Notes under the pieces: generated by a model
Seen by the model: the letters and a program-made list of their open reading frames with translations, nothing else
Database searches by the model: none
Told to the model about the DNA's origin: nothing
Virus record (IMG/VR): IMGVR_UViG_3300045988_139474
Location: 32,001 to 96,000 of that record
Length of the DNA: 64,000 bases
Source: a virus
Direction: 5' to 3' (one strand)
Position numbers and translations under genes: made by a program
In this document: one piece after another, positions 1 to 64,000 of the stretch
How positions within the stretch are numbered: position 1 is the first letter of the stretch
How the letters are laid out: each line of letters starts with the position of its first letter

Positions 1-2224
1 AGGATTCTAGCTCTATACCTTTCTCAGCCTTACAGTCATGCGTTGTGATATTTAAATCCCTGCACAAGTTAACCAATTGACGCTCAAGATAGCCTGAGGC
101 TGGTACCATGAAGCTGTTCATAGCCAAGCCACGTCTTGCTGGGCCGCAAGTCCGAATGTAGCTCAACACCGGCAATCCCTCGCTCAGGGCTTCTGGAATC
201 GGCTCTTCCAAACCGCCTTGCATGGATGTTAACAAGCCTTTTGATACAATCATCTGACGGACTTGAACTGGCGTCACCCTAGCTCCTGAGTTAGCCATAG
301 CAATCATGGAACTGTTCCTGTCTGTTGACTCGAACCAGTCTTTTACGGCCTTATTGATGTTCGTGTCCCAAGCCTTAATCCGTTCATCAAAGCCCATATC
401 TTTCGGCAAGGCTTTGACTTCATCAATCAAGGCTTGTTGCTTGGCTGACTTCTTGACGTCATCATATGCTAAGGATAAACCAAACTTGGTTGACGTGCGG
501 AACCAGAGGCGTTGAAGCTTCGTCAGATACTTGTGAGCATCATTACCATACTTGCGACATAACTCCAAGATGTATTTCTTCACGCCTTTCTTGTCTAACA
601 CTTGAGTCGGTAGAATATCCGTCAATTCCCAATGGACTAATGCGCCCACGTTAGTCTTGAATCGCTGACCGTCAGTCGTCTTAACAATAATCCAGTCATC
701 AAAAGCCAACAAGCCCTCATCATATCGGGTCAAGGCTTCCTTAGCCAGGCCGATGAATTTGACTTCCTCAGGCTCTTCAGCCAAAGCTCGTGTTAACAAC
801 CATGAACCGACAATCTGCTCATGACCAGGTGAAGTTGATACCTTATCCCAAGCGGCAGCTGATAGCAAGTTGCGCTCGAATGATACGACCTCTTTCAATT
901 CTTGGCAAGCCTCATCCGAAATATGGCGGTGAGTACTCATGGTGTCGCCGTCACAGTCTGCATTGAATGGAGCCATAGCAGCTGGCGGCATATGAATCGC
1001 CTTACCTGAAACAGGAATGACTTGAAAGGCCATTACAGAGTACATATGCAAGCTCGGTGCACGGTTCAAGATGATATATTCATCCTTAACAACACCCTCA
1101 ATAGCCTCCATCGTGTCTGGCGCCAATCGTTTGACCTGCGCTTGAGCCTTGCGGAAAGCCTTGATACTGGGTGTACCTTCTTTTCGGTGCTTTTGAGTGA
1201 GCCAATGAATGATATCAGGCTTAAACAACTCAAGCAGCATAGCATAAGGAATCCCCACGCTGTTGATAGGCATATCAGGAGCGGACAGAATGACTGAACG
1301 GCCTGAAAAATCGACCGTCTTGCCTAACAACGCGCCACGCGGTAATGAGCCCTCCTTACCCTTCAACTTCTCAATACGTGGAATCAGTTTGGCGTTACCA
1401 AATTCACCACCTTCGATAAATTGGATGTTAATCATCTTCTGAACGACACAAGAGGTCATCGACTTAACAACCTGAATCTGCTCAGGGGTCAAGCTATCGG
1501 AGGACATCAAAGCAGCCAGTTTACTCGATTCGCGGATAAGCCTTGAGTAAATCAAGTTTGTCTCGTCATAAAAGATTTTCTCATCAGCACGGCGCAACGG
1601 TCTAGCATCTGGAGGTGTCACGACAACGGTTGAGTTGATAAAAGACAGCAGGTTGTAACCAGCCTTCTGATACTTCTCAGACACCCCTGCATAGCTGAAT
1701 CGCAACGTCTCTACGCAATCAATGTTACGCTCCAACAAGTCGTACAGGCCTGAGATACCGCCTTTCAATTCAGGTGAATCGTCAATAATTAAGCAATAGC
1801 GTTTACCGTCTAGGCCGTACAACGCCCCAGCCGTGTTCTCTTCTAGCTCTAAATTCACTTCACCCAAAGATACCGCTTGCAGGGTTTCTGGTGTAACATC
1901 AATCAATTCCGCAAATGTCTTCAAGAACAACGGATTGATATAGTGGCAATTCAGCTCAATATGGCCGTAACGCTTGCTGCGCTCTTCAGCCTTAACATAG
2001 TCCACACCGCATACTTCGCAAGTCAGGATAGTGTCCGACTTCTTCGCTCTCGGATTATGATGACCGCAAGAACATGTATAGTCATGCTCTGGGCCAAAGA
2101 TATTCTCAGCATACAAGCCGTCTGGAATCGGCTTTGGGTGCTTGTAGTTGAAGTTGTACTTACCCATGTTTATCACTTCGCCATGGGACAACTCCCTAAT
2201 TCTTTCATCGCTGAGCAAAAACAT
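1..2224 (-). CDS. Multisubunit RNA polymerase beta-prime-like subunit, first ~741 codons (ORF continues past window start)
   Basis: Not in ORF track because it is open at the window edge. My translation from ATG 2224 (GGAGG 5 nt upstream) gives MFLLSDERIRELSHGEV. It shows Zn motif CSCG-x14-CEVCGV, RYGHIEL, catalytic loop NADCDGD (nt 944-964), and SGARVTPVQVRQ and GYLERQLV near nt 1-200. Frame checked at both ends. Confidence 0.85.
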   Translation of the reverse strand, partial: MFLLSDERIRELSHGEVINMGKYNFNYKHPKPIPDGLYAENIFGPEHDYTCSCGHHNPRAKKSDTILTCEVCGVDYVKAEERSKRYGHIELNCHYINPLFLKTFAELIDVTPETLQAVSLGEVNLELEENTAGALYGLDGKRYCLIIDDSPELKGGISGLYDLLERNIDCVETLRFSYAGVSEKYQKAGYNLLSFINSTVVVTPPDARPLRRADEKIFYDETNLIYSRLIRESSKLAALMSSDSLTPEQIQVVKSMTSCVVQKMINIQFIEGGEFGNAKLIPRIEKLKGKEGSLPRGALLGKTVDFSGRSVILSAPDMPINSVGIPYAMLLELFKPDIIHWLTQKHRKEGTPSIKAFRKAQAQVKRLAPDTMEAIEGVVKDEYIILNRAPSLHMYSVMAFQVIPVSGKAIHMPPAAMAPFNADCDGDTMSTHRHISDEACQELKEVVSFERNLLSAAAWDKVSTSPGHEQIVGSWLLTRALAEEPEEVKFIGLAKEALTRYDEGLLAFDDWIIVKTTDGQRFKTNVGALVHWELTDILPTQVLDKKGVKKYILELCRKYGNDAHKYLTKLQRLWFRTSTKFGLSLAYDDVKKSAKQQALIDEVKALPKDMGFDERIKAWDTNINKAVKDWFESTDRNSSMIAMANSGARVTPVQVRQMIVSKGLLTSMQGGLEEPIPEALSEGLPVLSYIRTCGPARRGLAMNSFMVPASGYLERQLVNLCRDLNITTHDCKAEKGIELES

Positions 2225-2225
2225 T

Positions 2226-2891
2226 TTATCCTCCAATCAAGTATTCAGCACGTTGGGATAGCCGTGTTCTGTATTTGGTAATGTAATTTCGCAATGGTTG
2301 TTCCTCGTCAGGCCTGAACCTGCTCTTCAACACCTCAATGTCCGAAAACTCAGACACTGTCTTACCCTTCAAGTCCATGAGGCTTTCTAGGGCTTCGACA
2401 ATTTCAATTATTGTTTCAGGCAATTCTGCCTTGATATCGTCATAATAGCCTGAATTCAGGATTATGACTGAAATGCAGCCTGTAATAACGTAGGCTTTTG
2501 TCTCTTCACCAATCGCAACTTTGGCGTGCTTCTCTGGCGTGTTGATTAATTCAGTCGAATACTCGACCAGTTCATCAATCAACATCTTCATCTCAATCGA
2601 ACTCCTGATTGCTGAGCTGATTCTGTATGATTCAAGCTGCTCTGATAACAGGTCTTGGCCTGTAAGTAAGGCCTTGTCCTGTATCTTCACGTCCAGTTGG
2701 GTCTGTATTATCTTAGCCTTATTGCAAGCCGTCTGATAGTTATCAAACACCCGATTGAGCAATGTATCCATTTCCCAAAGGTTGTCCGATTTCAAAGCTC
2801 GCATGTAGAAAGCAGGGTTGAAGAACTCGCTCAACTCCTGCCCTCCAATATCAAGGCCGTGTTGCATATGCACAGGGACTTTTGAAGACAT
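2226..2891 (-). CDS. Hypothetical protein (221 aa)
   Basis: Long ORF. Its TAA stop lies inside the SD of the beta-prime gene. No motif recognised. Confidence 0.6.
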   Translation of the reverse strand: MSSKVPVHMQHGLDIGGQELSEFFNPAFYMRALKSDNLWEMDTLLNRVFDNYQTACNKAKIIQTQLDVKIQDKALLTGQDLLSEQLESYRISSAIRSSIEMKMLIDELVEYSTELINTPEKHAKVAIGEETKAYVITGCISVIILNSGYYDDIKAELPETIIEIVEALESLMDLKGKTVSEFSDIEVLKSRFRPDEEQPLRNYITKYRTRLSQRAEYLIGG

Positions 2892-2897
2892 ACTCTG

Positions 2898-3218
2898 TTA
2901 TCCTAACAGGCTATCCAGTACACTCAAGTCAATCTCAGTCTCTGGCTTCTCAGCCTGTTGATTCTGCAAGTCAGTCAGTCGTTTAGACGTGCCTGTTTCC
3001 AAGCACTCCTTGATTTCCTGTCGGGTTGACGCTCCGACCTTAGGAAGTTTGGGAATGTCGTCAACGGTCTTGAAGTCGTGACCCAACTCAAACCAAGTTT
3101 CCAAGCTTTCAGCTGCAGCCTTGAAGCTAGCAGCACGGTGCTCATCGCCTTGCTTGTAATACAACTCACTCAATTCAGCCAAGTGATTCATAACGGCATC
3201 TGCGGTTTTGATATCCAT
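2898..3218 (-). CDS. Stand-alone helix-hairpin-helix protein resembling the 8-kDa N-terminal domain of family X polymerases
   Basis: LAELSELYYKQGDEHRAASFKAAAESL...IPKLPKVGASTRQEIKECLETGTSKRL fits the PolX 8-kDa pattern L..LA...G..R..AY.KAA..L...LPGVG..I..KI.E.L.TG. No palm or thumb domain follows. Confidence 0.5.
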   Translation of the reverse strand: MDIKTADAVMNHLAELSELYYKQGDEHRAASFKAAAESLETWFELGHDFKTVDDIPKLPKVGASTRQEIKECLETGTSKRLTDLQNQQAEKPETEIDLSVLDSLLG

Positions 3219-3265
3219 AAAATAACCTCATTTTGCTACAATAGATGATATTTCAGTCACCAACG

Positions 3266-6200
3266 TTAATTTTTGCGATATTTCACTTTGAACGTAGCTT
3301 TGGACTGCTGAATCGTTTTGCCCCACTCATACTTCAAGGCTTTACCAACGCCCCAAAGCTCCGACCAACCATAGTCCTGAGGTTCAGAGGTCTCAACCTC
3401 AATACCCTCCAAGTCATAGGTCTTGGATAGCTTCAGACGGCTTAACAGCCCATCAATTGCTATACTAGTGCCTTTGATAGTAACAGTCCTTTCATCCTGT
3501 TCTCTTGGCGTGAAGTCAATGCTGCAAAGGTCTCGACCGTTAGCAGCCAGTTCATAGTCAATTGAAACTGGGATTCCGACCGACTGACGAACACGGTTCA
3601 CCATTACCTCTTCCATACCCTCCAAGTACTCAAAGATTGTATCGACTGATGTTGAATCGTCATAAGCGTCATGGGTGAACGCATACGGCGCGCAATCATA
3701 GCCCTGTTTCTCGCAATACTCAAGGAACTGATACATGCTAGTGCCTGCCACCAAACTACCAAGTGATTGAATAATCTGGTTTTGGGCTTGACGGTATTTA
3801 GCACCGCCTCCTGCATTTACATCAATCGGCACTTTGTTCCCCAGCATAGTCGTAACATAGGCATTCGTGCGGTCAATCTCGGCATGAGCCTTATGAATGA
3901 ACTCCTTAATGCCTGGGAATTGCTTGAAGAACGCGTCAAAGATTGCCTGAGCTTTCTGAACGTCACCGCCTGTATTGTCAAAAGCAAAGGATTCCACACC
4001 CTTTCCATATAGGATTGAAAAACTGCATGCCTTGCTGAATCGCCTTTCTTCGCTGGTGATTTCAGCCTCAGGCTTCTCAAAGATTTTTGAAGCAGCATAT
4101 CGGTGAATGTCCTTACCGTCCAAAAATACCTGAATCAGATTGCGGTCACCTGTTACCCTTGCCAGCACTGTAACCTCAAGCGCAGAGTAGTCAGCATGAA
4201 CCAATACGTGATTAGGCCGTCTAGGAATCATGATGGCTCGCATTGGTGAACCCGCACTAATGCTATGGAATGCAGCTGACCAACGTCCACTGTTTGCGGC
4301 CAAAGAGTTAAACTCAACATTCGTCAGCAAGCTTCCTGTCCGTTTTTCTTCAGCCGTCAAACTTTCATACGGCTTCTTGCGGAGCCAAATATTGTCGCCA
4401 TAGGTAGTGTCTGTTGTATCTACCAAATGTACGCTGCCTCGACCTTGTACACCGTTGATATTGGCTGAGATGACTTTCAAGATTTTCTTGAGTAGAAACA
4501 AGTCAAACAACAGTTTGAACTCTTTTGTCCAAGTCTCAGGCTTGTCGGAATCGACACCCAAGTAGCGTGAGTGAATCTGATACTGATACTTAATGGTATC
4601 AGAAGCATAACGCCCGATATAATTGGGTAATTCCTCAATGGCGGTCTTCAACATGCTACCAATAAAATTAGCCGTCTTGTTCTTGTTGCCTTTGACATAA
4701 GCCGACAAGAAAGACAAAATGTCCTTAATGCTGTTGGACTTCAAGAAGTCATCACTCGGAAACACACTCATGACCTCAGGCAATCTACCCATCAAGTCGC
4801 TAGTCTCCAAGAATAGGTTGAGGATTACACCCAAGCGCAATTCCTCTGTTAAGTAGGTTTTCCAGAAAAAGTCTCTACTTGCCGCAGTATTGCTACCAGG
4901 ATTCCAGAACCTTTTCAGCCACTCAATCTCTTTCTCTGGTGTATCTACCAGCATGACTTTTTCTTTTTGCGTCTTGCCCGTATAGTACACGAAATTGAAT
5001 GGAATCTTTTGCTGCCCATAGGTAGCCCAATCCATAGCCAATTCAGGGCTGAGGTTAGCTTTGCAGGCCTCGATAATGTTGCGCATCAGCGGTACAGCCT
5101 CAGCATACATCTCTTGTTCCAAAGCATTAGCAGCATTCTCATCCCACATGAAGCCATGTAATTCAAACTTAACAGCCATCCACGGTTGACGCAGACAGAA
5201 ATGGTAGCTAGGCATCACCTCAGGATACTCAAGCTGATAGTGGTGAGCCAATACAACAGTGTAAGCAGCGTCAAGCGCGCAATACACACCCAGAATCGTC
5301 TTGGGAGTAGCACCCCAAGCAGAAGGGAAATGACGCAAGGCTTCAACGATTTCAGACGGCTCGAAATTTGCCTCAGCATACTCCAAGAACGCAAGAATGC
5401 CTGCGTTTCCACTCGCTCGCAACGTCTCAATATCGCCAGCATAACAAGCTTCTCGCAAGGCTGCGTTTCGACCGACTTTGCTTACAAACTTCTTGTACTC
5501 AGCCTGAAATTCCTTAACGTCAGCCTCCCAGATTGCAGCACCAAATTTCTTGCGCAGCAGGTCTTTCAGGCTGGAACGCTCAGCATTCACAGAAGCCATG
5601 ACTATCACGTCTTGGAACTTGTAAAACTTCTTAACAATTCGGAAAGCAACAGCAATCTCAAACGTGCAGTTGTATGTGTAAATGCGCTGATAATTGGCGT
5701 CCAAGAACGCCTCAAACGCTTTCAATGCTCGCTCAGACAACCCTTCAAAAGGTACATCATAGTGGTAGCCATAAGCATGATTGATGTCGGCGGAAAAGCT
5801 CAGGCCGATTTCAGTCAGCTTGAATCCCTCACTCATCGGCTCGACCGCGTTTGTCTCAAAGTCCAGCCCCAACTTGCCCTCTTGAGCCGTTAACACTTCC
5901 AACAGCTTCAGGAATTGCTCTTCACCGTCAATCTTGGTTGTCTTGATTTTCACTTGAGACTTGAACTCATGGAGATAATCAATCCGCTGACGATACTCAA
6001 TAGCATCTTCACCCGATTTAACCGTGAAATATGATTTGACGGCAGCAGCTGAGATTTCAGGTATCTCAAGCGTTGGGATAGCCTGAGACACTACCAGCTG
6101 AGACATCATCTTACCCTTACTGATTGACGGGAACAGGCAGTCAACGGCTGTACGACCGACGCAAATGACCTTTGTAATCCCCTGCTCTTTCAAGAAAGCC

Positions 6201-6409
6201 AAGATTTCTTCGCGGTCTTTGTTTGAGATTTCCTCGTTGATAGTCGTGAACTCAATCAGATACGGCAGGAAGCTCAGGGAATTGACTGTTGTGCGCATAA
6301 CGGCAGAGGCCGTCTCGCTAGATGTAAAACAGTCAGTCACTGTAATCGCTTGGTTGTCTAAGTTTGAAATGATGGCTGTCTTTGCTGATCCTAATTCTTT
6401 AATCCACAT
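3266..6409 (-). CDS. Family A DNA polymerase with 3'-5' exonuclease domain (1047 aa)
   Basis: Exo I LGLDFETNA, Exo III YCALDAAYT, motif A DYSALEVTVLA, motif B RRFSKACSFSILYGKG, motif C FTHDAYDD. An extra ~160-aa N-terminal region has no recognised motif. Confidence 0.9.
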   Translation of the reverse strand: MWIKELGSAKTAIISNLDNQAITVTDCFTSSETASAVMRTTVNSLSFLPYLIEFTTINEEISNKDREEILAFLKEQGITKVICVGRTAVDCLFPSISKGKMMSQLVVSQAIPTLEIPEISAAAVKSYFTVKSGEDAIEYRQRIDYLHEFKSQVKIKTTKIDGEEQFLKLLEVLTAQEGKLGLDFETNAVEPMSEGFKLTEIGLSFSADINHAYGYHYDVPFEGLSERALKAFEAFLDANYQRIYTYNCTFEIAVAFRIVKKFYKFQDVIVMASVNAERSSLKDLLRKKFGAAIWEADVKEFQAEYKKFVSKVGRNAALREACYAGDIETLRASGNAGILAFLEYAEANFEPSEIVEALRHFPSAWGATPKTILGVYCALDAAYTVVLAHHYQLEYPEVMPSYHFCLRQPWMAVKFELHGFMWDENAANALEQEMYAEAVPLMRNIIEACKANLSPELAMDWATYGQQKIPFNFVYYTGKTQKEKVMLVDTPEKEIEWLKRFWNPGSNTAASRDFFWKTYLTEELRLGVILNLFLETSDLMGRLPEVMSVFPSDDFLKSNSIKDILSFLSAYVKGNKNKTANFIGSMLKTAIEELPNYIGRYASDTIKYQYQIHSRYLGVDSDKPETWTKEFKLLFDLFLLKKILKVISANINGVQGRGSVHLVDTTDTTYGDNIWLRKKPYESLTAEEKRTGSLLTNVEFNSLAANSGRWSAAFHSISAGSPMRAIMIPRRPNHVLVHADYSALEVTVLARVTGDRNLIQVFLDGKDIHRYAASKIFEKPEAEITSEERRFSKACSFSILYGKGVESFAFDNTGGDVQKAQAIFDAFFKQFPGIKEFIHKAHAEIDRTNAYVTTMLGNKVPIDVNAGGGAKYRQAQNQIIQSLGSLVAGTSMYQFLEYCEKQGYDCAPYAFTHDAYDDSTSVDTIFEYLEGMEEVMVNRVRQSVGIPVSIDYELAANGRDLCSIDFTPREQDERTVTIKGTSIAIDGLLSRLKLSKTYDLEGIEVETSEPQDYGWSELWGVGKALKYEWGKTIQQSKATFKVKYRKN

Positions 6410-6421
6410 TAGGGTGGCCTC

Positions 6422-8146
6422 CTATTTGACAGGTAATTCTTTCATGGTGTTGAAAAACCAATTGGGCACGTAACGTTTGACTTGACCTAACAACCAGCCA
6501 AAGGTAGGGTCAAGCATGAAAGTGTATGATTTATCGGTTGACGAACGGACACCACGGCCTGAGCCTTGAATAATCGCCAAGACAGTTGCATAAGCATACC
6601 AACCTGCGTCCATGTCTTTCTTCTTAACGACCCAAGGGTCACCAAGGAACGGATAAGGACATTTCATGAAGATGTTTACAGCAGCCAAGCCCTTACCCAA
6701 GTCAACACCCTCTGTAATGCTTGGAGACACGCAGATAGTGCCTGGCTTCAAGATTTCCTTGAGTTTGCGTATCTCTTCTGTTGTCGGGATGAAGATACGG
6801 TCTTTCAAGGCTGAAAGCTCCTTGTACTTGTTCGCATTGACGTAGGATACCGAATGAATAATCACATTAGTGTCGGCTGGGTACTTGCTAATGATTGAGT
6901 CAATAATCTTGACGTAATCGGGAAAAGCTGATTCAAATGTATCCTTGTTCAGTTTCGGCATGCCTGTAACCGCAAAGAATGGTCTGTTCTCCAGCGGAAA
7001 GATGTAGTCACCATTGTAAACAAAGGTATCCTCATCACTCAAGCCTAAGCTATCCTTCACGCGCTCAGCAGTAGCAGACATGAAGATGATAGCTTGAGGA
7101 CGGCCAAACAATTGGTTGTAGTACTCACGCGGAATGAATACAGGCTTGAGGCTGAACTGGTATTTCTCCTTATCCCACTCAATTACCCATTCATCAAAGT
7201 TGCTACCAACCAATACATCCAGCTTGAACGCTAATGATGAGTAAGCATTCACTCTTGGCGTCAGGGTCTTTTCAATATCCCGATTCAAGGCCTTAGCCCA
7301 GTCAGCAATTTGACGGCCTTCTAAACTCGCTTGAATCGCCTCTGCTTTGATTTCATTCGTCTTACTCTCAATCTCAATATTAATTTTGCGCAGGGCTGAA
7401 CGTAAGGCTAAAGACACTTGAGAAGCATAGTGCTTAGTCAAGGCTTTGATTGAGGTAACAGGAACGCCTAAGCGGTCATCCAAATCCTCTTCATACTCAA
7501 GCAATTCTCTAGCCAGCTTGATAAGATTCAAGTCAAAGGCAATGCTAGCAATACAGGCTTCCTCAAAGTTGTGCGCCTCATCAACTACCAATAAGCCGTC
7601 TGTGTTGAAGAACTGGAAGCCTGTAAAGAAGAAGGCATAGTTCAGATTCTTCAGTTTGGAATGAATATAGGCTTGCTGCGCAGGACGATAGGAACACATA
7701 TTGTCTTCCTTAGAATAGCGACAATTAGCGTGATGTTTCTCGCTTCTTGGAATCCCTGTGTCTTCCTCTGTATAGCAATCAAAGTTAGTGGCTGAAATCA
7801 GCTTCTTCATACCATGAATCTGGAAGTCATCCATGTATTGATTTTGCAGCAAGATTGTCTTAGTCAGAATCAGCGACTCGTCTGCATACTTTGGGTCATC
7901 CTCTAAGGCTTGTTCTTGATACCTCTGAATCAGCTCAGTATAGACAGCGGAAATTTGAACCGCAACCCAAGATTTACCAGTACCAGTCTCAAGGCTCAAC
8001 ACTACTCGTTTCTTGTCCTTATTGAAGATAGCATCCAGAGACAGCATGATAGCTTCCAACTGGTGTGGACGGTATTGAAAATTGGGGAATCTAGCTTTCA
8101 AGATTTCCATGATTTCATTAGGTGTGACTAGATGGTCTAACAGCAT
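6422..8146 (-). CDS. SF2 DEAH helicase, DinG/XPD(Rad3)-like
   Basis: Walker A ETGTGKSW, DEAH box VVDEAHNFE, and a Cys cluster (C..C..C) between them compatible with an Fe-S domain. AAGGA SD before ATG 8146. Confidence 0.75.
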   Translation of the reverse strand: MLLDHLVTPNEIMEILKARFPNFQYRPHQLEAIMLSLDAIFNKDKKRVVLSLETGTGKSWVAVQISAVYTELIQRYQEQALEDDPKYADESLILTKTILLQNQYMDDFQIHGMKKLISATNFDCYTEEDTGIPRSEKHHANCRYSKEDNMCSYRPAQQAYIHSKLKNLNYAFFFTGFQFFNTDGLLVVDEAHNFEEACIASIAFDLNLIKLARELLEYEEDLDDRLGVPVTSIKALTKHYASQVSLALRSALRKINIEIESKTNEIKAEAIQASLEGRQIADWAKALNRDIEKTLTPRVNAYSSLAFKLDVLVGSNFDEWVIEWDKEKYQFSLKPVFIPREYYNQLFGRPQAIIFMSATAERVKDSLGLSDEDTFVYNGDYIFPLENRPFFAVTGMPKLNKDTFESAFPDYVKIIDSIISKYPADTNVIIHSVSYVNANKYKELSALKDRIFIPTTEEIRKLKEILKPGTICVSPSITEGVDLGKGLAAVNIFMKCPYPFLGDPWVVKKKDMDAGWYAYATVLAIIQGSGRGVRSSTDKSYTFMLDPTFGWLLGQVKRYVPNWFFNTMKELPVK

Positions 8147-9143
8147 TGTTCTTTTCCTTTGCTAAAGTTTGCAACCGTGTCAGCAGGCTCTGCAATTTCT
8201 CAGGGTCATCAGCCCACTTGACTAACATTCGGCCTAAATATTCCTCAGGGTCTTCATAAGCAGGCATTACATTGACTTTTGAGCAAGTCGGAAATGTCCG
8301 TTTAATCTTATGATACAACTTCCAGCTCAAATGCGTCTCATCCAGCAGGATATTGATTTTGCTAGGAGATATGCGACGCAACATAGCTATCTGAAGACTG
8401 GTGATTGTCGAACCGAAAACACACAACGGATTCGGCAATCCTAAAATTGTCGCAGCAATAGCGTCAAACACGCCCTCAACTAAGGTCACCTCGCAATATT
8501 CATTGTCGGGTCTGAAGACGTTAGTTGGGCTGTATAGATACTTGACGCCAGCTGGAATGTAGTATTTCATCTTGCCCTTCGGTTTATAGAAGCGCAGATT
8601 ATAGCTGATAACTCTCCCAAAGTAAAGGCTGGGTACAGTCACACCGCTGTCGGGTAATTGTCTGAAGCCAAAGTAGTCCGCCAGTTGAACGTAGAACGGA
8701 ATGCGTGAAGCAAGATAAGCCTTTGCGGTATCGTCCAGCGGTTGGAATAAGGCCGTGTAATCTATCGGCGGAATGTTATCAAAATTGAATGGCGTGTCTG
8801 TTACCATCTTGGACTTGAAAGCCGTCAAGACTGCGTCATACCGCACTTCTTCTAAAGGCCGTCCATCGTCCACGATACCGACTGCGTCACACTTAAAACA
8901 GTGTCCTACTTGCTTCTCGCGGTCAAAATAGAATTTGCCGTCATCATCTTCCTTGCCTCGTAATTCAAGGCAATAAGGGCAATCATACCTGTCGTGAGTC
9001 TCTGTTTGGCCGACAATATCATGGTCGTCAGGATTGAATACCTTCACCCTATGAGACAGCGCAGATTTCCTACTGGCTGCATAGCTCGGTATCTTCCTGC
9101 TGGCTTCGTCAACAGTGCGCCAAAGCTCTGTTATATTCGACAT
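8118..9143 (-). CDS. DNA primase (DnaG/T4 gp61-like)
   Basis: N-terminal zinc ribbon CPYC-x22-CFKC, TOPRIM-like LVEGVFDAIA. 341 aa. Confidence 0.8.
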   Translation of the reverse strand: MSNITELWRTVDEASRKIPSYAASRKSALSHRVKVFNPDDHDIVGQTETHDRYDCPYCLELRGKEDDDGKFYFDREKQVGHCFKCDAVGIVDDGRPLEEVRYDAVLTAFKSKMVTDTPFNFDNIPPIDYTALFQPLDDTAKAYLASRIPFYVQLADYFGFRQLPDSGVTVPSLYFGRVISYNLRFYKPKGKMKYYIPAGVKYLYSPTNVFRPDNEYCEVTLVEGVFDAIAATILGLPNPLCVFGSTITSLQIAMLRRISPSKINILLDETHLSWKLYHKIKRTFPTCSKVNVMPAYEDPEEYLGRMLVKWADDPEKLQSLLTRLQTLAKEKNNAVRPSSHT

Positions 9144-9198
9144 TATTGATTTATCCCTCCAATTGTACTTAAAAACGGCATCTGGCTTGCGTTAAAAA

Positions 9199-9235
9199 AG
9201 CCCTGATGAGCTTTGATATTTCACTCACCAGGGCT
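9199..9235 (-). terminator. Intrinsic terminator after gene 9248-10444
   Basis: Minus sense AGCCCTGgTGAG-loop-CTCAtCAGGGCT followed by TTTTTTAA. Confidence 0.65.
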
Positions 9236-9243
9236 AATTTTTA
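9235..9243 (-). promoter_or_regulatory. Class-2 motif core (TAAAAATTA) fused to the terminator above
   Basis: Minus sense CTAAAAATTAGCCCTGG directly after the stop of 9248-10444. It lacks the ATTGG part. Confidence 0.3.
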
Positions 9244-9247
9244 GCAA

Positions 9248-10444
9248 TTACACTTTCTTGCGAACCATCTTATCAAACATTGGCGCCAACAACATAGCTT
9301 GAACGCGTGCAGCGTTGTATGGCTTATTAGTCTTAGCCAAGTCAAAGTAGTAGCGTGCAGCATCCTTAACAGAACCGCCGAAAACAGGGGATTTCTGAGC
9401 CAGATAGGTCTTAGCACGCATATTCAGCGCAACGCCGTTAACAATAACGCTCAACAGGTCTTTGGCTGATACTTTCTTGCCTTGCAAGTAGTCACCCAAA
9501 GCTTTCAGGCCGTCTCGATTCGTTGCAGCTTCTTTCAAGGCTTTGCCCTTAGATTGTTTCGATTCAGACAGAACCCATTTGATAGCATCTTCAACGGTGG
9601 AATAACCGCTGATTGCTTTCATGGCTGCTTGAACCTCTTTCTGAGCTGGGCCAATCTTGACGGTGCTTGAAATCAGGCCTTTAATCGGCTTGCCGTTGTT
9701 AGTGTCTTCAGCCTTAACGCCTGAATAGACGTGGGAAGCACTAACAGTATGGATACCTGCTTTCAAGATTTCCTCAACCTTGTCGGAAACCTCAAACCAT
9801 TCTTTCGGCGTTTCATTACCCAACAACTCTTCAACATCCAAGCCTGAGCCTGTTTGTTGCATAGCGCGTTTTGAGTTTGCGCCAATAGTATTGATGGTAG
9901 CGTCACTCGAAGCTCGAACACGCATGCCTGGGCCAGAACCAATCAGGAGATAGGTTGACAAGACGATAGCACCGTCATGGCCGACTTTAGCGTACAATTT
10001 CTTGAGTAAGTCAACCAGTTCATACTCTTTCTCCGTATCAACTTGAAGATTGCCGGTCACGAACATACCCTTGTCCAGATTCAAGTCAATCAGGCTATCC
10101 AGGTTGACGCTTGAGATGTCCTCATCGTCAATCTCTGAGCCTAAGTTCAGCTCAATGCCTGGATAGTCACCAGCACGTGAGTAGAAGTTGCGCGCCAAGT
10201 TCATAGCAGCCTCTTTACTCATGTACATGCGATACTCATAGTACAAGGCTTCAACAGGGTTTCGGGCTTCCTGAGCCAGTTTCTCATAACGCTTGCGCGC
10301 TTGGAGATAACGTTTCTTGCCTTCAGGTGTCGACATGTACTTATTCATCGTGTCAATCATCTCAGGCGAAAACATCTTATCAAAAGAGGCACTCTCACCA
10401 AACTTTGCAGCTTGAGCGATTGCACCCTTTAGTCTTTCAGTCAT
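9248..10444 (-). CDS. Hypothetical protein (398 aa)
   Basis: Long ORF followed by an intrinsic terminator. No motif recognised. Confidence 0.6.
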   Translation of the reverse strand: MTERLKGAIAQAAKFGESASFDKMFSPEMIDTMNKYMSTPEGKKRYLQARKRYEKLAQEARNPVEALYYEYRMYMSKEAAMNLARNFYSRAGDYPGIELNLGSEIDDEDISSVNLDSLIDLNLDKGMFVTGNLQVDTEKEYELVDLLKKLYAKVGHDGAIVLSTYLLIGSGPGMRVRASSDATINTIGANSKRAMQQTGSGLDVEELLGNETPKEWFEVSDKVEEILKAGIHTVSASHVYSGVKAEDTNNGKPIKGLISSTVKIGPAQKEVQAAMKAISGYSTVEDAIKWVLSESKQSKGKALKEAATNRDGLKALGDYLQGKKVSAKDLLSVIVNGVALNMRAKTYLAQKSPVFGGSVKDAARYYFDLAKTNKPYNAARVQAMLLAPMFDKMVRKKV

Positions 10445-11147
10445 TGTTGTCCTTTCGGGCTAAGACATCCAAGGCCGTCTCAATCAAAGCGATTCTGGCT
10501 TCTCGTGAGAATATGCCTGCGGCTGTATTAGCCTCATTCAGTACCAGCACTGAGAACAGGTTGCCTACTGTAATCAAATCAGCCGTGCAACCGTAAACAG
10601 CAATGGTCTGGTTGGTTATCGGATAGTTTTGGTTATACATCGCCAGAGCAGCCCGCACTTGAGATGAAAGCGTTGCAGCATAAGCAGCATAGTAGGCAGG
10701 TGAGCTTACTCGCATTCCATCATCTTCAGCCTTCTCAAGTCTTGGGGCAATCATAACCAACAGGTCAGACAGTCTCAAGCTATCGGAGGCCAATTGACTC
10801 AACTCATTGTCCTTTTCAATATCTGCATTGAACGGAGCGTTATGCATGCTGTAATAAGCAAGGCTATCAAACACGCTCCTGTCCGATACAAAACCTGAGC
10901 CGAAATTGCGGAACAGCTCATAGCGATTCTTGATTAGCAACTCTTGGAACGCTATGCCCTTTTCAGGTTCATTGGCTGCTAATCGTAAAATGTCCTGATG
11001 CGTCTTAGTGCCTTCAGGCATATGGTCTCGACTAGCGAAGCGCGCAACAGGCACGCCATGCTTCTCCGACCAATCAGTCATCAGTGTCGTCTTTCCTGCT
11101 CCGTGTGAGCCGCAGATAACGACCTTAAAATCCTTGTAATTTTTCAT
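10437..11147 (-). CDS. P-loop NTPase, candidate (deoxy)nucleotide kinase
   Basis: Walker A GSHGAGKTT near the N-terminus. 236 aa. Embedded in the nucleotide-metabolism operon. Confidence 0.45.
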   Translation of the reverse strand: MKNYKDFKVVICGSHGAGKTTLMTDWSEKHGVPVARFASRDHMPEGTKTHQDILRLAANEPEKGIAFQELLIKNRYELFRNFGSGFVSDRSVFDSLAYYSMHNAPFNADIEKDNELSQLASDSLRLSDLLVMIAPRLEKAEDDGMRVSSPAYYAAYAATLSSQVRAALAMYNQNYPITNQTIAVYGCTADLITVGNLFSVLVLNEANTAAGIFSREARIALIETALDVLARKDNND

Positions 11148-11706
11148 ATAAATAATTTTCCGTTAAGAAAGCCTCACCAATAGCCAGCAAGTCTTTATCC
11201 AGCATCTGGTATTTCTTGAATGTTGTCTCTTGAATCTTCGCTACATTAGCCCAATCAAATTCACCGTCTGGTGTCTTGTCCTTGTAGCCTCGCAAATTAA
11301 GCTCTTCTACAATCTCATGCTCAACCGCCAATAAATCGGCTAATTTGACGATGAACTTGGTAACATCAGATACTTCAGACACGCCTAAGTCAGCAAGCAC
11401 CTTGTCCTCAATAACGCCCAAGGCCTTAACCAAATCAGGGTTTTCTCGTTTGACTACATACTTAACATCGCCAGTAACGACTTCAGGCAAATCATGACTT
11501 GCAGCATACTGGACGATTTCAAACTTCAAGTCATCCGTGAACGTGATACCGTGTTGGGCATAGAAGTCGATGATATCAAGGCAGATAGCCACTACCTCAG
11601 CATGGTGCTGAGATAAAGAACGGCGGTGTGCTCGAACGTTAACACCAGACCAACGGTCAACGTGATGAGAGGCTTTTGTTAAATCGAAGAAATTGTTGTA
11701 AGTCAT
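11125..11706 (-). CDS. HD-domain phosphohydrolase, YfbR-like 5'-deoxynucleotidase
   Basis: QHHAEV...AASHDLPEVVTGDV matches the H...HD...E..TGD metal-binding pattern of YfbR-type HD nucleotidases. Confidence 0.65.
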   Translation of the reverse strand: MTYNNFFDLTKASHHVDRWSGVNVRAHRRSLSQHHAEVVAICLDIIDFYAQHGITFTDDLKFEIVQYAASHDLPEVVTGDVKYVVKRENPDLVKALGVIEDKVLADLGVSEVSDVTKFIVKLADLLAVEHEIVEELNLRGYKDKTPDGEFDWANVAKIQETTFKKYQMLDKDLLAIGEAFLTENYLYEKLQGF

Positions 11707-11734
11707 GATATTTGTCCTATATGTAAACGATATG

Positions 11735-12892
11735 TTATTTGATTGGGCAGAACATGTCTGAGTGTTTAAAGGCTGTCTTCAAGTCAGAATTGACGATATT
11801 GTCTAAGGCTTCAAGCATCAATCCCTCTAACTCGGCCTTATCGCTTTCGGTTGTTGTCTTGGTCCAGATTTTACGAATCATTTCATAAGCAAGAATCGCC
11901 AGATAGTCCTTAACCAAAGAAGAATTTTGGAAGACAGTGCGATTAGTCAAGCCTAAGGCGATTTCCAGCAGCTTGTGAGGGACATGACGGTTGACGTACA
12001 AGAATGAAATTGCATTAGTCATGAACACCCTTACAGCATTGACGAATTCATCAGCTGTTTCAAACGGTGCAAGATAGCCCGTCAGATTATCCAGTCCAGG
12101 ATAAGACAAAGCAACCTTGTTATCCAAGACGGCCTTGAATTGCTTCTCAGCCAAATTATTGCCCTTCTCAACTGCTACTGGGTCGTTAGCCAGATACACG
12201 TGCAGATTGTTTGAGAACAGCGTGTAATTACCAATTCCCTCAGCAAATTCCTCAGGGTGTTTTTGGTGTAAGTACAGAGCAGTCAGTTCCTGCAGGAAGC
12301 TGAACTCAAAGAAGTTGATAGTAAACACACCATAGCTGACGTCATTTGACCGATTGATTACAGTCACATCAAGCTGTTTCGTCTCTTGATTGACGTCAAA
12401 GTACAGCATGTTATTACATGACCTGTCCTTGATATGCGGTGTTCCATGATTGAATTTGATAGCGTCATACGATTCTTGGGCTGGGTCAAAGATACTCAAG
12501 ACGGCTTGACGGGTCTGAGGGTTGGCCTCAAGATACTTGATAACGCCAGCCCATTGATTATGCTGATACAACATTGGGCCATAGGCTCTAGTCCATGTAA
12601 CGCCATCGTCTGAATACAAAGGTGCGCGGTGTAGGAAGTATTCCAACCAGCCTGAAATTACCTTAGAACCCGATAACACCCAAAAGGTCTCTGCAATAGC
12701 AGCAGCGATTGAGTTATTGCGTCCGTCAAGTGTAACATAACGCTCTTTTGGGTTAGTAACGCAGATTGTAGCTCGCTTTACGGCCTTAGTTGTACCCTTC
12801 TCAGATTGAGTTACTGCGCCGTGAGAGTCAATCAATCTCGCAGCTTGGATATACGCGTCATTTACATTCAACGCATTGATTAAGTGTGGCAT
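11735..12892 (-). CDS. Thymidylate-synthase-family enzyme, probably a pyrimidine dNMP hydroxymethylase, with ~150-aa C-terminal extension
   Basis: RQAVLSIFDP, catalytic-Cys segment DRSCNNMLYF, INRSNDVSYGV (RSND as in T4 gp42 rather than the QRSCD of ThyA). Start trimmed from the track value 12928 to ATG 12892 (AAAGGA SD), because 12918-12955 is a promoter motif. Confidence 0.7.
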   Translation of the reverse strand: MPHLINALNVNDAYIQAARLIDSHGAVTQSEKGTTKAVKRATICVTNPKERYVTLDGRNNSIAAAIAETFWVLSGSKVISGWLEYFLHRAPLYSDDGVTWTRAYGPMLYQHNQWAGVIKYLEANPQTRQAVLSIFDPAQESYDAIKFNHGTPHIKDRSCNNMLYFDVNQETKQLDVTVINRSNDVSYGVFTINFFEFSFLQELTALYLHQKHPEEFAEGIGNYTLFSNNLHVYLANDPVAVEKGNNLAEKQFKAVLDNKVALSYPGLDNLTGYLAPFETADEFVNAVRVFMTNAISFLYVNRHVPHKLLEIALGLTNRTVFQNSSLVKDYLAILAYEMIRKIWTKTTTESDKAELEGLMLEALDNIVNSDLKTAFKHSDMFCPIK

Positions 12893-12917
12893 GGTTATCC
12901 TTTCTGTTTGCCTGTTC

Positions 12918-12955
12918 ATTATACACAAAGAACGATAAGGCCGAAAAACGCATTC
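12918..12955 (-). promoter_or_regulatory. Class-1 conserved promoter motif, copy a
   Basis: Minus sense GAATGCGTTTTTCGGCCTTATCGTTCTTTGTGTATAATG. TATAAT lies at 12918-12923, about 25 nt upstream of ATG 12892. Confidence 0.6.
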
Positions 12956-12983
12956 ACGAAGAAATTATTTTTCGGCCAGTTAG

Positions 12984-13544
12984 CTAGACAGTAGAATCTT
13001 CTGAGAGGACAGCTGCCGATACGGCGTTGTACCCTTGATAGTGTCCGTTGTATCCGTCTGCTTCTAGCAACGGAATATCCAGCTGGTTGAACTTGAGCTG
13101 ACCTATACGCTGGCCAGCCTTCAACACGATAGGATACGGCGCGGAATTATACAATTCAAGAGTGACTGAGCCGTTGAAGCCTGGGTCAATGAAGCCTGCT
13201 AGTTGATGTTCCAACCCGACACGGCCTAATCTTGACTTCAAGCAAAAGTCAGCACATATATCCAGAGGGATTGAAAAGATTTCCGCAGTATGAGCCAGAA
13301 TGAACTGTTGAGGCTGGAGGGTGAATGTTCCTCCCTCCTCAAGCTTAACCCAGTCAAAGTATTCCTCATTGCCTTCCAGCCAGCTTTTCAACGGCTCGGA
13401 TTTACCATTGGGAACCATTAGCTCACAACCAAGAGTTACATCCAAGCTTGCAGGATTGATTAGCTTGCGCAGGTCAAATACATCTCTGTTCTCAACCAGC
13501 CCTTTAGTAATCAACCGCTCGATATTGTAGCGCGACAGAATCAT
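12984..13544 (-). CDS. dCTP deaminase family enzyme (Dcd/dUTPase fold)
   Basis: SRLGRVGLEHQLAGFIDPGFNGSVTLELYN...AGQRIGQLKF is the Dcd family signature. Confidence 0.8.
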   Translation of the reverse strand: MILSRYNIERLITKGLVENRDVFDLRKLINPASLDVTLGCELMVPNGKSEPLKSWLEGNEEYFDWVKLEEGGTFTLQPQQFILAHTAEIFSIPLDICADFCLKSRLGRVGLEHQLAGFIDPGFNGSVTLELYNSAPYPIVLKAGQRIGQLKFNQLDIPLLEADGYNGHYQGYNAVSAAVLSEDSTV

Positions 13545-13545
13545 G

Positions 13546-14280
13546 TTATTCTCCAGTCAGGATACGGTGAACGGACAAGGCTTGGAATTGAGCGTCAGTC
13601 AAAGCGTTATGAGCAGCATCTACAGGAGGTCTAACTCGCGCAATCTTAGGAAACAACAGGGTGGCTGTACGCATATCAAACACGTGATAGTATTCCCAAG
13701 GCACTTCATGACCTAGAATCTGAAGCCAAGCAGAAATGATTGAGATGTCGTATCCACTGCCATTTCCCCAGACACCAATATCCTCTGAGATAACATTAGG
13801 CTCACCAGCTGCTGCTTTCTCGCCAATCAGACGGCGCAAGGCTTCTTTGCACTTGCGGAAATACTCAAGGAATACCAATGCAGCATCTTCGTGCGACATT
13901 GTACCTGATAAAGCTTCGTTTCTGACTTCAGTATTCTGACTGCGCCACCAATTCAAGGTATCTTCATCATGAGTAAAGCGTGAGTCCAGAGCAGGTCTGA
14001 TTTTGATATAGCCGTCTGGAATCAGTCCTTTCAAGACACCCATAGTAGCAATACCAATAGTCAGAATCTGTACGCCATCTCTACCTTTCGATGGACGGCC
14101 TACAGTCTCTAAGTCAATCATCAAATGCGCAGAAGGCATCTTATTGTCGGTGAACTGTTTAAGGACTGGGACGTGAGCCAGACCAGGGTATTTCACCATA
14201 CCTTCAGGCGTTTCCCTGTCCTTTTCCGTGATCAGAATTTCAAGGCAAGCAGGGTCTTGGCTAGTGAACGAATGCAGCAT
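13546..14280 (-). CDS. DEDDh (DnaQ-like) 3'-5' exonuclease
   Basis: MIDLETVG (Exo I), GNGSGYDISI (Exo II), HNALTDAQ (H-x4-D). Start trimmed to ATG 14280 preceded by GGAGGG. Confidence 0.65.
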   Translation of the reverse strand: MLHSFTSQDPACLEILITEKDRETPEGMVKYPGLAHVPVLKQFTDNKMPSAHLMIDLETVGRPSKGRDGVQILTIGIATMGVLKGLIPDGYIKIRPALDSRFTHDEDTLNWWRSQNTEVRNEALSGTMSHEDAALVFLEYFRKCKEALRRLIGEKAAAGEPNVISEDIGVWGNGSGYDISIISAWLQILGHEVPWEYYHVFDMRTATLLFPKIARVRPPVDAAHNALTDAQFQALSVHRILTGE

Positions 14281-14665
14281 AAATAGCCCTCCCTGCGAAG
14301 TACAGACCAACCAGCAATACAACCGCAATAATCGCAATATGCAATTTGTTGAACTCGCTAGTGTCTAACAATCCTTTAGGCTGTTCCGCTTCGGTCTTCG
14401 CCAAGTCCTTCAAAGCCAATGCTGAACGGTACAAGTCATAGCTACCAGACAAACTGTCTGCGGCCTTACTGGCTGTAAAGCAATCGTAAGCCAGTTGAGT
14501 CAGGTCGGTAGGAATATTCAGTGTACGACCACTTGCGGAAAGCTCGGTCAGGCTTTGAATAGCAGCTTCTTCCAAGATAGTCCGATTAGCCTGCTTGAGT
14601 ACACGGTGAGCAGCCAATAACAAGGCAGCTTGCTCAGCGGTCAAATTTGGATACACAACAATCAT
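14261..14665 (-). CDS. Hypothetical protein with C-terminal membrane anchor
   Basis: 134 aa. Hydrophobic tail IAIIAVVLLVGLYFAGRAIYAAF. Confidence 0.55.
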   Translation of the reverse strand: MIVVYPNLTAEQAALLLAAHRVLKQANRTILEEAAIQSLTELSASGRTLNIPTDLTQLAYDCFTASKAADSLSGSYDLYRSALALKDLAKTEAEQPKGLLDTSEFNKLHIAIIAVVLLVGLYFAGRAIYAAFVH

Positions 14666-14668
14666 ATA

Positions 14669-15100
14669 TCACTCCTTGTCGGTAATCCCATACGGCAATA
14701 CAAGTCGAATGATTGCGGGTATAGGGATTCTAAACATCTTGTTGACCTCAGTCAAGTCCTCAGTCTTCACTAGCAGGTCAGTCGTTTTCGGGTCAACATC
14801 TACACGCAAGTTGCTTACGGCAAATGGTGTCTGTATTCTAGCTCGGTGAATTGGTGTTCCCAGTTCAGTCATCGGCTCGAATCGGCCTAACGCTTCCAAT
14901 GGCGCCAGCCCTAATCGGTTACAAGCAACCTTAGACAACAGCAATATCTCTTCTGCGTCTGCCTCAGGATACTCAGCAAAGATTTTGGGCAGTTCAAGGT
15001 CTGTATATTGCTTATCATCAATCTTTACAAGAAAGCCTGTTACTGTCTTCTCAAGCGTCATAGTGAAGCCTGTTGAACCGCAATTATCAAACTTAATCAT
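14669..15100 (-). CDS. Hypothetical protein (143 aa)
   Basis: ORF in a tightly coupled series. No motif recognised. Confidence 0.55.
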   Translation of the reverse strand: MIKFDNCGSTGFTMTLEKTVTGFLVKIDDKQYTDLELPKIFAEYPEADAEEILLLSKVACNRLGLAPLEALGRFEPMTELGTPIHRARIQTPFAVSNLRVDVDPKTTDLLVKTEDLTEVNKMFRIPIPAIIRLVLPYGITDKE

Positions 15101-15474
15101 GCTACTTTCATCCCCTTCGCTCGGAGTGACTCAATCATCTCCTTGTCGATAGCGTCAATCTGGTCTTGGTACATGATTGGGATTGAGCTCAGCTTCAAAC
15201 GGAAACTCAATGCGCCCAAGTCCTGCTCCAGATAAACGAAGCGCAGGCCGTCTCGGTCGAAACGATAGCCGATGACTTCATTTGTACCAGCCGTTCCTGC
15301 GAAATGCAATTCACCAGAGTTATTGAGTACATCACGCGCTTCTGTAAACTGTTGCATAGTCAGGCGTGTTGAGCTCAAGTCAGTAAAAATCAGGTTTCGG
15401 GCTTCGTGTAAGCCTTTTGCTTTCACCAGCCAATCAAAGAATCGGGGGAAATTGTTATTGCTAGTGATTTTCAT
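15097..15474 (-). CDS. Hypothetical protein (125 aa)
   Basis: 4-nt overlap with the upstream gene. No motif recognised. Confidence 0.55.
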   Translation of the reverse strand: MKITSNNNFPRFFDWLVKAKGLHEARNLIFTDLSSTRLTMQQFTEARDVLNNSGELHFAGTAGTNEVIGYRFDRDGLRFVYLEQDLGALSFRLKLSSIPIMYQDQIDAIDKEMIESLRAKGMKVA

Positions 15475-15770
15475 GACTCAACCTTATCGAATCTATGGAA
15501 TTCTTCAAACCATACACCATAGTGTCGGGATATAAAGGCATGGTCAAACAACTCAACAAACTTCAAGTCTCTATTGACTTGCGGTTCATAAGGGCTGAAA
15601 TAACAGCTTCTCAAGCTCAGGTTGTCGTGATGGTTAAGGTATTTTCCAAATGGGATCATTTGAGCGGGCAGGCAATAAATAACCACATGCTTGCCTTCAG
15701 CTAAAAGGCGTTCAGCCTCTTGTAGCATGCGTTCTGTACGGCCTGTTTGTCTGTTAGGGTCTTGAAACAT
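15471..15770 (-). CDS. Hypothetical protein (99 aa)
   Basis: 4-nt overlap coupling. No motif recognised. Confidence 0.5.
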   Translation of the reverse strand: MFQDPNRQTGRTERMLQEAERLLAEGKHVVIYCLPAQMIPFGKYLNHHDNLSLRSCYFSPYEPQVNRDLKFVELFDHAFISRHYGVWFEEFHRFDKVES

Positions 15771-15772
15771 AG

Positions 15773-16516
15773 TCAGTTCCTTTCATAAGGTTTTGCTTGA
15801 AAAACATAAACGATTGATTCTAACCAATCAACAATCTCAGGATTCAACGGCATAGTTTTGAATCCGCATCTGTATAGCATTGCGGAATCGTAGATTTCAA
15901 TAGGCAATCGGACAGGCAAAGTCTCAAAGCCTGCTTGAGCGGTTTTCATCTTATCAACAATTGCTTTTGAATTATGATAAGCCTGTTTCGTGCTGAATGG
16001 GACGGTCGGTTGCTCATAGCCGATGTCGTGACCAAACAATTCCTTATAGACGGCGTACATGTCGACACCTAAGGAATACGCACGCGCAATATAGACAGCT
16101 ACTGTATCTTGATTAGGACTCAGCGCAATCATCCCTTGAACATTCTTCGTACTGGCTGCTGCAATACAAGTAGCACCTTTCAAATTCCAGAAGTCGTCAA
16201 GCTGCGACACCTCTTTCCATTTCACATAAATATATGGCTTCTCAGCTGTAATCAATTTCAAGTTAAGGCAGACAATAGCAATCAGAAAAGTAAACGCAAT
16301 GCTGAAAGCAGCCCAATCACCCTTTAGGAGCGCGTTACAGGCCGTGAACGCAGAAATGATTGAAAACGATATGGCTGCTGGTTGTTCCCAGATAGCCGAC
16401 CAATCAATCCGCGTTTTCACGATACGCATTGACTTGAGTGAGACAGCATGGTTGAAAGTCTCAGCTGTAAGCAGCTTTCCAGTCTGCACGTCAAAAATAA
16501 ATTTGTTGATAGACAT
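15773..16516 (-). CDS. Hypothetical membrane protein (247 aa)
   Basis: Two hydrophobic helices (AAISFSIISAFTACNALL, FSIAFTFLIAIVCLNL). Confidence 0.55.
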   Translation of the reverse strand: MSINKFIFDVQTGKLLTAETFNHAVSLKSMRIVKTRIDWSAIWEQPAAISFSIISAFTACNALLKGDWAAFSIAFTFLIAIVCLNLKLITAEKPYIYVKWKEVSQLDDFWNLKGATCIAAASTKNVQGMIALSPNQDTVAVYIARAYSLGVDMYAVYKELFGHDIGYEQPTVPFSTKQAYHNSKAIVDKMKTAQAGFETLPVRLPIEIYDSAMLYRCGFKTMPLNPEIVDWLESIVYVFQAKPYERN

Positions 16517-16563
16517 TTTGAGTTTCCTTTTTCACTGGGTCTAGTGCGAATTTTACTTAATGG

Positions 16564-17388
16564 TTATCTGAGAACATGATATCTTTTTATCTGCTTCAGA
16601 AATTCGATTTGTTCGGTTGTAGGCTTGAGTAATCCCATGAAAGCGGCACCGCTGTAGTAAAAATGCGAGTTGTGCCTACGGTCTCTTAAGGAATACTTGT
16701 CAAGAAGTACATAATAAAACACAGGATTAAAGTTTTTATCGAAAATACGCAATTTAGCTACATAGTCTCTTAACTCGATGGTGACTGGGAATAAAAGCCT
16801 ATCAGTAAAAGCACCCTTTTCAGCTACTTCAAATGTTCTTGAGTAATAAAACTTTTCGTCTGCAGTTAGCTTTAAAATGTCTTCGCCTGACCTGCTGAAA
16901 ACACAAATGCCATAATTGCCCAAGGCAGGCATTTGTGTTAAGTCTTTAGTGACTTCAAAAATCCTTATGTGAGTCTTGCCCTTAGTCGGCCAAGAAGTAT
17001 TCCTATGACTTTCATCCGCTTTAATAATGAGACCATTATAAAAGTTTTGAATAGAAAGGACTGAATAAGGGTCATCCGTCATATTTTGTATGAAGAATGC
17101 GCGTGGTTTCATTAGGCCTTGTATTAAATATTGATAATTGATATTAGCTGTAAGCTCAGGGTGTTTTTCTCTAATCTTATTAAAGAATTTAAGGTGCTTG
17201 CCGTGAACTGTTAAATCAAAAAATCCTCCTGAATAGTTTTCAGGCAAGTCTTTAGAATCAACTGTTGACCTGTCAAACTCAAAATTTTTTAATCTGGCGT
17301 AATCTACATCCAATTCGTATATTCTGGAAAGAACCCATGGAGTGTCTCTATCCGCAGCATCAACGCCGTCTATCTCAATACCATACAT
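16564..17388 (-). CDS. Hypothetical protein (274 aa), A+T-rich island
   Basis: Long ORF. Visibly more A+T-rich than its neighbours (not computed). No motif recognised. Confidence 0.55.
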   Translation of the reverse strand: MYGIEIDGVDAADRDTPWVLSRIYELDVDYARLKNFEFDRSTVDSKDLPENYSGGFFDLTVHGKHLKFFNKIREKHPELTANINYQYLIQGLMKPRAFFIQNMTDDPYSVLSIQNFYNGLIIKADESHRNTSWPTKGKTHIRIFEVTKDLTQMPALGNYGICVFSRSGEDILKLTADEKFYYSRTFEVAEKGAFTDRLLFPVTIELRDYVAKLRIFDKNFNPVFYYVLLDKYSLRDRRHNSHFYYSGAAFMGLLKPTTEQIEFLKQIKRYHVLR

Positions 17389-17900
17389 CCTATTACCCCT
17401 CTTGATACCATATATGTGTCTGCCTGAACTACTCTTGAGCCTGTAACAGGTATTTTCGGGTAATCCTCAAGGATTTCTCTTTTTTGACCTGTATCAAAAA
17501 TTATATTGTATTCTGGATTGTTCCAATTAGCTCTATTGTAATTTGTAGGCAATAACACTTGCTGAGGGTGAACGAATCCTCCAAAATCGGTTTTCCCTAT
17601 CTCGTTGCTGTTAACATTAGCAAGTTTTAGTATCTTGAGCCCTTGCCCCTCGACATTCAGCACAAGATAATCCTGTATGCTATCATATTTCTCATTTAGC
17701 TGAAACGGATTAGAATATACAATGAACTTCTCACCAAATTCTATTTCAGGAAGATTTGGGACGATACCGACATCAATGACCTTCGGATACCCCCCCCGCA
17801 ACATTACAGATGAGACCGTAACAATATGCTCAGTTATTGATTTGATATCAAATTGATTTCTGAATTCTAAGTCAGAAAGATACAAGCCGTAGCCTGGCAT
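17370..17900 (-). CDS. Hypothetical protein (176 aa), A+T-rich island
   Basis: Long ORF overlapping the next gene by 19 nt. No motif recognised. Confidence 0.55.
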   Translation of the reverse strand: MPGYGLYLSDLEFRNQFDIKSITEHIVTVSSVMLRGGYPKVIDVGIVPNLPEIEFGEKFIVYSNPFQLNEKYDSIQDYLVLNVEGQGLKILKLANVNSNEIGKTDFGGFVHPQQVLLPTNYNRANWNNPEYNIIFDTGQKREILEDYPKIPVTGSRVVQADTYMVSRGVIGCMVLR

Positions 17901-18356
17901 ATCTTTTCCTTTCTTAAAGTTTGAGATTGATTGAAAAAGATTTCCTCTTTAGGAATCGCCCTAACCCTGTTGCTAGCAGAAGCGTTGGAGAGTGAACGCT
18001 GACCTAGCATACTGCATGGAGGTAGGAGAGGTAATTGATACAAGGTCAAAGCGATTCCGAAAAAGAACTGGTTACCATTATCCAGCGTCACTGAGCTTTC
18101 GCCATGACGGATTTTCTATACATTAAGTCTGGAGTGATAGTAGGCTTTATTTTACTTTGCGCCTACCAGACAAAGTTCAGGAGTCAACTTGCTCAGCACA
18201 GCCAGCTAGAAAATAGGCTAAACTAACAGGCTGCACTCAACAGGTTTAACTGTTGAAAAACAAAAGGAACTTAATATGCTAAAACAAGGCCAATATTACC
18301 ATTTATGTCTCCCGCATATTGGCGGACGGGATATGCAACCCCTTGCAGAAAATCAA

Positions 18357-18980
18357 TCAGCTACAGATTTCAGTCATCATAGCTTTATACAGCTGGTTTC
18401 TTTTGCGAACAGATTCAATTGAGTCGTTCATAAATACAGGATGTTTGTCGACAATTATTTCCGCAATTTCGCTCGGAGTTTTCGAACAAAATTCATAGTC
18501 AATCATCCTAGTATGACCGTCAACTACCAGATAGCTCTTGCCTTCTCCCCATGCAGACCATTTAAAGAAGTCACAATCTAGTCCGTCTAACAAATAGGCA
18601 TTGTCCTTGTCTTCAATGTAAAAGTATGTTATGCCTCTTCTCCCTCTAATAGGCAGATGCATCACAAAATACGGATTTACGCATGAATCTAACAAGGCCT
18701 TTGGCTCTACTGGAACTTTCTTGTAAGAAGCTCCCTCCATAAATACTACACCGACGAAGACGATAAGCAAACTCAGGCCAATTATTAGCAGCAACATAGC
18801 TTCAGGCGCAAATTGGGTTTTGGTAAAATACCAGCCTATCAAAACACAAGCTGCCATAATAACCCCAGCCCCTATGACCCCAGTATTGAGTACATACGTG
18901 TGCCATCTCGTTGAGGATTTGCTGTAATACGCTCGAAACTCGCCTGTTTGACGGTTCATTTTCAGTAGCGTATCAGTCAT
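18357..18980 (-). CDS. Hypothetical membrane protein
   Basis: Two adjacent hydrophobic helices. Start trimmed to ATG 18980, which overlaps the stop of 18973-19563 (AATGACTGA). Confidence 0.55.
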   Translation of the reverse strand: MTDTLLKMNRQTGEFRAYYSKSSTRWHTYVLNTGVIGAGVIMAACVLIGWYFTKTQFAPEAMLLLIIGLSLLIVFVGVVFMEGASYKKVPVEPKALLDSCVNPYFVMHLPIRGRRGITYFYIEDKDNAYLLDGLDCDFFKWSAWGEGKSYLVVDGHTRMIDYEFCSKTPSEIAEIIVDKHPVFMNDSIESVRKRNQLYKAMMTEICS

Positions 18981-19563
18981 TGAGTGACTCCATGTATTTT
19001 GCAAACTCTTCTGAGTCGGAGCTTTGAGCAGGCTCAATCGCGTCATAGTATTTTGAAGTGCCCTCTACAGTCACGGACAATTCTTTGATAAACTCGTCAA
19101 CATCCATGTTAACATCACGGAAATTGTTGATTGAGATACCGGCAGAAATACGGCTTCGCTCAAATTTCAATTCGTCAATCTTCGCAAGGATTGAAGATTT
19201 TGATTCCTCCCAAGAGTCAATCTGGGATTGAATGCGTGCCAAGAAGTCTTGTTTCTTACCTAACAACACTTTAATGCGGAATGCTTCACGCGCTTTGCGA
19301 GGGTCTTTAGATTCAGCTGCGCGCAACTCTTGCTCCAGTCCTTTCAAGATACTTGTATGCTGCTTCACTTGTTCTTGAGTATCCGACTCAACGGACTTGA
19401 GTTGGGCTTGCTCGATACAAATGCTCTTGAGATGTTTATTCAGCTTGTCGATTTCACCCTGAATATACTGTTTCGCTGCGGAAGAATCAGAGCTAATCAT
19501 GTCCTTAACAGCACCGTTAGTTTTAGAAGTGAAAATGGCTTTTACAGCTTTAAATACGTTCAT
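18973..19563 (-). CDS. Coiled-coil protein, weakly PspA/IM30-like
   Basis: 196 aa. The N-terminus MNVFKAVKAIF and a long heptad-rich body resemble the PspA layout. Similarity judged by eye only. Confidence 0.3.
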   Translation of the reverse strand: MNVFKAVKAIFTSKTNGAVKDMISSDSSAAKQYIQGEIDKLNKHLKSICIEQAQLKSVESDTQEQVKQHTSILKGLEQELRAAESKDPRKAREAFRIKVLLGKKQDFLARIQSQIDSWEESKSSILAKIDELKFERSRISAGISINNFRDVNMDVDEFIKELSVTVEGTSKYYDAIEPAQSSDSEEFAKYMESLND

Positions 19564-19614
19564 TTGATATGTCTCCTGACTAGGTTGATAATAGGTAGCT
19601 TTAAATCTCGCTCA

Positions 19615-19630
19615 CCAATTTTAATTTTTA
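19615..19630 (-). promoter_or_regulatory. Class-2 intergenic motif
   Basis: Minus sense TAAAAATTAAAATTGGTG, 52 nt upstream of start 19563. Confidence 0.5.
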
Positions 19631-19663
19631 AGCTTTCCGCAAGAATCTTAGCGTTGAGACACT

Positions 19664-19834
19664 TTATGTCGCTTCGCGCAAGACTTTCAAGGCTGAAGCG
19701 TCAACATTGTAGCGTTTCAGCAACATCTTTTTAACAGATGACTTGCTAGGCAATTCATTCGGGTCAACTGTAATCTTGTCTTCAATCAGCTTTGCGCCTT
19801 GTTGAATCTTGAAATACCAAGTTTGAAACATCAT
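19664..19834 (-). CDS. Hypothetical small protein (56 aa)
   Basis: The track ORF 19664-19915 runs into the tRNA. Trimmed to ATG 19834 preceded by GAGGAAG. Confidence 0.45.
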   Translation of the reverse strand: MMFQTWYFKIQQGAKLIEDKITVDPNELPSKSSVKKMLLKRYNVDASALKVLREAT

Positions 19835-19857
19835 GACTTCCTCAATCGTTATTAATC

Positions 19858-19935
19858 TGGTGGGTGCCGCAGGACTCGAACCTGTCTGCCTACCGTTTAT
19901 GAGACGGCTGCTCATACCTCATGAGCTTGACACCC
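19858..19935 (-). tRNA. tRNA with CAT anticodon (Met, or Ile2 if lysidinylated), CCA encoded
   Basis: Hand-folded cloverleaf: acceptor GGGTGTC/GGCACCC, D arm GCTC-ATGAGGTAT-GAGC, anticodon arm GCCGT-CTCATAA-ACGGT, T arm ACAGG-TTCGAGT-CCTGC, discriminator A, CCA. 78 nt. The first T-stem pair is an A-C mismatch. Confidence 0.8.
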
Positions 19936-19996
19936 TCTGCTTAATCTGGTGCTTGGGATACTTTATCGCTCAAGCTATGACTGTATATTCTGTTCA

Positions 19997-20012
19997 CCAA
20001 TTCTAATTTTTA
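19997..20012 (-). promoter_or_regulatory. Class-2 intergenic motif
   Basis: Minus sense TAAAAATTAGAATTGGTG, 62 nt upstream of the tRNA 5' end. Confidence 0.5.
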
Positions 20013-20028
20013 TGAATCGGCGAAATTT

Positions 20029-20406
20029 TCATTTCAAGTCCAATTCTTCTTTCACGCGTTTGACTACATCTGGAACAAAACCGTCCAAGACTTCAGCCGC
20101 ATCAGAAAGAATGTAAGTGTCAAAACGCATTTGCAATTCTTTCAAGGCCGTGCTAGTTTTGCGTTTACCGCCTTCTGAATTGAAAATATCAACCATTGTC
20201 TCTGCTACTGCTTGAGACAGATAGTAATTTGTCTGATGAATAGCACCCTCAAGGATTTCCATGCGGGTCTCATAGGCTTTAGTCTCAGCAATAACCTCAT
20301 CTCGTATTGCGTCTGGGATTCGTTCCAAGATAGCCAAAGCCAATTTGTTATCGGCGCATTCGGCTTCTCTACGAAGCTCCTCTAAAGTCATATTGCTGAA
20401 ATACAC
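20029..20406 (-). CDS. Hypothetical protein (125 aa)
   Basis: GTG start preceded by AAGGAAA. No motif recognised. Confidence 0.55.
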   Translation of the reverse strand: MYFSNMTLEELRREAECADNKLALAILERIPDAIRDEVIAETKAYETRMEILEGAIHQTNYYLSQAVAETMVDIFNSEGGKRKTSTALKELQMRFDTYILSDAAEVLDGFVPDVVKRVKEELDLK

Positions 20407-20450
20407 GGTGTTTCCTTAAAAGTGCTATTCATAAGCTGATATTCCATCAG

Positions 20451-20466
20451 CCAATCTTAATTTTTA
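20451..20466 (-). promoter_or_regulatory. Class-2 intergenic motif
   Basis: Minus sense TAAAAATTAAGATTGGCTGATGGAATATCAGCTTATGAA, 45 nt upstream of start 20406. Overlaps the stop of the upstream gene. Confidence 0.5.
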
Positions 20467-20669
20467 ATTGACCACTTCTGCTCAAGAACTAAGGCGCACA
20501 GCCCAAGCATACGGTCGGTTGTCGTCTTGAGATAAACAAGTTTTCCGCTAGGATAAGCATACAAGTCACCTGTTTCTTGAATGCTTAACACTGTTGCTTG
20601 AATGCCGTATGAGTCAGACACTACTTGAGTGCCCTCTCGCAGTTCATCAATCCTTAGCATTGCCGTCAT
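20457..20669 (-). CDS. Hypothetical small protein
   Basis: Start uncertain. The track start 20711 lies inside the MazG-like gene, so it was trimmed to an internal ATG. No clear SD. Confidence 0.4.
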   Translation of the reverse strand: MTAMLRIDELREGTQVVSDSYGIQATVLSIQETGDLYAYPSGKLVYLKTTTDRMLGLCALVLEQKWSIKN

Positions 20670-21330
20670 TGTGCTTGTAGAAGGCTTCATAGGCCTTGTA
20701 AACAGAATCAACGGTCACTTCGGATAACCCCTCAGCCAGACGCAAGGCTTGGGCGTTATCTTCAAGGCCGTTCACGAATTTGCGATATGTACCGTCATTG
20801 TAGCCGTTATTCTGGCGGAATCTGTTCAACGCATTCTTGACGACATATCGGGTGTACAACTCATCAAAACCCATTCCGATTCGTTGGCAAAGACGCAAAA
20901 ATTGCTTCACGGTATCGGGGCTTCGATTAATCATGGAATTGATGAACGGTGTAACATTCTTGTCGTATTCAGTATTGAGTTTGAGTGGCTTCTCTTCTAC
21001 ACCGTCAACCACAAATGCGATATGATGTCCCAACGGTCTCACGCGGTCTTCAAAGTCAAATTGCGCGGTCGGTCGGAATAACAACTCAGGCTCAATCAGG
21101 TCAGACAACAAGAAGTGCCAGATATCAACCAGTTCAGTCTTAGCATTCTCAATATCAATCTCCTGTTGCTTCCACCATTTGTAGCCTACTGATTCAAGGT
21201 ATTCACCTGTTTCAGCAATGATTGCATTAGCCCAAGAATTGCCCTTAGCATACCATTCTGCGCCCTGCGTTACAACATTGTTCTCGTGCTGCAATCGTAG
21301 CATCGTCAGCACTTTATTGAGTGTGTTCAT
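20647..21330 (-). CDS. All-alpha NTP pyrophosphohydrolase (MazG / dimeric dUTPase-like)
   Basis: LRLQHENN...W..AIIAETGEYLESVGYKWWK...ELVDIWHFLLS fits the E..E...WKWW...E.VD..HF pattern of dimeric dUTPase/MazG-type enzymes. Confidence 0.6.
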   Translation of the reverse strand: MNTLNKVLTMLRLQHENNVVTQGAEWYAKGNSWANAIIAETGEYLESVGYKWWKQQEIDIENAKTELVDIWHFLLSDLIEPELLFRPTAQFDFEDRVRPLGHHIAFVVDGVEEKPLKLNTEYDKNVTPFINSMINRSPDTVKQFLRLCQRIGMGFDELYTRYVVKNALNRFRQNNGYNDGTYRKFVNGLEDNAQALRLAEGLSEVTVDSVYKAYEAFYKHNDGNAKD

Positions 21331-21345
21331 AGTTTTCCTTTCGGT

Positions 21346-22275
21346 CTATCGTTTATGCTTGATAAGTATTCGTTTGTAGATTTCTTTACCGCCAATCGTA
21401 ACAGCCATATCAATATCCTCCGCCCAACCTTTAGGACGGCCATGGTTGTTCGAACAGCCAATCACTTCAAATTGGTCGGGATTATGTTTGAGAAAGAATG
21501 TAATAGGTACACCCATCACGCCATCATAGTCATGCGGGATGTTAGCAACTTTAGATACCTCAATAGCATCATAGTTGTCGTACTTCGGATGAGTTTCAGG
21601 GCTGTAGGCTTGTTGAAGAACCAACTTCTCAGGCCGTTTAGCATGGTCTAGGTTAGTGAACCAACTAACATTGCCTAGACTTCGCCACTTTCGGCCTTCC
21701 TCATCTTGACGATAACGTGTTGCTTTCGGCTCGTAGTAATCAGGCACTAAGAACTCCATATCATTCTTATTCGCACCTGCCCACATCTTATTGTCTCGCA
21801 ACAATTGAAAGATTCCATTATATGCAAAGGCATTCTGGTTACCAATTATCAAGAACTTCTTGTTATATTCAACCAATTGCGCTACATATTCCCGAAACAG
21901 AGAAAATGGCGGATTGGTTACAACAATGTCCGCTTGTTTCAGCAACTCGACGCACTCATCGCTGCGAAAGTCTCCGTCACCTTTCAACGGCTCGATTACC
22001 GCATTGCCCTCACCCCAGTATTCCGCCCGAACACCGTGCTCAGAATTTTCAGTTTTGTAACCGCTCGCAATCAGCTTCTTCAAGCCCAGCTGTTTGAAGT
22101 TGTCGAAGAAGTAACGAAAGAAGTTGCTAGCATTCGGGTCATCGCAATTGCAGTAAACAACTTTGGCCTTGAAATGTTGTTTGTAATGCTGCAATTCCTT
22201 TTCAATATCCGACAGCTGAGTGTAAAATTCATCATTCTCGTTTACTTTGGCTGCGTTGAGGAATTTATTAGTCAT
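21346..22275 (-). CDS. N6-adenine DNA methyltransferase
   Basis: Motif IV VVTNPPFS. The N-terminal DEFYT and CNCDDP segments are typical of the EcoRI-like adenine methyltransferase family. Confidence 0.75.
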   Translation of the reverse strand: MTNKFLNAAKVNENDEFYTQLSDIEKELQHYKQHFKAKVVYCNCDDPNASNFFRYFFDNFKQLGLKKLIASGYKTENSEHGVRAEYWGEGNAVIEPLKGDGDFRSDECVELLKQADIVVTNPPFSLFREYVAQLVEYNKKFLIIGNQNAFAYNGIFQLLRDNKMWAGANKNDMEFLVPDYYEPKATRYRQDEEGRKWRSLGNVSWFTNLDHAKRPEKLVLQQAYSPETHPKYDNYDAIEVSKVANIPHDYDGVMGVPITFFLKHNPDQFEVIGCSNNHGRPKGWAEDIDMAVTIGGKEIYKRILIKHKR

Positions 22276-22335
22276 ACCAAATCCCTTGTGTGTTCATAGT
22301 GGCTTCCTTTCTTGTTTCCTGCGGTTGTTCCGCTT

Positions 22336-22376
22336 CTCACAATACACAAAGAACGAAAGGGCGCAAAAGCGCATTT
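22336..22376 (-). promoter_or_regulatory. Class-1 conserved promoter motif, copy b
   Basis: Minus sense AAATGCGCTTTTGCGCCCTTTCGTTCTTTGTGTATTGTGAG, upstream of the methyltransferase gene. Confidence 0.55.
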
Positions 22377-22468
22377 ATTTTAAAATATTTTCGATTTTTC
22401 TATAAGTCGTTGTTTTGCTTAAGAAGAAAGTTTATTCAGGCTTCAGTCTCTGCTCTTGACTGAACCCA

Positions 22469-22509
22469 CTCACAATACACAAAGCACCGTGAGATGAAAA
22501 AGCGCATTT
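22469..22509 (-). promoter_or_regulatory. Class-1 conserved promoter motif, copy c
   Basis: Minus sense AAATGCGCTTTTTCATCTCACGGTGCTTTGTGTATTGTGAG, in tandem 130 bp upstream of copy b. Its core is identical to copy d. Confidence 0.5.
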
Positions 22510-22601
22510 AGCGGAAAATATTTTTCGATTTTCTTGCAGCATTTTCGGAGCGGTCGGAGGGCTGGGTAGAGGGGACAGCATGCACTGCTAATTTGCAATA
22601 T

Positions 22602-22760
22602 GAATCTTGTAACGGTTGGGATTCCGTACATAAAGACAAGATTTTGACTAAAAATTTCCTTGCGAAAACAATCGACTATCCACGAAATATACGATTTCAA
22701 TGTCATAGATGTGATACACAATATACACACAAGTATTATATATCTAATAATTAATAAAAC
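22602..22760 (+). repeat. Promoter-bearing repeat module A
   Basis: GAATCTTGTAACGGTTGGGATTCCGTACATAAAGACAAGATTTTGACTAAAAATTTCC...CTATCCACGAAATATACGATTTCAATGTCATAGATGTGATACACAAT plus an A/T-rich tail. Reads on the plus strand. Confidence 0.8.
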
Positions 22761-23024
22761 AGACACTCACCCCAATATCCGTGAGACTGCTACAGCCATG
22801 AGAGTGAAATCAGTCATTCATCCTTCTGCTGAGTCTCTCTTCTTACAATCATGAGCCCAAGCAAGGATTCCTCCGACCGAAAACAAGCATACACTGAGAT
22901 TGAAACAAGGACTGTTCTGCTTGCGTTGTGATGATTGAGCAAGCTAGAACTGAAACCAGTCAAGCAGTCATGAATCTTGAGGCGTGAGCTACTGATTTGA
23001 AAACTGAAGCCTGTAGGGAACAGG

Positions 23025-23170
23025 AATCGGAACATAAATACAGGATTTTGGCTAAAAATTTCCCTGATTTATTAGAAACTTATCCACGAAATATACGATT
23101 TCAATGTCATAGATGTGATACAAATAGATAACACACAAGTATATATAGATTATAGAAAGAAAACAGACAC
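23025..23170 (+). repeat. Promoter-bearing repeat module B
   Basis: Same block as module A, with TTATCCACGAAATATACGATTTCAATGTCATAGATGTGATACAAAT. Extended -10 TGATACAAA at 23126-23134. Confidence 0.8.
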
Positions 23171-23310
23171 TGATATTCTTCTGCTGCACACTCACTCAAC
23201 TAAGGAATCAGACGGCCTAAAGACTGAAATCAATCATCATGAAAGATTCTTCTCAATCCTGCTGAAGCATGAAAACAGCCCTGCTGTGTTACCAGAGGGC
23301 TGATGTTTTC
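23141..23310 (+). ncRNA. Candidate ~170-nt non-coding transcript from module B
   Basis: Predicted start about 7 nt after the -10. It ends at the intrinsic terminator 23275-23310. The only ORF (23115-23303) starts inside the promoter and lacks an SD. Confidence 0.4.
23275..23310 (+). terminator. Plus-strand intrinsic terminator
   Basis: CAGCCCTgctgtgttaccagAGGGCTG followed by ATGTTTTCGG. It faces the 3' end of minus-strand gene 23445-23951. Confidence 0.6.
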
Positions 23311-23444
23311 GGCCTGATTAAAATTAAGCCAAAATTCCGCGAAAATTAGCTGGGTCGGGATTCTGCCCAAGTCGTTTACCATTCAAGGTCGCTAAAATCG
23401 AAACTAGACTGCTCTGCGCTTGAATACGGCTGTGAAGCTTAAAA

Positions 23445-23951
23445 TTAGCGACTTAAGAATTCTCTGCTGGAGGCCTGTTTGGCTTCGTCTAGCAACTTGT
23501 ACGCCAATTTTCGGCCTGCTGTACTAATGGCCAGCTTGACGGTCGGTGCGAGATTGGGTTCATATGCTCCGTCCATAGTCTTGATGTAGCAGATTCTGAA
23601 ATTCAACTGTTGATTAGCAGCTGTCTGTCTCAAGATACTTTCAAATGCTGGCGGGGTCATGATTTCATACACCGACAAGACGATTGACCGCAACAACTCT
23701 GCATTCGTCTCATCCAGCCGTACATTCAACAATTCCTGGGGCAACTGGATGTATCTGTCCAAGTCCAGCGGTCGGATACCGCAGGGGATGTTAATCAGAT
23801 TGCTTTCAGGCAACAGCTTGTTGTATTCCTCAATTGATGAAAACAGCTTGGCGGATAGCCTGTTCTGCCAATAGCGTGATGATTTCATGTAGTGCAGCTG
23901 CTCTTCTGAAAGCTCAGCCCATTGTTCCTTGACGGGTCTCAATAACGTCAT
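23445..23951 (-). CDS. Hypothetical protein (168 aa)
   Basis: 4-nt overlap coupling with the upstream gene. No motif recognised. Confidence 0.55.
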   Translation of the reverse strand: MTLLRPVKEQWAELSEEQLHYMKSSRYWQNRLSAKLFSSIEEYNKLLPESNLINIPCGIRPLDLDRYIQLPQELLNVRLDETNAELLRSIVLSVYEIMTPPAFESILRQTAANQQLNFRICYIKTMDGAYEPNLAPTVKLAISTAGRKLAYKLLDEAKQASSREFLSR

Positions 23952-24253
23952 GATTCCTCCCTCCCAAAATTGGGGTGACGCAATCTTCTTGGGACATTGT
24001 ATCTCGGAGCAAACTGAGGGTCACCAACAGCAACAGCCGTCCAGTATCCGTTGCGCTGAACTATCTGGTATTTGCAACCTAGCTCAACATCGCCAAATCG
24101 GCCAGCTAGAAACTCGAATAGCAACTGGTGAGCTTTAGTCATAGCTTGAGGTGTCGTAACGTTAGGAACAGCCGATATAGCCCGATAGCCGTCAAGTAGC
24201 TTGACTTCTGTATCGGGGTCTATCTCAACCGTCATAATCTCGTGAAACAGCAT
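23948..24253 (-). CDS. Hypothetical protein (101 aa)
   Basis: Start trimmed to ATG 24253 preceded by AAGGAG. The track start 24304 overlaps the small ORF below. Confidence 0.5.
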   Translation of the reverse strand: MLFHEIMTVEIDPDTEVKLLDGYRAISAVPNVTTPQAMTKAHQLLFEFLAGRFGDVELGCKYQIVQRNGYWTAVAVGDPQFAPRYNVPRRLRHPNFGREES

Positions 24254-24263
24254 GTACGACTCC

Positions 24264-24428
24264 TTACTGGCGGTTGTGTTGTTTCCATAGTGCAAACATA
24301 TCATCCCATGAACCTAATTCCATGAGCAATACGCTGAATTCAACTGGCTTACCGTCAATCAGGTACATGCCAGGACATGTTCTGTTCAGGTGTTCGTTGA
24401 ATTGGGTTGTTTGATTTGCGTTCATCAT
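24264..24428 (-). CDS. Small protein (54 aa), below the ORF-track size cutoff
   Basis: My translation gives MMNANQTTQFNEHLNRTCPGMYLIDGKPVEFSVLLMELGSWDDMFALWKQHNRQ. AGGAGG SD, and an ATGA overlap with the stop of 24425-24880. Confidence 0.5.
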   Translation of the reverse strand: MMNANQTTQFNEHLNRTCPGMYLIDGKPVEFSVLLMELGSWDDMFALWKQHNRQ

Positions 24429-24880
24429 TTGCCTCCTAAAGATTGAATGGCCTGGTTGAAGTCGATAGCTAGCTGTACGGCCTTAACAACTAGCTCCTTG
24501 TTAGTCATCCTGCTGTACTCACCTGAGGTAACCATGCTATTGAGCAAGACATTAGCCCTTGACTCAACAGACTTGTCAGACGGTAGGATAGCGGTATTGT
24601 AATCAATCTGACTAGCAGCCCAGATAGTCTCAATCTGAGCATGCTTGAAAGAGATAGGCTGGCCTGAATAGCTCTTGCCTGTCTTCTCACGAATCTTGAA
24701 GACACCATAGCAGTAGCAATCATCAATGCTAATCTGATTGACGGCCAGTATGCAGTCTGAACCTGCTAACTGGACGAAGAACCATGCACCGTGACTACAA
24801 GTCATATACTTCCAAGTGCTGAAATCTCTGGCTGCTGTTCCCTCGTCTGGGACAGTCGTGATTCTGTTAACAACTTGCAT
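24425..24880 (-). CDS. Hypothetical protein (151 aa)
   Basis: ORF in a coupled series. No motif recognised. Confidence 0.55.
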   Translation of the reverse strand: MQVVNRITTVPDEGTAARDFSTWKYMTCSHGAWFFVQLAGSDCILAVNQISIDDCYCYGVFKIREKTGKSYSGQPISFKHAQIETIWAASQIDYNTAILPSDKSVESRANVLLNSMVTSGEYSRMTNKELVVKAVQLAIDFNQAIQSLGGK

Positions 24881-24881
24881 T

Positions 24882-25148
24882 TCAGCCTCCTTTCGTCCAG
24901 TTATCCTGTTCTGGATGATATGGAATCTTTTTCCTGAGCGGGCCAGGGGCAGTAGGTTGAGTTGACTTACGCGGCAACTGCTTAACCACTAGGCCAAGAT
25001 GCTTCTGCATTTTATGCATCTGCTCATACAACTCGTCAATTTCCTGACGTTGCTCTCTTACTTGACGGCGCAAGCTTCTCAGCTCAATATCTATCGACTT
25101 CAGGTCAAATTCTAATTCTGACTGTTTCATCTTCAGCCTACCTTTCAA
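24882..25148 (-). CDS. Hypothetical coiled-coil/basic protein (88 aa)
   Basis: ATGA-type overlap with the upstream gene. No motif recognised. Confidence 0.5.
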   Translation of the reverse strand: MKGRLKMKQSELEFDLKSIDIELRSLRRQVREQRQEIDELYEQMHKMQKHLGLVVKQLPRKSTQPTAPGPLRKKIPYHPEQDNWTKGG

Positions 25149-26641
25149 TTAACGCGTTCGTGTATCGTCTTGAATTTTACAATCAGCCCATTATCGGCCT
25201 TGAAATGTCTCGGCTTAATCCATGTCATAGCAGCTGTAGCCAAATTATTGAACAGCAGAATCTCCATGACTACCTTGCCTAGCTCTAGTGTCGCTAAAGC
25301 AAACTGTTTGTCTTTCTCACGCTTCATCTCAATCAGATGAAAGGTCTTTTCGGCCTTTAGCTCTTCATAAATCTCATGCTGCAACTTAGTGCCTGGAACT
25401 TTCGGAGTGCGTTGCAAGGCTTCTTTCAAGTATGATTGAGTCGGTAATGTCGCATAGCCCTCAACCGTGATATTGACACTCGGCACTTCGATATATGGCT
25501 GAGGCTCTGCAAAAGGCTCAGAAACCGTTTTTGGCTTATAGAAGCCGTTAGCGTCAACGCCGTATCCCGACAACTCATAGTATGGCGAAGGCGTTTTGAG
25601 CTTATCCTCGTCTCGTTTTGACAGGATAAATCGGATTACTTCCAATTCTGCTTTTAGTCGGTAGGCGTTCATATAAACCGCTTTGATACCGTCAAAATCA
25701 TTCGGCTTCAAGTCTTCTTGACTGACGATATCAAGCCCGCACAGAGGGATATGTACTTCATCATCACGCACCTTGTACACATACCCATTCTCATCCAGAT
25801 AAGGCAGCAATTCCTTGCTTGTAACCAATGTCGGCATATTCAGTTTGCCGTCTCGGATAATCGACAGATTGCGATAAACACGGACAACATGTTTCTTGCC
25901 GTTAGGTTGAGTAAGGATAGCGTCAGCTGCATACATCAGATTGAGGTTAGCGCGTGAACGATTCGGCACGATTTCAACACGGTACAGTTTGTCTCGGACA
26001 ATATCAACTGTTTCACCCTGCCAGTCGGTCGTTTCGGCCTTAGCTCGCTGAGTTATCACTTTTGACTTGTAGGGGTTCACCAATGCCTTATGCTCAATAA
26101 TAGCAGCCATGAGGTTCATGAGTGTCTTCTTGTTTGAGTAAGCCAGCACTTTATCTTCGCAAGGCTTTTCGGCTTCCTCTTCGCTTTGAGTATCACCCAA
26201 GATAGCTTCAATCGCCTTATCGGGATTCTGCAATGCTTCTGAGCTCAACACGAAATTAGCTAAGTCTTTGCGACGCAGATTGTAGGCGCAAACATTAGCA
26301 GCTGAAACAGGTCTGCGTTTGAAGATAGCAACAGCAATCTTACGGATGACGCTATCAGGCACATCTTTACAATTCATGTAAACAGCTTCAGGCGCACCCA
26401 ACAGGCTTGAGAAAGACTTGCCCTTGTAATTGCGACTGCGGTATTGACGCGGAATCAGAAACAATTTGGCAGTATCTGACTGAGCCAAGTCTTTGAGGTC
26501 AGTAGCAAATTCCATTTCATCTAGGTCAATGCCTGAAATGCTACTGTCTGTTGTTTGCAGTTTGAATCGGGTATCAGCATCCATTAGGACAGCTTCAAAC
26601 CGTACACCTGAAAGCTGTATCAGGAAGAGTGTTGGGTTCAT
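25145..26641 (-). CDS. Hypothetical protein (498 aa)
   Basis: Long ORF. No motif recognised. Confidence 0.6.
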   Translation of the reverse strand: MNPTLFLIQLSGVRFEAVLMDADTRFKLQTTDSSISGIDLDEMEFATDLKDLAQSDTAKLFLIPRQYRSRNYKGKSFSSLLGAPEAVYMNCKDVPDSVIRKIAVAIFKRRPVSAANVCAYNLRRKDLANFVLSSEALQNPDKAIEAILGDTQSEEEAEKPCEDKVLAYSNKKTLMNLMAAIIEHKALVNPYKSKVITQRAKAETTDWQGETVDIVRDKLYRVEIVPNRSRANLNLMYAADAILTQPNGKKHVVRVYRNLSIIRDGKLNMPTLVTSKELLPYLDENGYVYKVRDDEVHIPLCGLDIVSQEDLKPNDFDGIKAVYMNAYRLKAELEVIRFILSKRDEDKLKTPSPYYELSGYGVDANGFYKPKTVSEPFAEPQPYIEVPSVNITVEGYATLPTQSYLKEALQRTPKVPGTKLQHEIYEELKAEKTFHLIEMKREKDKQFALATLELGKVVMEILLFNNLATAAMTWIKPRHFKADNGLIVKFKTIHERVN

Positions 26642-26687
26642 AATTCATCACCTATCTGTCGGGTTGTAGGTTGTTATCTTTCAACAG

Positions 26688-26703
26688 CCAGTGGTAATTT
26701 TTA
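26688..26703 (-). promoter_or_regulatory. Class-2 intergenic motif
   Basis: Minus sense TAAAAATTACCACTGGCTGTTGAAAGATAACAACCTACAAC, 47 nt upstream of start 26641. Confidence 0.45.
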
Positions 26704-26979
26704 AATCAGTCGTTGTTGTCCTGCTTTCAAGTACCAAGTCAGTACTCCTGCAGACACGCAGAGGAAAGACTCAACGGCTCGTTGTTTTGAGAGTGTAGCG
26801 AAGTTAGCAGGGTCGCAGAACATGATTTCAGGCTCATCTGCCTCAGGGTATTTCAGCTTCACAAGAAACAAGTTATCCTCAAGTTCATGTTCAGAAAAGA
26901 CTTCAGTCATTTCAGGTAATGTTTGCTCAACCATCAATTGATGTTTGAAGCGTGGTAGCAGTGTATTGTTCATTCGCAT
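26701..26979 (-). CDS. Hypothetical protein (92 aa)
   Basis: ORF between two class-2 motifs. No motif recognised. Confidence 0.5.
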   Translation of the reverse strand: MRMNNTLLPRFKHQLMVEQTLPEMTEVFSEHELEDNLFLVKLKYPEADEPEIMFCDPANFATLSKQRAVESFLCVSAGVLTWYLKAGQQRLI

Positions 26980-27026
26980 GTTTGTTATTTCCTTGTCTGG
27001 TTATTCATGATTTATAGTCTCAGCAA

Positions 27027-27042
27027 CCAATTATAATTTTTA
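27027..27042 (-). promoter_or_regulatory. Class-2 intergenic motif
   Basis: Minus sense TAAAAATTATAATTGGTTGCTGAG, 48 nt upstream of start 26979, immediately after hairpin 27047-27062. Confidence 0.45.
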
Positions 27043-27198
27043 TCAGCCCTGTCAGCACAGGGTTCAGTCGGTCGGATAGCTGAGGATTGAGATTTCAGTT
27101 TCATGGCTGTTAGTCGATTAAGTGGTGATTGAGGTCTGATTGTGAGGGCTGAGGAATGATTGTTTTCCGTCTAGTTAATATAATATAGAACGTTGTAT
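27043..27198 (-). ncRNA. Candidate ~155-nt non-coding transcript from module C
   Basis: Runs from about 7 nt after the module C -10 (TACCAA, 27205-27210) to the CCCTGtgctgaCAGGG hairpin at 27047-27062. No ORF present. Confidence 0.35.
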
Positions 27199-27325
27199 TT
27201 GGGTTTGGTATCACATCTATGAGTTTGGAATTGGATATTTCGTTGATAACTCGTTGAAATAAAGCAGGAATTTTTAGCCAAAATCTTGGTTTTATGTACG
27301 GAATCCCAACTATTACAAGATTCAG
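27170..27325 (-). repeat. Promoter-bearing repeat module C (most diverged copy)
   Basis: Minus sense GAATCTTGTAATAGTTGGGATTCCGTACATAAAACCAAGATTTTGGCTAAAAATTCC...TTATCAACGAAATATCCAATTCCAAACTCATAGATGTGATACCAAAC. Confidence 0.7.
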
Positions 27326-27350
27326 TTTCCAATTCCTGCTATTGCGTTGC

Positions 27351-28169
27351 TTAAAGCTCTGAATTAGTCATGCTTGAGTCGATGTAATTCAGCACAGGCC
27401 GTCTCAGCTTCTCACTCACTGTACCAGAAGTCATCTCAGCTTGCTGTCCTGGTACAGGCTTGTCGCTTGAGGGCTTCTTGTAGTTGCGTTTGTTCTTCTG
27501 AGCTCGTTTGAACTCTTCCTTATCAATCCCTAGCTTCTTCTGCAAGTCCTCTTGAACTTCACCCCATGTAAGGGACTTACCCTCAGCCAGATAGCCGTCA
27601 TAGATTTTAGCATAAGTCTTAGACAGGCCTAAAGCAGGGTCAGACACTTTGATTTCTCGCAACAGTTTATCCTTGTCAACCAGGCCTGCTTTCATGTAGG
27701 TTACGAAGTCTGTCTGTGATTGAAGCTTCTGAGGAGCAGCAACCAGCCACATGAGTGCAAGGTCTAATGGCTGAGCAACTGGGACTTTGACTCCAAACAT
27801 CATGCGCGGTTTAGCTCGGTGAACGGCTGAGGCGTAAGGGTCAAAGCCGATATTGAACAGCAGGTCATAAGTCTTAGTCTTACCACCGCCTTGAGCAGCT
27901 TTCATCTGATACTGCCCAGCACCTACTTCCTTGAAGTCAAATTCGTCTGCTAAGGCTTCCATGACTTCATCTTCGTCTGAGATGACTAGCAAGTCTAGGT
28001 CTTGAGTTGCTCTCGGTTTGGGTGCATATTCGTTGTAGGCTAATCCACCCACGATACAGTACTCAAAGTCATTCTCAGTCATGACTGCTATCAGTCGCTT
28101 GAACTGGGACTTGAAGTCTTTGTAGCCTAATGCTTCATATGCTTTGAGTAGCTCGGCACTTCTGGACAT
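27351..28169 (-). CDS. Pol-beta-superfamily nucleotidyltransferase-fold protein with Lys-rich C-terminus
   Basis: IVGGLAYNEYAPKPRATQDLDLLV fits the hG[GS]-x9-14-DhDh minimal NTase signature. 272 aa. Confidence 0.45.
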   Translation of the reverse strand: MSRSAELLKAYEALGYKDFKSQFKRLIAVMTENDFEYCIVGGLAYNEYAPKPRATQDLDLLVISDEDEVMEALADEFDFKEVGAGQYQMKAAQGGGKTKTYDLLFNIGFDPYASAVHRAKPRMMFGVKVPVAQPLDLALMWLVAAPQKLQSQTDFVTYMKAGLVDKDKLLREIKVSDPALGLSKTYAKIYDGYLAEGKSLTWGEVQEDLQKKLGIDKEEFKRAQKNKRNYKKPSSDKPVPGQQAEMTSGTVSEKLRRPVLNYIDSSMTNSEL

Positions 28170-28256
28170 ACATTTCCTTTCAATTTTGAAAACTGGCTAA
28201 AATCGCCAAAATTAACGCGGTTAGAACGCTGCTTGGGCGAATGCTTGCTCAACTCG

Positions 28257-28640
28257 TTAAAAGTTGCTCTCGGTCGCTGCTAGGCCGTCTATTACGCGTT
28301 TGCGGTAAATCCTCATCACTCGGTCTTGAACAACGTCTCCGTGACAGGGATGAGGGCTACACCAGCAGAAAAGTCGGATATCATAGCCTTTCAGCAATTC
28401 TTCAACTAATCTACTGATAATCTTGTATTCTCTTGATTGGGTATCAGCCAGCTGCTTATCAAGATATTCAGCATACAAAGGGATACACTTGCCTCTTCCA
28501 TGTTCTTCAACAGTGAAAGGATTTCCTAAGCCTAATGCTTCATAAGGCGGTGTTGAGCCCCTTCCTATGTAATACTGTTTAACTTGAGGATTCTGGTCGT
28601 AGCTCATCTTGCGGATATTTTCAACTGTAATCCTGCTCAT
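28257..28640 (-). CDS. DUF4326-family protein
   Basis: YYIGRGS...LGNPF...Y..YL...RLFCWCSPHPCHGDV matches the DUF4326 pattern (Y.GR...GNPF...L.C.C.P..CHG.V). Confidence 0.7.
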   Translation of the reverse strand: MSRITVENIRKMSYDQNPQVKQYYIGRGSTPPYEALGLGNPFTVEEHGRGKCIPLYAEYLDKQLADTQSREYKIISRLVEELLKGYDIRLFCWCSPHPCHGDVVQDRVMRIYRKRVIDGLAATESNF

Positions 28641-28673
28641 ATTGTCCCTCCTTGAGTCTTGATATCTGTTCAG

Positions 28674-28689
28674 CCAATTCTAATTTTTC
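28674..28689 (-). promoter_or_regulatory. Class-2 intergenic motif
   Basis: Minus sense GAAAAATTAGAATTGGCTGAACAGATATCAAG, 34 nt upstream of start 28640. Confidence 0.45.
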
Positions 28690-29044
28690 AGTCAGTTCAG
28701 TCTCAGGTTTCGTGTTAACATGACTGATTGAGAGCTCAGTCAGCAGAAGGATGTATGATTGTTTTCATCTCTAGGCTGACCAATCATCAGTCAGCCAGAC
28801 GGTCTAAGCTAGGGATTTTCGGCTCATGACTGTTAGTTTCCTTGTTCTTCTGATTCTAGCCTGCTACTCACACACGCAGGCAGAACAGTCTCATGTTTTT
28901 CATTCTCATGGTTTGAGATTCTGTTTTCAATTTCATGATTTCAGCCTCATGGCTTGAGATTCTGTTTTCAATTTCATGATTTCAGTCTCATGGCTGTTTG
29001 TTAGATTGAGGATTTCTATGCATGACTGTTCTCAAGTCTCAAAG

Positions 29045-29210
29045 ATTAATTTATTAGTTATATAATACCTGTGGTGTTGATATTGTATCACATCTATGAC
29101 ATTGAAATCGTATATTTCGTGGATAACTCGTTGTAACTCAATAGAAATTTTTAGACAAAATCTTGGACTTATGTACGGAATCTTGGCGGGTACAGAATCT
29201 AGATTGCAGT
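29045..29210 (-). repeat. Promoter-bearing repeat module D
   Basis: Minus sense ...TTATCCACGAAATATACGATTTCAATGTCATAGATGTGATACAATATCAACACCACAGGTATTATATAAC. TACAAT at 29082-29087. Confidence 0.8.
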
Positions 29211-29424
29211 TTCTGTATCCCAGCAGCAAGATTCATCAGTCAATCATTGATTTCCCTCTAATTGCTCAAGCAAGGATTTCAGTTTGTTCCCTTCCTGCTG
29301 ACTCAGGCTCCATACGGTCGGAGAAAGCCTCAGCAGTCTCAAATTTCTGTTTTTCATGCTCATGGCTGTAAAGTCTCAATTCAGGGCTTGGTTGAGTGTT
29401 GAAGAGGGTGTCAGGGTTGTTATT

Positions 29425-29582
29425 CTTCTATTAGATAATATATAATCTGTGGTTGTGTATTTGTATCACATCTATGACATTGAAATCGTATATTTCGTGG
29501 ATAAGTTTCTAATAAATCAGGGGAATTTTTAGACAAAATCCTGTCTTTATGTTCCGATTCCCAGCCGTTACAAGATTCATAT
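29425..29582 (-). repeat. Promoter-bearing repeat module E
   Basis: Minus sense GAATCTTGTAACGGCTGGGAATCGGAACATAAAGACAGGATTTTGTCTAAAAATTCC...TTATCCACGAAATATACGATTTCAATGTCATAGATGTGATACAAAT. Confidence 0.8.
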
Positions 29583-29595
29583 TGCAAATCAGCAA

Positions 29596-29630
29596 TAAAA
29601 AAGCCCTGCTAGCATGAAACTAACAGGGCT
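29596..29630 (-). terminator. Intrinsic terminator after gene 29653-29943
   Basis: Minus sense AGCCCTGttagtttcatgctagCAGGGCT followed by TTTTTTATTG. Confidence 0.7.
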
Positions 29631-29652
29631 GGGGTTGGGGTATGACTGTAGG

Positions 29653-29943
29653 CTAACGGAACAGCTCAGGGTGAGCTATCTCAAGGTCGATACAAGTGTT
29701 GCGGTAGTCAGGGTCAATGAAGGCATCTACTGACTCATTGCCCTCTTCGTCCACGATTGTCCGTTTCAAGCCTAAGACTGCTGAGTGTGTATTATTCATG
29801 TAATACTCTTCCATTACAATCAGCTTCTCACCATCACGGGATTCCACTTGGTCTTGAGAAAACTCGCAGTCAAGATTGCCGGCATATCGCTCTAACTCGG
29901 AAAGCTCGCATTCTACCATCACGTCATCTAATTGCTCATCCAT
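29653..29943 (-). CDS. Hypothetical acidic protein (96 aa)
   Basis: ORF followed by a terminator. No motif recognised. Confidence 0.5.
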   Translation of the reverse strand: MDEQLDDVMVECELSELERYAGNLDCEFSQDQVESRDGEKLIVMEEYYMNNTHSAVLGLKRTIVDEEGNESVDAFIDPDYRNTCIDLEIAHPELFR

Positions 29944-29959
29944 GCTTACGCTCCGTTGA

Positions 29960-31105
29960 TTATTCAGGTTTACCTTCTACAACTTTACCAGAGTGTACAC
30001 CCAATACGGTATAAGCGCAAGTGCGGGCTTTCTGGCCGTTGTAGTCGGTCGGTACAGACACGAAGTCCTCAGGAGCAACAGACACCTCAAGGATTACGCT
30101 GTCTCGGCCACTGCCATATTGCTCAGCGTATTCCAACGCGCCGACATGTAAGCCATGAGAACAGGTCTGATCTGGGTCATCGTTGACTTCTTCACGCGGC
30201 ATGGTAATAGTTGCGCCGATTTTGTTCTTAATCTTGTTTGAGTACAAGTCATACAAGTCTGGTCGTACAGCCTTGTAAGCCAAGACTGAGCCGTCTTCAC
30301 GCAATTTGATACAGTTATGCTCCAAGAACATGAACAGGGTCTCAAACACGCGTTTGCTAGGGTTCTTCGCCAGACGGTTGAAGAAGGCAATCACTCGGTC
30401 GGAATCCTCAGGCTGAGAAGCCAGTACAGGTTTGATAGTGCTGTAAACTTCTTCAGGGACTTTCTTGTCTTGAATATACAATACGCCGTCTTTTACAACC
30501 CAGCCATCAATTCCTAAGCTGTCCGCAATTTCAGCGACTGTAGCGGATTCAAAGTAAACAGCCAATTGCTCAGGTTTGAAGTTTTCACTAGCAACCAATT
30601 CTTCAATCTCTTTGAATGATGGTTCAGCAGTCGTAAAGACTTTAGTGGCGATGTCTGAGCCTAATTCACGGAACAGGTACACGGTTGAGGTGAACATGCT
30701 GTAGGAATATTTCGGCTTTGGTGCGGCCTTTTTAGCCTTAGATTTTGCCTTCGGTTTTGCTTTAGATTTGGGCGCGGATTTGTCCTTGGTATTCCCTACA
30801 GAAGCCGTATTTTTGGCCTCAGAAGCTGAACGTTTTGTTGGGGCTTTACCAGCCACTTTTTTCGATTTAGTTGATTTTCGGGCTTTTGTAGGGCGGTCTG
30901 CTTTCGGTTTGTCGGGTGCTGGGGTATCAGCTGTTTCAGGGTTTTGTCGGGCTAACTCGGCATAACGGCGCAGGGAGCGGTCTGAAACGCCAGACTGCTC
31001 AACAAATTCTTTCTTGGTACCAGCTTCGACAGCCGCAATGTAATCACGGCCAAGCTGGATGCGTTGTTCAGTTGTTAATTTCATGGTGTTTTGTCCTTTG
31101 ATCAA
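29960..31105 (-). CDS. rIIB: rIIB-like protein with inserted Lys/Ala/Pro-rich segment
   Basis: N-terminal HTH-like EFVEQSGVSDRSLRRY. C-terminal NDDPDQTCSHGLHVGALEYAEQYGSGRDSVILEVSVAPEDFVSVPTDYNGQKARTCAY parallels T4 rIIB DDDTQTCSRGLHV...VHPRDVVSIPIDYNDAKMRTCQY (from memory). Lies next to rIIA. Confidence 0.7.
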   Translation of the reverse strand: MIKGQNTMKLTTEQRIQLGRDYIAAVEAGTKKEFVEQSGVSDRSLRRYAELARQNPETADTPAPDKPKADRPTKARKSTKSKKVAGKAPTKRSASEAKNTASVGNTKDKSAPKSKAKPKAKSKAKKAAPKPKYSYSMFTSTVYLFRELGSDIATKVFTTAEPSFKEIEELVASENFKPEQLAVYFESATVAEIADSLGIDGWVVKDGVLYIQDKKVPEEVYSTIKPVLASQPEDSDRVIAFFNRLAKNPSKRVFETLFMFLEHNCIKLREDGSVLAYKAVRPDLYDLYSNKIKNKIGATITMPREEVNDDPDQTCSHGLHVGALEYAEQYGSGRDSVILEVSVAPEDFVSVPTDYNGQKARTCAYTVLGVHSGKVVEGKPE

Positions 31106-31156
31106 GAGGATTATTCAACAGCCTCAATCTACAACAGACTGAGGCTCAGAATTCAG

Positions 31157-31375
31157 TTATGCGGGCTTGCAGATAGGAAACCAACGGTCATGTTTGGTGT
31201 CGTAGAATTTACCGTTATTCTGGAAGAACATAGCATTCGTTACAGCCAGAGGCGCATTCAGTTCACGGCGGTCTTTCAATTTTGCTAACGCCCAAGCTTT
31301 GAATTCATCGGTCAGGTCAGACACTTTGAGATTGAAGCTTTCGGCGATTTGGCGGAGGGTTGTTTGCGGTTTCAT
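31157..31375 (-). CDS. Hypothetical small protein (72 aa)
   Basis: Start trimmed to ATG 31375 (AAGGAAA SD). The track start 31435 lies inside a class-2 motif. Confidence 0.5.
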   Translation of the reverse strand: MKPQTTLRQIAESFNLKVSDLTDEFKAWALAKLKDRRELNAPLAVTNAMFFQNNGKFYDTKHDRWFPICKPA

Positions 31376-31431
31376 ATTGATTTCCTTTAAGTAGGTTGAG
31401 ATACCATGTTTATAAGCTGATATCTCAACCG

Positions 31432-31446
31432 CCAATCTTAATTTTC
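31432..31446 (-). promoter_or_regulatory. Class-2 intergenic motif
   Basis: Minus sense GAAAATTAAGATTGGCGGTTGAGATATCAGCTTATAAACATGG, 57 nt upstream of start 31375. Confidence 0.5.
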
Positions 31447-33375
31447 TGCTTTCTTAGTGACTTCTAAGCCGTGTTTGTCCATGTAGGTGTTGAAGCTTTC
31501 GGGCAGGTGTAGTCGGAGGACATTTTCAGGCTTCTTCACGTATTCTTTCAGCCATTCGGTCGCTTCAGCTACTGTTTTCTCAAAGTCGAAGCCAATCAAT
31601 TCGTCACGCATCGCAGTATGGTTTAGGCCGTCTGAATAGCAAGTCAGCATGAATTTGCTTCGCAGCAGAATGCTAAGATTGCCACGGATATGCCAAACAT
31701 CAATAGGCAGCTCAGGGACTAACTTCAGTAGCAGGTCTCCTGCATAGAAGCCTTTTGATTTTACAAACTCACGGTACTCGTTTGCATAAGGCTTCAAGTC
31801 AATATCCCGCAGATGTTTACCACCAATCTTAATCAGGGCTTCATGCATAGTCTTAGGGAATTCAATTTGAGTGAATCCCAAGTCTTTCAGCACTCTAGCT
31901 TTATCCCAGTCATATCTCGACATCTGCTTAGTTTCAGACGGCGCAAAGAAGAAAAAGCGTTTTGTGTCTCGGATGTACTCTGACCTGTTATTGCCGCAGT
32001 AGATTCGATTATTACGAATTTCAGCCACATAATCGGGCTTCGTCTCAGGCTTTAGTAAGGAACGGAACGCGCGCAATTCTTTCACGGCCTCGTCTTGCAG
32101 GACAACTTTCATCTCTGCAAAATCCTTCAACTCATTCCAATCTTCAGAAGTGCCCATGAGCAAGGTATCGTTTGCCCATACCGCACGAAAGCGTTTGAGG
32201 TCAGTCGATTTGGTGATTTTCTCGTTCAAGATGAAGATAGTGTCGCAGCCGTTTGCAACCTTACGCACCCATCTTTTTACAGTCATCTGGTTCACCTTTT
32301 CTTGAGATGAGTCGGTACAGATTTTCACGTTAGGCACTTGCATGCCTCCGCCCACGATTTCGGGTACATTGTAGATGCTCAACTCAAGTACAGAAGCAGC
32401 AGCTTCAATCGGCTTCTTGCCTTGAGATAGTCTTTCAATTTCTTCTGCAATAGCCTTATCAACGCGCGTCAGATACTCTTTCAGACGGCTTTGAGTAGTA
32501 GCATCTTCAGAGATTTCCTCACGGCCTGCGGTCAGGTCTAATTGACCGATAGGTACAAGGATGTTTATGCGGGCATTGATTCGTTTCAGATACTTGAATT
32601 CATCAAAAGCAGCCCATTTCAAAGGATACTCAACACCGCCGATGATAATGTAAATGCTATTGTGACTACCGTGATGGGACAGCGCATAGCCTTTGTCTTT
32701 CATTTCAGCGATAAGCTCGGAATTATCCTTAGCAAGCTCAAATTCTTCTTTCATTGAAATGCCGTTGTTCTCGACAATATGACGGAATTTGATAGGGCAT
32801 TCTGCAAACGGAACAGCATTCTTGCGGTTATCAAATTTCAAGACATCGTCAGCCTTAACAGGCACGGATACTTTCACACCATTCGGTTTGTCGGTCTTGT
32901 TTTTAGCCACAATAGTCAGAGTAGGAACACCATTCTCACCGATTGCGCAGATACCGATTACCTCAACGCCGTCTTTACGGCTCGTGATTGTAAATGCGTC
33001 AGTATAGCTGAATGGGCTTTTTGAGCCTAAGCCATAACCGCCAATCAATTCGTTGCTCTGGGTCTTGTTGCTTGAGAAGTAGGAAGTGTAAACCTCAAAC
33101 AATTCTGTTTCGGAAAGGCCTGTACCAAAATCTTCCACTTCAAAGTTCAAATAGTGTCGGGTCGGAATCGTAACAATGATAGGCTCTTTAGTGCCTGCTA
33201 CTTTATGTGAATCGACAGCATTGCTAATCAATTCGCGGATGATTGATGCGATTTTGTCCTTGTATAAGTTTGAGGACAGGATTTTGAAAGCCTTTGCGCT
33301 AGTAGCAATTGTAAATTCACCTACTTTGCCTGCAACAGTGTTGCTCTTCATTTGGTTAGTTTGAACTGGAATCAT
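31438..33375 (-). CDS. rIIA: rIIA-like protein with N-terminal GHKL ATPase domain
   Basis: [39 protein letters not shown] and [34 protein letters not shown] parallel T4 rIIA ([64 protein letters not shown], from memory). Confidence 0.85.
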   Translation of the reverse strand: [645 protein letters not shown]

Positions 33376-33426
33376 TTGAAGCCTCCTAGACTTAAAAGTG
33401 TTTGCTATAAGTTGTTATTTCGTGAA

Positions 33427-33442
33427 CCAGATTTAATTTTTA
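33427..33442 (-). promoter_or_regulatory. Class-2 intergenic motif
   Basis: Minus sense TAAAAATTAAATCTGGTTCACGAAATAACAACTTATAGC, 52 nt upstream of start 33375 and directly after a hairpin (33447-33476). Confidence 0.5.
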
Positions 33443-33485
33443 GCTAGAAGAAAGGCCTGAGCGGTTACTCAAGCCTTTCATGAAC

Positions 33486-33842
33486 TTACACCCAAAGAAT
33501 AGAATCAATAATGTAATCTTGCGGGTCAGATTTGCATTTTACCTTGAAGCCATCTGCCTCTAAGCGTTCAGCCAAGATTTTCAAATTAGCAATCGGTATA
33601 GAATTGATACATACTCGCGGTTTCACGTTGATATAGTATTCAGGTTCATCCAGAATCACCGCTGGCTCTTCAGGGTCATCTTGATAGAATACGTCCAAAC
33701 CGACTGAGCCTTTGCTTGAAACGTCCTTGATAATTTTTACAAGGCCTTCGTAAATATCGTCAACAGAAGTCGATGATGAAACAAATTTTTCGTAGTTAGC
33801 TCGCGCTTGTTCAGCGAGGGTCATAGGTTTAGTTTCGGACAT
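33486..33842 (-). CDS. Hypothetical protein, paralog family 1 (118 aa)
   Basis: Shares VKIIKDVSSKGSVGLDV and ERLEADGF with 33920-34291. Confidence 0.6.
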   Translation of the reverse strand: MSETKPMTLAEQARANYEKFVSSSTSVDDIYEGLVKIIKDVSSKGSVGLDVFYQDDPEEPAVILDEPEYYINVKPRVCINSIPIANLKILAERLEADGFKVKCKSDPQDYIIDSILWV

Positions 33843-33897
33843 TTTGTTACTCCTTGAAAAGTTGATTAGTGTGGATTGTAGGCTAATATCTTGTTAG

Positions 33898-33913
33898 CCT
33901 ATTTTAATTTTTC
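33898..33913 (-). promoter_or_regulatory. Class-2 intergenic motif
   Basis: Minus sense GAAAAATTAAAATAGGCTAACAAGATATTAGCCTACAAT, 56 nt upstream of start 33842. Confidence 0.5.
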
Positions 33914-33919
33914 GGCGGA

Positions 33920-34291
33920 TTATTCGTCAGCCCAGACAACACGGTCAATAATTGTACCGTAATCAGCATTAGTTACATATGAAACTAAGAAGCCATCTGC
34001 CTCTAAGCGTCTAGCAATCTCCCTATGATGGACTACAGGAGCGATATTGATATCAACGTCTGCGCAGTCAATGTGCCAAATATCAGCAGAGTTTTCACGG
34101 ACGGTTACTGCTGAAGTAGCAGTGTAGTCAGAATGGTGACGGATGTCTAAGCCGATTGCACCGCGTGAGGACACGTCTTTGATAATTTTTACCAGCATGT
34201 CGTAAACTTTGTCTGTGTACTCGTCTTTAAAATTATTGAGGTTGGTGAGGGCTTGATAGGCTAGGGATGCCTGCGGTGTCGCTTTTTCCAT
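33920..34291 (-). CDS. Hypothetical protein, paralog family 1 (123 aa)
   Basis: Start trimmed to ATG 34291 (TAGGAG SD). Shares VKIIKDVSSRGAIGLDI and RRLEADGF with 33486-33842. Confidence 0.6.
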   Translation of the reverse strand: MEKATPQASLAYQALTNLNNFKDEYTDKVYDMLVKIIKDVSSRGAIGLDIRHHSDYTATSAVTVRENSADIWHIDCADVDINIAPVVHHREIARRLEADGFLVSYVTNADYGTIIDRVVWADE

Positions 34292-34356
34292 TTTGTTGCT
34301 CCTAAAAGAGGGTTGAAAAGAATGATTGGGTTGTTTGTAAGCTGATATCCCGTGAG

Positions 34357-34372
34357 CCAATCTTAATTTTTA
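34357..34372 (-). promoter_or_regulatory. Class-2 intergenic motif
   Basis: Minus sense TAAAAATTAAGATTGGCTCACGGGATATCAGCTTACAAAC, 66 nt upstream of start 34291 and immediately after terminator 34385-34417. Confidence 0.55.
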
Positions 34373-34373
34373 G

Positions 34374-34417
34374 GGCAAAAGAAAAGCCCTGACTAGCTTT
34401 TCGGGCTAATCAGGGCT
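34374..34417 (-). terminator. Intrinsic terminator after gene 34477-34845
   Basis: Minus sense AGCCCTGAttagcccgaaaagctagTCAGGGCT followed by TTTCTTTTGCCC. Confidence 0.65.
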
Positions 34418-34476
34418 TGTAAACTCGTTAAGGCCGTCAATACGTTGTCCGCCGTATAGGCCGTCTTGAGTCTAGT

Positions 34477-34845
34477 TTAGGAGTAATACTCTTCATCACT
34501 TTCTTGCCATGAATCACGCTCATAGGCAATTGTTTCGCCGTCAGTAGTTGTGAAGAGTGTTAAGCCTTTCTTGGCGAATTTGTTCATAACCAGCTTCTCA
34601 GCCAACAACTCAAACTTGCTCCAACGCTCAGGATTGAAATCAAACTGGAAAGTGCCGTCAAACGTATCCCGATTAAATCGAATGTTGAGGCCTTTCAATT
34701 CTTTCTCAACAAAGTCGGCAGCTTGCTTGCTACCAGCGATGATGCCTGAGATTTTGCTACTAATATCCTCAGCATATGCCTCTTTCAACTCCAGCTTGCT
34801 CTTCAAGCTTTCGGCCAATTGTGCTGCTTTACTCATTGTGTTCAC
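34477..34845 (-). CDS. Hypothetical protein, paralog family 2 (122 aa)
   Basis: AAQLAESLKSKLELKEA...LKGLNIRFNRD parallels VTQLTESLKAKLTVQEA...LEALHVKFTRN of 34854-35183. Confidence 0.6.
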   Translation of the reverse strand: MNTMSKAAQLAESLKSKLELKEAYAEDISSKISGIIAGSKQAADFVEKELKGLNIRFNRDTFDGTFQFDFNPERWSKFELLAEKLVMNKFAKKGLTLFTTTDGETIAYERDSWQESDEEYYS

Positions 34846-34853
34846 CTTTCAAA

Positions 34854-35183
34854 TTACACTTGACGCCAATCACCATTCTTGAAAATGATGACTTCATCGT
34901 TAGCGGTCGTAAAGCTCGAAAGCCCTACAATTGCGAAGTCATTGGCGACCAATTTGTCAGCCAATGGTTTGAGTTTGCTGAATGGTTCAGGCTTGAAGCG
35001 GTATACAATATCATCACCCACTTTGTTTCGGGTGAACTTGACATGCAGGGCTTCTAATTCCTCGTCAACCAGATTAGCAATGATTTCAGACGCAACGTTG
35101 ATACCGACAATCTTGTCTGCAACGGCCTCTTGTACGGTCAACTTAGCTTTCAAGCTTTCCGTCAGCTGCGTTACTTTGCTCAT
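34854..35183 (-). CDS. Hypothetical protein, paralog family 2 (109 aa)
   Basis: See 34477-34845. Confidence 0.6.
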   Translation of the reverse strand: MSKVTQLTESLKAKLTVQEAVADKIVGINVASEIIANLVDEELEALHVKFTRNKVGDDIVYRFKPEPFSKLKPLADKLVANDFAIVGLSSFTTANDEVIIFKNGDWRQV

Positions 35184-35359
35184 TTCTTAGCTCGCAAACC
35201 CAGTTTCAAAGATTGAACGTCAGTGCCGTCTTCAGGCTTCTTGACTTTCTTCTCAGGGACACCAGGTGTTTTGTTATCCTTAGCACCCTTGTCCAAGACA
35301 ACGGATGCCTTGTTCATAGATTCGTCTGCACGAACCACTGCTTCTTGCAATTTACTCAT
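35180..35359 (-). CDS. Small Lys-rich protein (59 aa), below the ORF-track cutoff
   Basis: My translation gives MSKLQEAVVRADESMNKASVVLDKGAKDNKTPGVPEKKVKKPEDGTDVQSLKLGLRAKK. GAGGA SD, and an ATGA overlap with start 35183. Confidence 0.5.
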   Translation of the reverse strand: MSKLQEAVVRADESMNKASVVLDKGAKDNKTPGVPEKKVKKPEDGTDVQSLKLGLRAKK

Positions 35360-35433
35360 AAATTGTCCTCAGTTTAGTTTACAAATCAGGCGGTATTCCG
35401 CCGTTGTTGTAGCGTGATTGATAAGTGGCTATG

Positions 35434-35592
35434 CTATCCCTTAGCCTGCGTTGTAGCAGCTTTCGGTCTAGTCGATAGCTTGGAGGGCGTGTTACAGCCT
35501 CCGTTCTTCTCAATCACGCATGATTTACTCTTGGGAATGCCGTGCGCTTCTTGCAGTATCCCCAAGAGTGTTCTCAACCGTTCGATTTTCAT
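35434..35592 (-). CDS. Small protein (52 aa), below the ORF-track cutoff
   Basis: MKIERLRTLLGILQEAHGIPKSKSCVIEKNGGCNTPSKLSTRPKAATTQAKG. TGATG overlap with the preceding small ORF. Confidence 0.4.
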   Translation of the reverse strand: MKIERLRTLLGILQEAHGIPKSKSCVIEKNGGCNTPSKLSTRPKAATTQAKG

Positions 35593-35741
35593 CAATTGTA
35601 AGATTCTCCCTCAGCTGGCTTTGGTTTGAAGCCGTCTGGGATTTGAACTCGTTTCTTGACTACTTGAATCTCTGTCTCACCTGTATCAGGATTAACAACT
35701 TCAAGCTCTTCCAATCGCTCGGTTGTATTCGTGTTGTCCAT
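35592..35741 (-). CDS. Small acidic protein (49 aa), below the ORF-track cutoff
   Basis: MDNTNTTERLEELEVVNPDTGETEIQVVKKRVQIPDGFKPKPAEGESYN. AGGAG lies 9 nt upstream of ATG 35741. Confidence 0.4.
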   Translation of the reverse strand: MDNTNTTERLEELEVVNPDTGETEIQVVKKRVQIPDGFKPKPAEGESYN

Positions 35742-35787
35742 TTTCAATTCTCCTGCAGACGGCCTATTGCTAAGCCGTCCATCTCAA

Positions 35788-37953
35788 TCAGCCCTCGCAA
35801 GCGATACACTCACCTCTAGGGTTTGAGCCTCGTGTAAGTCGGGTGCTGCGTTGGTAATACAAGCCTTTGATGTTTGGATTTTCAAGGGCTTCTCTGGTCA
35901 CCTCTGAGATGTATTCCTCATCCTCGACAAAGAACAAGTTCAATGATTGGCCTTGACAGATGAACTTCTGACGCTGAGCAGCCAATCGGACTAATGCTGA
36001 TTGGTTGATTTCAAAAGCGGTCTTGAATACGGCCTTTTCTTCGTCAGTCAAGAAGTCCAGATGTTGAACTGAACCTTGATAGTTGTCGTTGATGTCTCGG
36101 ACAATATCATCATTGTACTTGTCGTATTTCTTCAGGACTTTGATGAACTCAGGATTGATACGCACCATGTTACCAGCAGCCGTGTTTTGGGTGAAAGTAT
36201 TAGAAACAAACGGCTCGATACCTTGACTAACACCACCGCAAAGTACAGCTGAGCTCATATTAGGCGCAATGGCTGTACGTGTTGAATTGCGGATTCCGTA
36301 TCCTTTGGTGACTTCACACTCGCCCAGGATTTCGGCTAACCATTGACTAGCTCGTAAGGTTTCATCATGAATCTTGCGGAAGATAGCCATGTTTTCAAAG
36401 CTTGCTTGCAAGGAATCAATTGGAATCATCTTGGATTGAAGATAGGTGTGGAAGCCTAAAGCACCCAAGCCCAAAGCGCGGTATTTCTCGGTGAATCGTG
36501 CAATCTTCTCAAGGCCAGGTGTTGTTTGCATCTGGATTAGGGAATGACTGCACACGCAATCAAGGAACACCAGTGACCAGAAGATTGTATCTTCATCAAA
36601 CTCATCCCACTTGGCTAAGTTCAAAGAGGATAACACGCAGCTAAAGGTTAGCTCCTCGCTTGCGGGCAAGGCGATTTCGGTGCAGTTGTGTACCAAGATG
36701 CCGTTGCAGGCATATTGACCTGGCGCAATATAGAAGTTGTGAACCTCATCAACGGTCAAGTCGTACACATCAACTTCACCCTCAAGATATTCAACATTGA
36801 CTACTTTGAGCCCGTGAGGCAGGTTGAATGCTTGTAACTCATAACCCAAAGAATCTTTCGCTTCAATCCATGTACCACGGAATGAGGCTAGTTGATGCTC
36901 AGGCGTACACTTGAATTTGTCGCCATTCTCAAGGGTTACTTCAACAACCTGCTTAGTACCTGTCTTGAACGCAACGGCCTCTCGAATGATAGGCTTACTC
37001 CAAGTATCAAACCCAATCAATTTGGTAAGTTGTTTTGAGCAATACACTAGGAATTTGACTGTACCGTTAGATTCTTTGGCTAACTGCTCAATAGCAACAG
37101 CATTTCTGCCGTCTGCTACTGCTACCAAAGTATCGCCTGTAAAGCAAAGGTTTGAGGCATAGACTTTCTCACCAGTCTGACGGATACACTCAGGCGCAAG
37201 TCGGTTAGCAACATCCGACTTCCAGATGTAGCCTTTACCAAAACGGCTGCGGGTGTACATCATCTCGGTATAACGGCGGATAGCCTCCGCATCACCTTGT
37301 CCTAGACGGTCAATGAATTCATCCGTGAAGTTGTAGCCAATATTGGCCTCACCTGGATTCTTGAGGACATAGTCATTCATCTCGTCAAAGTCACCATGGT
37401 CCATGTCGATATAGCCAGCCCAAGAACCACGGCGATTGTTGCCTTGGGATACTAATTGGGCGGTGCAAGTGAACATGTCGAATACTGGAACAACGCCATC
37501 AGCTTCGCCACCGACTGAGATTGGAGTGCCTCTCGGTCGAATATCCCCCAAGTAGGCTGATGTACCGTAGCCGTTCTTGCTCAATAACGCCATCTCACGC
37601 AAGGCTGAGTAGAAGCCGTCAATTGAATCTTCAATGTAGCTACCAGAGCAGCTGACTGAATGACCTCGATTGGTACCAGTGTTGCAATATACAGGTGTTG
37701 ACGGTGCAAGATGACCTTTCCACATGATATCAAAAAACTTCTGTTCAGCCGTCTCTTGATGCTCAAATGGGAGATATTTCGCTAGGGTCTTTGCAATCGT
37801 CTGAAAGCGTGAGCGGACAGTTTCGCCGTTGTAGGCATACTTATTGCGAAACATGATATAGCCCTGAGTAGTCATCCATTCAGGGATTTCATTTTGAGAT
37901 ATCAGTTGTTTGCGCTCAGCTGATAGCTCTTCGTAGGATTTTTTGTTGCTCAT
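35788..37953 (-). CDS. Class I ribonucleotide reductase alpha subunit, intein-containing (721 aa precursor, ~567 aa spliced)
   Basis: Extein junction ASNL/CTEIALP restores the SNLC.EI thiyl-radical loop. C-terminal redox pair ECIACEG. No ATP-cone. A beta subunit is encoded nearby. Confidence 0.85.
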   Translation of the reverse strand: MSNKKSYEELSAERKQLISQNEIPEWMTTQGYIMFRNKYAYNGETVRSRFQTIAKTLAKYLPFEHQETAEQKFFDIMWKGHLAPSTPVYCNTGTNRGHSVSCSGSYIEDSIDGFYSALREMALLSKNGYGTSAYLGDIRPRGTPISVGGEADGVVPVFDMFTCTAQLVSQGNNRRGSWAGYIDMDHGDFDEMNDYVLKNPGEANIGYNFTDEFIDRLGQGDAEAIRRYTEMMYTRSRFGKGYIWKSDVANRLAPECIRQTGEKVYASNLCFTGDTLVAVADGRNAVAIEQLAKESNGTVKFLVYCSKQLTKLIGFDTWSKPIIREAVAFKTGTKQVVEVTLENGDKFKCTPEHQLASFRGTWIEAKDSLGYELQAFNLPHGLKVVNVEYLEGEVDVYDLTVDEVHNFYIAPGQYACNGILVHNCTEIALPASEELTFSCVLSSLNLAKWDEFDEDTIFWSLVFLDCVCSHSLIQMQTTPGLEKIARFTEKYRALGLGALGFHTYLQSKMIPIDSLQASFENMAIFRKIHDETLRASQWLAEILGECEVTKGYGIRNSTRTAIAPNMSSAVLCGGVSQGIEPFVSNTFTQNTAAGNMVRINPEFIKVLKKYDKYNDDIVRDINDNYQGSVQHLDFLTDEEKAVFKTAFEINQSALVRLAAQRQKFICQGQSLNLFFVEDEEYISEVTREALENPNIKGLYYQRSTRLTRGSNPRGECIACEG
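36685..37146 (-). mobile_element. Mini-intein (154 aa, no homing-endonuclease domain) inside the RNR alpha gene
   Basis: Block A CFTGDTLVAV starts at TGC 37144-37146. Block B KCTPEHQL, block F VYDLTVDEVHNFY, block G GILVHN ends at AAC 36685-36687, followed by +1 Cys. Confidence 0.85.
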
Positions 37954-37985
37954 TTATTGTCTCTATCAGATATTCATTGTTACAA

Positions 37986-38026
37986 ATGAAAAAGCAGCAT
38001 GTTATTCTTTTGAATAACATGCTGCT
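37986..38026 (-). terminator. Intrinsic terminator after gene 38040-38543
   Basis: Minus sense AGCAGCATGTTATTCaaaaGAATAACATGCTGCT followed by TTTTTCATTTG. Confidence 0.7.
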
Positions 38027-38039
38027 AACAGTCTGGTCG

Positions 38040-38543
38040 CTATCGTATCTCTGTGACACTCACTTTGACTTTTGGACCAACAATATCCAGATATTGGCCT
38101 CTTTCATTGTCAGGGTCATTCGGGTCTGCGATGAAATAGTCTTCATAATATACCGTTTCGGTGTTCTTTACAGGCTCAAAGGCAAATCCGCAGAAGTCTT
38201 CAAGATATTCCTGGCCGTATTCCTCGTCCATCTCTTTGACTAATGCTTCAAAGGCCTTGATGTCAAAAATCAAGCCGTTGTAAATCATGTCTTCAAGTCG
38301 GTCAGAATAGTCGCCAAGAAATTCCTGGTCGTTGTAGTCAGGCAATTTGTCCTTTGGACTAGCCTTGATATGTTTCCACAGGCCTTGGATAGTCAATCGG
38401 GCTTGCTCTTCAACTTCTCGATAAGACCAACCAAACAGGTGCAACGCCTTTCGATACAGTTGTAAGGCTCGCTGGCCGTTACCCTCGTTGATTGATTGTT
38501 TCAAGCTTTCTGTAATCTTTGCAGCTTTCGTTTTATCTTCCAT
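38040..38543 (-). CDS. Hypothetical protein, paralog family 3 (167 aa)
   Basis: ITESLKQSINEGNGQRALQLYRKAL...NGLIFDIKAFEALVK parallels IVESLKRSVTEANNRKALELYKEFL...NGLFFDIKDLEAAVK of 38909-39415. Confidence 0.6.
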   Translation of the reverse strand: MEDKTKAAKITESLKQSINEGNGQRALQLYRKALHLFGWSYREVEEQARLTIQGLWKHIKASPKDKLPDYNDQEFLGDYSDRLEDMIYNGLIFDIKAFEALVKEMDEEYGQEYLEDFCGFAFEPVKNTETVYYEDYFIADPNDPDNERGQYLDIVGPKVKVSVTEIR

Positions 38544-38561
38544 GTGATTTGCTCCTTAGTG

Positions 38562-38831
38562 TTAAAGCATGACCCAGTCTTCAGACAAAACGTCAGTTTG
38601 ACTAGCTAACCATGGGACTAACTTGCCGTCAGCCGTTTTCATGTAGATTGCGTCCAGCACGTCTTTCGTCTCGGCATCTGGGTGATTGTAGGCATCGTTG
38701 ATGACCTTAGTAATAGCCTCACCTCGAACCAAGAACAGGAACATGTTTTTGCCGTTCCAACCATTGCGGGCAACTAGGCCACCCATTTTCAAATGCTCAA
38801 GGGCATTACCAAAAGTAAGCAATTCAGGCAT
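38562..38831 (-). CDS. DUF2829-family protein (Tad2-like candidate)
   Basis: FGNALEHLKMGGLVARNGWNGKNMF...IYMKTADGKLVPWLASQTDVLSEDW matches the DUF2829 consensus as I remember it (FG.AL..LK.G..V.R.GWNGK.M...MKTADG..VPW.ASQ.D.LAEDW). Confidence 0.7.
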   Translation of the reverse strand: MPELLTFGNALEHLKMGGLVARNGWNGKNMFLFLVRGEAITKVINDAYNHPDAETKDVLDAIYMKTADGKLVPWLASQTDVLSEDWVML

Positions 38832-38851
38832 TGTGTATCTCCTTAATGTTT

Positions 38852-38898
38852 TTCAAATACAAAACAGCAGGCTAATCGGAGGAATAGATTGCTGCTGT
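38852..38898 (-). terminator. Possible intrinsic terminator after gene 38909-39415
   Basis: Minus sense ACAGCAGC-loop-GCCTGCTGT followed by TTTGTATTTG. The loop is about 20 nt, so the call is weaker. Confidence 0.4.
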
Positions 38899-38908
38899 TG
38901 TAGGGTTG

Positions 38909-39415
38909 TTAGGCTTCTAAAGTCGCACGGACTTGTTGACTGACGATTTTGAAATACTCCTCATCATAGCCTTGAGGGTCATGTGCGCCGTTACCGATTG
39001 CATATTCATCCTCAAGCACCACTTCTGTATTCTTGACTACTTCAAGCACCAGATAGTGGCCATCACGCTCATCTTCAGGCATAGTCTTCAGATACTTGAC
39101 TGCTGCTTCCAAGTCCTTGATATCAAAGAATAGGCCGTTCAGAATGATGTTCTCAAACCAGCGTGTGTAGGGATTACTGCCGCCAGGTTTGACTTCCTTA
39201 GGCTCAGGCATGTACTTGTCCGCAAGCTTCTTATCAAGCTCAGGGTCAAATTTGGCGTATTCCCAAAGATAGTCGATGTTCTCTTCAGCAACTTCCTCAA
39301 TATCACCAGACGACATCTTGGTCAGCTTCAAGAACTCCTTGTAAAGCTCAAGTGCCTTGCGGTTGTTAGCCTCAGTCACTGAGCGTTTCAAGCTTTCTAC
39401 AATTTTCATGTTCAT
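38909..39415 (-). CDS. Hypothetical protein, paralog family 3 (168 aa)
   Basis: See 38040-38543. Confidence 0.6.
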   Translation of the reverse strand: MNMKIVESLKRSVTEANNRKALELYKEFLKLTKMSSGDIEEVAEENIDYLWEYAKFDPELDKKLADKYMPEPKEVKPGGSNPYTRWFENIILNGLFFDIKDLEAAVKYLKTMPEDERDGHYLVLEVVKNTEVVLEDEYAIGNGAHDPQGYDEEYFKIVSQQVRATLEA

Positions 39416-39419
39416 TTCC

Positions 39420-39752
39420 TTAATTGGATGGAATAGGCTTCCTGTAGCTTCTCACAATAGCATCTCTGATGGTTGAATCGGACAAATGAAACTCTGCATA
39501 TTTCAGCGGTGTCCACTTATTACCGTCAACAACTATCAAGTCACCAATGTAGGTCTTGTTAGGCTCGTGATTGCCATGGGCAAAGTCTGGTCCAGTGAAG
39601 TAGATAGCACCTGCATCATGATTTGAACGGCCTACAAGATAGCCAGCCTTGCGTAAATCCTTGATTACTTCGTCAGTATTCTCAGCTGTTAACTCAACAA
39701 CTCGGACAGAAACAAGGCCGATATTCGTCACTACTTGTTTGAAGTCTAGCAT
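39420..39752 (-). CDS. Hypothetical protein (110 aa)
   Basis: ORF in a coupled series. No motif recognised. Confidence 0.55.
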   Translation of the reverse strand: MLDFKQVVTNIGLVSVRVVELTAENTDEVIKDLRKAGYLVGRSNHDAGAIYFTGPDFAHGNHEPNKTYIGDLIVVDGNKWTPLKYAEFHLSDSTIRDAIVRSYRKPIPSN

Positions 39753-39764
39753 AGGCTTATCTCG

Positions 39765-40142
39765 TTACTTCTTCTGCTCTTGCTTGTTAGCTTCAACGGC
39801 CTTTGTAAGCTCAGTTGTGATGTATTCGCGGATAGCTTTCACCTCAGGAGTGTCCTTGACTTCCTGAACCAGCTCATTCGCAGCCAGAGTGTATAAGGTG
39901 ATACGGCTCGGCAAGACAACGGAAAGCGCAATCAGGACAGCAAGGGTAACAGAGGCCGTCTTAAACAGGAAGCTCTTGATTATGTCTGAGGCTTCCATAT
40001 CTACAAGGTCAGCCCACATAGGTAAGAAAATCAAGAATACCGCAAACAGGATACCGAATGCGATTGTGACAGTGATGATACCTTGAAAGATATCATTTAA
40101 ATACAGATACAGCAACATCTTCGGCCTCCTTATTTCTTCCAA
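39765..40142 (-). CDS. Hypothetical membrane protein (125 aa)
   Basis: Two hydrophobic helices. Overlaps the RNR beta stop region by 13 nt. Confidence 0.55.
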   Translation of the reverse strand: MEEIRRPKMLLYLYLNDIFQGIITVTIAFGILFAVFLIFLPMWADLVDMEASDIIKSFLFKTASVTLAVLIALSVVLPSRITLYTLAANELVQEVKDTPEVKAIREYITTELTKAVEANKQEQKK

Positions 40143-41176
40143 GCATTAGCAAATTTGTCTTTGCTCCACTTCACGTGATACTCTGAACCGCCACCACTGA
40201 AGAAGTCATGGAAGTTGATTGAGTTGATATCACGGTAGAACCAATTTTCAATCGTCTTGTCTGACTCTTCCTCATCAAAGTAAGGATTCAGACCTATCAA
40301 GCCTCGACAGAAATTGATGCGGTGTTTGATAAAGTCTTTCATCTGGCCTGCGCTGATACCGTGAATCTCGCCATTGCTAAACAGCTTATCAATGATTTGG
40401 GACTCATGCTCAAACACTTTCAGGCTCAAGTCATCGATGATTTGCATCAGTACAGATTTCTGAGTATCAGTCAATTGACGCTCAGACAACAAGTGACGGA
40501 AAGTCGCTGCACCGCACATAGCATGCAGGTTTTCATCGGTAACTGATTGATTGATGCCTCGATTCAGGGTAGTCATGAGATTCTTCGCGCCTGCTTCCTG
40601 TGCTTGGAAGTGTTTCAGGAAAGCAAAGGAGGAATACAGAACAACACCCTCAATAAATACGAAGCCTGCGATTGAGACCAAGTCATCTTTAGCTGATGCT
40701 ACTTGACCGATGAAGTCCATGCGCTCAACCAATACAGGGTCTTGCTTCCATTCAGCATAGAACTCAGGCGTGTCGATATACAGCACCTTGTTAGCTTCGT
40801 TGTAGAAAGGCGCATGGCTATTCAATTCCACAGCGAAGAACATTGAGGCTGCACGCTGGAATTCAGGCCGTGGGAATATGCGGCTGTAACGCCTTGCCCA
40901 ATAGTCCTCACCGACAGCCAGCTCATAATGAGTAAACAGTCGGAGGATTTCGATGATTGCAAGTCGTTCAGCCTCCGTGCAATTCTGACGCAGGTCAGGA
41001 ACGTCATTCTGCATATCATATTCTGTAAACGGCCAGAATGTATGCATCTGCTGGTCGGCAAAGGCCTCAATGTCTTTGTATTCCAGCACCCAGCCGTCAA
41101 CAGGCTGGTAGATTTTCTGGGAGCGGTCTTGAGATTCCGCTAACAAAGCAATCTTTTCTGCTAATTTTGTATCCAT
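40130..41176 (-). CDS. Class I ribonucleotide reductase beta subunit
   Basis: Ferritin-like di-iron pattern: FFAVELNSHAPFY, FVFIEGVVLYSSFAF, VTDENLHAMCG. 348 aa. Confidence 0.8.
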   Translation of the reverse strand: MDTKLAEKIALLAESQDRSQKIYQPVDGWVLEYKDIEAFADQQMHTFWPFTEYDMQNDVPDLRQNCTEAERLAIIEILRLFTHYELAVGEDYWARRYSRIFPRPEFQRAASMFFAVELNSHAPFYNEANKVLYIDTPEFYAEWKQDPVLVERMDFIGQVASAKDDLVSIAGFVFIEGVVLYSSFAFLKHFQAQEAGAKNLMTTLNRGINQSVTDENLHAMCGAATFRHLLSERQLTDTQKSVLMQIIDDLSLKVFEHESQIIDKLFSNGEIHGISAGQMKDFIKHRINFCRGLIGLNPYFDEEESDKTIENWFYRDINSINFHDFFSGGGSEYHVKWSKDKFANAWKK

Positions 41177-41211
41177 ATAATATCCTAGTGTAACAAGGCA
41201 ATCGCCTTTCG

Positions 41212-41248
41212 TATATTACAAAGCACCGTGAGATGAAAAAGCGCATTT
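41212..41248 (-). promoter_or_regulatory. Class-1 conserved promoter motif, copy d
   Basis: Minus sense AAATGCGCTTTTTCATCTCACGGTGCTTTGTAATATACG, upstream of RNR beta. Confidence 0.55.
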
Positions 41249-41273
41249 AACGCTAAAAATTTTTAAGCTTGGG

Positions 41274-41621
41274 CTACTGGAAGTTTTCGGCTATTTCAGC
41301 GATAATCTCGTCAAGAAGCCGTTTGCGCTCTTCTAGCATGTAGTGAACAACCAAAAACTCAAAGCTCGTTAAGGATTGAATGTGAGGATTTTGAGCTTGT
41401 GTGTAGTTATCGGCTGCGGCTTCTGTCAGCCACTTCAAATGACCTACCAAATTGCCCTCTCTTAGCAACCGCGCTTTTTCTTCAGCTTCTGACTTGAAGC
41501 CGTCAAGTTCAGCCTTGAGTTTCAATCGGGCTTTAGCTTCGTGCATGGCTGCTTCTTCAAAAGCTTCACGTGCCTCAGGATTTTTACAGGCTTCGTGATA
41601 TGTCTTCAAGATTTTACACAT
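41274..41621 (-). CDS. Paralog family 4, member 5 (115 aa)
   Basis: Start trimmed to ATG 41621 (AAGGAG SD). NPEAREAFEEAAMHEAKARL aligns with the other four members. Confidence 0.6.
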   Translation of the reverse strand: MCKILKTYHEACKNPEAREAFEEAAMHEAKARLKLKAELDGFKSEAEEKARLLREGNLVGHLKWLTEAAADNYTQAQNPHIQSLTSFEFLVVHYMLEERKRLLDEIIAEIAENFQ

Positions 41622-41631
41622 TTGATTCTCC

Positions 41632-41985
41632 TTAACAAGCCAATGCAAGATGCTCAGATGTCGCGCCTACAACATCATGAATGATATCAGCCATCTGTTG
41701 ACAGAGGTAGCAATCAGCCAAGCACTTAAAGCTCTTGTCTGGCTCAATATTAGGGTCGATAGCTCGGTCATACTCTTCTGACGCATCAAATGCGTCCTCA
41801 TACAATTCTGCGACATCCAAACATTGTCGCAGCCACTCTTTCATATGTTCTTTTGAGCCAAAGCCGTTATCAACCAGATAGTCATTGAACTCTTCTTGAG
41901 CTTGCAATTTAGCAGCCTGTCTAAAGGCTTCACGCTCCTCAGGATTGAGACTTGCTTGACAATAGTTTTGCGTTGGTCGGTACAT
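41632..41985 (-). CDS. Paralog family 4, member 4 (117 aa)
   Basis: MYRPTQNY...EEREAFRQAAKLQAQEEF...DPNIEPDKSFKCL. Confidence 0.6.
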   Translation of the reverse strand: MYRPTQNYCQASLNPEEREAFRQAAKLQAQEEFNDYLVDNGFGSKEHMKEWLRQCLDVAELYEDAFDASEEYDRAIDPNIEPDKSFKCLADCYLCQQMADIIHDVVGATSEHLALAC

Positions 41986-42365
41986 CAGATTTCCTTTCCC
42001 TTGTTAATCTCTAAGCCTGCGGCCAATCGTTTCTCTTCAAGCACACTTTCAATCATGTACATATACGTCTCAAGAAGCAAGGCTTCAACCAAAGCTTCAA
42101 AACTGTCTTCAGGGCTGATATCAGGTTGTACGGCTCGTTGTCGATAGTCGTTAGCTTCTTCCTCAGCATAGTACAGACGTGTACGCAATTCACCTTCTGT
42201 CTCTTGACTTAAGGTATGGCGCATATGCTCTACTGATGAAAAGCCTTCACCGACCAAGCCGTCTTTGAAGCGCGTGTTAGCCTCAATTTCAGCTCGGTAC
42301 TCAAAGTCCAAGTAAGTCGCAAAGTCGCTATCTAAGTTGTGAAGATTTGCTTTAGGTCGATACAT
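41985..42365 (-). CDS. Paralog family 4, member 3 (126 aa)
   Basis: MYRPKANL...QPDISPEDSFEALV. ATG 42365 overlaps the upstream TGA by 1 nt. Confidence 0.6.
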   Translation of the reverse strand: MYRPKANLHNLDSDFATYLDFEYRAEIEANTRFKDGLVGEGFSSVEHMRHTLSQETEGELRTRLYYAEEEANDYRQRAVQPDISPEDSFEALVEALLLETYMYMIESVLEEKRLAAGLEINKGKEI

Positions 42366-42739
42366 CACATCTTCTCCTTGCTAAGCATTCGGATTGGCTT
42401 GCCACCAAGAATCTTATTGACGGCTGTAAGGGCTGTAATAGTGAAGTATGAGTGGACTGTTTCCTCAAAGCTTTCCTCTGGACTAGCATTCGGGTCGTAA
42501 GATTTGGTGCTTGATTCTTCAAGGTCGTCTTGAAGACTCAAGGAGTAAAAGGTCAAGTCTAACGCAGGCTCAGCACGCAGGCAACTTTCCCAGTCCTCTT
42601 CTGAGGCAAATCCGCGTTCTTTCAAGTCAGCATTGAAGCGTTCTTTAGCCTCTTTATGTGCTGCGTCTGTAAAAGCTTTGAAGTCAACATCATCGCCTTT
42701 GACGGCTTGATTAAGGTTCATTGTCGGTTGAAACATCAT
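42365..42739 (-). CDS. Paralog family 4, member 2 (124 aa)
   Basis: Start trimmed to ATG 42739 (GAGAGGA SD). MMFQPTMNL...DPNASPEESFEETV. Confidence 0.6.
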   Translation of the reverse strand: MMFQPTMNLNQAVKGDDVDFKAFTDAAHKEAKERFNADLKERGFASEEDWESCLRAEPALDLTFYSLSLQDDLEESSTKSYDPNASPEESFEETVHSYFTITALTAVNKILGGKPIRMLSKEKM

Positions 42740-42747
42740 TTGTCCTC

Positions 42748-43119
42748 TCAATCGCCGTATTGATTACGTTCACGGATAGCGTACAACTCAGCTAACACGA
42801 TATTGAAGACATTGATTGTCTCTTCAACTTCGATTGCCTGCACCAATAATTCAAAGCTCTTCTCAGGGCTAATAGTCGGATTAGTTGCTTGAAAGCGCAA
42901 TTCCTCAGCTTCCAATTCCATGTCTGCTGATTGGCTCTCTAAATCGGTCTCAGCCTCACCGCGCAAGGCATCCATCATAGCCTCGACTGAATTGTACCCT
43001 TCCTTTTTCAATCCTGCTTTGAACCGTGCTTGAGCTTCATGAGTAGTTGCTGTTTCAAACACTTCACGTTCAAGGTAGTCATCTTGAATCTGGCTGAGGT
43101 TTTTAGTCGGTCGGTACAT
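42748..43119 (-). CDS. Paralog family 4, member 1 (123 aa)
   Basis: MYRPTKNL...EREVFETATTHEAQARF...NPTISPEKSFELLV. Confidence 0.6.
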   Translation of the reverse strand: MYRPTKNLSQIQDDYLEREVFETATTHEAQARFKAGLKKEGYNSVEAMMDALRGEAETDLESQSADMELEAEELRFQATNPTISPEKSFELLVQAIEVEETINVFNIVLAELYAIRERNQYGD

Positions 43120-43167
43120 GTGGTCTCCTTTTGCGGTTTTGGTTGAGATAATTCAATATTTCATGAA

Positions 43168-43183
43168 CTAATACTAATTTTTA
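43168..43183 (-). promoter_or_regulatory. Class-2 intergenic motif
   Basis: Minus sense TAAAAATTAGTATTAGTTCATGAAATATTGAATTATCTC, 49 nt upstream of start 43119. Confidence 0.45.
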
Positions 43184-43495
43184 GCTATCGGACACGACAA
43201 ACTGCGCCTTAGCTTCCTCAAGAAACTTGGCGTACAAGTATTCCATTGTCTCAATCAAGTTTTGCTTGAAGTTAAACAGCTTGAGTCGGTTATCAGAGGC
43301 TACACTCACGCAAGTCTGGTTCATGGTGTAATATAGGCCTGAAGTGTCGTTTTCAAGACGGAAGGCTGCACCCTTCAGCGCAGCCTTTTCTAAGCCTAAC
43401 AACCAACCAGAGATAGTCACTTGAGTCAGCTCATCAGTTACCCGACAAACTGAGAAAGCCTCAAACAACTCTGTACGGTCAATTTGGGCTTGCAT
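43181..43495 (-). CDS. Hypothetical protein (104 aa)
   Basis: Start trimmed to ATG 43495 (GAGGG SD, just after the upstream stop). Confidence 0.5.
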   Translation of the reverse strand: MQAQIDRTELFEAFSVCRVTDELTQVTISGWLLGLEKAALKGAAFRLENDTSGLYYTMNQTCVSVASDNRLKLFNFKQNLIETMEYLYAKFLEEAKAQFVVSDS

Positions 43496-43499
43496 AGCT

Positions 43500-44501
43500 T
43501 CAGCCCTCGTATTTCCGAATGCGCATAGCAACACCGTTCATCAGCTTATTAAGCTTGTTGAACTCGCAGAAGCTGTTTTGACAAGTGCCTAACGACCAGA
43601 TACGGTCATGAGGCTCTTTCATGTAGTCCAAGATTTCTTCAGGCTTGAACTCAAGGCCGTTATCAGACATGATTGACTGAATATTGGTCGTGAAATTACG
43701 AATCCAGTCATTGTAATCTTGCTGAGACCAGCGATTGAGGTTGTATTTGACTCTCTTCTTACCAATCTCATCAACAAAGATTTCGCAGTTGCCGATGAGC
43801 CAGTCAATCCCTTGAATAGCACCTGGGCCACAGTTGACGTAGTCATTGTCTGTAAATTGGTACTCAGGGCAATACGTCCAATCCTCCCAGATTTGGTAAG
43901 CAATGAACTCACCAAAGCCTTTGATTGTCTTCAGGGTCTCAACGGCTTCTTCGGCGGATTCTGCTTTCAGGGCAGCCAAGATTTTATCCTTGTTGTCCAT
44001 GATAAGCTTGAAGCGCGCCAGCGTGTAACCTCGAAGCTCAGGAGCGTTCTTGTAAGCCTCAAGTACGACCATACTCAAGAAGTAGGCGTTTGACTGACGG
44101 GTTTCACCCTTGCCTTCGCCTTTCAAGCCAGCCTCAACCTTTTTGAAGAACTCCCAGTCAATATCGGCTGAAGTAGCATGAGCCATTCGGATAGGCCATT
44201 CAGGCAACCAACTACAGCCTGCCTCGTTATTGATACAGCGGAACAAGGCGCAGTTCATTGCTTTATCCTCAAGGCTCAAGTCTGGATTCTCGCAGACGGT
44301 CTCTAGGAGGAACTGGGACTCACGGTCATTCTTGCGATGGACGTTAGTGAACTTGTAGTGCTTCAAGTAGTAGTCGTCAGTCCAGGGCTTTGGCTGGCCT
44401 AACACGTTCTTGCGACGGTAAACATCTGAACGTCCGTATTGATAATCACGATACAACTTGAGTTTATCGGCCTGAATCGGCAAATTGAGATTTTTAGCCA
44501 T
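43500..44501 (-). CDS. aGPT-pyrophosphorylase-like DNA base hypermodification protein (candidate)
   Basis: N-terminal GQPKPWTDDYYLKHYKFTNVHRKNDRESQFL matches the motif I recall for alpha-glutamyl/putrescinyl thymine pyrophosphorylase family proteins (G.P.PWT.D.IL..Y.F.NV.R..DR.SQ). Not verified by HMM. Confidence 0.5.
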   Translation of the reverse strand: MAKNLNLPIQADKLKLYRDYQYGRSDVYRRKNVLGQPKPWTDDYYLKHYKFTNVHRKNDRESQFLLETVCENPDLSLEDKAMNCALFRCINNEAGCSWLPEWPIRMAHATSADIDWEFFKKVEAGLKGEGKGETRQSNAYFLSMVVLEAYKNAPELRGYTLARFKLIMDNKDKILAALKAESAEEAVETLKTIKGFGEFIAYQIWEDWTYCPEYQFTDNDYVNCGPGAIQGIDWLIGNCEIFVDEIGKKRVKYNLNRWSQQDYNDWIRNFTTNIQSIMSDNGLEFKPEEILDYMKEPHDRIWSLGTCQNSFCEFNKLNKLMNGVAMRIRKYEG

Positions 44502-45552
44502 TTTTCAATCCTGCTTGAATTTCTTGCTCTAAGAATTTGAACAGCAACCAATAATCTTGATAATTCTTGGCTGGGTCAGTGTAGCTGCGTTTAGCTTGGA
44601 AGCTTGAACGCTTTGTATGCTCAACAAAATCAGTCGGGTCAACGCCGATGGCCTTGAGATAGCGGATGACCGCAAAAATCGGCTCTTCAGTCGAATCAGC
44701 CATATTCAGATGAACAAATTTCATCTGGTCTTTGAGCTTCTCAGCCTGCTGACTGATACGCTTGAACGGAATAGTTGAATGGCGCTCGTTGTTGTTAAAG
44801 GCAGAATCGCCCTTAGCAACTTGGTAGCTTCTGTCCTTGAATCGCTCCAGCATTACGTCTTTGCTAGCGTGGCGGAAAGCTTCCAAGATATATCGGTCTT
44901 GGCCGTTGTCTTTCAGCTGATTCTCCAAGTCAAAGGTCGCAACCTCAAGGCCTGCATAGCCCTCAAACAACACGTTGTACTTCTTAGCATAACGATGTAG
45001 CATTTCAAACAAGGTACAGTGAGACAGGCCTGAGGTGATAGAATCCGCTCCAGTCAAGCTCAACAGACGTGATTTGTTTGACTTGACGATTTTCGCACCC
45101 AAAATCAGGAGATTCAAGGCAGGAATCAGGATACCAACATATTGGCGTGAGCGTGGGACATTCTGATTACCGACAAATTTGTCCTCAGGCTTTTCGGCCT
45201 TATGAAAATTGGGGATGTCGTCCTCAAACAACAGCTTCCATTGGTAGTTAGCAATCAAGTAGTCCAGCAGCATAGCCACTCGTGTACCCTTACCAGTCGC
45301 TGAGATACCCTTGAACTGGGCAAAGGAATAGGGACTGGCTGCGATTACAGTGTCTGTCGGCTCTTGGTCGGGCTTCAAGTAATTCGCAGGCGCAGGGATT
45401 TCGCCTTTCAATTTGACCTGATATTCCTCAGGGACTTTCACGGCGTGATCAGTCCATGGCTCATAAATCACTTCGCCAGCATAGCCAATACGGCGTAAGC
45501 TTTCTGGCCAATCCTCAGGATTGACCTTTTGGCCTTTCTTGTAATTCATCAT
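44494..45552 (-). CDS. Hypothetical protein with deviant P-loop, coupled to the hypermodification candidate
   Basis: GISATGKGT resembles Walker A but has G where S/T is expected. 8-nt overlap with the downstream gene and 4-nt overlap with the upstream gene. Confidence 0.3.
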   Translation of the reverse strand: MMNYKKGQKVNPEDWPESLRRIGYAGEVIYEPWTDHAVKVPEEYQVKLKGEIPAPANYLKPDQEPTDTVIAASPYSFAQFKGISATGKGTRVAMLLDYLIANYQWKLLFEDDIPNFHKAEKPEDKFVGNQNVPRSRQYVGILIPALNLLILGAKIVKSNKSRLLSLTGADSITSGLSHCTLFEMLHRYAKKYNVLFEGYAGLEVATFDLENQLKDNGQDRYILEAFRHASKDVMLERFKDRSYQVAKGDSAFNNNERHSTIPFKRISQQAEKLKDQMKFVHLNMADSTEEPIFAVIRYLKAIGVDPTDFVEHTKRSSFQAKRSYTDPAKNYQDYWLLFKFLEQEIQAGLKNG

Positions 45553-46691
45553 TTTGATTCCTCTTCAACATAAAAATCGAATACTGGTTGAATAGCTTTG
45601 CGTTGTTCCTTATCAGACAATCGCATGAAGTCGGTCGGTAGGTTGAACTCTTGGTACAGGTTACCAAATTCTGGATAATCGTCTTCAAGGTTCAAGACAC
45701 GGCCTGTCTTAACTCCCAATTTCTGCAGGATATGTGAAGACTTACACAGCCGAACTTTCGGGTGTTGATCAGTCTCCATGAATTCCAACGCAGCACTGTA
45801 GTCAACATCGGGGAACAACTCTTGCATCTTACACAACCACTCATAACAGTAAGTCGTATTATAGCCCATATATTCACCTCCTGAATAGCACAGGCGTTTA
45901 AACTCACACAACCAAGTTTCAAGGGTGTACTTGTTGTATTGCGGGTGAAAATCCGCTCCGAAAGCTTCCTCAATACGCTGGACTAATTCCTCTTCCAACG
46001 CCAAGACTTCCTCAGGGTCGTAGCTGCTGCGCTTCTGGCTTTCTTTGCCGCCGCCAGCAATTGGACGGTTGAATAAGAACAGTAAGCCATTACGCACTGA
46101 CCAGTTTTCAGGGCGGTCGGCCAATACGTTAGGAGGCATCATCTTGTACGGTGTCAAAGTATGGAGGGCTTGTTGGGTCACCCAGTTAGCCATACGGCCG
46201 AACTCAAGGAACTTGCTCAACTCGGCATAAGTGCGATGGTAGTTATCCTCAAGGCTGGCGTTGAAGTCGTAGAAACTGTTAATCCAGTCAGTCAAGGTTT
46301 CAAACGGCGCAATCGTCTCTTTGATTGAAGCAGCCATCAGGTGGGCTTTACCACGTTTCCACTTCATGTCTGAAGCCCAAGCCAGCTTGTACTTGTAAGC
46401 TGTCTGGAACTCTTCCAATTCTTTCAGGTCAATATCCTTGAAATTAGGGAATCGCCAATAGATAGCCCAAGCACCGATTTCTTCGTGGCAAAAGCCTTGC
46501 AATAGGCTGAACCATAGGGCTTGCTCAACCGTCATAGGCTCGCCAGTCGGCGATTTATCCGTGTCGCGGAAAGCTAGTGCAGTGCCTGGTTCATCAATAT
46601 CATTGTTATCAAGCTTCCATTTGTAAAGCTTGAGAAAGACATCCATCCGATTCTCAGGCTTGCGAATGTCTGTTATCAAAATTGTCGTCAT
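45549..46691 (-). CDS. Hypothetical protein (380 aa), first gene of the coupled three-gene cassette
   Basis: Start trimmed to ATG 46691 (GAGGA SD). No motif recognised. Driven by class-1 motif copy e. Confidence 0.55.
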   Translation of the reverse strand: MTTILITDIRKPENRMDVFLKLYKWKLDNNDIDEPGTALAFRDTDKSPTGEPMTVEQALWFSLLQGFCHEEIGAWAIYWRFPNFKDIDLKELEEFQTAYKYKLAWASDMKWKRGKAHLMAASIKETIAPFETLTDWINSFYDFNASLEDNYHRTYAELSKFLEFGRMANWVTQQALHTLTPYKMMPPNVLADRPENWSVRNGLLFLFNRPIAGGGKESQKRSSYDPEEVLALEEELVQRIEEAFGADFHPQYNKYTLETWLCEFKRLCYSGGEYMGYNTTYCYEWLCKMQELFPDVDYSAALEFMETDQHPKVRLCKSSHILQKLGVKTGRVLNLEDDYPEFGNLYQEFNLPTDFMRLSDKEQRKAIQPVFDFYVEEESK

Positions 46692-46707
46692 ATACAATCC
46701 TCAGGTG

Positions 46708-46749
46708 TTATATGGAATACAAAGAACGAAGAGGCCGAAAAGCGCATTT
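46708..46749 (-). promoter_or_regulatory. Class-1 conserved promoter motif, copy e
   Basis: Minus sense GAAATGCGCTTTTCGGCCTCTTCGTTCTTTGTATTCCATATAAC. Confidence 0.5.
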
Positions 46750-46798
46750 CAGACGAAAGAAATGCGGAGCGCAATATCAACTACACTCCGCACGGCCT

Positions 46799-48046
46799 TT
46801 ACATTGGCTTCATCATTTCTGCTCTAGGGTCTTCAGCTTGTATCTCTTGAATCCGCTTCTCAATAGCTGCAATTTCCGCACTTGAATCCTTACGACGCAA
46901 AGATGAAATGCTCTTGCGCTTGATAGCCTCAAGAATTTCAACGCTCAGGCCTTCGACAGACGCCAAGATGTCTTCGTCAGATTTGTCTTCCAACAACAGC
47001 TGACCGACTTGCGGGAGCAGCTTCAAGACTTCGATGTCCTTGTTGAGCTTCGTTACACGGTTGCCTTTGTCGTGGTCGAAAGTCTCAATGAAACGGTTGA
47101 TAGTGATGTCTAACCATTCCTTGATACCGATATTGCGAACAACATCATTCTCAACCACAATAATATTGTATCGGCGGTTGAATGTTCCTACTCGCTTACA
47201 GATGTCCAGAATCTCGTTGATATCAACTCTAGCTCTCGGCAACTTGCGGATACGCAATGCTACTTCGTCACCAGACACGTCCAGAATCTCAATCTTGCCC
47301 TCTTCTAACAGCTTATTGAAAGCTCGCAGATTCGGCGCAAAGGTTTCGCCTGAACCGTGTAACAGAATCTCATTATCATTGAGCTTCTCAACATTGTAAC
47401 GGACTTGAACACGGCCTGTACCCTTGTCCCAAAGCTCTTGCAGGTCAGATTTATCGCGGTCGAACTTGTAACCAAACTGCGGTACAAGCAACTGCGGGTC
47501 ATCTTTCAACCAAGCCTCAAGCAAGGATTCATAGGTGAAAGCAGGCGTGCGACCAGCTGCACCAAAACCTAGATTCTGCGCTCCGTAAACCAAGCAATAT
47601 GGTACAGGCGTGATTAGGTATTCTGGCTCTAAGCCGACATCTGACTCAATCAATGGCGAGTAGTCCAGCAGTCTGAACCAGAATTTGGATTGAGCCTTAG
47701 TCAAGCCCACTTTCCAGTAACGTGCAGCAGCTGCAGGGACTGGAGTCATGAGCTTGATACCCACGCTACCGTATGAGTCAATAGCCTTGAGGCGCGCCAT
47801 ATCAGACATAGCACCAAAGATACCGCCGTCACCGAATGGGTGTAAGACTTGAATAGCACCAATGCCATTGTTAGCAGCCGTCAGTTTACCGTTTGCTACC
47901 TCTTTCAAGCCCAACAGGATACGGCGGTGGACAGGTTTTAGGCCGTCTAAGCTCGGAACAGCCCTGTCTCGGTTCACGGTCTTGCCGTAACTGATATAGT
48001 TACCAGTCACAAACTCAGCAAAATCATATGTTTCTTGCTTGCTCAT
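46799..48046 (-). CDS. Type II topoisomerase, DNA-cleavage subunit (GyrA N-terminal / T4 gp52-like)
   Basis: DGLKPVHRRILLGL and the catalytic-Tyr segment AAARYWK. Confidence 0.8.
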   Translation of the reverse strand: MSKQETYDFAEFVTGNYISYGKTVNRDRAVPSLDGLKPVHRRILLGLKEVANGKLTAANNGIGAIQVLHPFGDGGIFGAMSDMARLKAIDSYGSVGIKLMTPVPAAAARYWKVGLTKAQSKFWFRLLDYSPLIESDVGLEPEYLITPVPYCLVYGAQNLGFGAAGRTPAFTYESLLEAWLKDDPQLLVPQFGYKFDRDKSDLQELWDKGTGRVQVRYNVEKLNDNEILLHGSGETFAPNLRAFNKLLEEGKIEILDVSGDEVALRIRKLPRARVDINEILDICKRVGTFNRRYNIIVVENDVVRNIGIKEWLDITINRFIETFDHDKGNRVTKLNKDIEVLKLLPQVGQLLLEDKSDEDILASVEGLSVEILEAIKRKSISSLRRKDSSAEIAAIEKRIQEIQAEDPRAEMMKPM

Positions 48047-50031
48047 ACACCATTCTCCACTACACCATTCTCAATCATCAATCGTTTTCGTTCAAAGCTT
48101 GAACCCAACAATTTTGCGGCTTCCTGAGCTTCAATCATTCGGCTATCCTCAAGGGTCACTTGTACCAGACGGCGTTGTTTACCCGTCATGAACTTGGCTG
48201 TCTCGTCAACGGATGATGAACCCAAGCCCTTGAGTTTGATGATTGTGCCTTTTGAAAAGTCAATCTTGTCTTTCTCGTCAGCGAAGAAATACTCAGTCTT
48301 GCCGTCATGTTCCCACTTGTAGAATGGGGTTTCAAGCTTAAACACTCGGCCATCTTTAATCAAGCCTTGAGCCTGATTATAGAACAAGCCTAACAGTAAA
48401 TTGGCGATATGTGAGCCATCACTATCAGAGTCAACAGCGATGATGATTTTACCGTATCGTGACTGCTCAATATCAAACAATGGACCAGCACCGCAACCGA
48501 TAGTGTTGAAGACAGCCAAGATTTCGCGGTTTTCGGCTAACTCTTCAATCTCCATACCGTTTGAGTTTTTCACCTTACCTCGAATTGCAAGCAGGGATTG
48601 AAACTCCTTGTTTCGGGCTTGAAGGATTTGACCGCCTGCTGACTTACCCTCAACGATATACAACTCACGCGCCATCCAGTTAGTCGAACTACACTCATAC
48701 ACGTCAGCAGAGTGCATTTTGGCTGAGCGTGACTTGACGTCCTTACCCATGACTAATGCAGATTTGAGCATCTCGATGTTAGACAGCTTGTCTGTCGCTT
48801 TCTTGTACTCAATAATCCGATTGATCAAAAGGTCAAAGAACGCTTTATTGGCTGTAATCACCTTGTAGAAGGCGTCAGCAATCGCTTGAGTTGTTGCGCG
48901 CTCGTTATAGCCCTTGTCCTCCCACTTAGACAATTTGGTCTTGTCTTGGCTGTTAAACAACGGCTCGATAGCAAAGTTGAGCGCAAACAGACGCATACCT
49001 AGACGGCTATCAGCTGCCTTGATACGGCTGTCATATTTAGCAAAGGCTTGCGCAATACCAGTCTGCACGATATTCAAATGCTTACCCGCAGGTGTCTTCA
49101 AAAGATTGACTGAGCCATCAACGTCTGTATTCCATTTATCAGCAGACCAGCCCACCTGAAAGATGAATTTCAAAGGCAATGGTTCTTCAGTCTTTACGTT
49201 TACAGCACAACTGAATACCTTGTCTTCAACCAGTTTCTCGTTGAAGCTATCCTTGAACTGGTAGGCATCCAATTCCTTGCCGTTCAGCTTGAAATCAACC
49301 TTAATGTCCTTGAGCTCTTTATCAAGGTTGAATAAGCCTTTCATCAATTTCAAGGGATAGCCATGATATGAGATAGTCATGCTATCGTGCATTTCAGGAA
49401 TCGGCGTGAAAGCAATGAGCGTGCCGAATGTATCATCCAGTTCGTCGAGGAATGCTTTGATGTCCTTGTTAGCAGGGAAGTCAGTATAATTCTTGACTTC
49501 GTCTAAGGTCATCATTTTAGACGAATCAAAAATGCCTTTATGGAACTTGAACGCCGCAATCGGCTTTCCATCCTTTAGGCCTTCCTGAATATATTTCGGC
49601 AGGTTTGCCTTCTTCTGCTTAGCAGCATTGACGAACATGATATATGTTGAGGAGCAAGCAACGGTGATTTTACCGCCCAAGCCGTGCATACCTAAGCTGT
49701 AACTCGTTTTACTGAAGTTTGAGCCTACATTCAGCTTTGATAACAAGTCCATAGTGATGGGACGGTCATCCTCAGCTGGATAGTCTTGGTCGAGGTACAA
49801 CGGCATACCGCCTGCGTCATCGACAATCATGTGCCAGTCTTTCTTGTTAATAATCGCGTTCACTTTTACAGCAATGCGATTCTTGATAGACAAGTCAACA
49901 GTATTATCGGCGATTTCGCGGAATAACAAGTTTGGGGTCAAACAATCATGACCGTACAGGCCTGGTCGTGCAAGAACAACGTATGGAAAATCAAGCTTCT
50001 CAATATTCTCTGTCGGAGAATTTGTAGCCAT
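48043..50031 (-). CDS. Type II topoisomerase, ATPase/TOPRIM subunit (GyrB / T4 gp39-like)
   Basis: GHKL N-box REIADNTVD, DDAGGMP, TOPRIM ELYIVEGKSAGG and IAVDSDSDGSHI. Confidence 0.85.
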   Translation of the reverse strand: MATNSPTENIEKLDFPYVVLARPGLYGHDCLTPNLLFREIADNTVDLSIKNRIAVKVNAIINKKDWHMIVDDAGGMPLYLDQDYPAEDDRPITMDLLSKLNVGSNFSKTSYSLGMHGLGGKITVACSSTYIMFVNAAKQKKANLPKYIQEGLKDGKPIAAFKFHKGIFDSSKMMTLDEVKNYTDFPANKDIKAFLDELDDTFGTLIAFTPIPEMHDSMTISYHGYPLKLMKGLFNLDKELKDIKVDFKLNGKELDAYQFKDSFNEKLVEDKVFSCAVNVKTEEPLPLKFIFQVGWSADKWNTDVDGSVNLLKTPAGKHLNIVQTGIAQAFAKYDSRIKAADSRLGMRLFALNFAIEPLFNSQDKTKLSKWEDKGYNERATTQAIADAFYKVITANKAFFDLLINRIIEYKKATDKLSNIEMLKSALVMGKDVKSRSAKMHSADVYECSSTNWMARELYIVEGKSAGGQILQARNKEFQSLLAIRGKVKNSNGMEIEELAENREILAVFNTIGCGAGPLFDIEQSRYGKIIIAVDSDSDGSHIANLLLGLFYNQAQGLIKDGRVFKLETPFYKWEHDGKTEYFFADEKDKIDFSKGTIIKLKGLGSSSVDETAKFMTGKQRRLVQVTLEDSRMIEAQEAAKLLGSSFERKRLMIENGVVENGV

Positions 50032-50046
50032 TTACATTCCTTTCTA

Positions 50047-50262
50047 TTAGAACTCAAGGGACAAAATGATATCATACAACTCTGGGCTAATTTCAAGCGA
50101 TGACCGTTGAACGGTCATGATTTCGCCGTCAACCAGATAGACAATCTCATGCTGATTATCGCCCAGCAATTCAACTTCTTTACCAGACTTGCGGACTTCA
50201 GAGTCAGCTGCTTTGATAGTATCGAAGGATTTGCCGTTTACAGTAAAAATGGTGATATTCAT
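50047..50262 (-). CDS. Hypothetical small protein (71 aa)
   Basis: ORF downstream of a class-2 motif. No motif recognised. Confidence 0.5.
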   Translation of the reverse strand: MNITIFTVNGKSFDTIKAADSEVRKSGKEVELLGDNQHEIVYLVDGEIMTVQRSSLEISPELYDIILSLEF

Positions 50263-50314
50263 AATTGTTCCTTTGAGTTAGGATAAGGTTGGTCATAATC
50301 TGTTATCGCTCAGA

Positions 50315-50330
50315 CCAACCTTAATTTTTA
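50315..50330 (-). promoter_or_regulatory. Class-2 intergenic motif
   Basis: Minus sense TAAAAATTAAGGTTGGTCTGAGCGATAACAGATTATGACCAACC, 53 nt upstream of start 50262. Confidence 0.5.
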
Positions 50331-53132
50331 ATTGACGCCCTCTACCGTGTAGGCACTAACATTCTTCGTCATAACAGCCTGCAATCGGCGGTCGTAGAAG
50401 TTGAAGCCAGACACGTGAGTTGATAACAGCAAGCTACCAATACGTGAGCCTTTCAGCATCTTCGCAGCTTCCTCCAAACGGTTCTCGGATAGCTCCTTCA
50501 GGCTTTCGTCAAGAATGATTAGGCCTGTTTTGGAACCAAGCTCAAACAGTTTCGTTAGGAAGAACAGGTCAGCCAATACCTTTTGACCACCTGATAGGTC
50601 GGAGTAAGGAATCAGCAAACCGTCAACCTGCATATCAACGTCAAAGTCAATCTTCAGGTCACCTTTGGCTAATTGCTTGACTGTACGGACTACAAAATTG
50701 CCTGAGGTCATGATTTCAGCAATCTTCGTAAAGACTGATTGCACGACAGCACCGTTAGAAGCAAACAAGTTCATGTACTGCTCTAGTCTTGGTAAGCCTT
50801 GAGTTGCGGTGTCCAGTTGAGCGTTCATCTCAACCAGCTTATCCCGCAGGCTTTGTAACTGTTCATACTGACGCTGGGCAAATTCGCACTCCGCAATTTG
50901 TCGGGCTAACGATTGTTGCTCAATATCCATAGCGTTCAGTCTGTCTTGAAGCTCGCCCAAGCTAGGGAATTTCACAGGGTCAGGAAGGCCGTTCAGCTGT
51001 TCTTTCAAGCTAAGGATACGCACTTCAGCACTCGTGATATCATTCCGCAGTTTGATTTGAGTCGAATATGTAGCCAATTCTTCACGCAATCGCTGATTTC
51101 GGGCTTCCTCTTCGGCAATCAATGCTTCGTATTTGGTAACTTCTTCATCAGCTTTCTTTTGAGCGTCAGCCAAAGCATTTTGCTTCTCGACAACCGCTTC
51201 TTCGGCCTGTTTAGTCTTGGTCTTGAGTTCATTCAATGTCTCTTCATGACTGTCTAAAGGTTTGCCGCAGGTCGGGCAGCTATCTTTCAAGTTAGCCTCC
51301 GATTCCTTCGCAGCTGCTACCGCCAATTGGGCGAATCTTACATCATTCGCAGCTTGGCTTATAACATTGCCTGCTTTGGTAATGTAGGACTTGTACGACG
51401 CAATCAGATTGGTCGAAGTCTCAATCATAGACTTCAGGTCATCAGCTGTATTAGCAGGCATGAAGTTAGGGTCAACATCAGCCCGCATCTTTTCCAAGAA
51501 TCCCTCATGCGACTCAATCTGAGCCTCAATCTGACTTCTGGACGATAATGCCTGAATCAGCTTAGTCAAAGTGCTTCGGTCGGCGGTAAGTTTATCAGCC
51601 TGCTGTTGCTTTTCAGCCAACTCCAAACGCTTATCAAGGTCAACCATCTGTAGGTTTTCTACCGTCTGACTTGCGATATGAATCTCACTCTCAAGCCCTT
51701 TGACGGCGGATTTCTTAGCAGACAGCTCAGCTTTCAAGGCCGTATGGAAATTGTTAATCAGGCCTAAGCCTAACATTTCGGACACAATCGCAATCCGCTC
51801 GTTGTAGCCGTAACCACTTAACAGATAAGGCGCACCCTGCTCACGGTATAGCAAGTCCATCAATCGGATGAACGGCAATTTGGCTTGAATACGCTGATTC
51901 AACTCGGTTGAGTTGTTAGCCTGTTCCTGTACGTCATTGATGAAGTACTCAACGAAGCCTGAGCCGTTGTGACCTCGTGTGATGGTGTGCTTCTCACCCT
52001 TGTAATACAGGGTCATAGACACTTCCATATCCTTACAGCCTTTGCGAATCAGATTGTTGACTGAGCGCGGTGGGCGGAATACGAAGTCAATGGCTCGCAG
52101 TAGGCTCGATTTGCCGTTACCATTCTCACCTGTAACAACCGTCAGGCCTTCTGTAAACTGATACTCAAACGATTCAATTGACCTGAAATTCTTGATACGA
52201 ATGCTAACAGGCACGAAGTCCAAGTCAGCAGGTTCAGTATTGCTTCGGTCGATATTGGGCGCATAGACGGAATGTAAATCAGACAATTCTGCTGCCTTTA
52301 CATTCTCTTCAATCACCTTGTCGATATCAAGCCCAGCAATAACTTTAGCCGTATCAGCTGAAGTCACAACTTTGGGCTTTTCAACCAAGACTGTATAAGG
52401 GTGAGTTGGGTCATAACGCTTATCGCCCTTATACATGATTTTCAGGAACTTGGTATCAGCACTTTCAGTCTTCACCCTCTTCCAAGACATGTCGTCTGTA
52501 TCCAACACGATAACTGAGCCGTCAACCGACTCACCCATGTAGTGTTGAAACGGAACATTGATTGAGTGAGCATTACCCATATCAACTTTGTTATGGATGT
52601 CACCTGCAAGAATCAAGTCAGCCACGCTAGAATCGAACTCTTGGCCGAACTTATCGTGAAGCGTGATATGCCCAACCAGAAGGTCAAGATGTTCCTTGAA
52701 GTCATAATGCGTCTGGTCAGGTCGCCAGTTACTGAAACCGATTTTACGGCCTCCGATAGTCAGCACTTGATTATCCATGTAAGTCGCTTTGTCGTACATG
52801 ATAGCATGAATGCCTGCGTCATCATAGCCCTGTTCTTGGGCTTTTGAGCCTGAATCGTGGTTGCCTGAGATGTATAGGAACTTGTCTTTGGGGAAAGCCT
52901 CAGATAACGTCTCAACCATGTAGCGGAGCGTATTGGCAACACCTGGAGTCAATACATGACGGTGAACGATGTCGCCAGCTGCTATGAAGTATTCGCAGTT
53001 GTATTCCTTCGCAATCTCAACATAACGGTGCGCTAATCGGCGGAATTGTTCCAACCGCCAGCCTTTTCCGCCTAAGTTATGGTCAGGGAAGTCATGAATA
53101 TGAATATCCCCTGTTAGAAGCAATTTAGCCAT
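50328..53132 (-). CDS. Fused Mre11/SbcD nuclease - Rad50/SbcC ATPase (934 aa)
   Basis: N-terminal phosphoesterase motifs GDIHIHD, AAGDIVH, SGNHD, VGHITL, LAGDIHN (aa 1-~300). These are followed by Walker A GENGNGKSS (aa ~335), long coiled coils with zinc hook CPTC (nt 51267-51278), signature LSGGQK and Walker B LIILDES. Confidence 0.85.
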   Translation of the reverse strand: MAKLLLTGDIHIHDFPDHNLGGKGWRLEQFRRLAHRYVEIAKEYNCEYFIAAGDIVHRHVLTPGVANTLRYMVETLSEAFPKDKFLYISGNHDSGSKAQEQGYDDAGIHAIMYDKATYMDNQVLTIGGRKIGFSNWRPDQTHYDFKEHLDLLVGHITLHDKFGQEFDSSVADLILAGDIHNKVDMGNAHSINVPFQHYMGESVDGSVIVLDTDDMSWKRVKTESADTKFLKIMYKGDKRYDPTHPYTVLVEKPKVVTSADTAKVIAGLDIDKVIEENVKAAELSDLHSVYAPNIDRSNTEPADLDFVPVSIRIKNFRSIESFEYQFTEGLTVVTGENGNGKSSLLRAIDFVFRPPRSVNNLIRKGCKDMEVSMTLYYKGEKHTITRGHNGSGFVEYFINDVQEQANNSTELNQRIQAKLPFIRLMDLLYREQGAPYLLSGYGYNERIAIVSEMLGLGLINNFHTALKAELSAKKSAVKGLESEIHIASQTVENLQMVDLDKRLELAEKQQQADKLTADRSTLTKLIQALSSRSQIEAQIESHEGFLEKMRADVDPNFMPANTADDLKSMIETSTNLIASYKSYITKAGNVISQAANDVRFAQLAVAAAKESEANLKDSCPTCGKPLDSHEETLNELKTKTKQAEEAVVEKQNALADAQKKADEEVTKYEALIAEEEARNQRLREELATYSTQIKLRNDITSAEVRILSLKEQLNGLPDPVKFPSLGELQDRLNAMDIEQQSLARQIAECEFAQRQYEQLQSLRDKLVEMNAQLDTATQGLPRLEQYMNLFASNGAVVQSVFTKIAEIMTSGNFVVRTVKQLAKGDLKIDFDVDMQVDGLLIPYSDLSGGQKVLADLFFLTKLFELGSKTGLIILDESLKELSENRLEEAAKMLKGSRIGSLLLSTHVSGFNFYDRRLQAVMTKNVSAYTVEGVN

Positions 53133-54132
53133 GATTCCATCCTTCGGTGTGGATACCTTGATTCAACCAGCTTTCAAGCCCTCTTACGATATACGGCTGA
53201 GGGGTTATCAGGGATTGAATAGCAGATTTGTCCGTATGAGTCAAAGCCCATTGATTAGCAATCTCAGGATAGATAGCGTCATCAGTCAAGATATAGTCCA
53301 AGCGAGTCAATTGCAGGTTGTACTCAATCTTGTTAAGCTCGTCCTGCGTATAGACAGTTGTATCCTTCGCTTTGAACGCATCAATAGCTTCCTGAGGTGT
53401 CTTGCGTTTCAAGCCGATTGTCTCAATATCGTCATGACCGCCTGAACTAATCGCTTTCAAGATAGCCAAGTCTAACGGATTCTGAACGCCTGTATTCTGG
53501 ATGACCTTATTCAAGTCCAAAATCTCTTCCTTGCGAAGCATTTTGGTAGAAGCAGTCATTGATTGCTGCCAGTCACTATCAACCGTTGCAAGCCAACAGT
53601 TATCATGATTGTGGCTGAAGTACATACCCAAGTCATCGGCTTCTAAGCCTCCGATATTGATAACATGGAAGCCCAGACGGCGTAACAACTGAATAGCAAT
53701 ATCAGTTGCTTCCCAACAGACTTTGAAGCTGTCATCATACTGGCGGGATTCCTTATAGGTCGTGAACTTGGTCTTGTCGCGGTATCTGTATGAGCCTCTA
53801 TCAAACAAGATTACTGCTTCTGCATGGAACTTGAACTGTTCTCGCAGAATCTTCAACAAACTACCAAGAAAGCTGTTAACAGTAATGCTAGGGTCAAGCA
53901 TTGTATGCTTCTGTTTAGCCTCGTCAAAGTTGATGAAGTATTTGTCGAACTGGTCATAACCATTAGACAACATGAAGTCAAACATCTCTGACTCCGTATT
54001 GAAATGGCGTTTACCTTTCGACATAGCATGAAATGCACGTCTGATATAATATGTACCGTCCATAGCCAACAACGGAGTGTTGCTATCTTTCGGTTTAGCT
54101 ATCGGCAATCCGACAATATCCGATAATTGCAT
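53125..54132 (-). CDS. 5'-3' exonuclease / flap endonuclease (T4 RNase H-like)
   Basis: LAMDGTYYIRRAFHA, VILFDRGSYRYRD, GLEADDLGMYF are FEN/5'-nuclease acidic-cluster motifs. Confidence 0.75.
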   Translation of the reverse strand: MQLSDIVGLPIAKPKDSNTPLLAMDGTYYIRRAFHAMSKGKRHFNTESEMFDFMLSNGYDQFDKYFINFDEAKQKHTMLDPSITVNSFLGSLLKILREQFKFHAEAVILFDRGSYRYRDKTKFTTYKESRQYDDSFKVCWEATDIAIQLLRRLGFHVINIGGLEADDLGMYFSHNHDNCWLATVDSDWQQSMTASTKMLRKEEILDLNKVIQNTGVQNPLDLAILKAISSGGHDDIETIGLKRKTPQEAIDAFKAKDTTVYTQDELNKIEYNLQLTRLDYILTDDAIYPEIANQWALTHTDKSAIQSLITPQPYIVRGLESWLNQGIHTEGWNHG

Positions 54133-54144
54133 TGCTGTCTCCTT

Positions 54145-54187
54145 AAAACGACAAAAAGCTAGACAGATTCTTAGGCCTGTCTAGCTT
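54145..54187 (-). terminator. Intrinsic terminator after the SSB-like gene
   Basis: Minus sense AAGCTAGACAGgcctaagaatCTGTCTAGCTT followed by TTTGTCGTTTT. Confidence 0.7.
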
Positions 54188-54205
54188 TGATTATGATTGA
54201 CCTAG

Positions 54206-55279
54206 TTATTGCACGGTGAATTGCGCGAATGGGTCAGCGTCAACGCTCGGAGCTTCGCCAACAGGCGCGGTTACAGCAGGAGTTTCCGCTGGAGCAGCAG
54301 CTGCGGCGGTCGGAGGCGTTTCAACTTTCGGCTCGGCAGCTGGAGTGGCAGCAGGCGCAGGAGTTGGGGTTGAGGCAGGAGTTGTAGCTGCGTCTTTCAA
54401 CTCGGATACGCCGTCCTTGCTTTCGTCATACAGCACTTTGTCGCCAACCTTGATTACCAAGTGTGTAGGTTTCTCAGGGTATTCGACAGGCTTGTTCTCA
54501 CGCTTCGCCACTTTCTCAGCATACTCGCAGTCAGACTTGTACTTAGCTTCACGGATGAAGTCCTTGTTCTCCTTGATCAGCTTAACAGCTTTCTCAACCA
54601 ATTTGTCGTAACGCTCTTGGCTGAACATTTTGGGGATATACAAGTCCTCCAGAACACCGTAATCAAATGCTGAAGTATCCACTGGGCCAGTATTCTTGAG
54701 TGGGAAGAACGGTGCAACGGTACATTTGCCGTCTTTACCACCTTTGTACTGCAAGTCAAGCAGAGGTGTCTCAGCCGACGGGTCAAGCATGCTGACGATT
54801 TGGTCGGGCGCATTAGCAGTCATGTTCTCGATGAAAGACATAACGGCCTCTTCGTGAATGCGCTTACCAATCACGGCGTACAGGTTGCCTGCTTTCCAGT
54901 TATCTGCTGGGGAATCGGTTTCCACCAAGTAGAAGTAGAACAGGAACACGGTTTGCTTGCCCATTGACCATTTTTGAGCATGACGCAAGTAGTTGTAGTA
55001 CAATTCTTGTAACGGATGGCGATGTGTTTTCAATTCCTCAGGAACGCCCTCAACCTCTGACTCACGTTGACTAGGGTCACGTACACCAGCACGGAAATAG
55101 CCGTATGCGTCAAATTTTGCGTAGAAGTGTTTACCTGAGGCGTCAATGATGAAACGGCCACGGTGTTTACCTTCGGGCATGAATACAACATTCTGGGCAC
55201 CGTTGCCACCGCTTTCGTCAGCTTTGATTGCTTTGTAACTATCCAAGGATTGTTTCAAAAAGTCTAAGGTCAATTCCAT
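54206..55279 (-). CDS. gp32-like single-stranded DNA-binding protein (candidate)
   Basis: NVVFMPEGK and IGKRIHEEAV resemble T4 gp32 VIRFLPSK and FGKKIWDKI. A Pro/Ala-rich linker ends in the acidic-aromatic tip VDADPF. Sits in the replication module. Confidence 0.5.
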   Translation of the reverse strand: MELTLDFLKQSLDSYKAIKADESGGNGAQNVVFMPEGKHRGRFIIDASGKHFYAKFDAYGYFRAGVRDPSQRESEVEGVPEELKTHRHPLQELYYNYLRHAQKWSMGKQTVFLFYFYLVETDSPADNWKAGNLYAVIGKRIHEEAVMSFIENMTANAPDQIVSMLDPSAETPLLDLQYKGGKDGKCTVAPFFPLKNTGPVDTSAFDYGVLEDLYIPKMFSQERYDKLVEKAVKLIKENKDFIREAKYKSDCEYAEKVAKRENKPVEYPEKPTHLVIKVGDKVLYDESKDGVSELKDAATTPASTPTPAPAATPAAEPKVETPPTAAAAAPAETPAVTAPVGEAPSVDADPFAQFTVQ

Positions 55280-55356
55280 TTTTATATCACTTTCTCTGGC
55301 CGTAATTTCAGGCCAACTAGGTCAATCAATATATCGGGTTAAGATTTCGGGTCGGA

Positions 55357-55707
55357 TTATTCGTCAGCTTCAACAGGAGTTTCGCCTGCTTCAGTAGCAG
55401 GTTTATGAGCAGCTGGAACAGCAACAGTAATTTTGCCGTTTACTGCGTCTTTGAAAGCTTGGCCGAATTTGAAAGATGGGCGTGTAGCAGCGGCAATGGT
55501 AATACGCTCACCAGTCACAGGGTTGAAGCCTGGACGCTCTTCTTGATGGGCTGAGCCAAAAGTGCCAAAGCCACGCAATTCAACTTTTTCGCCTTTAGCA
55601 ACGGTGCCCACGATAGTGTCCAGCAGGTTGTTAACCACTTTCTCAGCGACAACTTTAGTGAAACCATTTTGTTCAGCGGTCAGGTTAATCAGGTCAGTAC
55701 GATTCAT
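55357..55707 (-). CDS. HU/IHF-family DNA-binding protein with ~25-aa acidic C-terminal tail
   Basis: MNRTDLINLTAEQ...VAKGEKVELRGFGTFGS...RPGFNPVTGERITIAA...PSFKFGQAFKDAV is the HU fold signature. Confidence 0.85.
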   Translation of the reverse strand: MNRTDLINLTAEQNGFTKVVAEKVVNNLLDTIVGTVAKGEKVELRGFGTFGSAHQEERPGFNPVTGERITIAAATRPSFKFGQAFKDAVNGKITVAVPAAHKPATEAGETPVEADE

Positions 55708-55780
55708 TTTGTATTTCCTTGTGAAATATCAGGCTTTTATACGCAGCCTGTTAGCGTTTTGGGCGGTATTGCCCTGGGAT

Positions 55781-55820
55781 TCATAATACACAAAGAACGA
55801 AGAAACCGAAAAGCGCATAT
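55781..55820 (-). promoter_or_regulatory. Class-1 conserved promoter motif, copy f
   Basis: Minus sense ATATGCGCTTTTCGGTTTCTTCGTTCTTTGTGTATTATGA, about 70 nt upstream of the HU start. Confidence 0.55.
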
Positions 55821-55870
55821 TTCGGAAAATATTTTTAATTTTCGGCTAATTCTTTGTTTTATATCAAAAC

Positions 55871-56881
55871 TTAGTTTGAAATGAAGCTTTTGAGCAAAGC
55901 CATAGCATGCTGATTTTCAGTATTAGCAAGCTGGGAGGCTTTCGTGAGATTACCGTCAGCTGCGGCCTTCTCAAGTGTCTCATTCAGCAATGTATTGAAG
56001 CTTTCATGAGTTGTATCCAAAGCATTACTCATCAATCTGATAACGTCTGTTGCATTAGCATCAAACATGATTGTTTCGGCTATGGTTGAATAAACTCGGT
56101 ATTCTTCACCTAACTGGTTGCCTTGGTCCAGATACATCATAGCTCGGCAGGCCGATTCGTCTAATGCAGGAACAATCCTGTTATACACATTCCGCAGGGA
56201 GCGGTATTGCGTCAGCAGTAGCAAAGCATTGATGTCCTTGATAGACGTCAGAAGAATGAAGATGTCAGGATAGTCTTGGCGCAAGTAGTACAAGAACAGC
56301 ACCCTTTGCGCGGTTGAGGTCATCTTATCAAAATGTCTGAATTTGACTTCTTGTTCCATGTTGATTCCGTTGTATTGTAGCAGCCAGTAGATGTAGTGCC
56401 TATCTCCATCAGAGTACAGGCCGTCTAAAAGCTTGTATGTGCGTATGAAGCTATACATCAATAGCCTGAGGTGAGCTGGTGTGTCTTTCATCAAGTCCTC
56501 AAACATGAAGTCAATAGCAATCTTGTTAATGCTGGATGGCTCGGAATATTCAGGAATGTCGGCCAAGACGGAATAAGAGATAGTGGCTGTTTGGAAATGT
56601 ATGCCCTCCTGCTCAATCAAGTCGTACAGGAATTCCAGTGTAAGCTCGAAGTTTTCCTCAGCCATCTTGGTCTGAACAACAGTCAAAGAGATAGTTGAAG
56701 CTGAATCCAAATCCCCGCCAGTCATCTCATAAGAGTTTTTCAGCGCACGGCTTACAAGATAAGTTGAGATGACCAACAGTCTAGGCAAATCAAGCGGTTC
56801 TTTTCCCGATAGGTTGAACTCAGCCACTAGGTCAGGCGAAGACATTGATTGATAATGGTTGACATAAAATTCCAGATTCAT
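55871..56881 (-). CDS. Hypothetical protein (336 aa)
   Basis: Long ORF. No motif recognised. Confidence 0.6.
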   Translation of the reverse strand: MNLEFYVNHYQSMSSPDLVAEFNLSGKEPLDLPRLLVISTYLVSRALKNSYEMTGGDLDSASTISLTVVQTKMAEENFELTLEFLYDLIEQEGIHFQTATISYSVLADIPEYSEPSSINKIAIDFMFEDLMKDTPAHLRLLMYSFIRTYKLLDGLYSDGDRHYIYWLLQYNGINMEQEVKFRHFDKMTSTAQRVLFLYYLRQDYPDIFILLTSIKDINALLLLTQYRSLRNVYNRIVPALDESACRAMMYLDQGNQLGEEYRVYSTIAETIMFDANATDVIRLMSNALDTTHESFNTLLNETLEKAAADGNLTKASQLANTENQHAMALLKSFISN

Positions 56882-57099
56882 AATTTCAAAGCCCGATAAT
56901 CTCTCAAATCGTCAATCAAGGTTCTGCGTTCAGGGACACGCTCATCATTGATGGTGATATCAAAGTTGGTCTCAGAGTTGCGAGTTATCGTCAAGCCTTT
57001 ACCAATGCCTGTTTCGCCGATAGGAATTTGAGCGATAACAGTCAATACCGATTCCAAGTCCAATTCATCAATCTCAATCTTAGCCGTCATGTCCGTCAC
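56878..57099 (-). CDS. Hypothetical small protein (73 aa)
   Basis: 4-nt overlap coupling on both sides. Confidence 0.5.
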   Translation of the reverse strand: MTDMTAKIEIDELDLESVLTVIAQIPIGETGIGKGLTITRNSETNFDITINDERVPERRTLIDDLRDYRALKL

Positions 57100-57496
57100 C
57101 TTTCAGCCATTCGGCCTTATCCATGACCTCAATATCAATGATGATAGTTTCCTCCGATTCTTTCGTCTGCACTTTTCGGCTTTCGATTGCTACCGTCTGA
57201 CTATCATCAATCCCTGTTGCTTTCATAATACCGTCCTCAACATACTTAAACATGTTGCTGGTGTCTCTGCGCCAGTAGTTTGTATTGAGCTTGAAAGTCA
57301 GGGAAAGCTTGTAGCACTTCTCAGGGTCATCTTTCAAGACATCATTTATCCCCTGACGTTGCAATAGCTCCTTGATTTTGGTTTGCATCTTTACAACGTC
57401 AGGGTTCAGATAAATCCATGCCTTCATTCCCTTCTGGCCTAGCTTATGGGCGTTGTTTGTAGATTCGATTTTCGGTAATGTTACGACAAATTTCAT
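57080..57496 (-). CDS. RusA-family Holliday junction resolvase
   Basis: RRDTSNMFKYVEDGIMKATGIDDSQTVAIESRK fits the RusA D.DN..K...D.L....I.DD.QI pattern. 138 aa. Confidence 0.6.
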   Translation of the reverse strand: MKFVVTLPKIESTNNAHKLGQKGMKAWIYLNPDVVKMQTKIKELLQRQGINDVLKDDPEKCYKLSLTFKLNTNYWRRDTSNMFKYVEDGIMKATGIDDSQTVAIESRKVQTKESEETIIIDIEVMDKAEWLKGDGHDG

Positions 57497-58764
57497 GAAT
57501 TTCCTTTGGCGATTGAGCCCTTATACATAGCCAACTCTGCTTGAGTAATGCTAAGCATTCGGCCTGTTGGGGTCATACGGATAGCTTGAGTGATATCAGA
57601 CTGGCCACGACGCATTTTGGCGATATTCATCATACCAATCTTATGATTGCCTGGGTTTCTAACCTTACCAATGGTAATCATGATATCAACGGTATGCTGT
57701 TTGCGTGAGGATTCGCCAGCGGAATCTAAGCCCAGAAGCTCCTCACCCCACAAGTGGGATTTCGGCTGAGAAGCAATCATAACCACACGCGCCTTAGCAC
57801 CTGTTGGTCGGGCAATTTCGGTTGCGCGCTCATAAATCTCACCGCCTGTATGATACATATTGTCAGGGTCAGAGTTGTCAGCCAAGTTTGAGTCATAGTC
57901 AATTACAACCATATCATACTTGTCTGGTTCTTCCTCCACCAAGTTTTGAATTTCGGCTGAAGTCAGCTTCTTACTAGGCACCAACACCAAATCAATATTC
58001 TCAACGGCCTTTTTAACAGCATCAGTATAGTAGGCAGCTGGGTTCAGAATCACCTCGCTGTACGGCTTATCCAAGACTGACGATGAGATACGCGTGATGA
58101 AGTCAAAGCGTAACAAGTCACCCAAAGCAATATACAACACCCGATAGCCAGCCATTGAAGCATGGACTGACTCTTGAATCATAGCAGCCGTCTTACCTAA
58201 GCCAGGGACACCCACGACCATAACAACGCTGCCCGGCAGGTATCCACCGAAAGCAGAAGCATTCTTAACAGCGTCAAAGGAAGTCGGCAAGATACGGTCA
58301 AGTGTACCCAATTCCTCCTCAACCACTTTTGAGGCATCCAAAGATTTCAGCTGAATCACGTCAGTGGCTGGCGACAATTCTTTCGGAATCTCGCTAATCA
58401 AATCAACCATTCGGTCGATATTCTGACCTTCTGAAGTTACAATGTCGGCGATTCGTTCACGCTTGTAATAGTGAAACATGCCTGACGCCATAGCCCTGAC
58501 TTGAGGCTCGGAGTTACAGGCACGGATGTTACTCGCAATCTTAATGAAAGTTTCCAGTTCAGCTGGTACCAATTTATTTGCTAGGACGGCTCGTGTCGAT
58601 TCTGGCTCCCACTTACTGAGGTCAAAATTCGATTCCTTCATGAGCGTTTTTGCAACGTCCGTTTTCCATGGGAACGTCTTTACAATGCCTCGCGTCATCC
58701 GACTCATCATCGGGTTGAACAGCGAAGCCAGAAAGTTCATTTCTGAGTTCAATTCCATACTCAA
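57493..58764 (-). CDS. RecA-fold ATPase, DnaB/T4 gp41-like replicative helicase (candidate)
   Basis: Walker A GVPGLGKTA, Walker B MVVIDYDS. 423 aa. Adjacent to other replisome genes. Confidence 0.5.
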   Translation of the reverse strand: MSMELNSEMNFLASLFNPMMSRMTRGIVKTFPWKTDVAKTLMKESNFDLSKWEPESTRAVLANKLVPAELETFIKIASNIRACNSEPQVRAMASGMFHYYKRERIADIVTSEGQNIDRMVDLISEIPKELSPATDVIQLKSLDASKVVEEELGTLDRILPTSFDAVKNASAFGGYLPGSVVMVVGVPGLGKTAAMIQESVHASMAGYRVLYIALGDLLRFDFITRISSSVLDKPYSEVILNPAAYYTDAVKKAVENIDLVLVPSKKLTSAEIQNLVEEEPDKYDMVVIDYDSNLADNSDPDNMYHTGGEIYERATEIARPTGAKARVVMIASQPKSHLWGEELLGLDSAGESSRKQHTVDIMITIGKVRNPGNHKIGMMNIAKMRRGQSDITQAIRMTPTGRMLSITQAELAMYKGSIAKGNS

Positions 58765-60239
58765 ATGTCCTTAGTTTGTTGTGTTTTCAAGATGAAGTGG
58801 TCTTTCAACATCTGCATTTTATGCCTCATCTGACGGTTCATTACGCCGTTATGCTTATCATACAGCAAGGCGCATGTTAACTCGGTCGTCCTAGCTGCAC
58901 GGCCTACAGGCTGTACTAAGCCTTTGAACGATACGCTAGTGATGGGGATAACGCTGTTGATGTTAGGAATATCCAAGCCCTCAGTACCCACTTGGTTTGC
59001 TATCAACACTCTAAACGCTTTTTGTGCAGCCAAAGCTTTCAGCTGCTCCAATGTCATAGATACCTCGCCAACAGGCGATAACTGAACTTGGGCGGACAAA
59101 AAGACTGTCCGAATGCCCATAAGGTTCAAAGCATTACAGATAGCAGTACCAGTCTCAATTGAAGTCGTCTCAGGTATAAACACGATACCGTCTGGCATAT
59201 CCCCAATAATCCTAGCTAACGTCAATGGGAAGTTAGGGTGCTTCAGGGTACAAGCTCCGATGAACTGAGGTGTTGGAACATCTTTATCAAGGTTTTCGGC
59301 CACTACTTGCTCATACTCAGCCTTGCTGATAATTTCCGCATTGTAGCTTACCAAATTGATAGGCACTTGTAGCTTCACATGGATAAGAGATTCCCCGAAA
59401 TATTCCAGCATTGCGAAGTTTTGCTGAGTCAGCTGTTTTCTCAATACTAGGTCAGGTGTCACCTCATGTCCAGACTTAGCGTCAGCTGAGCCAGTGAAGC
59501 CATACAGGAAGTCTGGATTACACGCCTTGATAACCTGTTTCCAAGTATCAGCTGAGGCGTGGTGAGCCTCGTCAGCGATTAGAAGGCCGACATTCGACAA
59601 TTCATCCCAGCGTTCAGGCTTGGTAGCAGCTGACTTGACGAAGCCTGTTGGGTGAATCAATTTCACTCGGCTGGTATCAACGTCATACTGCTTCAATCGC
59701 AGTTCCAATTCCTTCAGCAGGTTCTTGGTAAATGAAATCAGCACAACGTCTTTGTCGTGCTGTTCCAAGTATGATTCTACCAGCGCGGAAATGATAGTTG
59801 CTTTACCATAACCAACAGCCAGAGACACAATGCCTGAACTCTTCTCTTTCAATAGCGCAGCCGTCTGTAACTGAACTTGGTCGTATCCCATGTCCTTCTT
59901 AGGATGAGACGCAAAGATGCCCAGCCAGCGTTGTGTTATCTCAATTCCTTTGTCGTCAGTCTTTTCACCAACAACCTTATAGGGCATGCCGTTAGCAGAC
60001 AACACATATTTCAGGGTGCTCAATAGGCCTTTGAAGACATACAGGCATTTATCCTTCAATCTGCTGTCGCGCTTGAGGTAAGCTACATCTTCATCTGCGA
60101 CAGTCCATTTCTTGAGGTGATACAGATACCGTCTGTTTTGTTCCCTCTGGGTGAATATACGCTCGAAGCTATTATATTCCCTGTCTGTCTCAAACTCGAT
60201 TCTAAGCTGGCCGTTTTTCAGACACTCAACTGTTATCAT
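58761..60239 (-). CDS. SF2 DEAH-box helicase (UvsW/RecG-like class)
   Basis: AVGYGKAT (deviant Walker A), LIADEAHHAS, and C-terminal helicase motifs GTEGLDIP and QPVGRAAR. Confidence 0.65.
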   Translation of the reverse strand: MITVECLKNGQLRIEFETDREYNSFERIFTQREQNRRYLYHLKKWTVADEDVAYLKRDSRLKDKCLYVFKGLLSTLKYVLSANGMPYKVVGEKTDDKGIEITQRWLGIFASHPKKDMGYDQVQLQTAALLKEKSSGIVSLAVGYGKATIISALVESYLEQHDKDVVLISFTKNLLKELELRLKQYDVDTSRVKLIHPTGFVKSAATKPERWDELSNVGLLIADEAHHASADTWKQVIKACNPDFLYGFTGSADAKSGHEVTPDLVLRKQLTQQNFAMLEYFGESLIHVKLQVPINLVSYNAEIISKAEYEQVVAENLDKDVPTPQFIGACTLKHPNFPLTLARIIGDMPDGIVFIPETTSIETGTAICNALNLMGIRTVFLSAQVQLSPVGEVSMTLEQLKALAAQKAFRVLIANQVGTEGLDIPNINSVIPITSVSFKGLVQPVGRAARTTELTCALLYDKHNGVMNRQMRHKMQMLKDHFILKTQQTKDI

Positions 60240-62080
60240 AGCATGTCTCCATATGTGATATCATACTTGTGTTCTCGGTTCTTCGTCAGGCTGCGAATCA
60301 GGCCTTTCTGTACCTTACCTTCAACGCGGAAACCATCATACTCATATGATGCGATTTTCAAGCCTTCGGCTCGTAAGCCCTCGATTGTATGATGGATGAA
60401 ATCCAATTCTTTGCCTTGGCAGTACCATACCAACAGTTTGCTATGAGAATTGAAGATTTCAGAATCCTCTGTAATCACACTTACACCGTTGAAATACATC
60501 TTCTTGCCTGTAAAGCCTGTTACAACTTGACCGTTTTCAAAGATAGCCTCTTGGATGAACTTAGCTCGTTGAGTCGGAGCATCTTGACCCCAAACACGTG
60601 TTCTGCGTTTGATGTAGTCAATTGCGTGAGTATGGATTGCTTCGGATACTCTGCCCCAGTAGTTCACGATACTGTCCCAAACTCTGTCGGCTTGTTCTGC
60701 GGAGTCAGTTGCTTCCCAGATGCGGGTGTAAACTGATGACGTGGCTTTATCTTCCAAGCTTGCGCCCATGAAGATTGCATTGGTACAGTCTTTAAACAAC
60801 TGATACTCCACACCGCACAAAGCTGCGATAACACGTTTGTCTTCCAAGTAGTCATCAATCAGCTCAGTTACTGTTCTGCCTCGTTGGTTGTCTTTAACAC
60901 TAACGAATTGGCCATTTTCATCAAACTTGCGTTTCACTTGATAGGCTCGGAAAGCGGTTTTTCTCAACAGCATTGGGTAGGCTGATTTCATGTCCACTTT
61001 GGTTGCTTTAGCAAACAGGTGAGATTTCAGACGGCCTTTGAGTAAGGTCACACTTGAATTGTAAACTCGTCCATAAGCAGTAACAGTCACATCGTCTGCG
61101 TTGAAGACTTGCAATTTGGTAACATCCGCCTTGACTTTAACAGTCAACGGATTCACTTTCAGACGTTTGATAGCATCAATATCGCCCAAGTTGATATCAG
61201 GAATGCTGTTATCAATCTCAATCTCAGTAAATTGGCCTAAGGCTTCTACCAATTCTTGTTGTTTTCTGAAGCCCTCAGCAGTCAGTACAACACCGTCTTT
61301 GATTTGGCTCAGATGGAACTCGGGTTTGCGGTTTGCATACTCAGTTTCCATATAAACAACTTCAAGATTGTTTGCTTTCCAGATAGCTTTTCGGCTTCTT
61401 GGAGATTCATACACGCGTAAGACTTCTTGAATTGCTTTCCACATGAACTCTACAGGCAGAGCAAGCGCAGCAGGCTTAGCCTCGAATTTCTTGTTGTAGC
61501 GTTCAGTCAAGATGTCTGCATAATATGGGCTGATATGGTCTTCAGCATAAGTGCCCAGGAACAGCGCCAATGAACCCGCAGCCCATTTACAATTGCGGGA
61601 TACCTCATCAGTCGGAGACTGACCGCGACCAGTCAGTACAACACCATCTTCGTCAATCAGGGTTGCACCGTTCAGGCCACCAGCTTGAGCTTGTTGGTTA
61701 GCTCGGTGACCGAAAGATACCAGCCAGTGTTCTTTGTCGAACTGGGCTTGAGTGATTACTCGTTTCAGGCCGTCTATCGTCAAATTGGCCAGGAGTACAG
61801 ACAGAGGTGTTTTTGAGTTCAATTTCAGGGTTTTCACACCTTGTTTGATTGCGGATTCAGGCGTGTCCGCATAAACAACTTGAAAATCTGTTCTTGTATC
61901 AATGTAGCCTTGGATTGTCTCACCCAGAGTCACTTTCACTCTACGCATTATCGATTGAGGTAGCATGTTAACCAAGTCAACAATGCTAAACGCAGTATTT
62001 TGAGCCGTTGCGTCGTCAGGTCGGGCGGTGACCTTTGCGGCTTTGAATTCAACATAATTGTTGTGTTTAGCGGTTGACAT
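60236..62080 (-). CDS. Hypothetical protein (614 aa)
   Basis: Long ORF. Only loose polymerase-like words were seen (see rejected list). Confidence 0.6.
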   Translation of the reverse strand: MSTAKHNNYVEFKAAKVTARPDDATAQNTAFSIVDLVNMLPQSIMRRVKVTLGETIQGYIDTRTDFQVVYADTPESAIKQGVKTLKLNSKTPLSVLLANLTIDGLKRVITQAQFDKEHWLVSFGHRANQQAQAGGLNGATLIDEDGVVLTGRGQSPTDEVSRNCKWAAGSLALFLGTYAEDHISPYYADILTERYNKKFEAKPAALALPVEFMWKAIQEVLRVYESPRSRKAIWKANNLEVVYMETEYANRKPEFHLSQIKDGVVLTAEGFRKQQELVEALGQFTEIEIDNSIPDINLGDIDAIKRLKVNPLTVKVKADVTKLQVFNADDVTVTAYGRVYNSSVTLLKGRLKSHLFAKATKVDMKSAYPMLLRKTAFRAYQVKRKFDENGQFVSVKDNQRGRTVTELIDDYLEDKRVIAALCGVEYQLFKDCTNAIFMGASLEDKATSSVYTRIWEATDSAEQADRVWDSIVNYWGRVSEAIHTHAIDYIKRRTRVWGQDAPTQRAKFIQEAIFENGQVVTGFTGKKMYFNGVSVITEDSEIFNSHSKLLVWYCQGKELDFIHHTIEGLRAEGLKIASYEYDGFRVEGKVQKGLIRSLTKNREHKYDITYGDML

Positions 62081-62250
62081 GATTGTCCTTTCACGATTGA
62101 GAGGTTATTATATCGAAATTTGCTAGCAAAATCGAATGTGCCTCGCCACTGGAATATTGTCTAAGCCAAGCTCCTAGACAAAATTGTAAGTCATTGATTC
62201 TGTTCAGAAGAAAGTTTCAGGCCTTTCGTCTTTCTTCTCGCTTGGGGTGT

Positions 62251-62290
62251 TCACAATACACAAAGAACGGTAGGATGTAAAAGCGCATTT
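62251..62290 (-). promoter_or_regulatory. Class-1 conserved promoter motif, copy g
   Basis: Minus sense AAATGCGCTTTTACATCCTACCGTTCTTTGTGTATTGTGA, about 165 nt upstream of start 62080. Confidence 0.55.
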
Positions 62291-62368
62291 TCTTTAAAAT
62301 AATTTCGACTTTTTCGATAACTCGTTGTTTTTACTAAGAAGAAAGTTTAAAATATTTTCGATTTTCTT

Positions 62369-62394
62369 TCCCTGCTGGGGATTAAGGTCAGGGA
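62369..62394 (-). other. CCCTG/CAGGG hairpin closing the module-F spacer
   Basis: Minus sense TCCCTGaccttaatccccagCAGGGA, immediately before the A/T-rich block of class-1 copy g. No U-tract. Confidence 0.35.
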
Positions 62395-62799
62395 TTGAGG
62401 GAAATTTCAAGCTTCAATCTTCAGGCCTCAAGCTTTCGGCTCGATTCCTCTTGTGATTGAGGGTTATACAGGCTCAAGCCTCGCTCAGGCAGAAGTTTCA
62501 TGTTTCAACAGGTTTGAGGAGGATTCATGACTGATTCCTTCTTATATTTCCACTCTTGCTTGACCACATAGCAGAGCCTTTCATGTTTCAAGTCTCATGT
62601 TTGATTGAGGTAGCAGGGTAATGAATGATTGTTTCATCTCTAGCCTGCTACACCACACAAGCAGGCAGACGGTTTAAGCTAGGATTTCACTCAACATCAG
62701 GGTTGAGAATTGAAGATTTCAGCCTCATGGCTTGAGATTTAGGATTCATGATTGTTGAGGGATTGAGAGGGTTTATGATTCATGTTTCAACACTCAATA

Positions 62800-62955
62800 G
62801 TAGATTATAAGATATATAATACCTGAGGTTGATATTGTATCACATCTATGACATTGAAATCGTATATTTCGTGACTAACTTCTTATTTTCGCAAGGGAAT
62901 TTTTAGCCAAAATCCTGTATTTATGTACGGAATCCCAATAGTTACAAGATTCAGC
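62800..62955 (-). repeat. Promoter-bearing repeat module F
   Basis: Minus sense GAATCTTGTAACTATTGGGATTCCGTACATAAATACAGGATTTTGGCTAAAAATTCC...GTCACGAAATATACGATTTCAATGTCATAGATGTGATACAATATCAACCTCAGGTATTATATATC. Confidence 0.8.
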
Positions 62956-63344
62956 ATTCAGCTTCTGTATCCCTGTCAACAGATTTCACCAGTGTTGATT
63001 GATTTCGCCTTTTAGCTTTCTATCCTCTGCTTGACACTCACCCAGACGGTCGGATTTCAGTCAGTCATTACTCATGCTTCAGCAGGGTTGAGTAGGATTC
63101 ATGATTGTTACCCCTTCTTCTGCTGACTCAGGCTACAGGCCGTCTAGTTTCATTGCTTCAGCAGTGTTGATAAAGACTGATTCTGTTCCATCTCTAGCTT
63201 GCTACGCTCACACGCAAGCAGAGGGTTTCTTATCTCATGTTTCAGCATCATGATTCTCAAATTTCACGATTTCATTCTCATGGCTGATTGAGGATTGAGA
63301 GTGAATGACTGATTCCTGTTCAACAGCAGATATTAAGTCGGTAT

Positions 63345-63510
63345 CGTTTTCTAATTTAATATATATATATATATAACCTGTAGTTTGTTATTGTATCACA
63401 TCTATGACATTGAAATCGTTTATTTCGTGGATAACTTCCTAATCCGCCAAAAGAATTTTTAGCCAAAATCCTGTATTTATGTTCCGATTCCTGTACCCGC
63501 CAAGACCAGC
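63345..63510 (-). repeat. Promoter-bearing repeat module G
   Basis: Minus sense ...GGAATCGGAACATAAATACAGGATTTTGGCTAAAAATTC...TTATCCACGAAATAAACGATTTCAATGTCATAGATGTGATACAATAACAAACTACAGGTTATATATATATATAT. Confidence 0.8.
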
Positions 63511-63733
63511 ATAAAAATATCGAAAAATCTTTCCCAATGTTGACTGCCTAAAGACGGTATCCCCTCTGTAAGCGCGGCAAGGCCAATTAACGTAATTTTT
63601 TGGTAACACCCTAATATCTATTGATGTATCGCCCTACACGATTTCGCAGAGCGTCGCTGCTAAGTCGTTGATTCTTCACGGGAATGATACAAATGGCCGT
63701 CAGTATCGGCACTATTTACAGGAAGAACTGAAA

Positions 63734-64000
63734 ATGACCAATCAGGTAATAAGTCTAAATTCCAGTTCATTGCCAGCTACCTTGTCTGATATCGACAAGC
63801 ATTTTGATATCGACCAGCTTCAGGTACACCGTATTGCAGCACAGCTGTTGTTGACTAAATTAGCCAACAGGGAAGCTGTACGGCTCGAAAAGCTCGTCAA
63901 TTTCAGAGATGCTATTGAAGAGCAGCTATTTGATGAAGACCGCATCGACAAGTTGACTCAGGAAGAGTTGATTGCTTTGCACCAGTTGATATCAAGTAGT
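63734..64000 (+). CDS. Hypothetical protein, 5' part (first plus-strand gene, runs off window end)
   Basis: ATG 63734 preceded by AGGAAG. My translation gives MTNQVISLNSSSLPATLSDIDKHFDIDQLQVHRIAAQLLLTKLANREAVRLEKLVNFRDAIEEQLFDEDRIDKLTQEELIALHQLISSS, with no stop before the window end. Confidence 0.5.
   Translation, partial: MTNQVISLNSSSLPATLSDIDKHFDIDQLQVHRIAAQLLLTKLANREAVRLEKLVNFRDAIEEQLFDEDRIDKLTQEELIALHQLISSS

Follow-up and report, generated by a model that had tools for sequence, protein, structure and literature searches.

Organization of the locus

The DNA analysed here, a 64-kb window covering record positions 32,001-96,000 of IMGVR_UViG_3300045988_139474 (coordinates below are those of the window), carries three overlapping minus-strand genes, A (45549..46691, 380 aa), B (44494..45552, 352 aa) and C (43500..44501, 333 aa). 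In the ORF list, the frames of genes B and C have these same bounds, and gene A is listed from a TTG (45549-46697), its ATG start giving 45549-46691. Direct reading of the junctions places the TGA stop of gene A inside the ATGA start of gene B, a 4-nt overlap, and reveals an 8-nt overlap between genes B and C (ATGGCTAA), so that the ORF list and the sequence both agree with the overlaps described in an initial annotation of this DNA. Gene callers choose an alternative second ATG for gene B, which yields a 351-aa product and a 1-nt overlap with gene A. A Shine-Dalgarno-like GAGGA/AGGA lies 5' of every cassette start. The phage itself is uncultured, ~145-154 kb in size, and comes from human oral metagenomes.

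On the upstream side, a terminator-like hairpin (46762..46793, minus strand), with a 14-pair stem that includes 6 G-C pairs and is followed by TTCTTTCGTC, lies directly 3' of the topoisomerase II small-subunit gene and appears to mark the upstream limit of the cassette transcription unit. Between this hairpin (46793-46762) and the start of gene A sits, at ~46750-46700, a promoter-like motif copy that begins GAAATGCGCTTTTCGGCCTCTTCGTTCTTTGTATTCC (46700..46751, minus strand). It is one of seven minus-strand copies in the window, near 62291, 55820, 46750, 41249, 22510, 22377 and 12955, of the pattern AAATGCGCTTTT-N~11-GTTCTTTGT(G)TAT, which does not match the sigma-70 consensus. The sevenfold repetition agrees with the class-1 promoter previously proposed ahead of the cassette, and we infer that the motif is a promoter.

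Compared with the relative L012 (90-93% identical), dN/dS is 0.06 for gene A, 0.075 for gene B and 0.056 for gene C, low values that argue for real genes, and four independent assemblies all retain the cassette intact and under purifying selection. Additionally, a further minus-strand ORF, gene D (43181..43495, 104 aa), starts 4 nt past the stop of gene C and is therefore probably on a common transcript. Gene D is kept at 80-97% in L005-L007 and L012, all of them close relatives, has a dN/dS of 0.25 against L012, and finds no match in Pfam or PHROG. The three coupled genes first described thus stand, but a conserved fourth gene follows them.

Families and predicted roles of the cassette genes

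All three products match Pfam families (PF18724, PF18747 and PF18723) above the gathering cut-offs, and these three independent matches support the sequence-based call of a thymidine-hypermodification core, first put forward as a candidate cassette.

Gene A, in which no recognizable motif had initially been seen, belongs to the ADDT family, 'amino acid:DNA transferase' (PF18724; formerly aGPT-Pplase2, that is, clade 2), with an E value of 5.7e-17 and 62.6 bits. Its E258-T259-x-x-C262 lines up with the Glu/Thr/Cys that are essential in M6 gp51 and PaMx11 gp46, and this ETxxC motif is invariant in alignments of 14 and 44 sequences. The motif is essential in M6 gp51 and ViI gp247 (PMC8989533), and in PaMx11 gp46 E243/T244 are the metal ligands and C247 is the nucleophile (PMC11472151). 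A fold search of the PDB with the AF2 model of gene A (pLDDT 92.9) returns the PaMx11 gp46 crystal structures 8z2m/8z2n as the top (prob 1.00, TM 0.50/0.63) and sole significant matches. Every experimentally proven group transferase, namely M6 gp51, ViI gp247, PhiW-14 gp109, PaMx11 gp46 and 15599 Pplase2, is of clade 2 (PMC8989533, PMC11472151, PMC13458397). For this reason gene A, and not gene C, is taken as the group transferase of the cassette, predicted from sequence and model to act on 5-phosphomethyl-dU.

Gene A is so divergent, at no more than 34% identity to anything else known, that the donor and the added group are not predictable. At the specificity position, which directly follows the catalytic Cys, the glycine enzymes of M6 and PaMx11 have a Lys that binds the glycine carboxylate; the residue is Trp in the ViI enzyme and Gly in the diamine enzyme of 15599, whereas it is Glu263 in gene A. 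Among cultured phages, the best tblastn matches are the ViI/Ackermannviridae transferases, and the same search gives no match to PhiW-14 or 15599, outside whose sequence cluster gene A falls. Its nearest relatives (30-34% identity, on viral contigs) have TET/JBP dioxygenase and methyltransferase genes as neighbours but no HMUD kinase detected within 7 kb, and the chemistry of this clade may therefore differ from that of the characterised enzymes.

Gene B is a predicted HMUD2-type P-loop 5-hmdU DNA kinase (PF18747, '5-hmdU DNA kinase 2'; E 6.4e-10, 39.1 bits). This match is modest in score and spans residues 80-260 only, and the protein has a clade-specific N-terminal extension of ~75 aa. Gene B aligns over its full length with a ViI gp243 ortholog, and the two, which have the Walker A motif in common, show GxSxTGKGTR, SNKS, D170, E197-G198, R237 and R241-S242 as invariant positions; 5-hmdU DNA kinase activity has been demonstrated for ViI gp243 (PMC8989533). 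The relatives of gene B at 36-38% identity all carry PF18747. The deviant P-loop GISATGKGT pointed out earlier lies at residues 82-90, and the Pfam match bears out the suggestion that the middle gene could be such a kinase.

Gene C belongs to HMUDK_hel (PF18723, formerly aGPT-Pplase1; E 7.6e-42, 144 bits), and PWTDDYYLKHYKFTNVHRKNDRESQ occupies its residues 39-63. The aGPT-Pplase call made for this gene thus holds as regards clade 1, but the proven transferases are of clade 2, here gene A, and the clade-1 protein is not known to have an activity. Gene C has an invariant Cys312-Glu313...Lys316, and its alignment to the ADDT profile by hhalign (prob 89.9%, E 1.7e-6) places C312 opposite C262 of gene A. 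In BFVD, the AF2 model of gene C (pLDDT 89.1) matches the SP10 '5-hmdU DNA kinase' (gp186; TMq 0.73) and also PhiW-14 C9DG43, annotated as HMUDK_hel domain-containing. Judged by sequence, gene C is a helix-hairpin-helix-glycosylase-like, Cys-bearing paralog of ADDT.

In the initial annotation it was gene C that installed the modification, which would leave another role for gene A. This assignment fits with SP10, which makes alpha-glutamylthymidine with a kinase-fused clade-1 domain only and no clade-2 gene (PMC5889632), with the homology of the Cys-Glu...Lys motif to the ADDT catalytic motif, and with the translational coupling of gene C to the kinase. We nonetheless consider it distinctly unlikely, given that the transferases shown by experiment are of clade 2, that clade-1 M6 gp55 is dispensable for glycine transfer in vitro (PMC8989533), and that gene A has the full catalytic and metal-binding residues together with the matching fold. 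Genes A and C could both be active, their roles being compatible.

Candidate nucleotide supply and the proposed pathway

The window also carries minus-strand genes that may serve nucleotide supply and replication. A dCTP deaminase-like gene (12984..13544; Pfam DCD E 2.4e-33; PHROG 1663, dCTP deaminase), the first gene behind the promoter-like copy at 12955, is a candidate supplier of dUTP/dUMP. A divergent thymidylate-synthase homolog (11735..12892; Thymidylat_synt at only E 3.6e-11, PHROG 3676 at E 1.9e-72) is 29-32% identical to the M6, PaMx11 and EP_H11 homologs and has invariant catalytic Cys159 and Asn193 in common with them. Asn rather than Asp at position 193 is taken as a mark of uracil specificity, in line with the literature on thymidylate synthases and dCMP hydroxymethylases. 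The protein is a candidate dUMP hydroxymethylase making 5-hmdUMP, which sequence alone cannot separate from a true thymidylate synthase, and it is the context that favours the hydroxymethylase activity. Directly after it comes an HD-domain YfbR-like deoxynucleotidase gene (11125..11706; E 6.6e-10), the same succession as in M6 (gp58-gp59) and PaMx11 (gp51-gp52), and then a P-loop nucleotide kinase-like gene (10437..11147; Pfam AAA_28 E 1.8e-12; PHROG 'thymidylate kinase'), a candidate (hm)dUMP kinase. Further off, a dimeric dUTPase/NTP pyrophosphohydrolase-like gene (20647..21330; dUTPase_2 E 2e-22; PHROG 173) is a candidate dUTPase/dTTPase, analogous to a bifunctional enzyme of phage 15599 (PMC13458397). 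The family-A DNA polymerase (3266..6409, 1047 aa; Pfam DNA_pol_A) has Ralstonia phage RP13 as its closest cultured relative by tblastn (34.5% identity over 97% of the query), with further matches to the Rhizobium RHph and EP_H11/IME392 phages, which are classed as RP13-like (PMC12686479).

These genes bear on the starting base. The TET/JBP and methyltransferase neighbours of the closest gene A relatives, which have no HMUD kinase within 7 kb, would suit 5-hydroxymethylcytosine, or hmU that a dioxygenase generates within the DNA, in place of hmdU derived from hmdUTP. Such a starting base is very improbable here, since the window has no TET/JBP match by Pfam, encodes both the dCTP deaminase and the thymidylate-synthase homolog with Asn193 as in M6/PaMx11, and couples gene A directly to an HMUD2 kinase.

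Taken together, the cassette is likely to provide the post-replicative half of a thymidine hypermodification pathway that is based on 5-hydroxymethyl-dU. In a first step, dTTP would be replaced by 5-hmdUTP through the separate operon, with its dCTP deaminase, dUMP hydroxymethylase (thymidylate-synthase-like), HD nucleotidase, nucleotide kinase and dUTPase-like pyrophosphohydrolase, and the phage's own family-A polymerase would put 5-hmdU into DNA. Gene B, by its family membership, would then act on hmdU in duplex DNA, phosphorylating its 5-hydroxymethyl group and so producing 5-phosphomethyl-dU. From its conserved residues and fold, gene A would flip the base, with Glu258/Thr259 holding a divalent metal and Cys262 attacking C6, so that phosphate is expelled and an exocyclic methylene forms, to which a small-molecule nucleophile, probably an amine, would be joined to yield the hypermodified thymine. 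More speculatively, gene C would process the same phosphorylated intermediate, most likely resolving unmodified sites to thymine, or alternatively would serve as a DNA-binding, base-flipping partner of the kinase, which this Cys-bearing paralog always accompanies or is fused to. To our knowledge, the role proposed for gene C is without experimental precedent. The modification would shield the phage DNA from host nucleases.

A Pfam search of the window and ~16 kb beyond its ends (~80 kb) finds no PLP, radical SAM, FAD, acetyltransferase or glycosyltransferase gene, so that the final base may be what the transferase itself produces, as it is in PhiW-14 and Acinetobacter phage 15599 (PMC13458397). 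The lack of an adjacent PLP or radical SAM partner, already remarked on, thus extends to ~80 kb, but it is not in itself unusual, because those two phages need none; a different or new modification is a possibility. Tailoring or sugar-transfer genes could lie in the other ~65-75 kb of the phage genome.

Relation to characterised cassettes

The type of system is already known, and it is the divergence of gene A that sets this member apart. The gene order, initially thought to match no cassette, is that of the M6/PaMx11 core without its tailoring genes, and also that of a compacted RP13-like module. M6 (gp51...gp54-gp55) and PaMx11 (gp46...gp49-gp50) likewise have an ADDT with the ETxxC motif, then a P-loop 5-hmdU DNA kinase and, next to it, a stand-alone HMUDK_hel. 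However, in these phages the transferase is separated from the kinase by tailoring genes (PLP and radical SAM, or FAD oxidase and acetyltransferase), and their hydroxymethylase operon is adjacent, whereas here it is ~30 kb off. Their kinases are of the short HMUD1 type (187-189 aa), unlike the 352-aa HMUD2 type of gene B, and gene A shares only 12-14% identity with M6 gp51/PaMx11 gp46 and is ~90 aa longer.

Salmonella phage ViI and other Ackermannviridae resemble the cassette in having an HMUD2-type kinase (gp243) near a long-form ADDT (gp247, ~400 aa; a serine:DNA transferase), as well as a clade-1 paralog (gp160), the counterpart of gene C. Identities are 21-26% for gene A and 23-27% for gene B. 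Distinct from the present cassette, ViI encodes a further kinase, gp67, as well as a PLP decarboxylase, gp226, the latter far from the transferase, and its clade-1 gene lies far from its kinase gene, whereas gene C overlaps gene B. In Delftia phage PhiW-14 and Acinetobacter phage SH-Ab 15599, whose enzymes transfer putrescine and 1,3-diaminopropane, kinase and transferase generate the final base from a host metabolite without tailoring (PMC13458397), the same logic as proposed here. Bacillus phage SP10 has kinase and HMUDK_hel in the N-to-C order of genes B-C, but fused in one 637-aa polypeptide (gp186) in place of two genes, and lacks the clade-2 transferase (PMC5889632) represented here by gene A.

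The RP13-like phages (Ralstonia RP13 and the metagenomic relative L010) have the polymerase closest to that of the window, and also the closest HMUDK_hel (gene C shares 41% identity with RP13 ORF120 and 54% with its homolog in L010) and the closest kinase (gene B is 38% identical to that of L010). Their ADDT-like proteins, RP13 ORF118 and a 580-aa protein of L010, share the Cys-Glu dipeptide of gene A. L010 has the A, B, C order with insertions, and RP13 has all three families in a different order. In both, these genes are spaced apart and interspersed with PIG-L, ATP-grasp, GT4, MFS and myo-inositol-1-phosphate synthase genes, that is, among sugar, inositol and transporter genes, unlike the overlapping operon here, which has no such partners. 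These likenesses, together with the matches of the polymerase to other RP13-like phages, would be expected if the cassette were the front end of a bulky modification in the style of RP13, YerA41, Carin-5 or SP-15, in which gene A would add a linker that is then phosphorylated and glycosylated by enzymes encoded elsewhere. We hold this to be possible but unlikely, as Pfam finds no glycosyltransferase, sugar-nucleotide or inositol-phosphate synthase genes in the 64-kb window and its ~16-kb flanks, and as gene A, at 380 aa, lacks the long N-terminal extension (~200 aa) of the 580-590-aa RP13-type proteins. RP13-like phages that carry bulky modifications are refractory to standard sequencing (PMC12686479), whereas many ordinary metagenomes yield the present phage as contigs of 140-154 kb, which argues weakly in the same direction.

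Organization of the operon and assignment of its genes

Four minus-strand genes lie together in the window: gene A (45549-46691, 380 aa from ATG), gene B (44494-45552, 352 aa), gene C (43500-44501, 333 aa) and gene D (43181-43495, 104 aa), the last of which starts 4 nt past the gene C stop. In the ORF list, the positions of A, B and C are exactly those of the initial annotation, and the overlaps of 4 and 8 nt that it described are seen at the two junctions. Specifically, as read directly, genes A and B share ATGA (4 nt), with a second in-frame ATG of gene B one codon on that reduces the overlap with A to 1 nt, and genes B and C share ATGGCTAA (8 nt). A terminator-like hairpin (46793-46762) is located upstream of gene A, immediately past the topoisomerase gene. 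Between this hairpin and gene A sits one of the seven copies in the window of a promoter-like motif, AAATGCGCTTTT-N~11-GTTCTTTGT(G)TAT, which occurs ahead of operons throughout, in agreement with the promoter copy reported ahead of the cassette. Genes A, B and C all score above the Pfam gathering cut-offs of the three families that define 5-hmdU-based systems, ADDT, HMUD2 and HMUDK_hel, which upholds the original idea of a thymidine hypermodification cassette. An NCBIfam search of genes A-D returned zero matches, and with single-sequence phmmer none of A, B and C had a significant match among PDB sequences.

Relative to a phage that is 90-93% identical to the window, dN/dS is 0.06 for gene A, 0.075 for gene B, 0.056 for gene C and 0.25 for gene D, and the values of about 0.06-0.08 rule out that A-C are decayed remnants. 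Gene D is kept in all close relatives (80-97% identity); no family is detected for it, and it is a candidate fourth member of the operon. The cassette is directly followed downstream by an array of paralogous ORFs of ~120 aa (window 41274-43119, minus strand; 13573-17722 in the close relative L005 and 12637-14935 in the 90-93% identical L012), which has no match in Pfam or PHROG. Its copy number varies among near-identical phages, with 5 copies in the window, 11 in L005 and L006, and other counts in L007 and L012.

The order of the three genes had been thought to match no known cassette. In fact, it equals the core order of phages M6 and PaMx11 (ADDT, kinase, HMUDK_hel) with the tailoring genes removed. 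The described pathways of PhiW-14 and phage 15599 likewise have no tailoring enzyme, and ViI is similar in its type of kinase and in having a long-form transferase. The initial annotation thus recognized the right system, whereas its gene roles were partly swapped: the transferase family is represented by gene A, and the gene it flagged, gene C, belongs to clade 1 (aGPT-Pplase1, HMUDK_hel) and is without demonstrated activity. Taken together, the system of 5-hmdU kinase, transferase and paralog is known. New are the phage lineage, which is oral and uncultured, the arrangement of three or four genes as a fully overlapping operon around an HMUD2 kinase, and a transferase that falls in none of the characterised clusters.

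The kinase and transferase candidates

Gene A, described earlier as motif-less, matches Pfam PF18724 (ADDT, amino acid:DNA transferase; previously aGPT-Pplase clade 2) over residues 54-266 (62.6 bits, E 5.7e-17; curated cut-off 26.2). It carries the motif L-E258-T259-W-L-C262-E263, in which E258 and C262 are invariant in alignments with the characterised enzymes; among 44 relatives, C262 is the sole invariant column and E258 is kept in at least 90%. The E-T-x-x-C motif aligns with E243, T244 and C247 of PaMx11 gp46, of which the first two bind the metal and the Cys is the nucleophile at C6 of the base (PMC11472151). Both M6 gp51 and ViI gp247 lose their activity when either the Cys or the Glu is mutated (PMC8989533). 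The clade-2 proteins known by experiment to be transferases are M6 gp51, ViI gp247, PhiW-14 gp109, PaMx11 gp46 and the phage 15599 enzyme (PMC8989533, PMC11472151, PMC13458397). In line with the motif, the only PDB matches of the gene A AlphaFold2 model (pLDDT 92.9) at E<=0.001 are the two PaMx11 gp46 structures, 8z2m and 8z2n (prob 1.00, TM 0.50/0.63), and the next matches, helix-hairpin-helix glycosylases, are distant; the modelled protein thus has the helix-hairpin-helix-containing fold of the solved transferases. From its conserved residues and fold, gene A is predicted to act on 5-phosphomethyl-dU in DNA and to attach an amino acid or an amine there.

By sequence comparison, gene A is very isolated. 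A word-indexed search of 5.8 billion proteins recovered near-identical copies alone (a 99% identical cluster), and an exhaustive HMMER search of 1.84 billion representatives gave 99 matches at E<=0.001, the best of them 32% identical. The residue after the catalytic Cys is a donor-specificity position in characterised members: glycine enzymes have a Lys that binds the carboxylate, the 1,3-diaminopropane enzyme has Gly, and a swap of two residues reprograms the donor (PMC13458397). In our alignments this position is Glu263 in gene A, Gln in its nearest relatives and Trp in ViI-type (serine) enzymes. Since only this residue and Tyr274 of the donor pocket are placed with confidence, we leave the donor unnamed.

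Gene B matches PF18747 (HMUD2; 39.1 bits, E 6.4e-10; curated cut-off 25), the match being limited to residues 80-260, that is, profile positions 7-167 of 298. All gene B homologs found carry PF18747; the relatives of its clade are 36-38% identical, and the word-indexed search of the 5.8 billion proteins gave seven relatives. Gene B aligns at full length with a Kuttervirus ortholog of ViI gp243, which phosphorylates 5-hmdU in DNA (PMC8989533). The two proteins share G82, S84, T86-G87-K88-G89-T90-R91, K160-S161, D170, E197-G198, R237 and R241-S242 as invariant residues, and have the motifs G-x-S-x-T-G-K-G-T-R and S-N-K-S in common. The peptide motifs originally quoted for genes B and C are both present; the suggestion that gene B is a kinase is supported, and the P-loop called deviant turns out to be the ordinary P-loop of the family. 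An N-terminal extension of ~75 aa is confined to the small clade of gene B. On these homologies, gene B is a predicted type 2 5-hmdU DNA kinase. A search of the window found no second kinase of the HMUD1 type and no extra ADDT or HMUDK_hel paralogs.

Gene C, a likely paralog of the transferase

Gene C was originally placed in an aGPT-Pplase family, and both its profile and its predicted fold bear this out. It matches PF18723 (HMUDK_hel; 144 bits, E 7.6e-42; curated cut-off 25) over residues 15-319, covering profile positions 5-273 of 281, and the word-indexed search of 5.8 billion proteins gave seven relatives. BFVD matches of its model (pLDDT 89.1) include SP10 F8WQ30, a 637-aa "5-hmdU DNA kinase" (TMq 0.73), and PhiW-14 C9DG43, an HMUDK_hel protein (TMq 0.63), both with prob 1.00; these are followed by a protein annotated with an "amino acid:DNA transferase domain" (E 1.5e-3), and the best PDB match is PaMx11 gp46, which is weak (prob 0.80). 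Across M6, PaMx11, Klebsiella phage May, RP13, EP_H11 and metagenome members, C312-E313...K316 of the motif N-S-F-C-E-F-N-K is invariant, as is a G-x-G-x-F-x-A-Y element. Additionally, profile-profile comparison aligns HMUDK_hel with ADDT over 233 columns (89.9% probability, E 1.7e-6) and places C312 on C262 of gene A. Because of this homology of the Cys motifs and the transferase-like matches, gene C seems to be an enzyme in its own right and a paralog of the transferase, and the label "helical domain of kinase" undersells it. If so, the family label may mislead, and the shared motif points to an enzymatic step in all phages of this kind.

On what this step could be, we draw on Lee et al., who report that hmU in these phages becomes either the hypermodified base or canonical thymine before packaging, that the glycosylase-like genes often form a paralogous pair, and that borohydride reduces the transferase intermediate to thymidine. 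On these three grounds, the most likely role of gene C would be to return phosphorylated hmU to thymine wherever hypermodification does not take place. If true, gene C would turn the remaining phosphorylated hmU into plain thymine, which would explain why packaged DNA has T but no hmU. Alternatively, gene C may be a DNA-handling partner of the kinase. It adjoins gene B through the 8-nt overlap, the kinase-then-hel order recurs in M6 gp54-gp55 and PaMx11 gp49-gp50, and in SP10 kinase and HMUDK_hel are fused in the same order (PMC5889632). M6 gp55, which Pfam confirms as PF18723, is a clade-1 protein that is not needed for glycine transfer in vitro (PMC8989533). Resolution to thymine is the role we favor.

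Candidate supply genes, related loci and the possible product

The cassette is part of a region for replication and nucleotide metabolism, in which it neighbors genes for topoisomerase II subunits, an SbcCD-like nuclease, ribonucleotide reductase, helicases and a family-A polymerase. Behind another copy of the promoter-like motif, a dCTP deaminase is followed by a divergent thymidylate-synthase homolog, an HD nucleotidase and a P-loop nucleotide kinase, and a dUTPase_2-type pyrophosphohydrolase gene lies farther along the window. The synthase homolog, a candidate dUMP hydroxymethylase, has its closest counterparts in M6, PaMx11 and EP_H11 (29-32%), with Cys159 and Asn193 as common invariant residues; the synthase-then-HD order is that of M6 and PaMx11. 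These genes are candidates for the expected pre-replicative route to 5-hmdUTP, with their activities inferred; among them, the dCTP deaminase, the dUTPase_2-type pyrophosphohydrolase and the HD nucleotidase may serve dUMP supply and the exclusion of dTTP. We consider it likely that the locus is a functional thymidine-hypermodification module in which hmdUTP is supplied and incorporated, gene B phosphorylates hmdU in DNA and gene A transfers the nucleophile.

The A-B-C-D block behind the topoisomerase genes is found in four other assemblies. Contigs of this phage reach 143-154 kb; some are labelled human oral metagenome, and one is a Human Microbiome Project scaffold. When the cassette was compared by megablast with 50,697 phage records, there was no match, so there is no close cultured relative; by polymerase, the nearest cultured phage is Ralstonia phage RP13 (34.5%), whose group has been proposed to bear bulky thymine modifications (PMC12686479). 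With profiles built from our own alignments, ADDT-like proteins (~1e-38) are detected both in RP13 (ORF118, 590 aa, "hypothetical", 5870-7642 of the RP13 locus) and in an RP13-like metagenomic relative (580 aa, 6509-8251 of L010), each with the motif E-S-V-x-C-E. In the relative, an ADDT-like, an HMUD2 and an HMUDK_hel gene come in this order, separated by other genes, and RP13 has the ADDT-like gene, one small gene and HMUDK_hel, with an HMUD2-like gene farther on. By these profile matches, RP13-like phages have an unannotated transferase-like gene near their HMUDK_hel gene, which ties these heavily modified phages to the same enzyme core, and given the two gene orders we read the operon of the window as a compacted form of the RP13/L010 module. 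The common MS fragment of the YerA41 modified thymidine, m/z 346 (PMC12686479), equals the [M+H]+ of seryl-thymidine (345 u; PMC8989533, Lee et al.), which is a mass coincidence only; it would fit a serine linker installed by ADDT in RP13-like phages.

The closest stand-alone relatives of gene A are on 28 viral contigs (30-34% identity over the best segment; IMG/VR loci retrieved with a 6-sequence alignment, L014-L041). Within 7 kb of these genes, an HMUD2 kinase is found on none of the 28 contigs, HMUDK_hel on one and a weak HMUD1-like match on two. All seven loci examined have tightly packed genes upstream of the ADDT-like gene. In the five sampled with Pfam, the upstream genes comprise a TET/JBP dioxygenase or radical SAM enzyme plus an FkbM-type methyltransferase or GT4-like protein (for example L025 4930-9519, L035 4453-8149 and L041 4778-8128), the latter two types being directly upstream in most, and myo-inositol-1-phosphate synthase is downstream in three of the five. 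An inositol-phosphate synthase likewise lies close to the module of RP13. In the window and ~8 kb past each end, Pfam gave no hit for a PLP enzyme, radical SAM enzyme, FAD oxidoreductase, acetyltransferase, glycosyltransferase, TET/JBP enzyme or inositol-phosphate synthase, in keeping with the early remark that no PLP or radical SAM partner is adjacent.

For the product, an adduct already known and a small new one are both conceivable, and it may also be the first step of an RP13-type bulky modification if partners are encoded in the remaining 65-75 kb. That an abundant oral phage lineage carries a chemically new thymine hypermodification and, jointly, that gene C is the missing hmU-to-T activity is a tentative proposal that we hold to be rather unlikely. 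Under it, the base would be the one-step product of the deep-branching gene A, whose donor pocket, with Glu after Cys, is unlike every characterised one, and the clade-1 paralog that always co-occurs, now classified as a passive "kinase helical domain", would likewise be catalytic, as the second Cys enzyme. With this locus, the 5-hmdU kinase/transferase system extends to a widespread human-oral phage without close cultured relatives. Should the DNA carry the predicted modification, this would bear on restriction of the phage and possibly on its targeting by CRISPR. The compact operon of three, perhaps four, genes could be cloned as one piece and may offer a new donor specificity in an enzyme family that is now being engineered for DNA labelling.

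Several further features were observed. An EcoRI-type N6-adenine DNA methyltransferase (window 21346-22275, minus strand; Pfam E 1.7e-124), with no nuclease partner seen, constitutes a second, independent DNA-protection function in this phage. Between the ribonucleotide reductase genes lies an 89-aa gene similar to Tad2 (Thoeris anti-defence 2; window about 38562-38831, minus strand). An intein (Pfam Intein_splicing/PT-HINT) is present in the large subunit of ribonucleotide reductase (window 35788-37953, minus strand) and absent from the 565-aa version in L012. Just past the low end of the window, two contigs of this phage encode an RNA-polymerase beta-prime-like protein of the multisubunit type with Rpb1 domains (998-1147 aa; L042 10668-14111, L043 10668-13664), one variant of which has an intein, and this protein fits the seven copies of the non-sigma-70 promoter-like motif.
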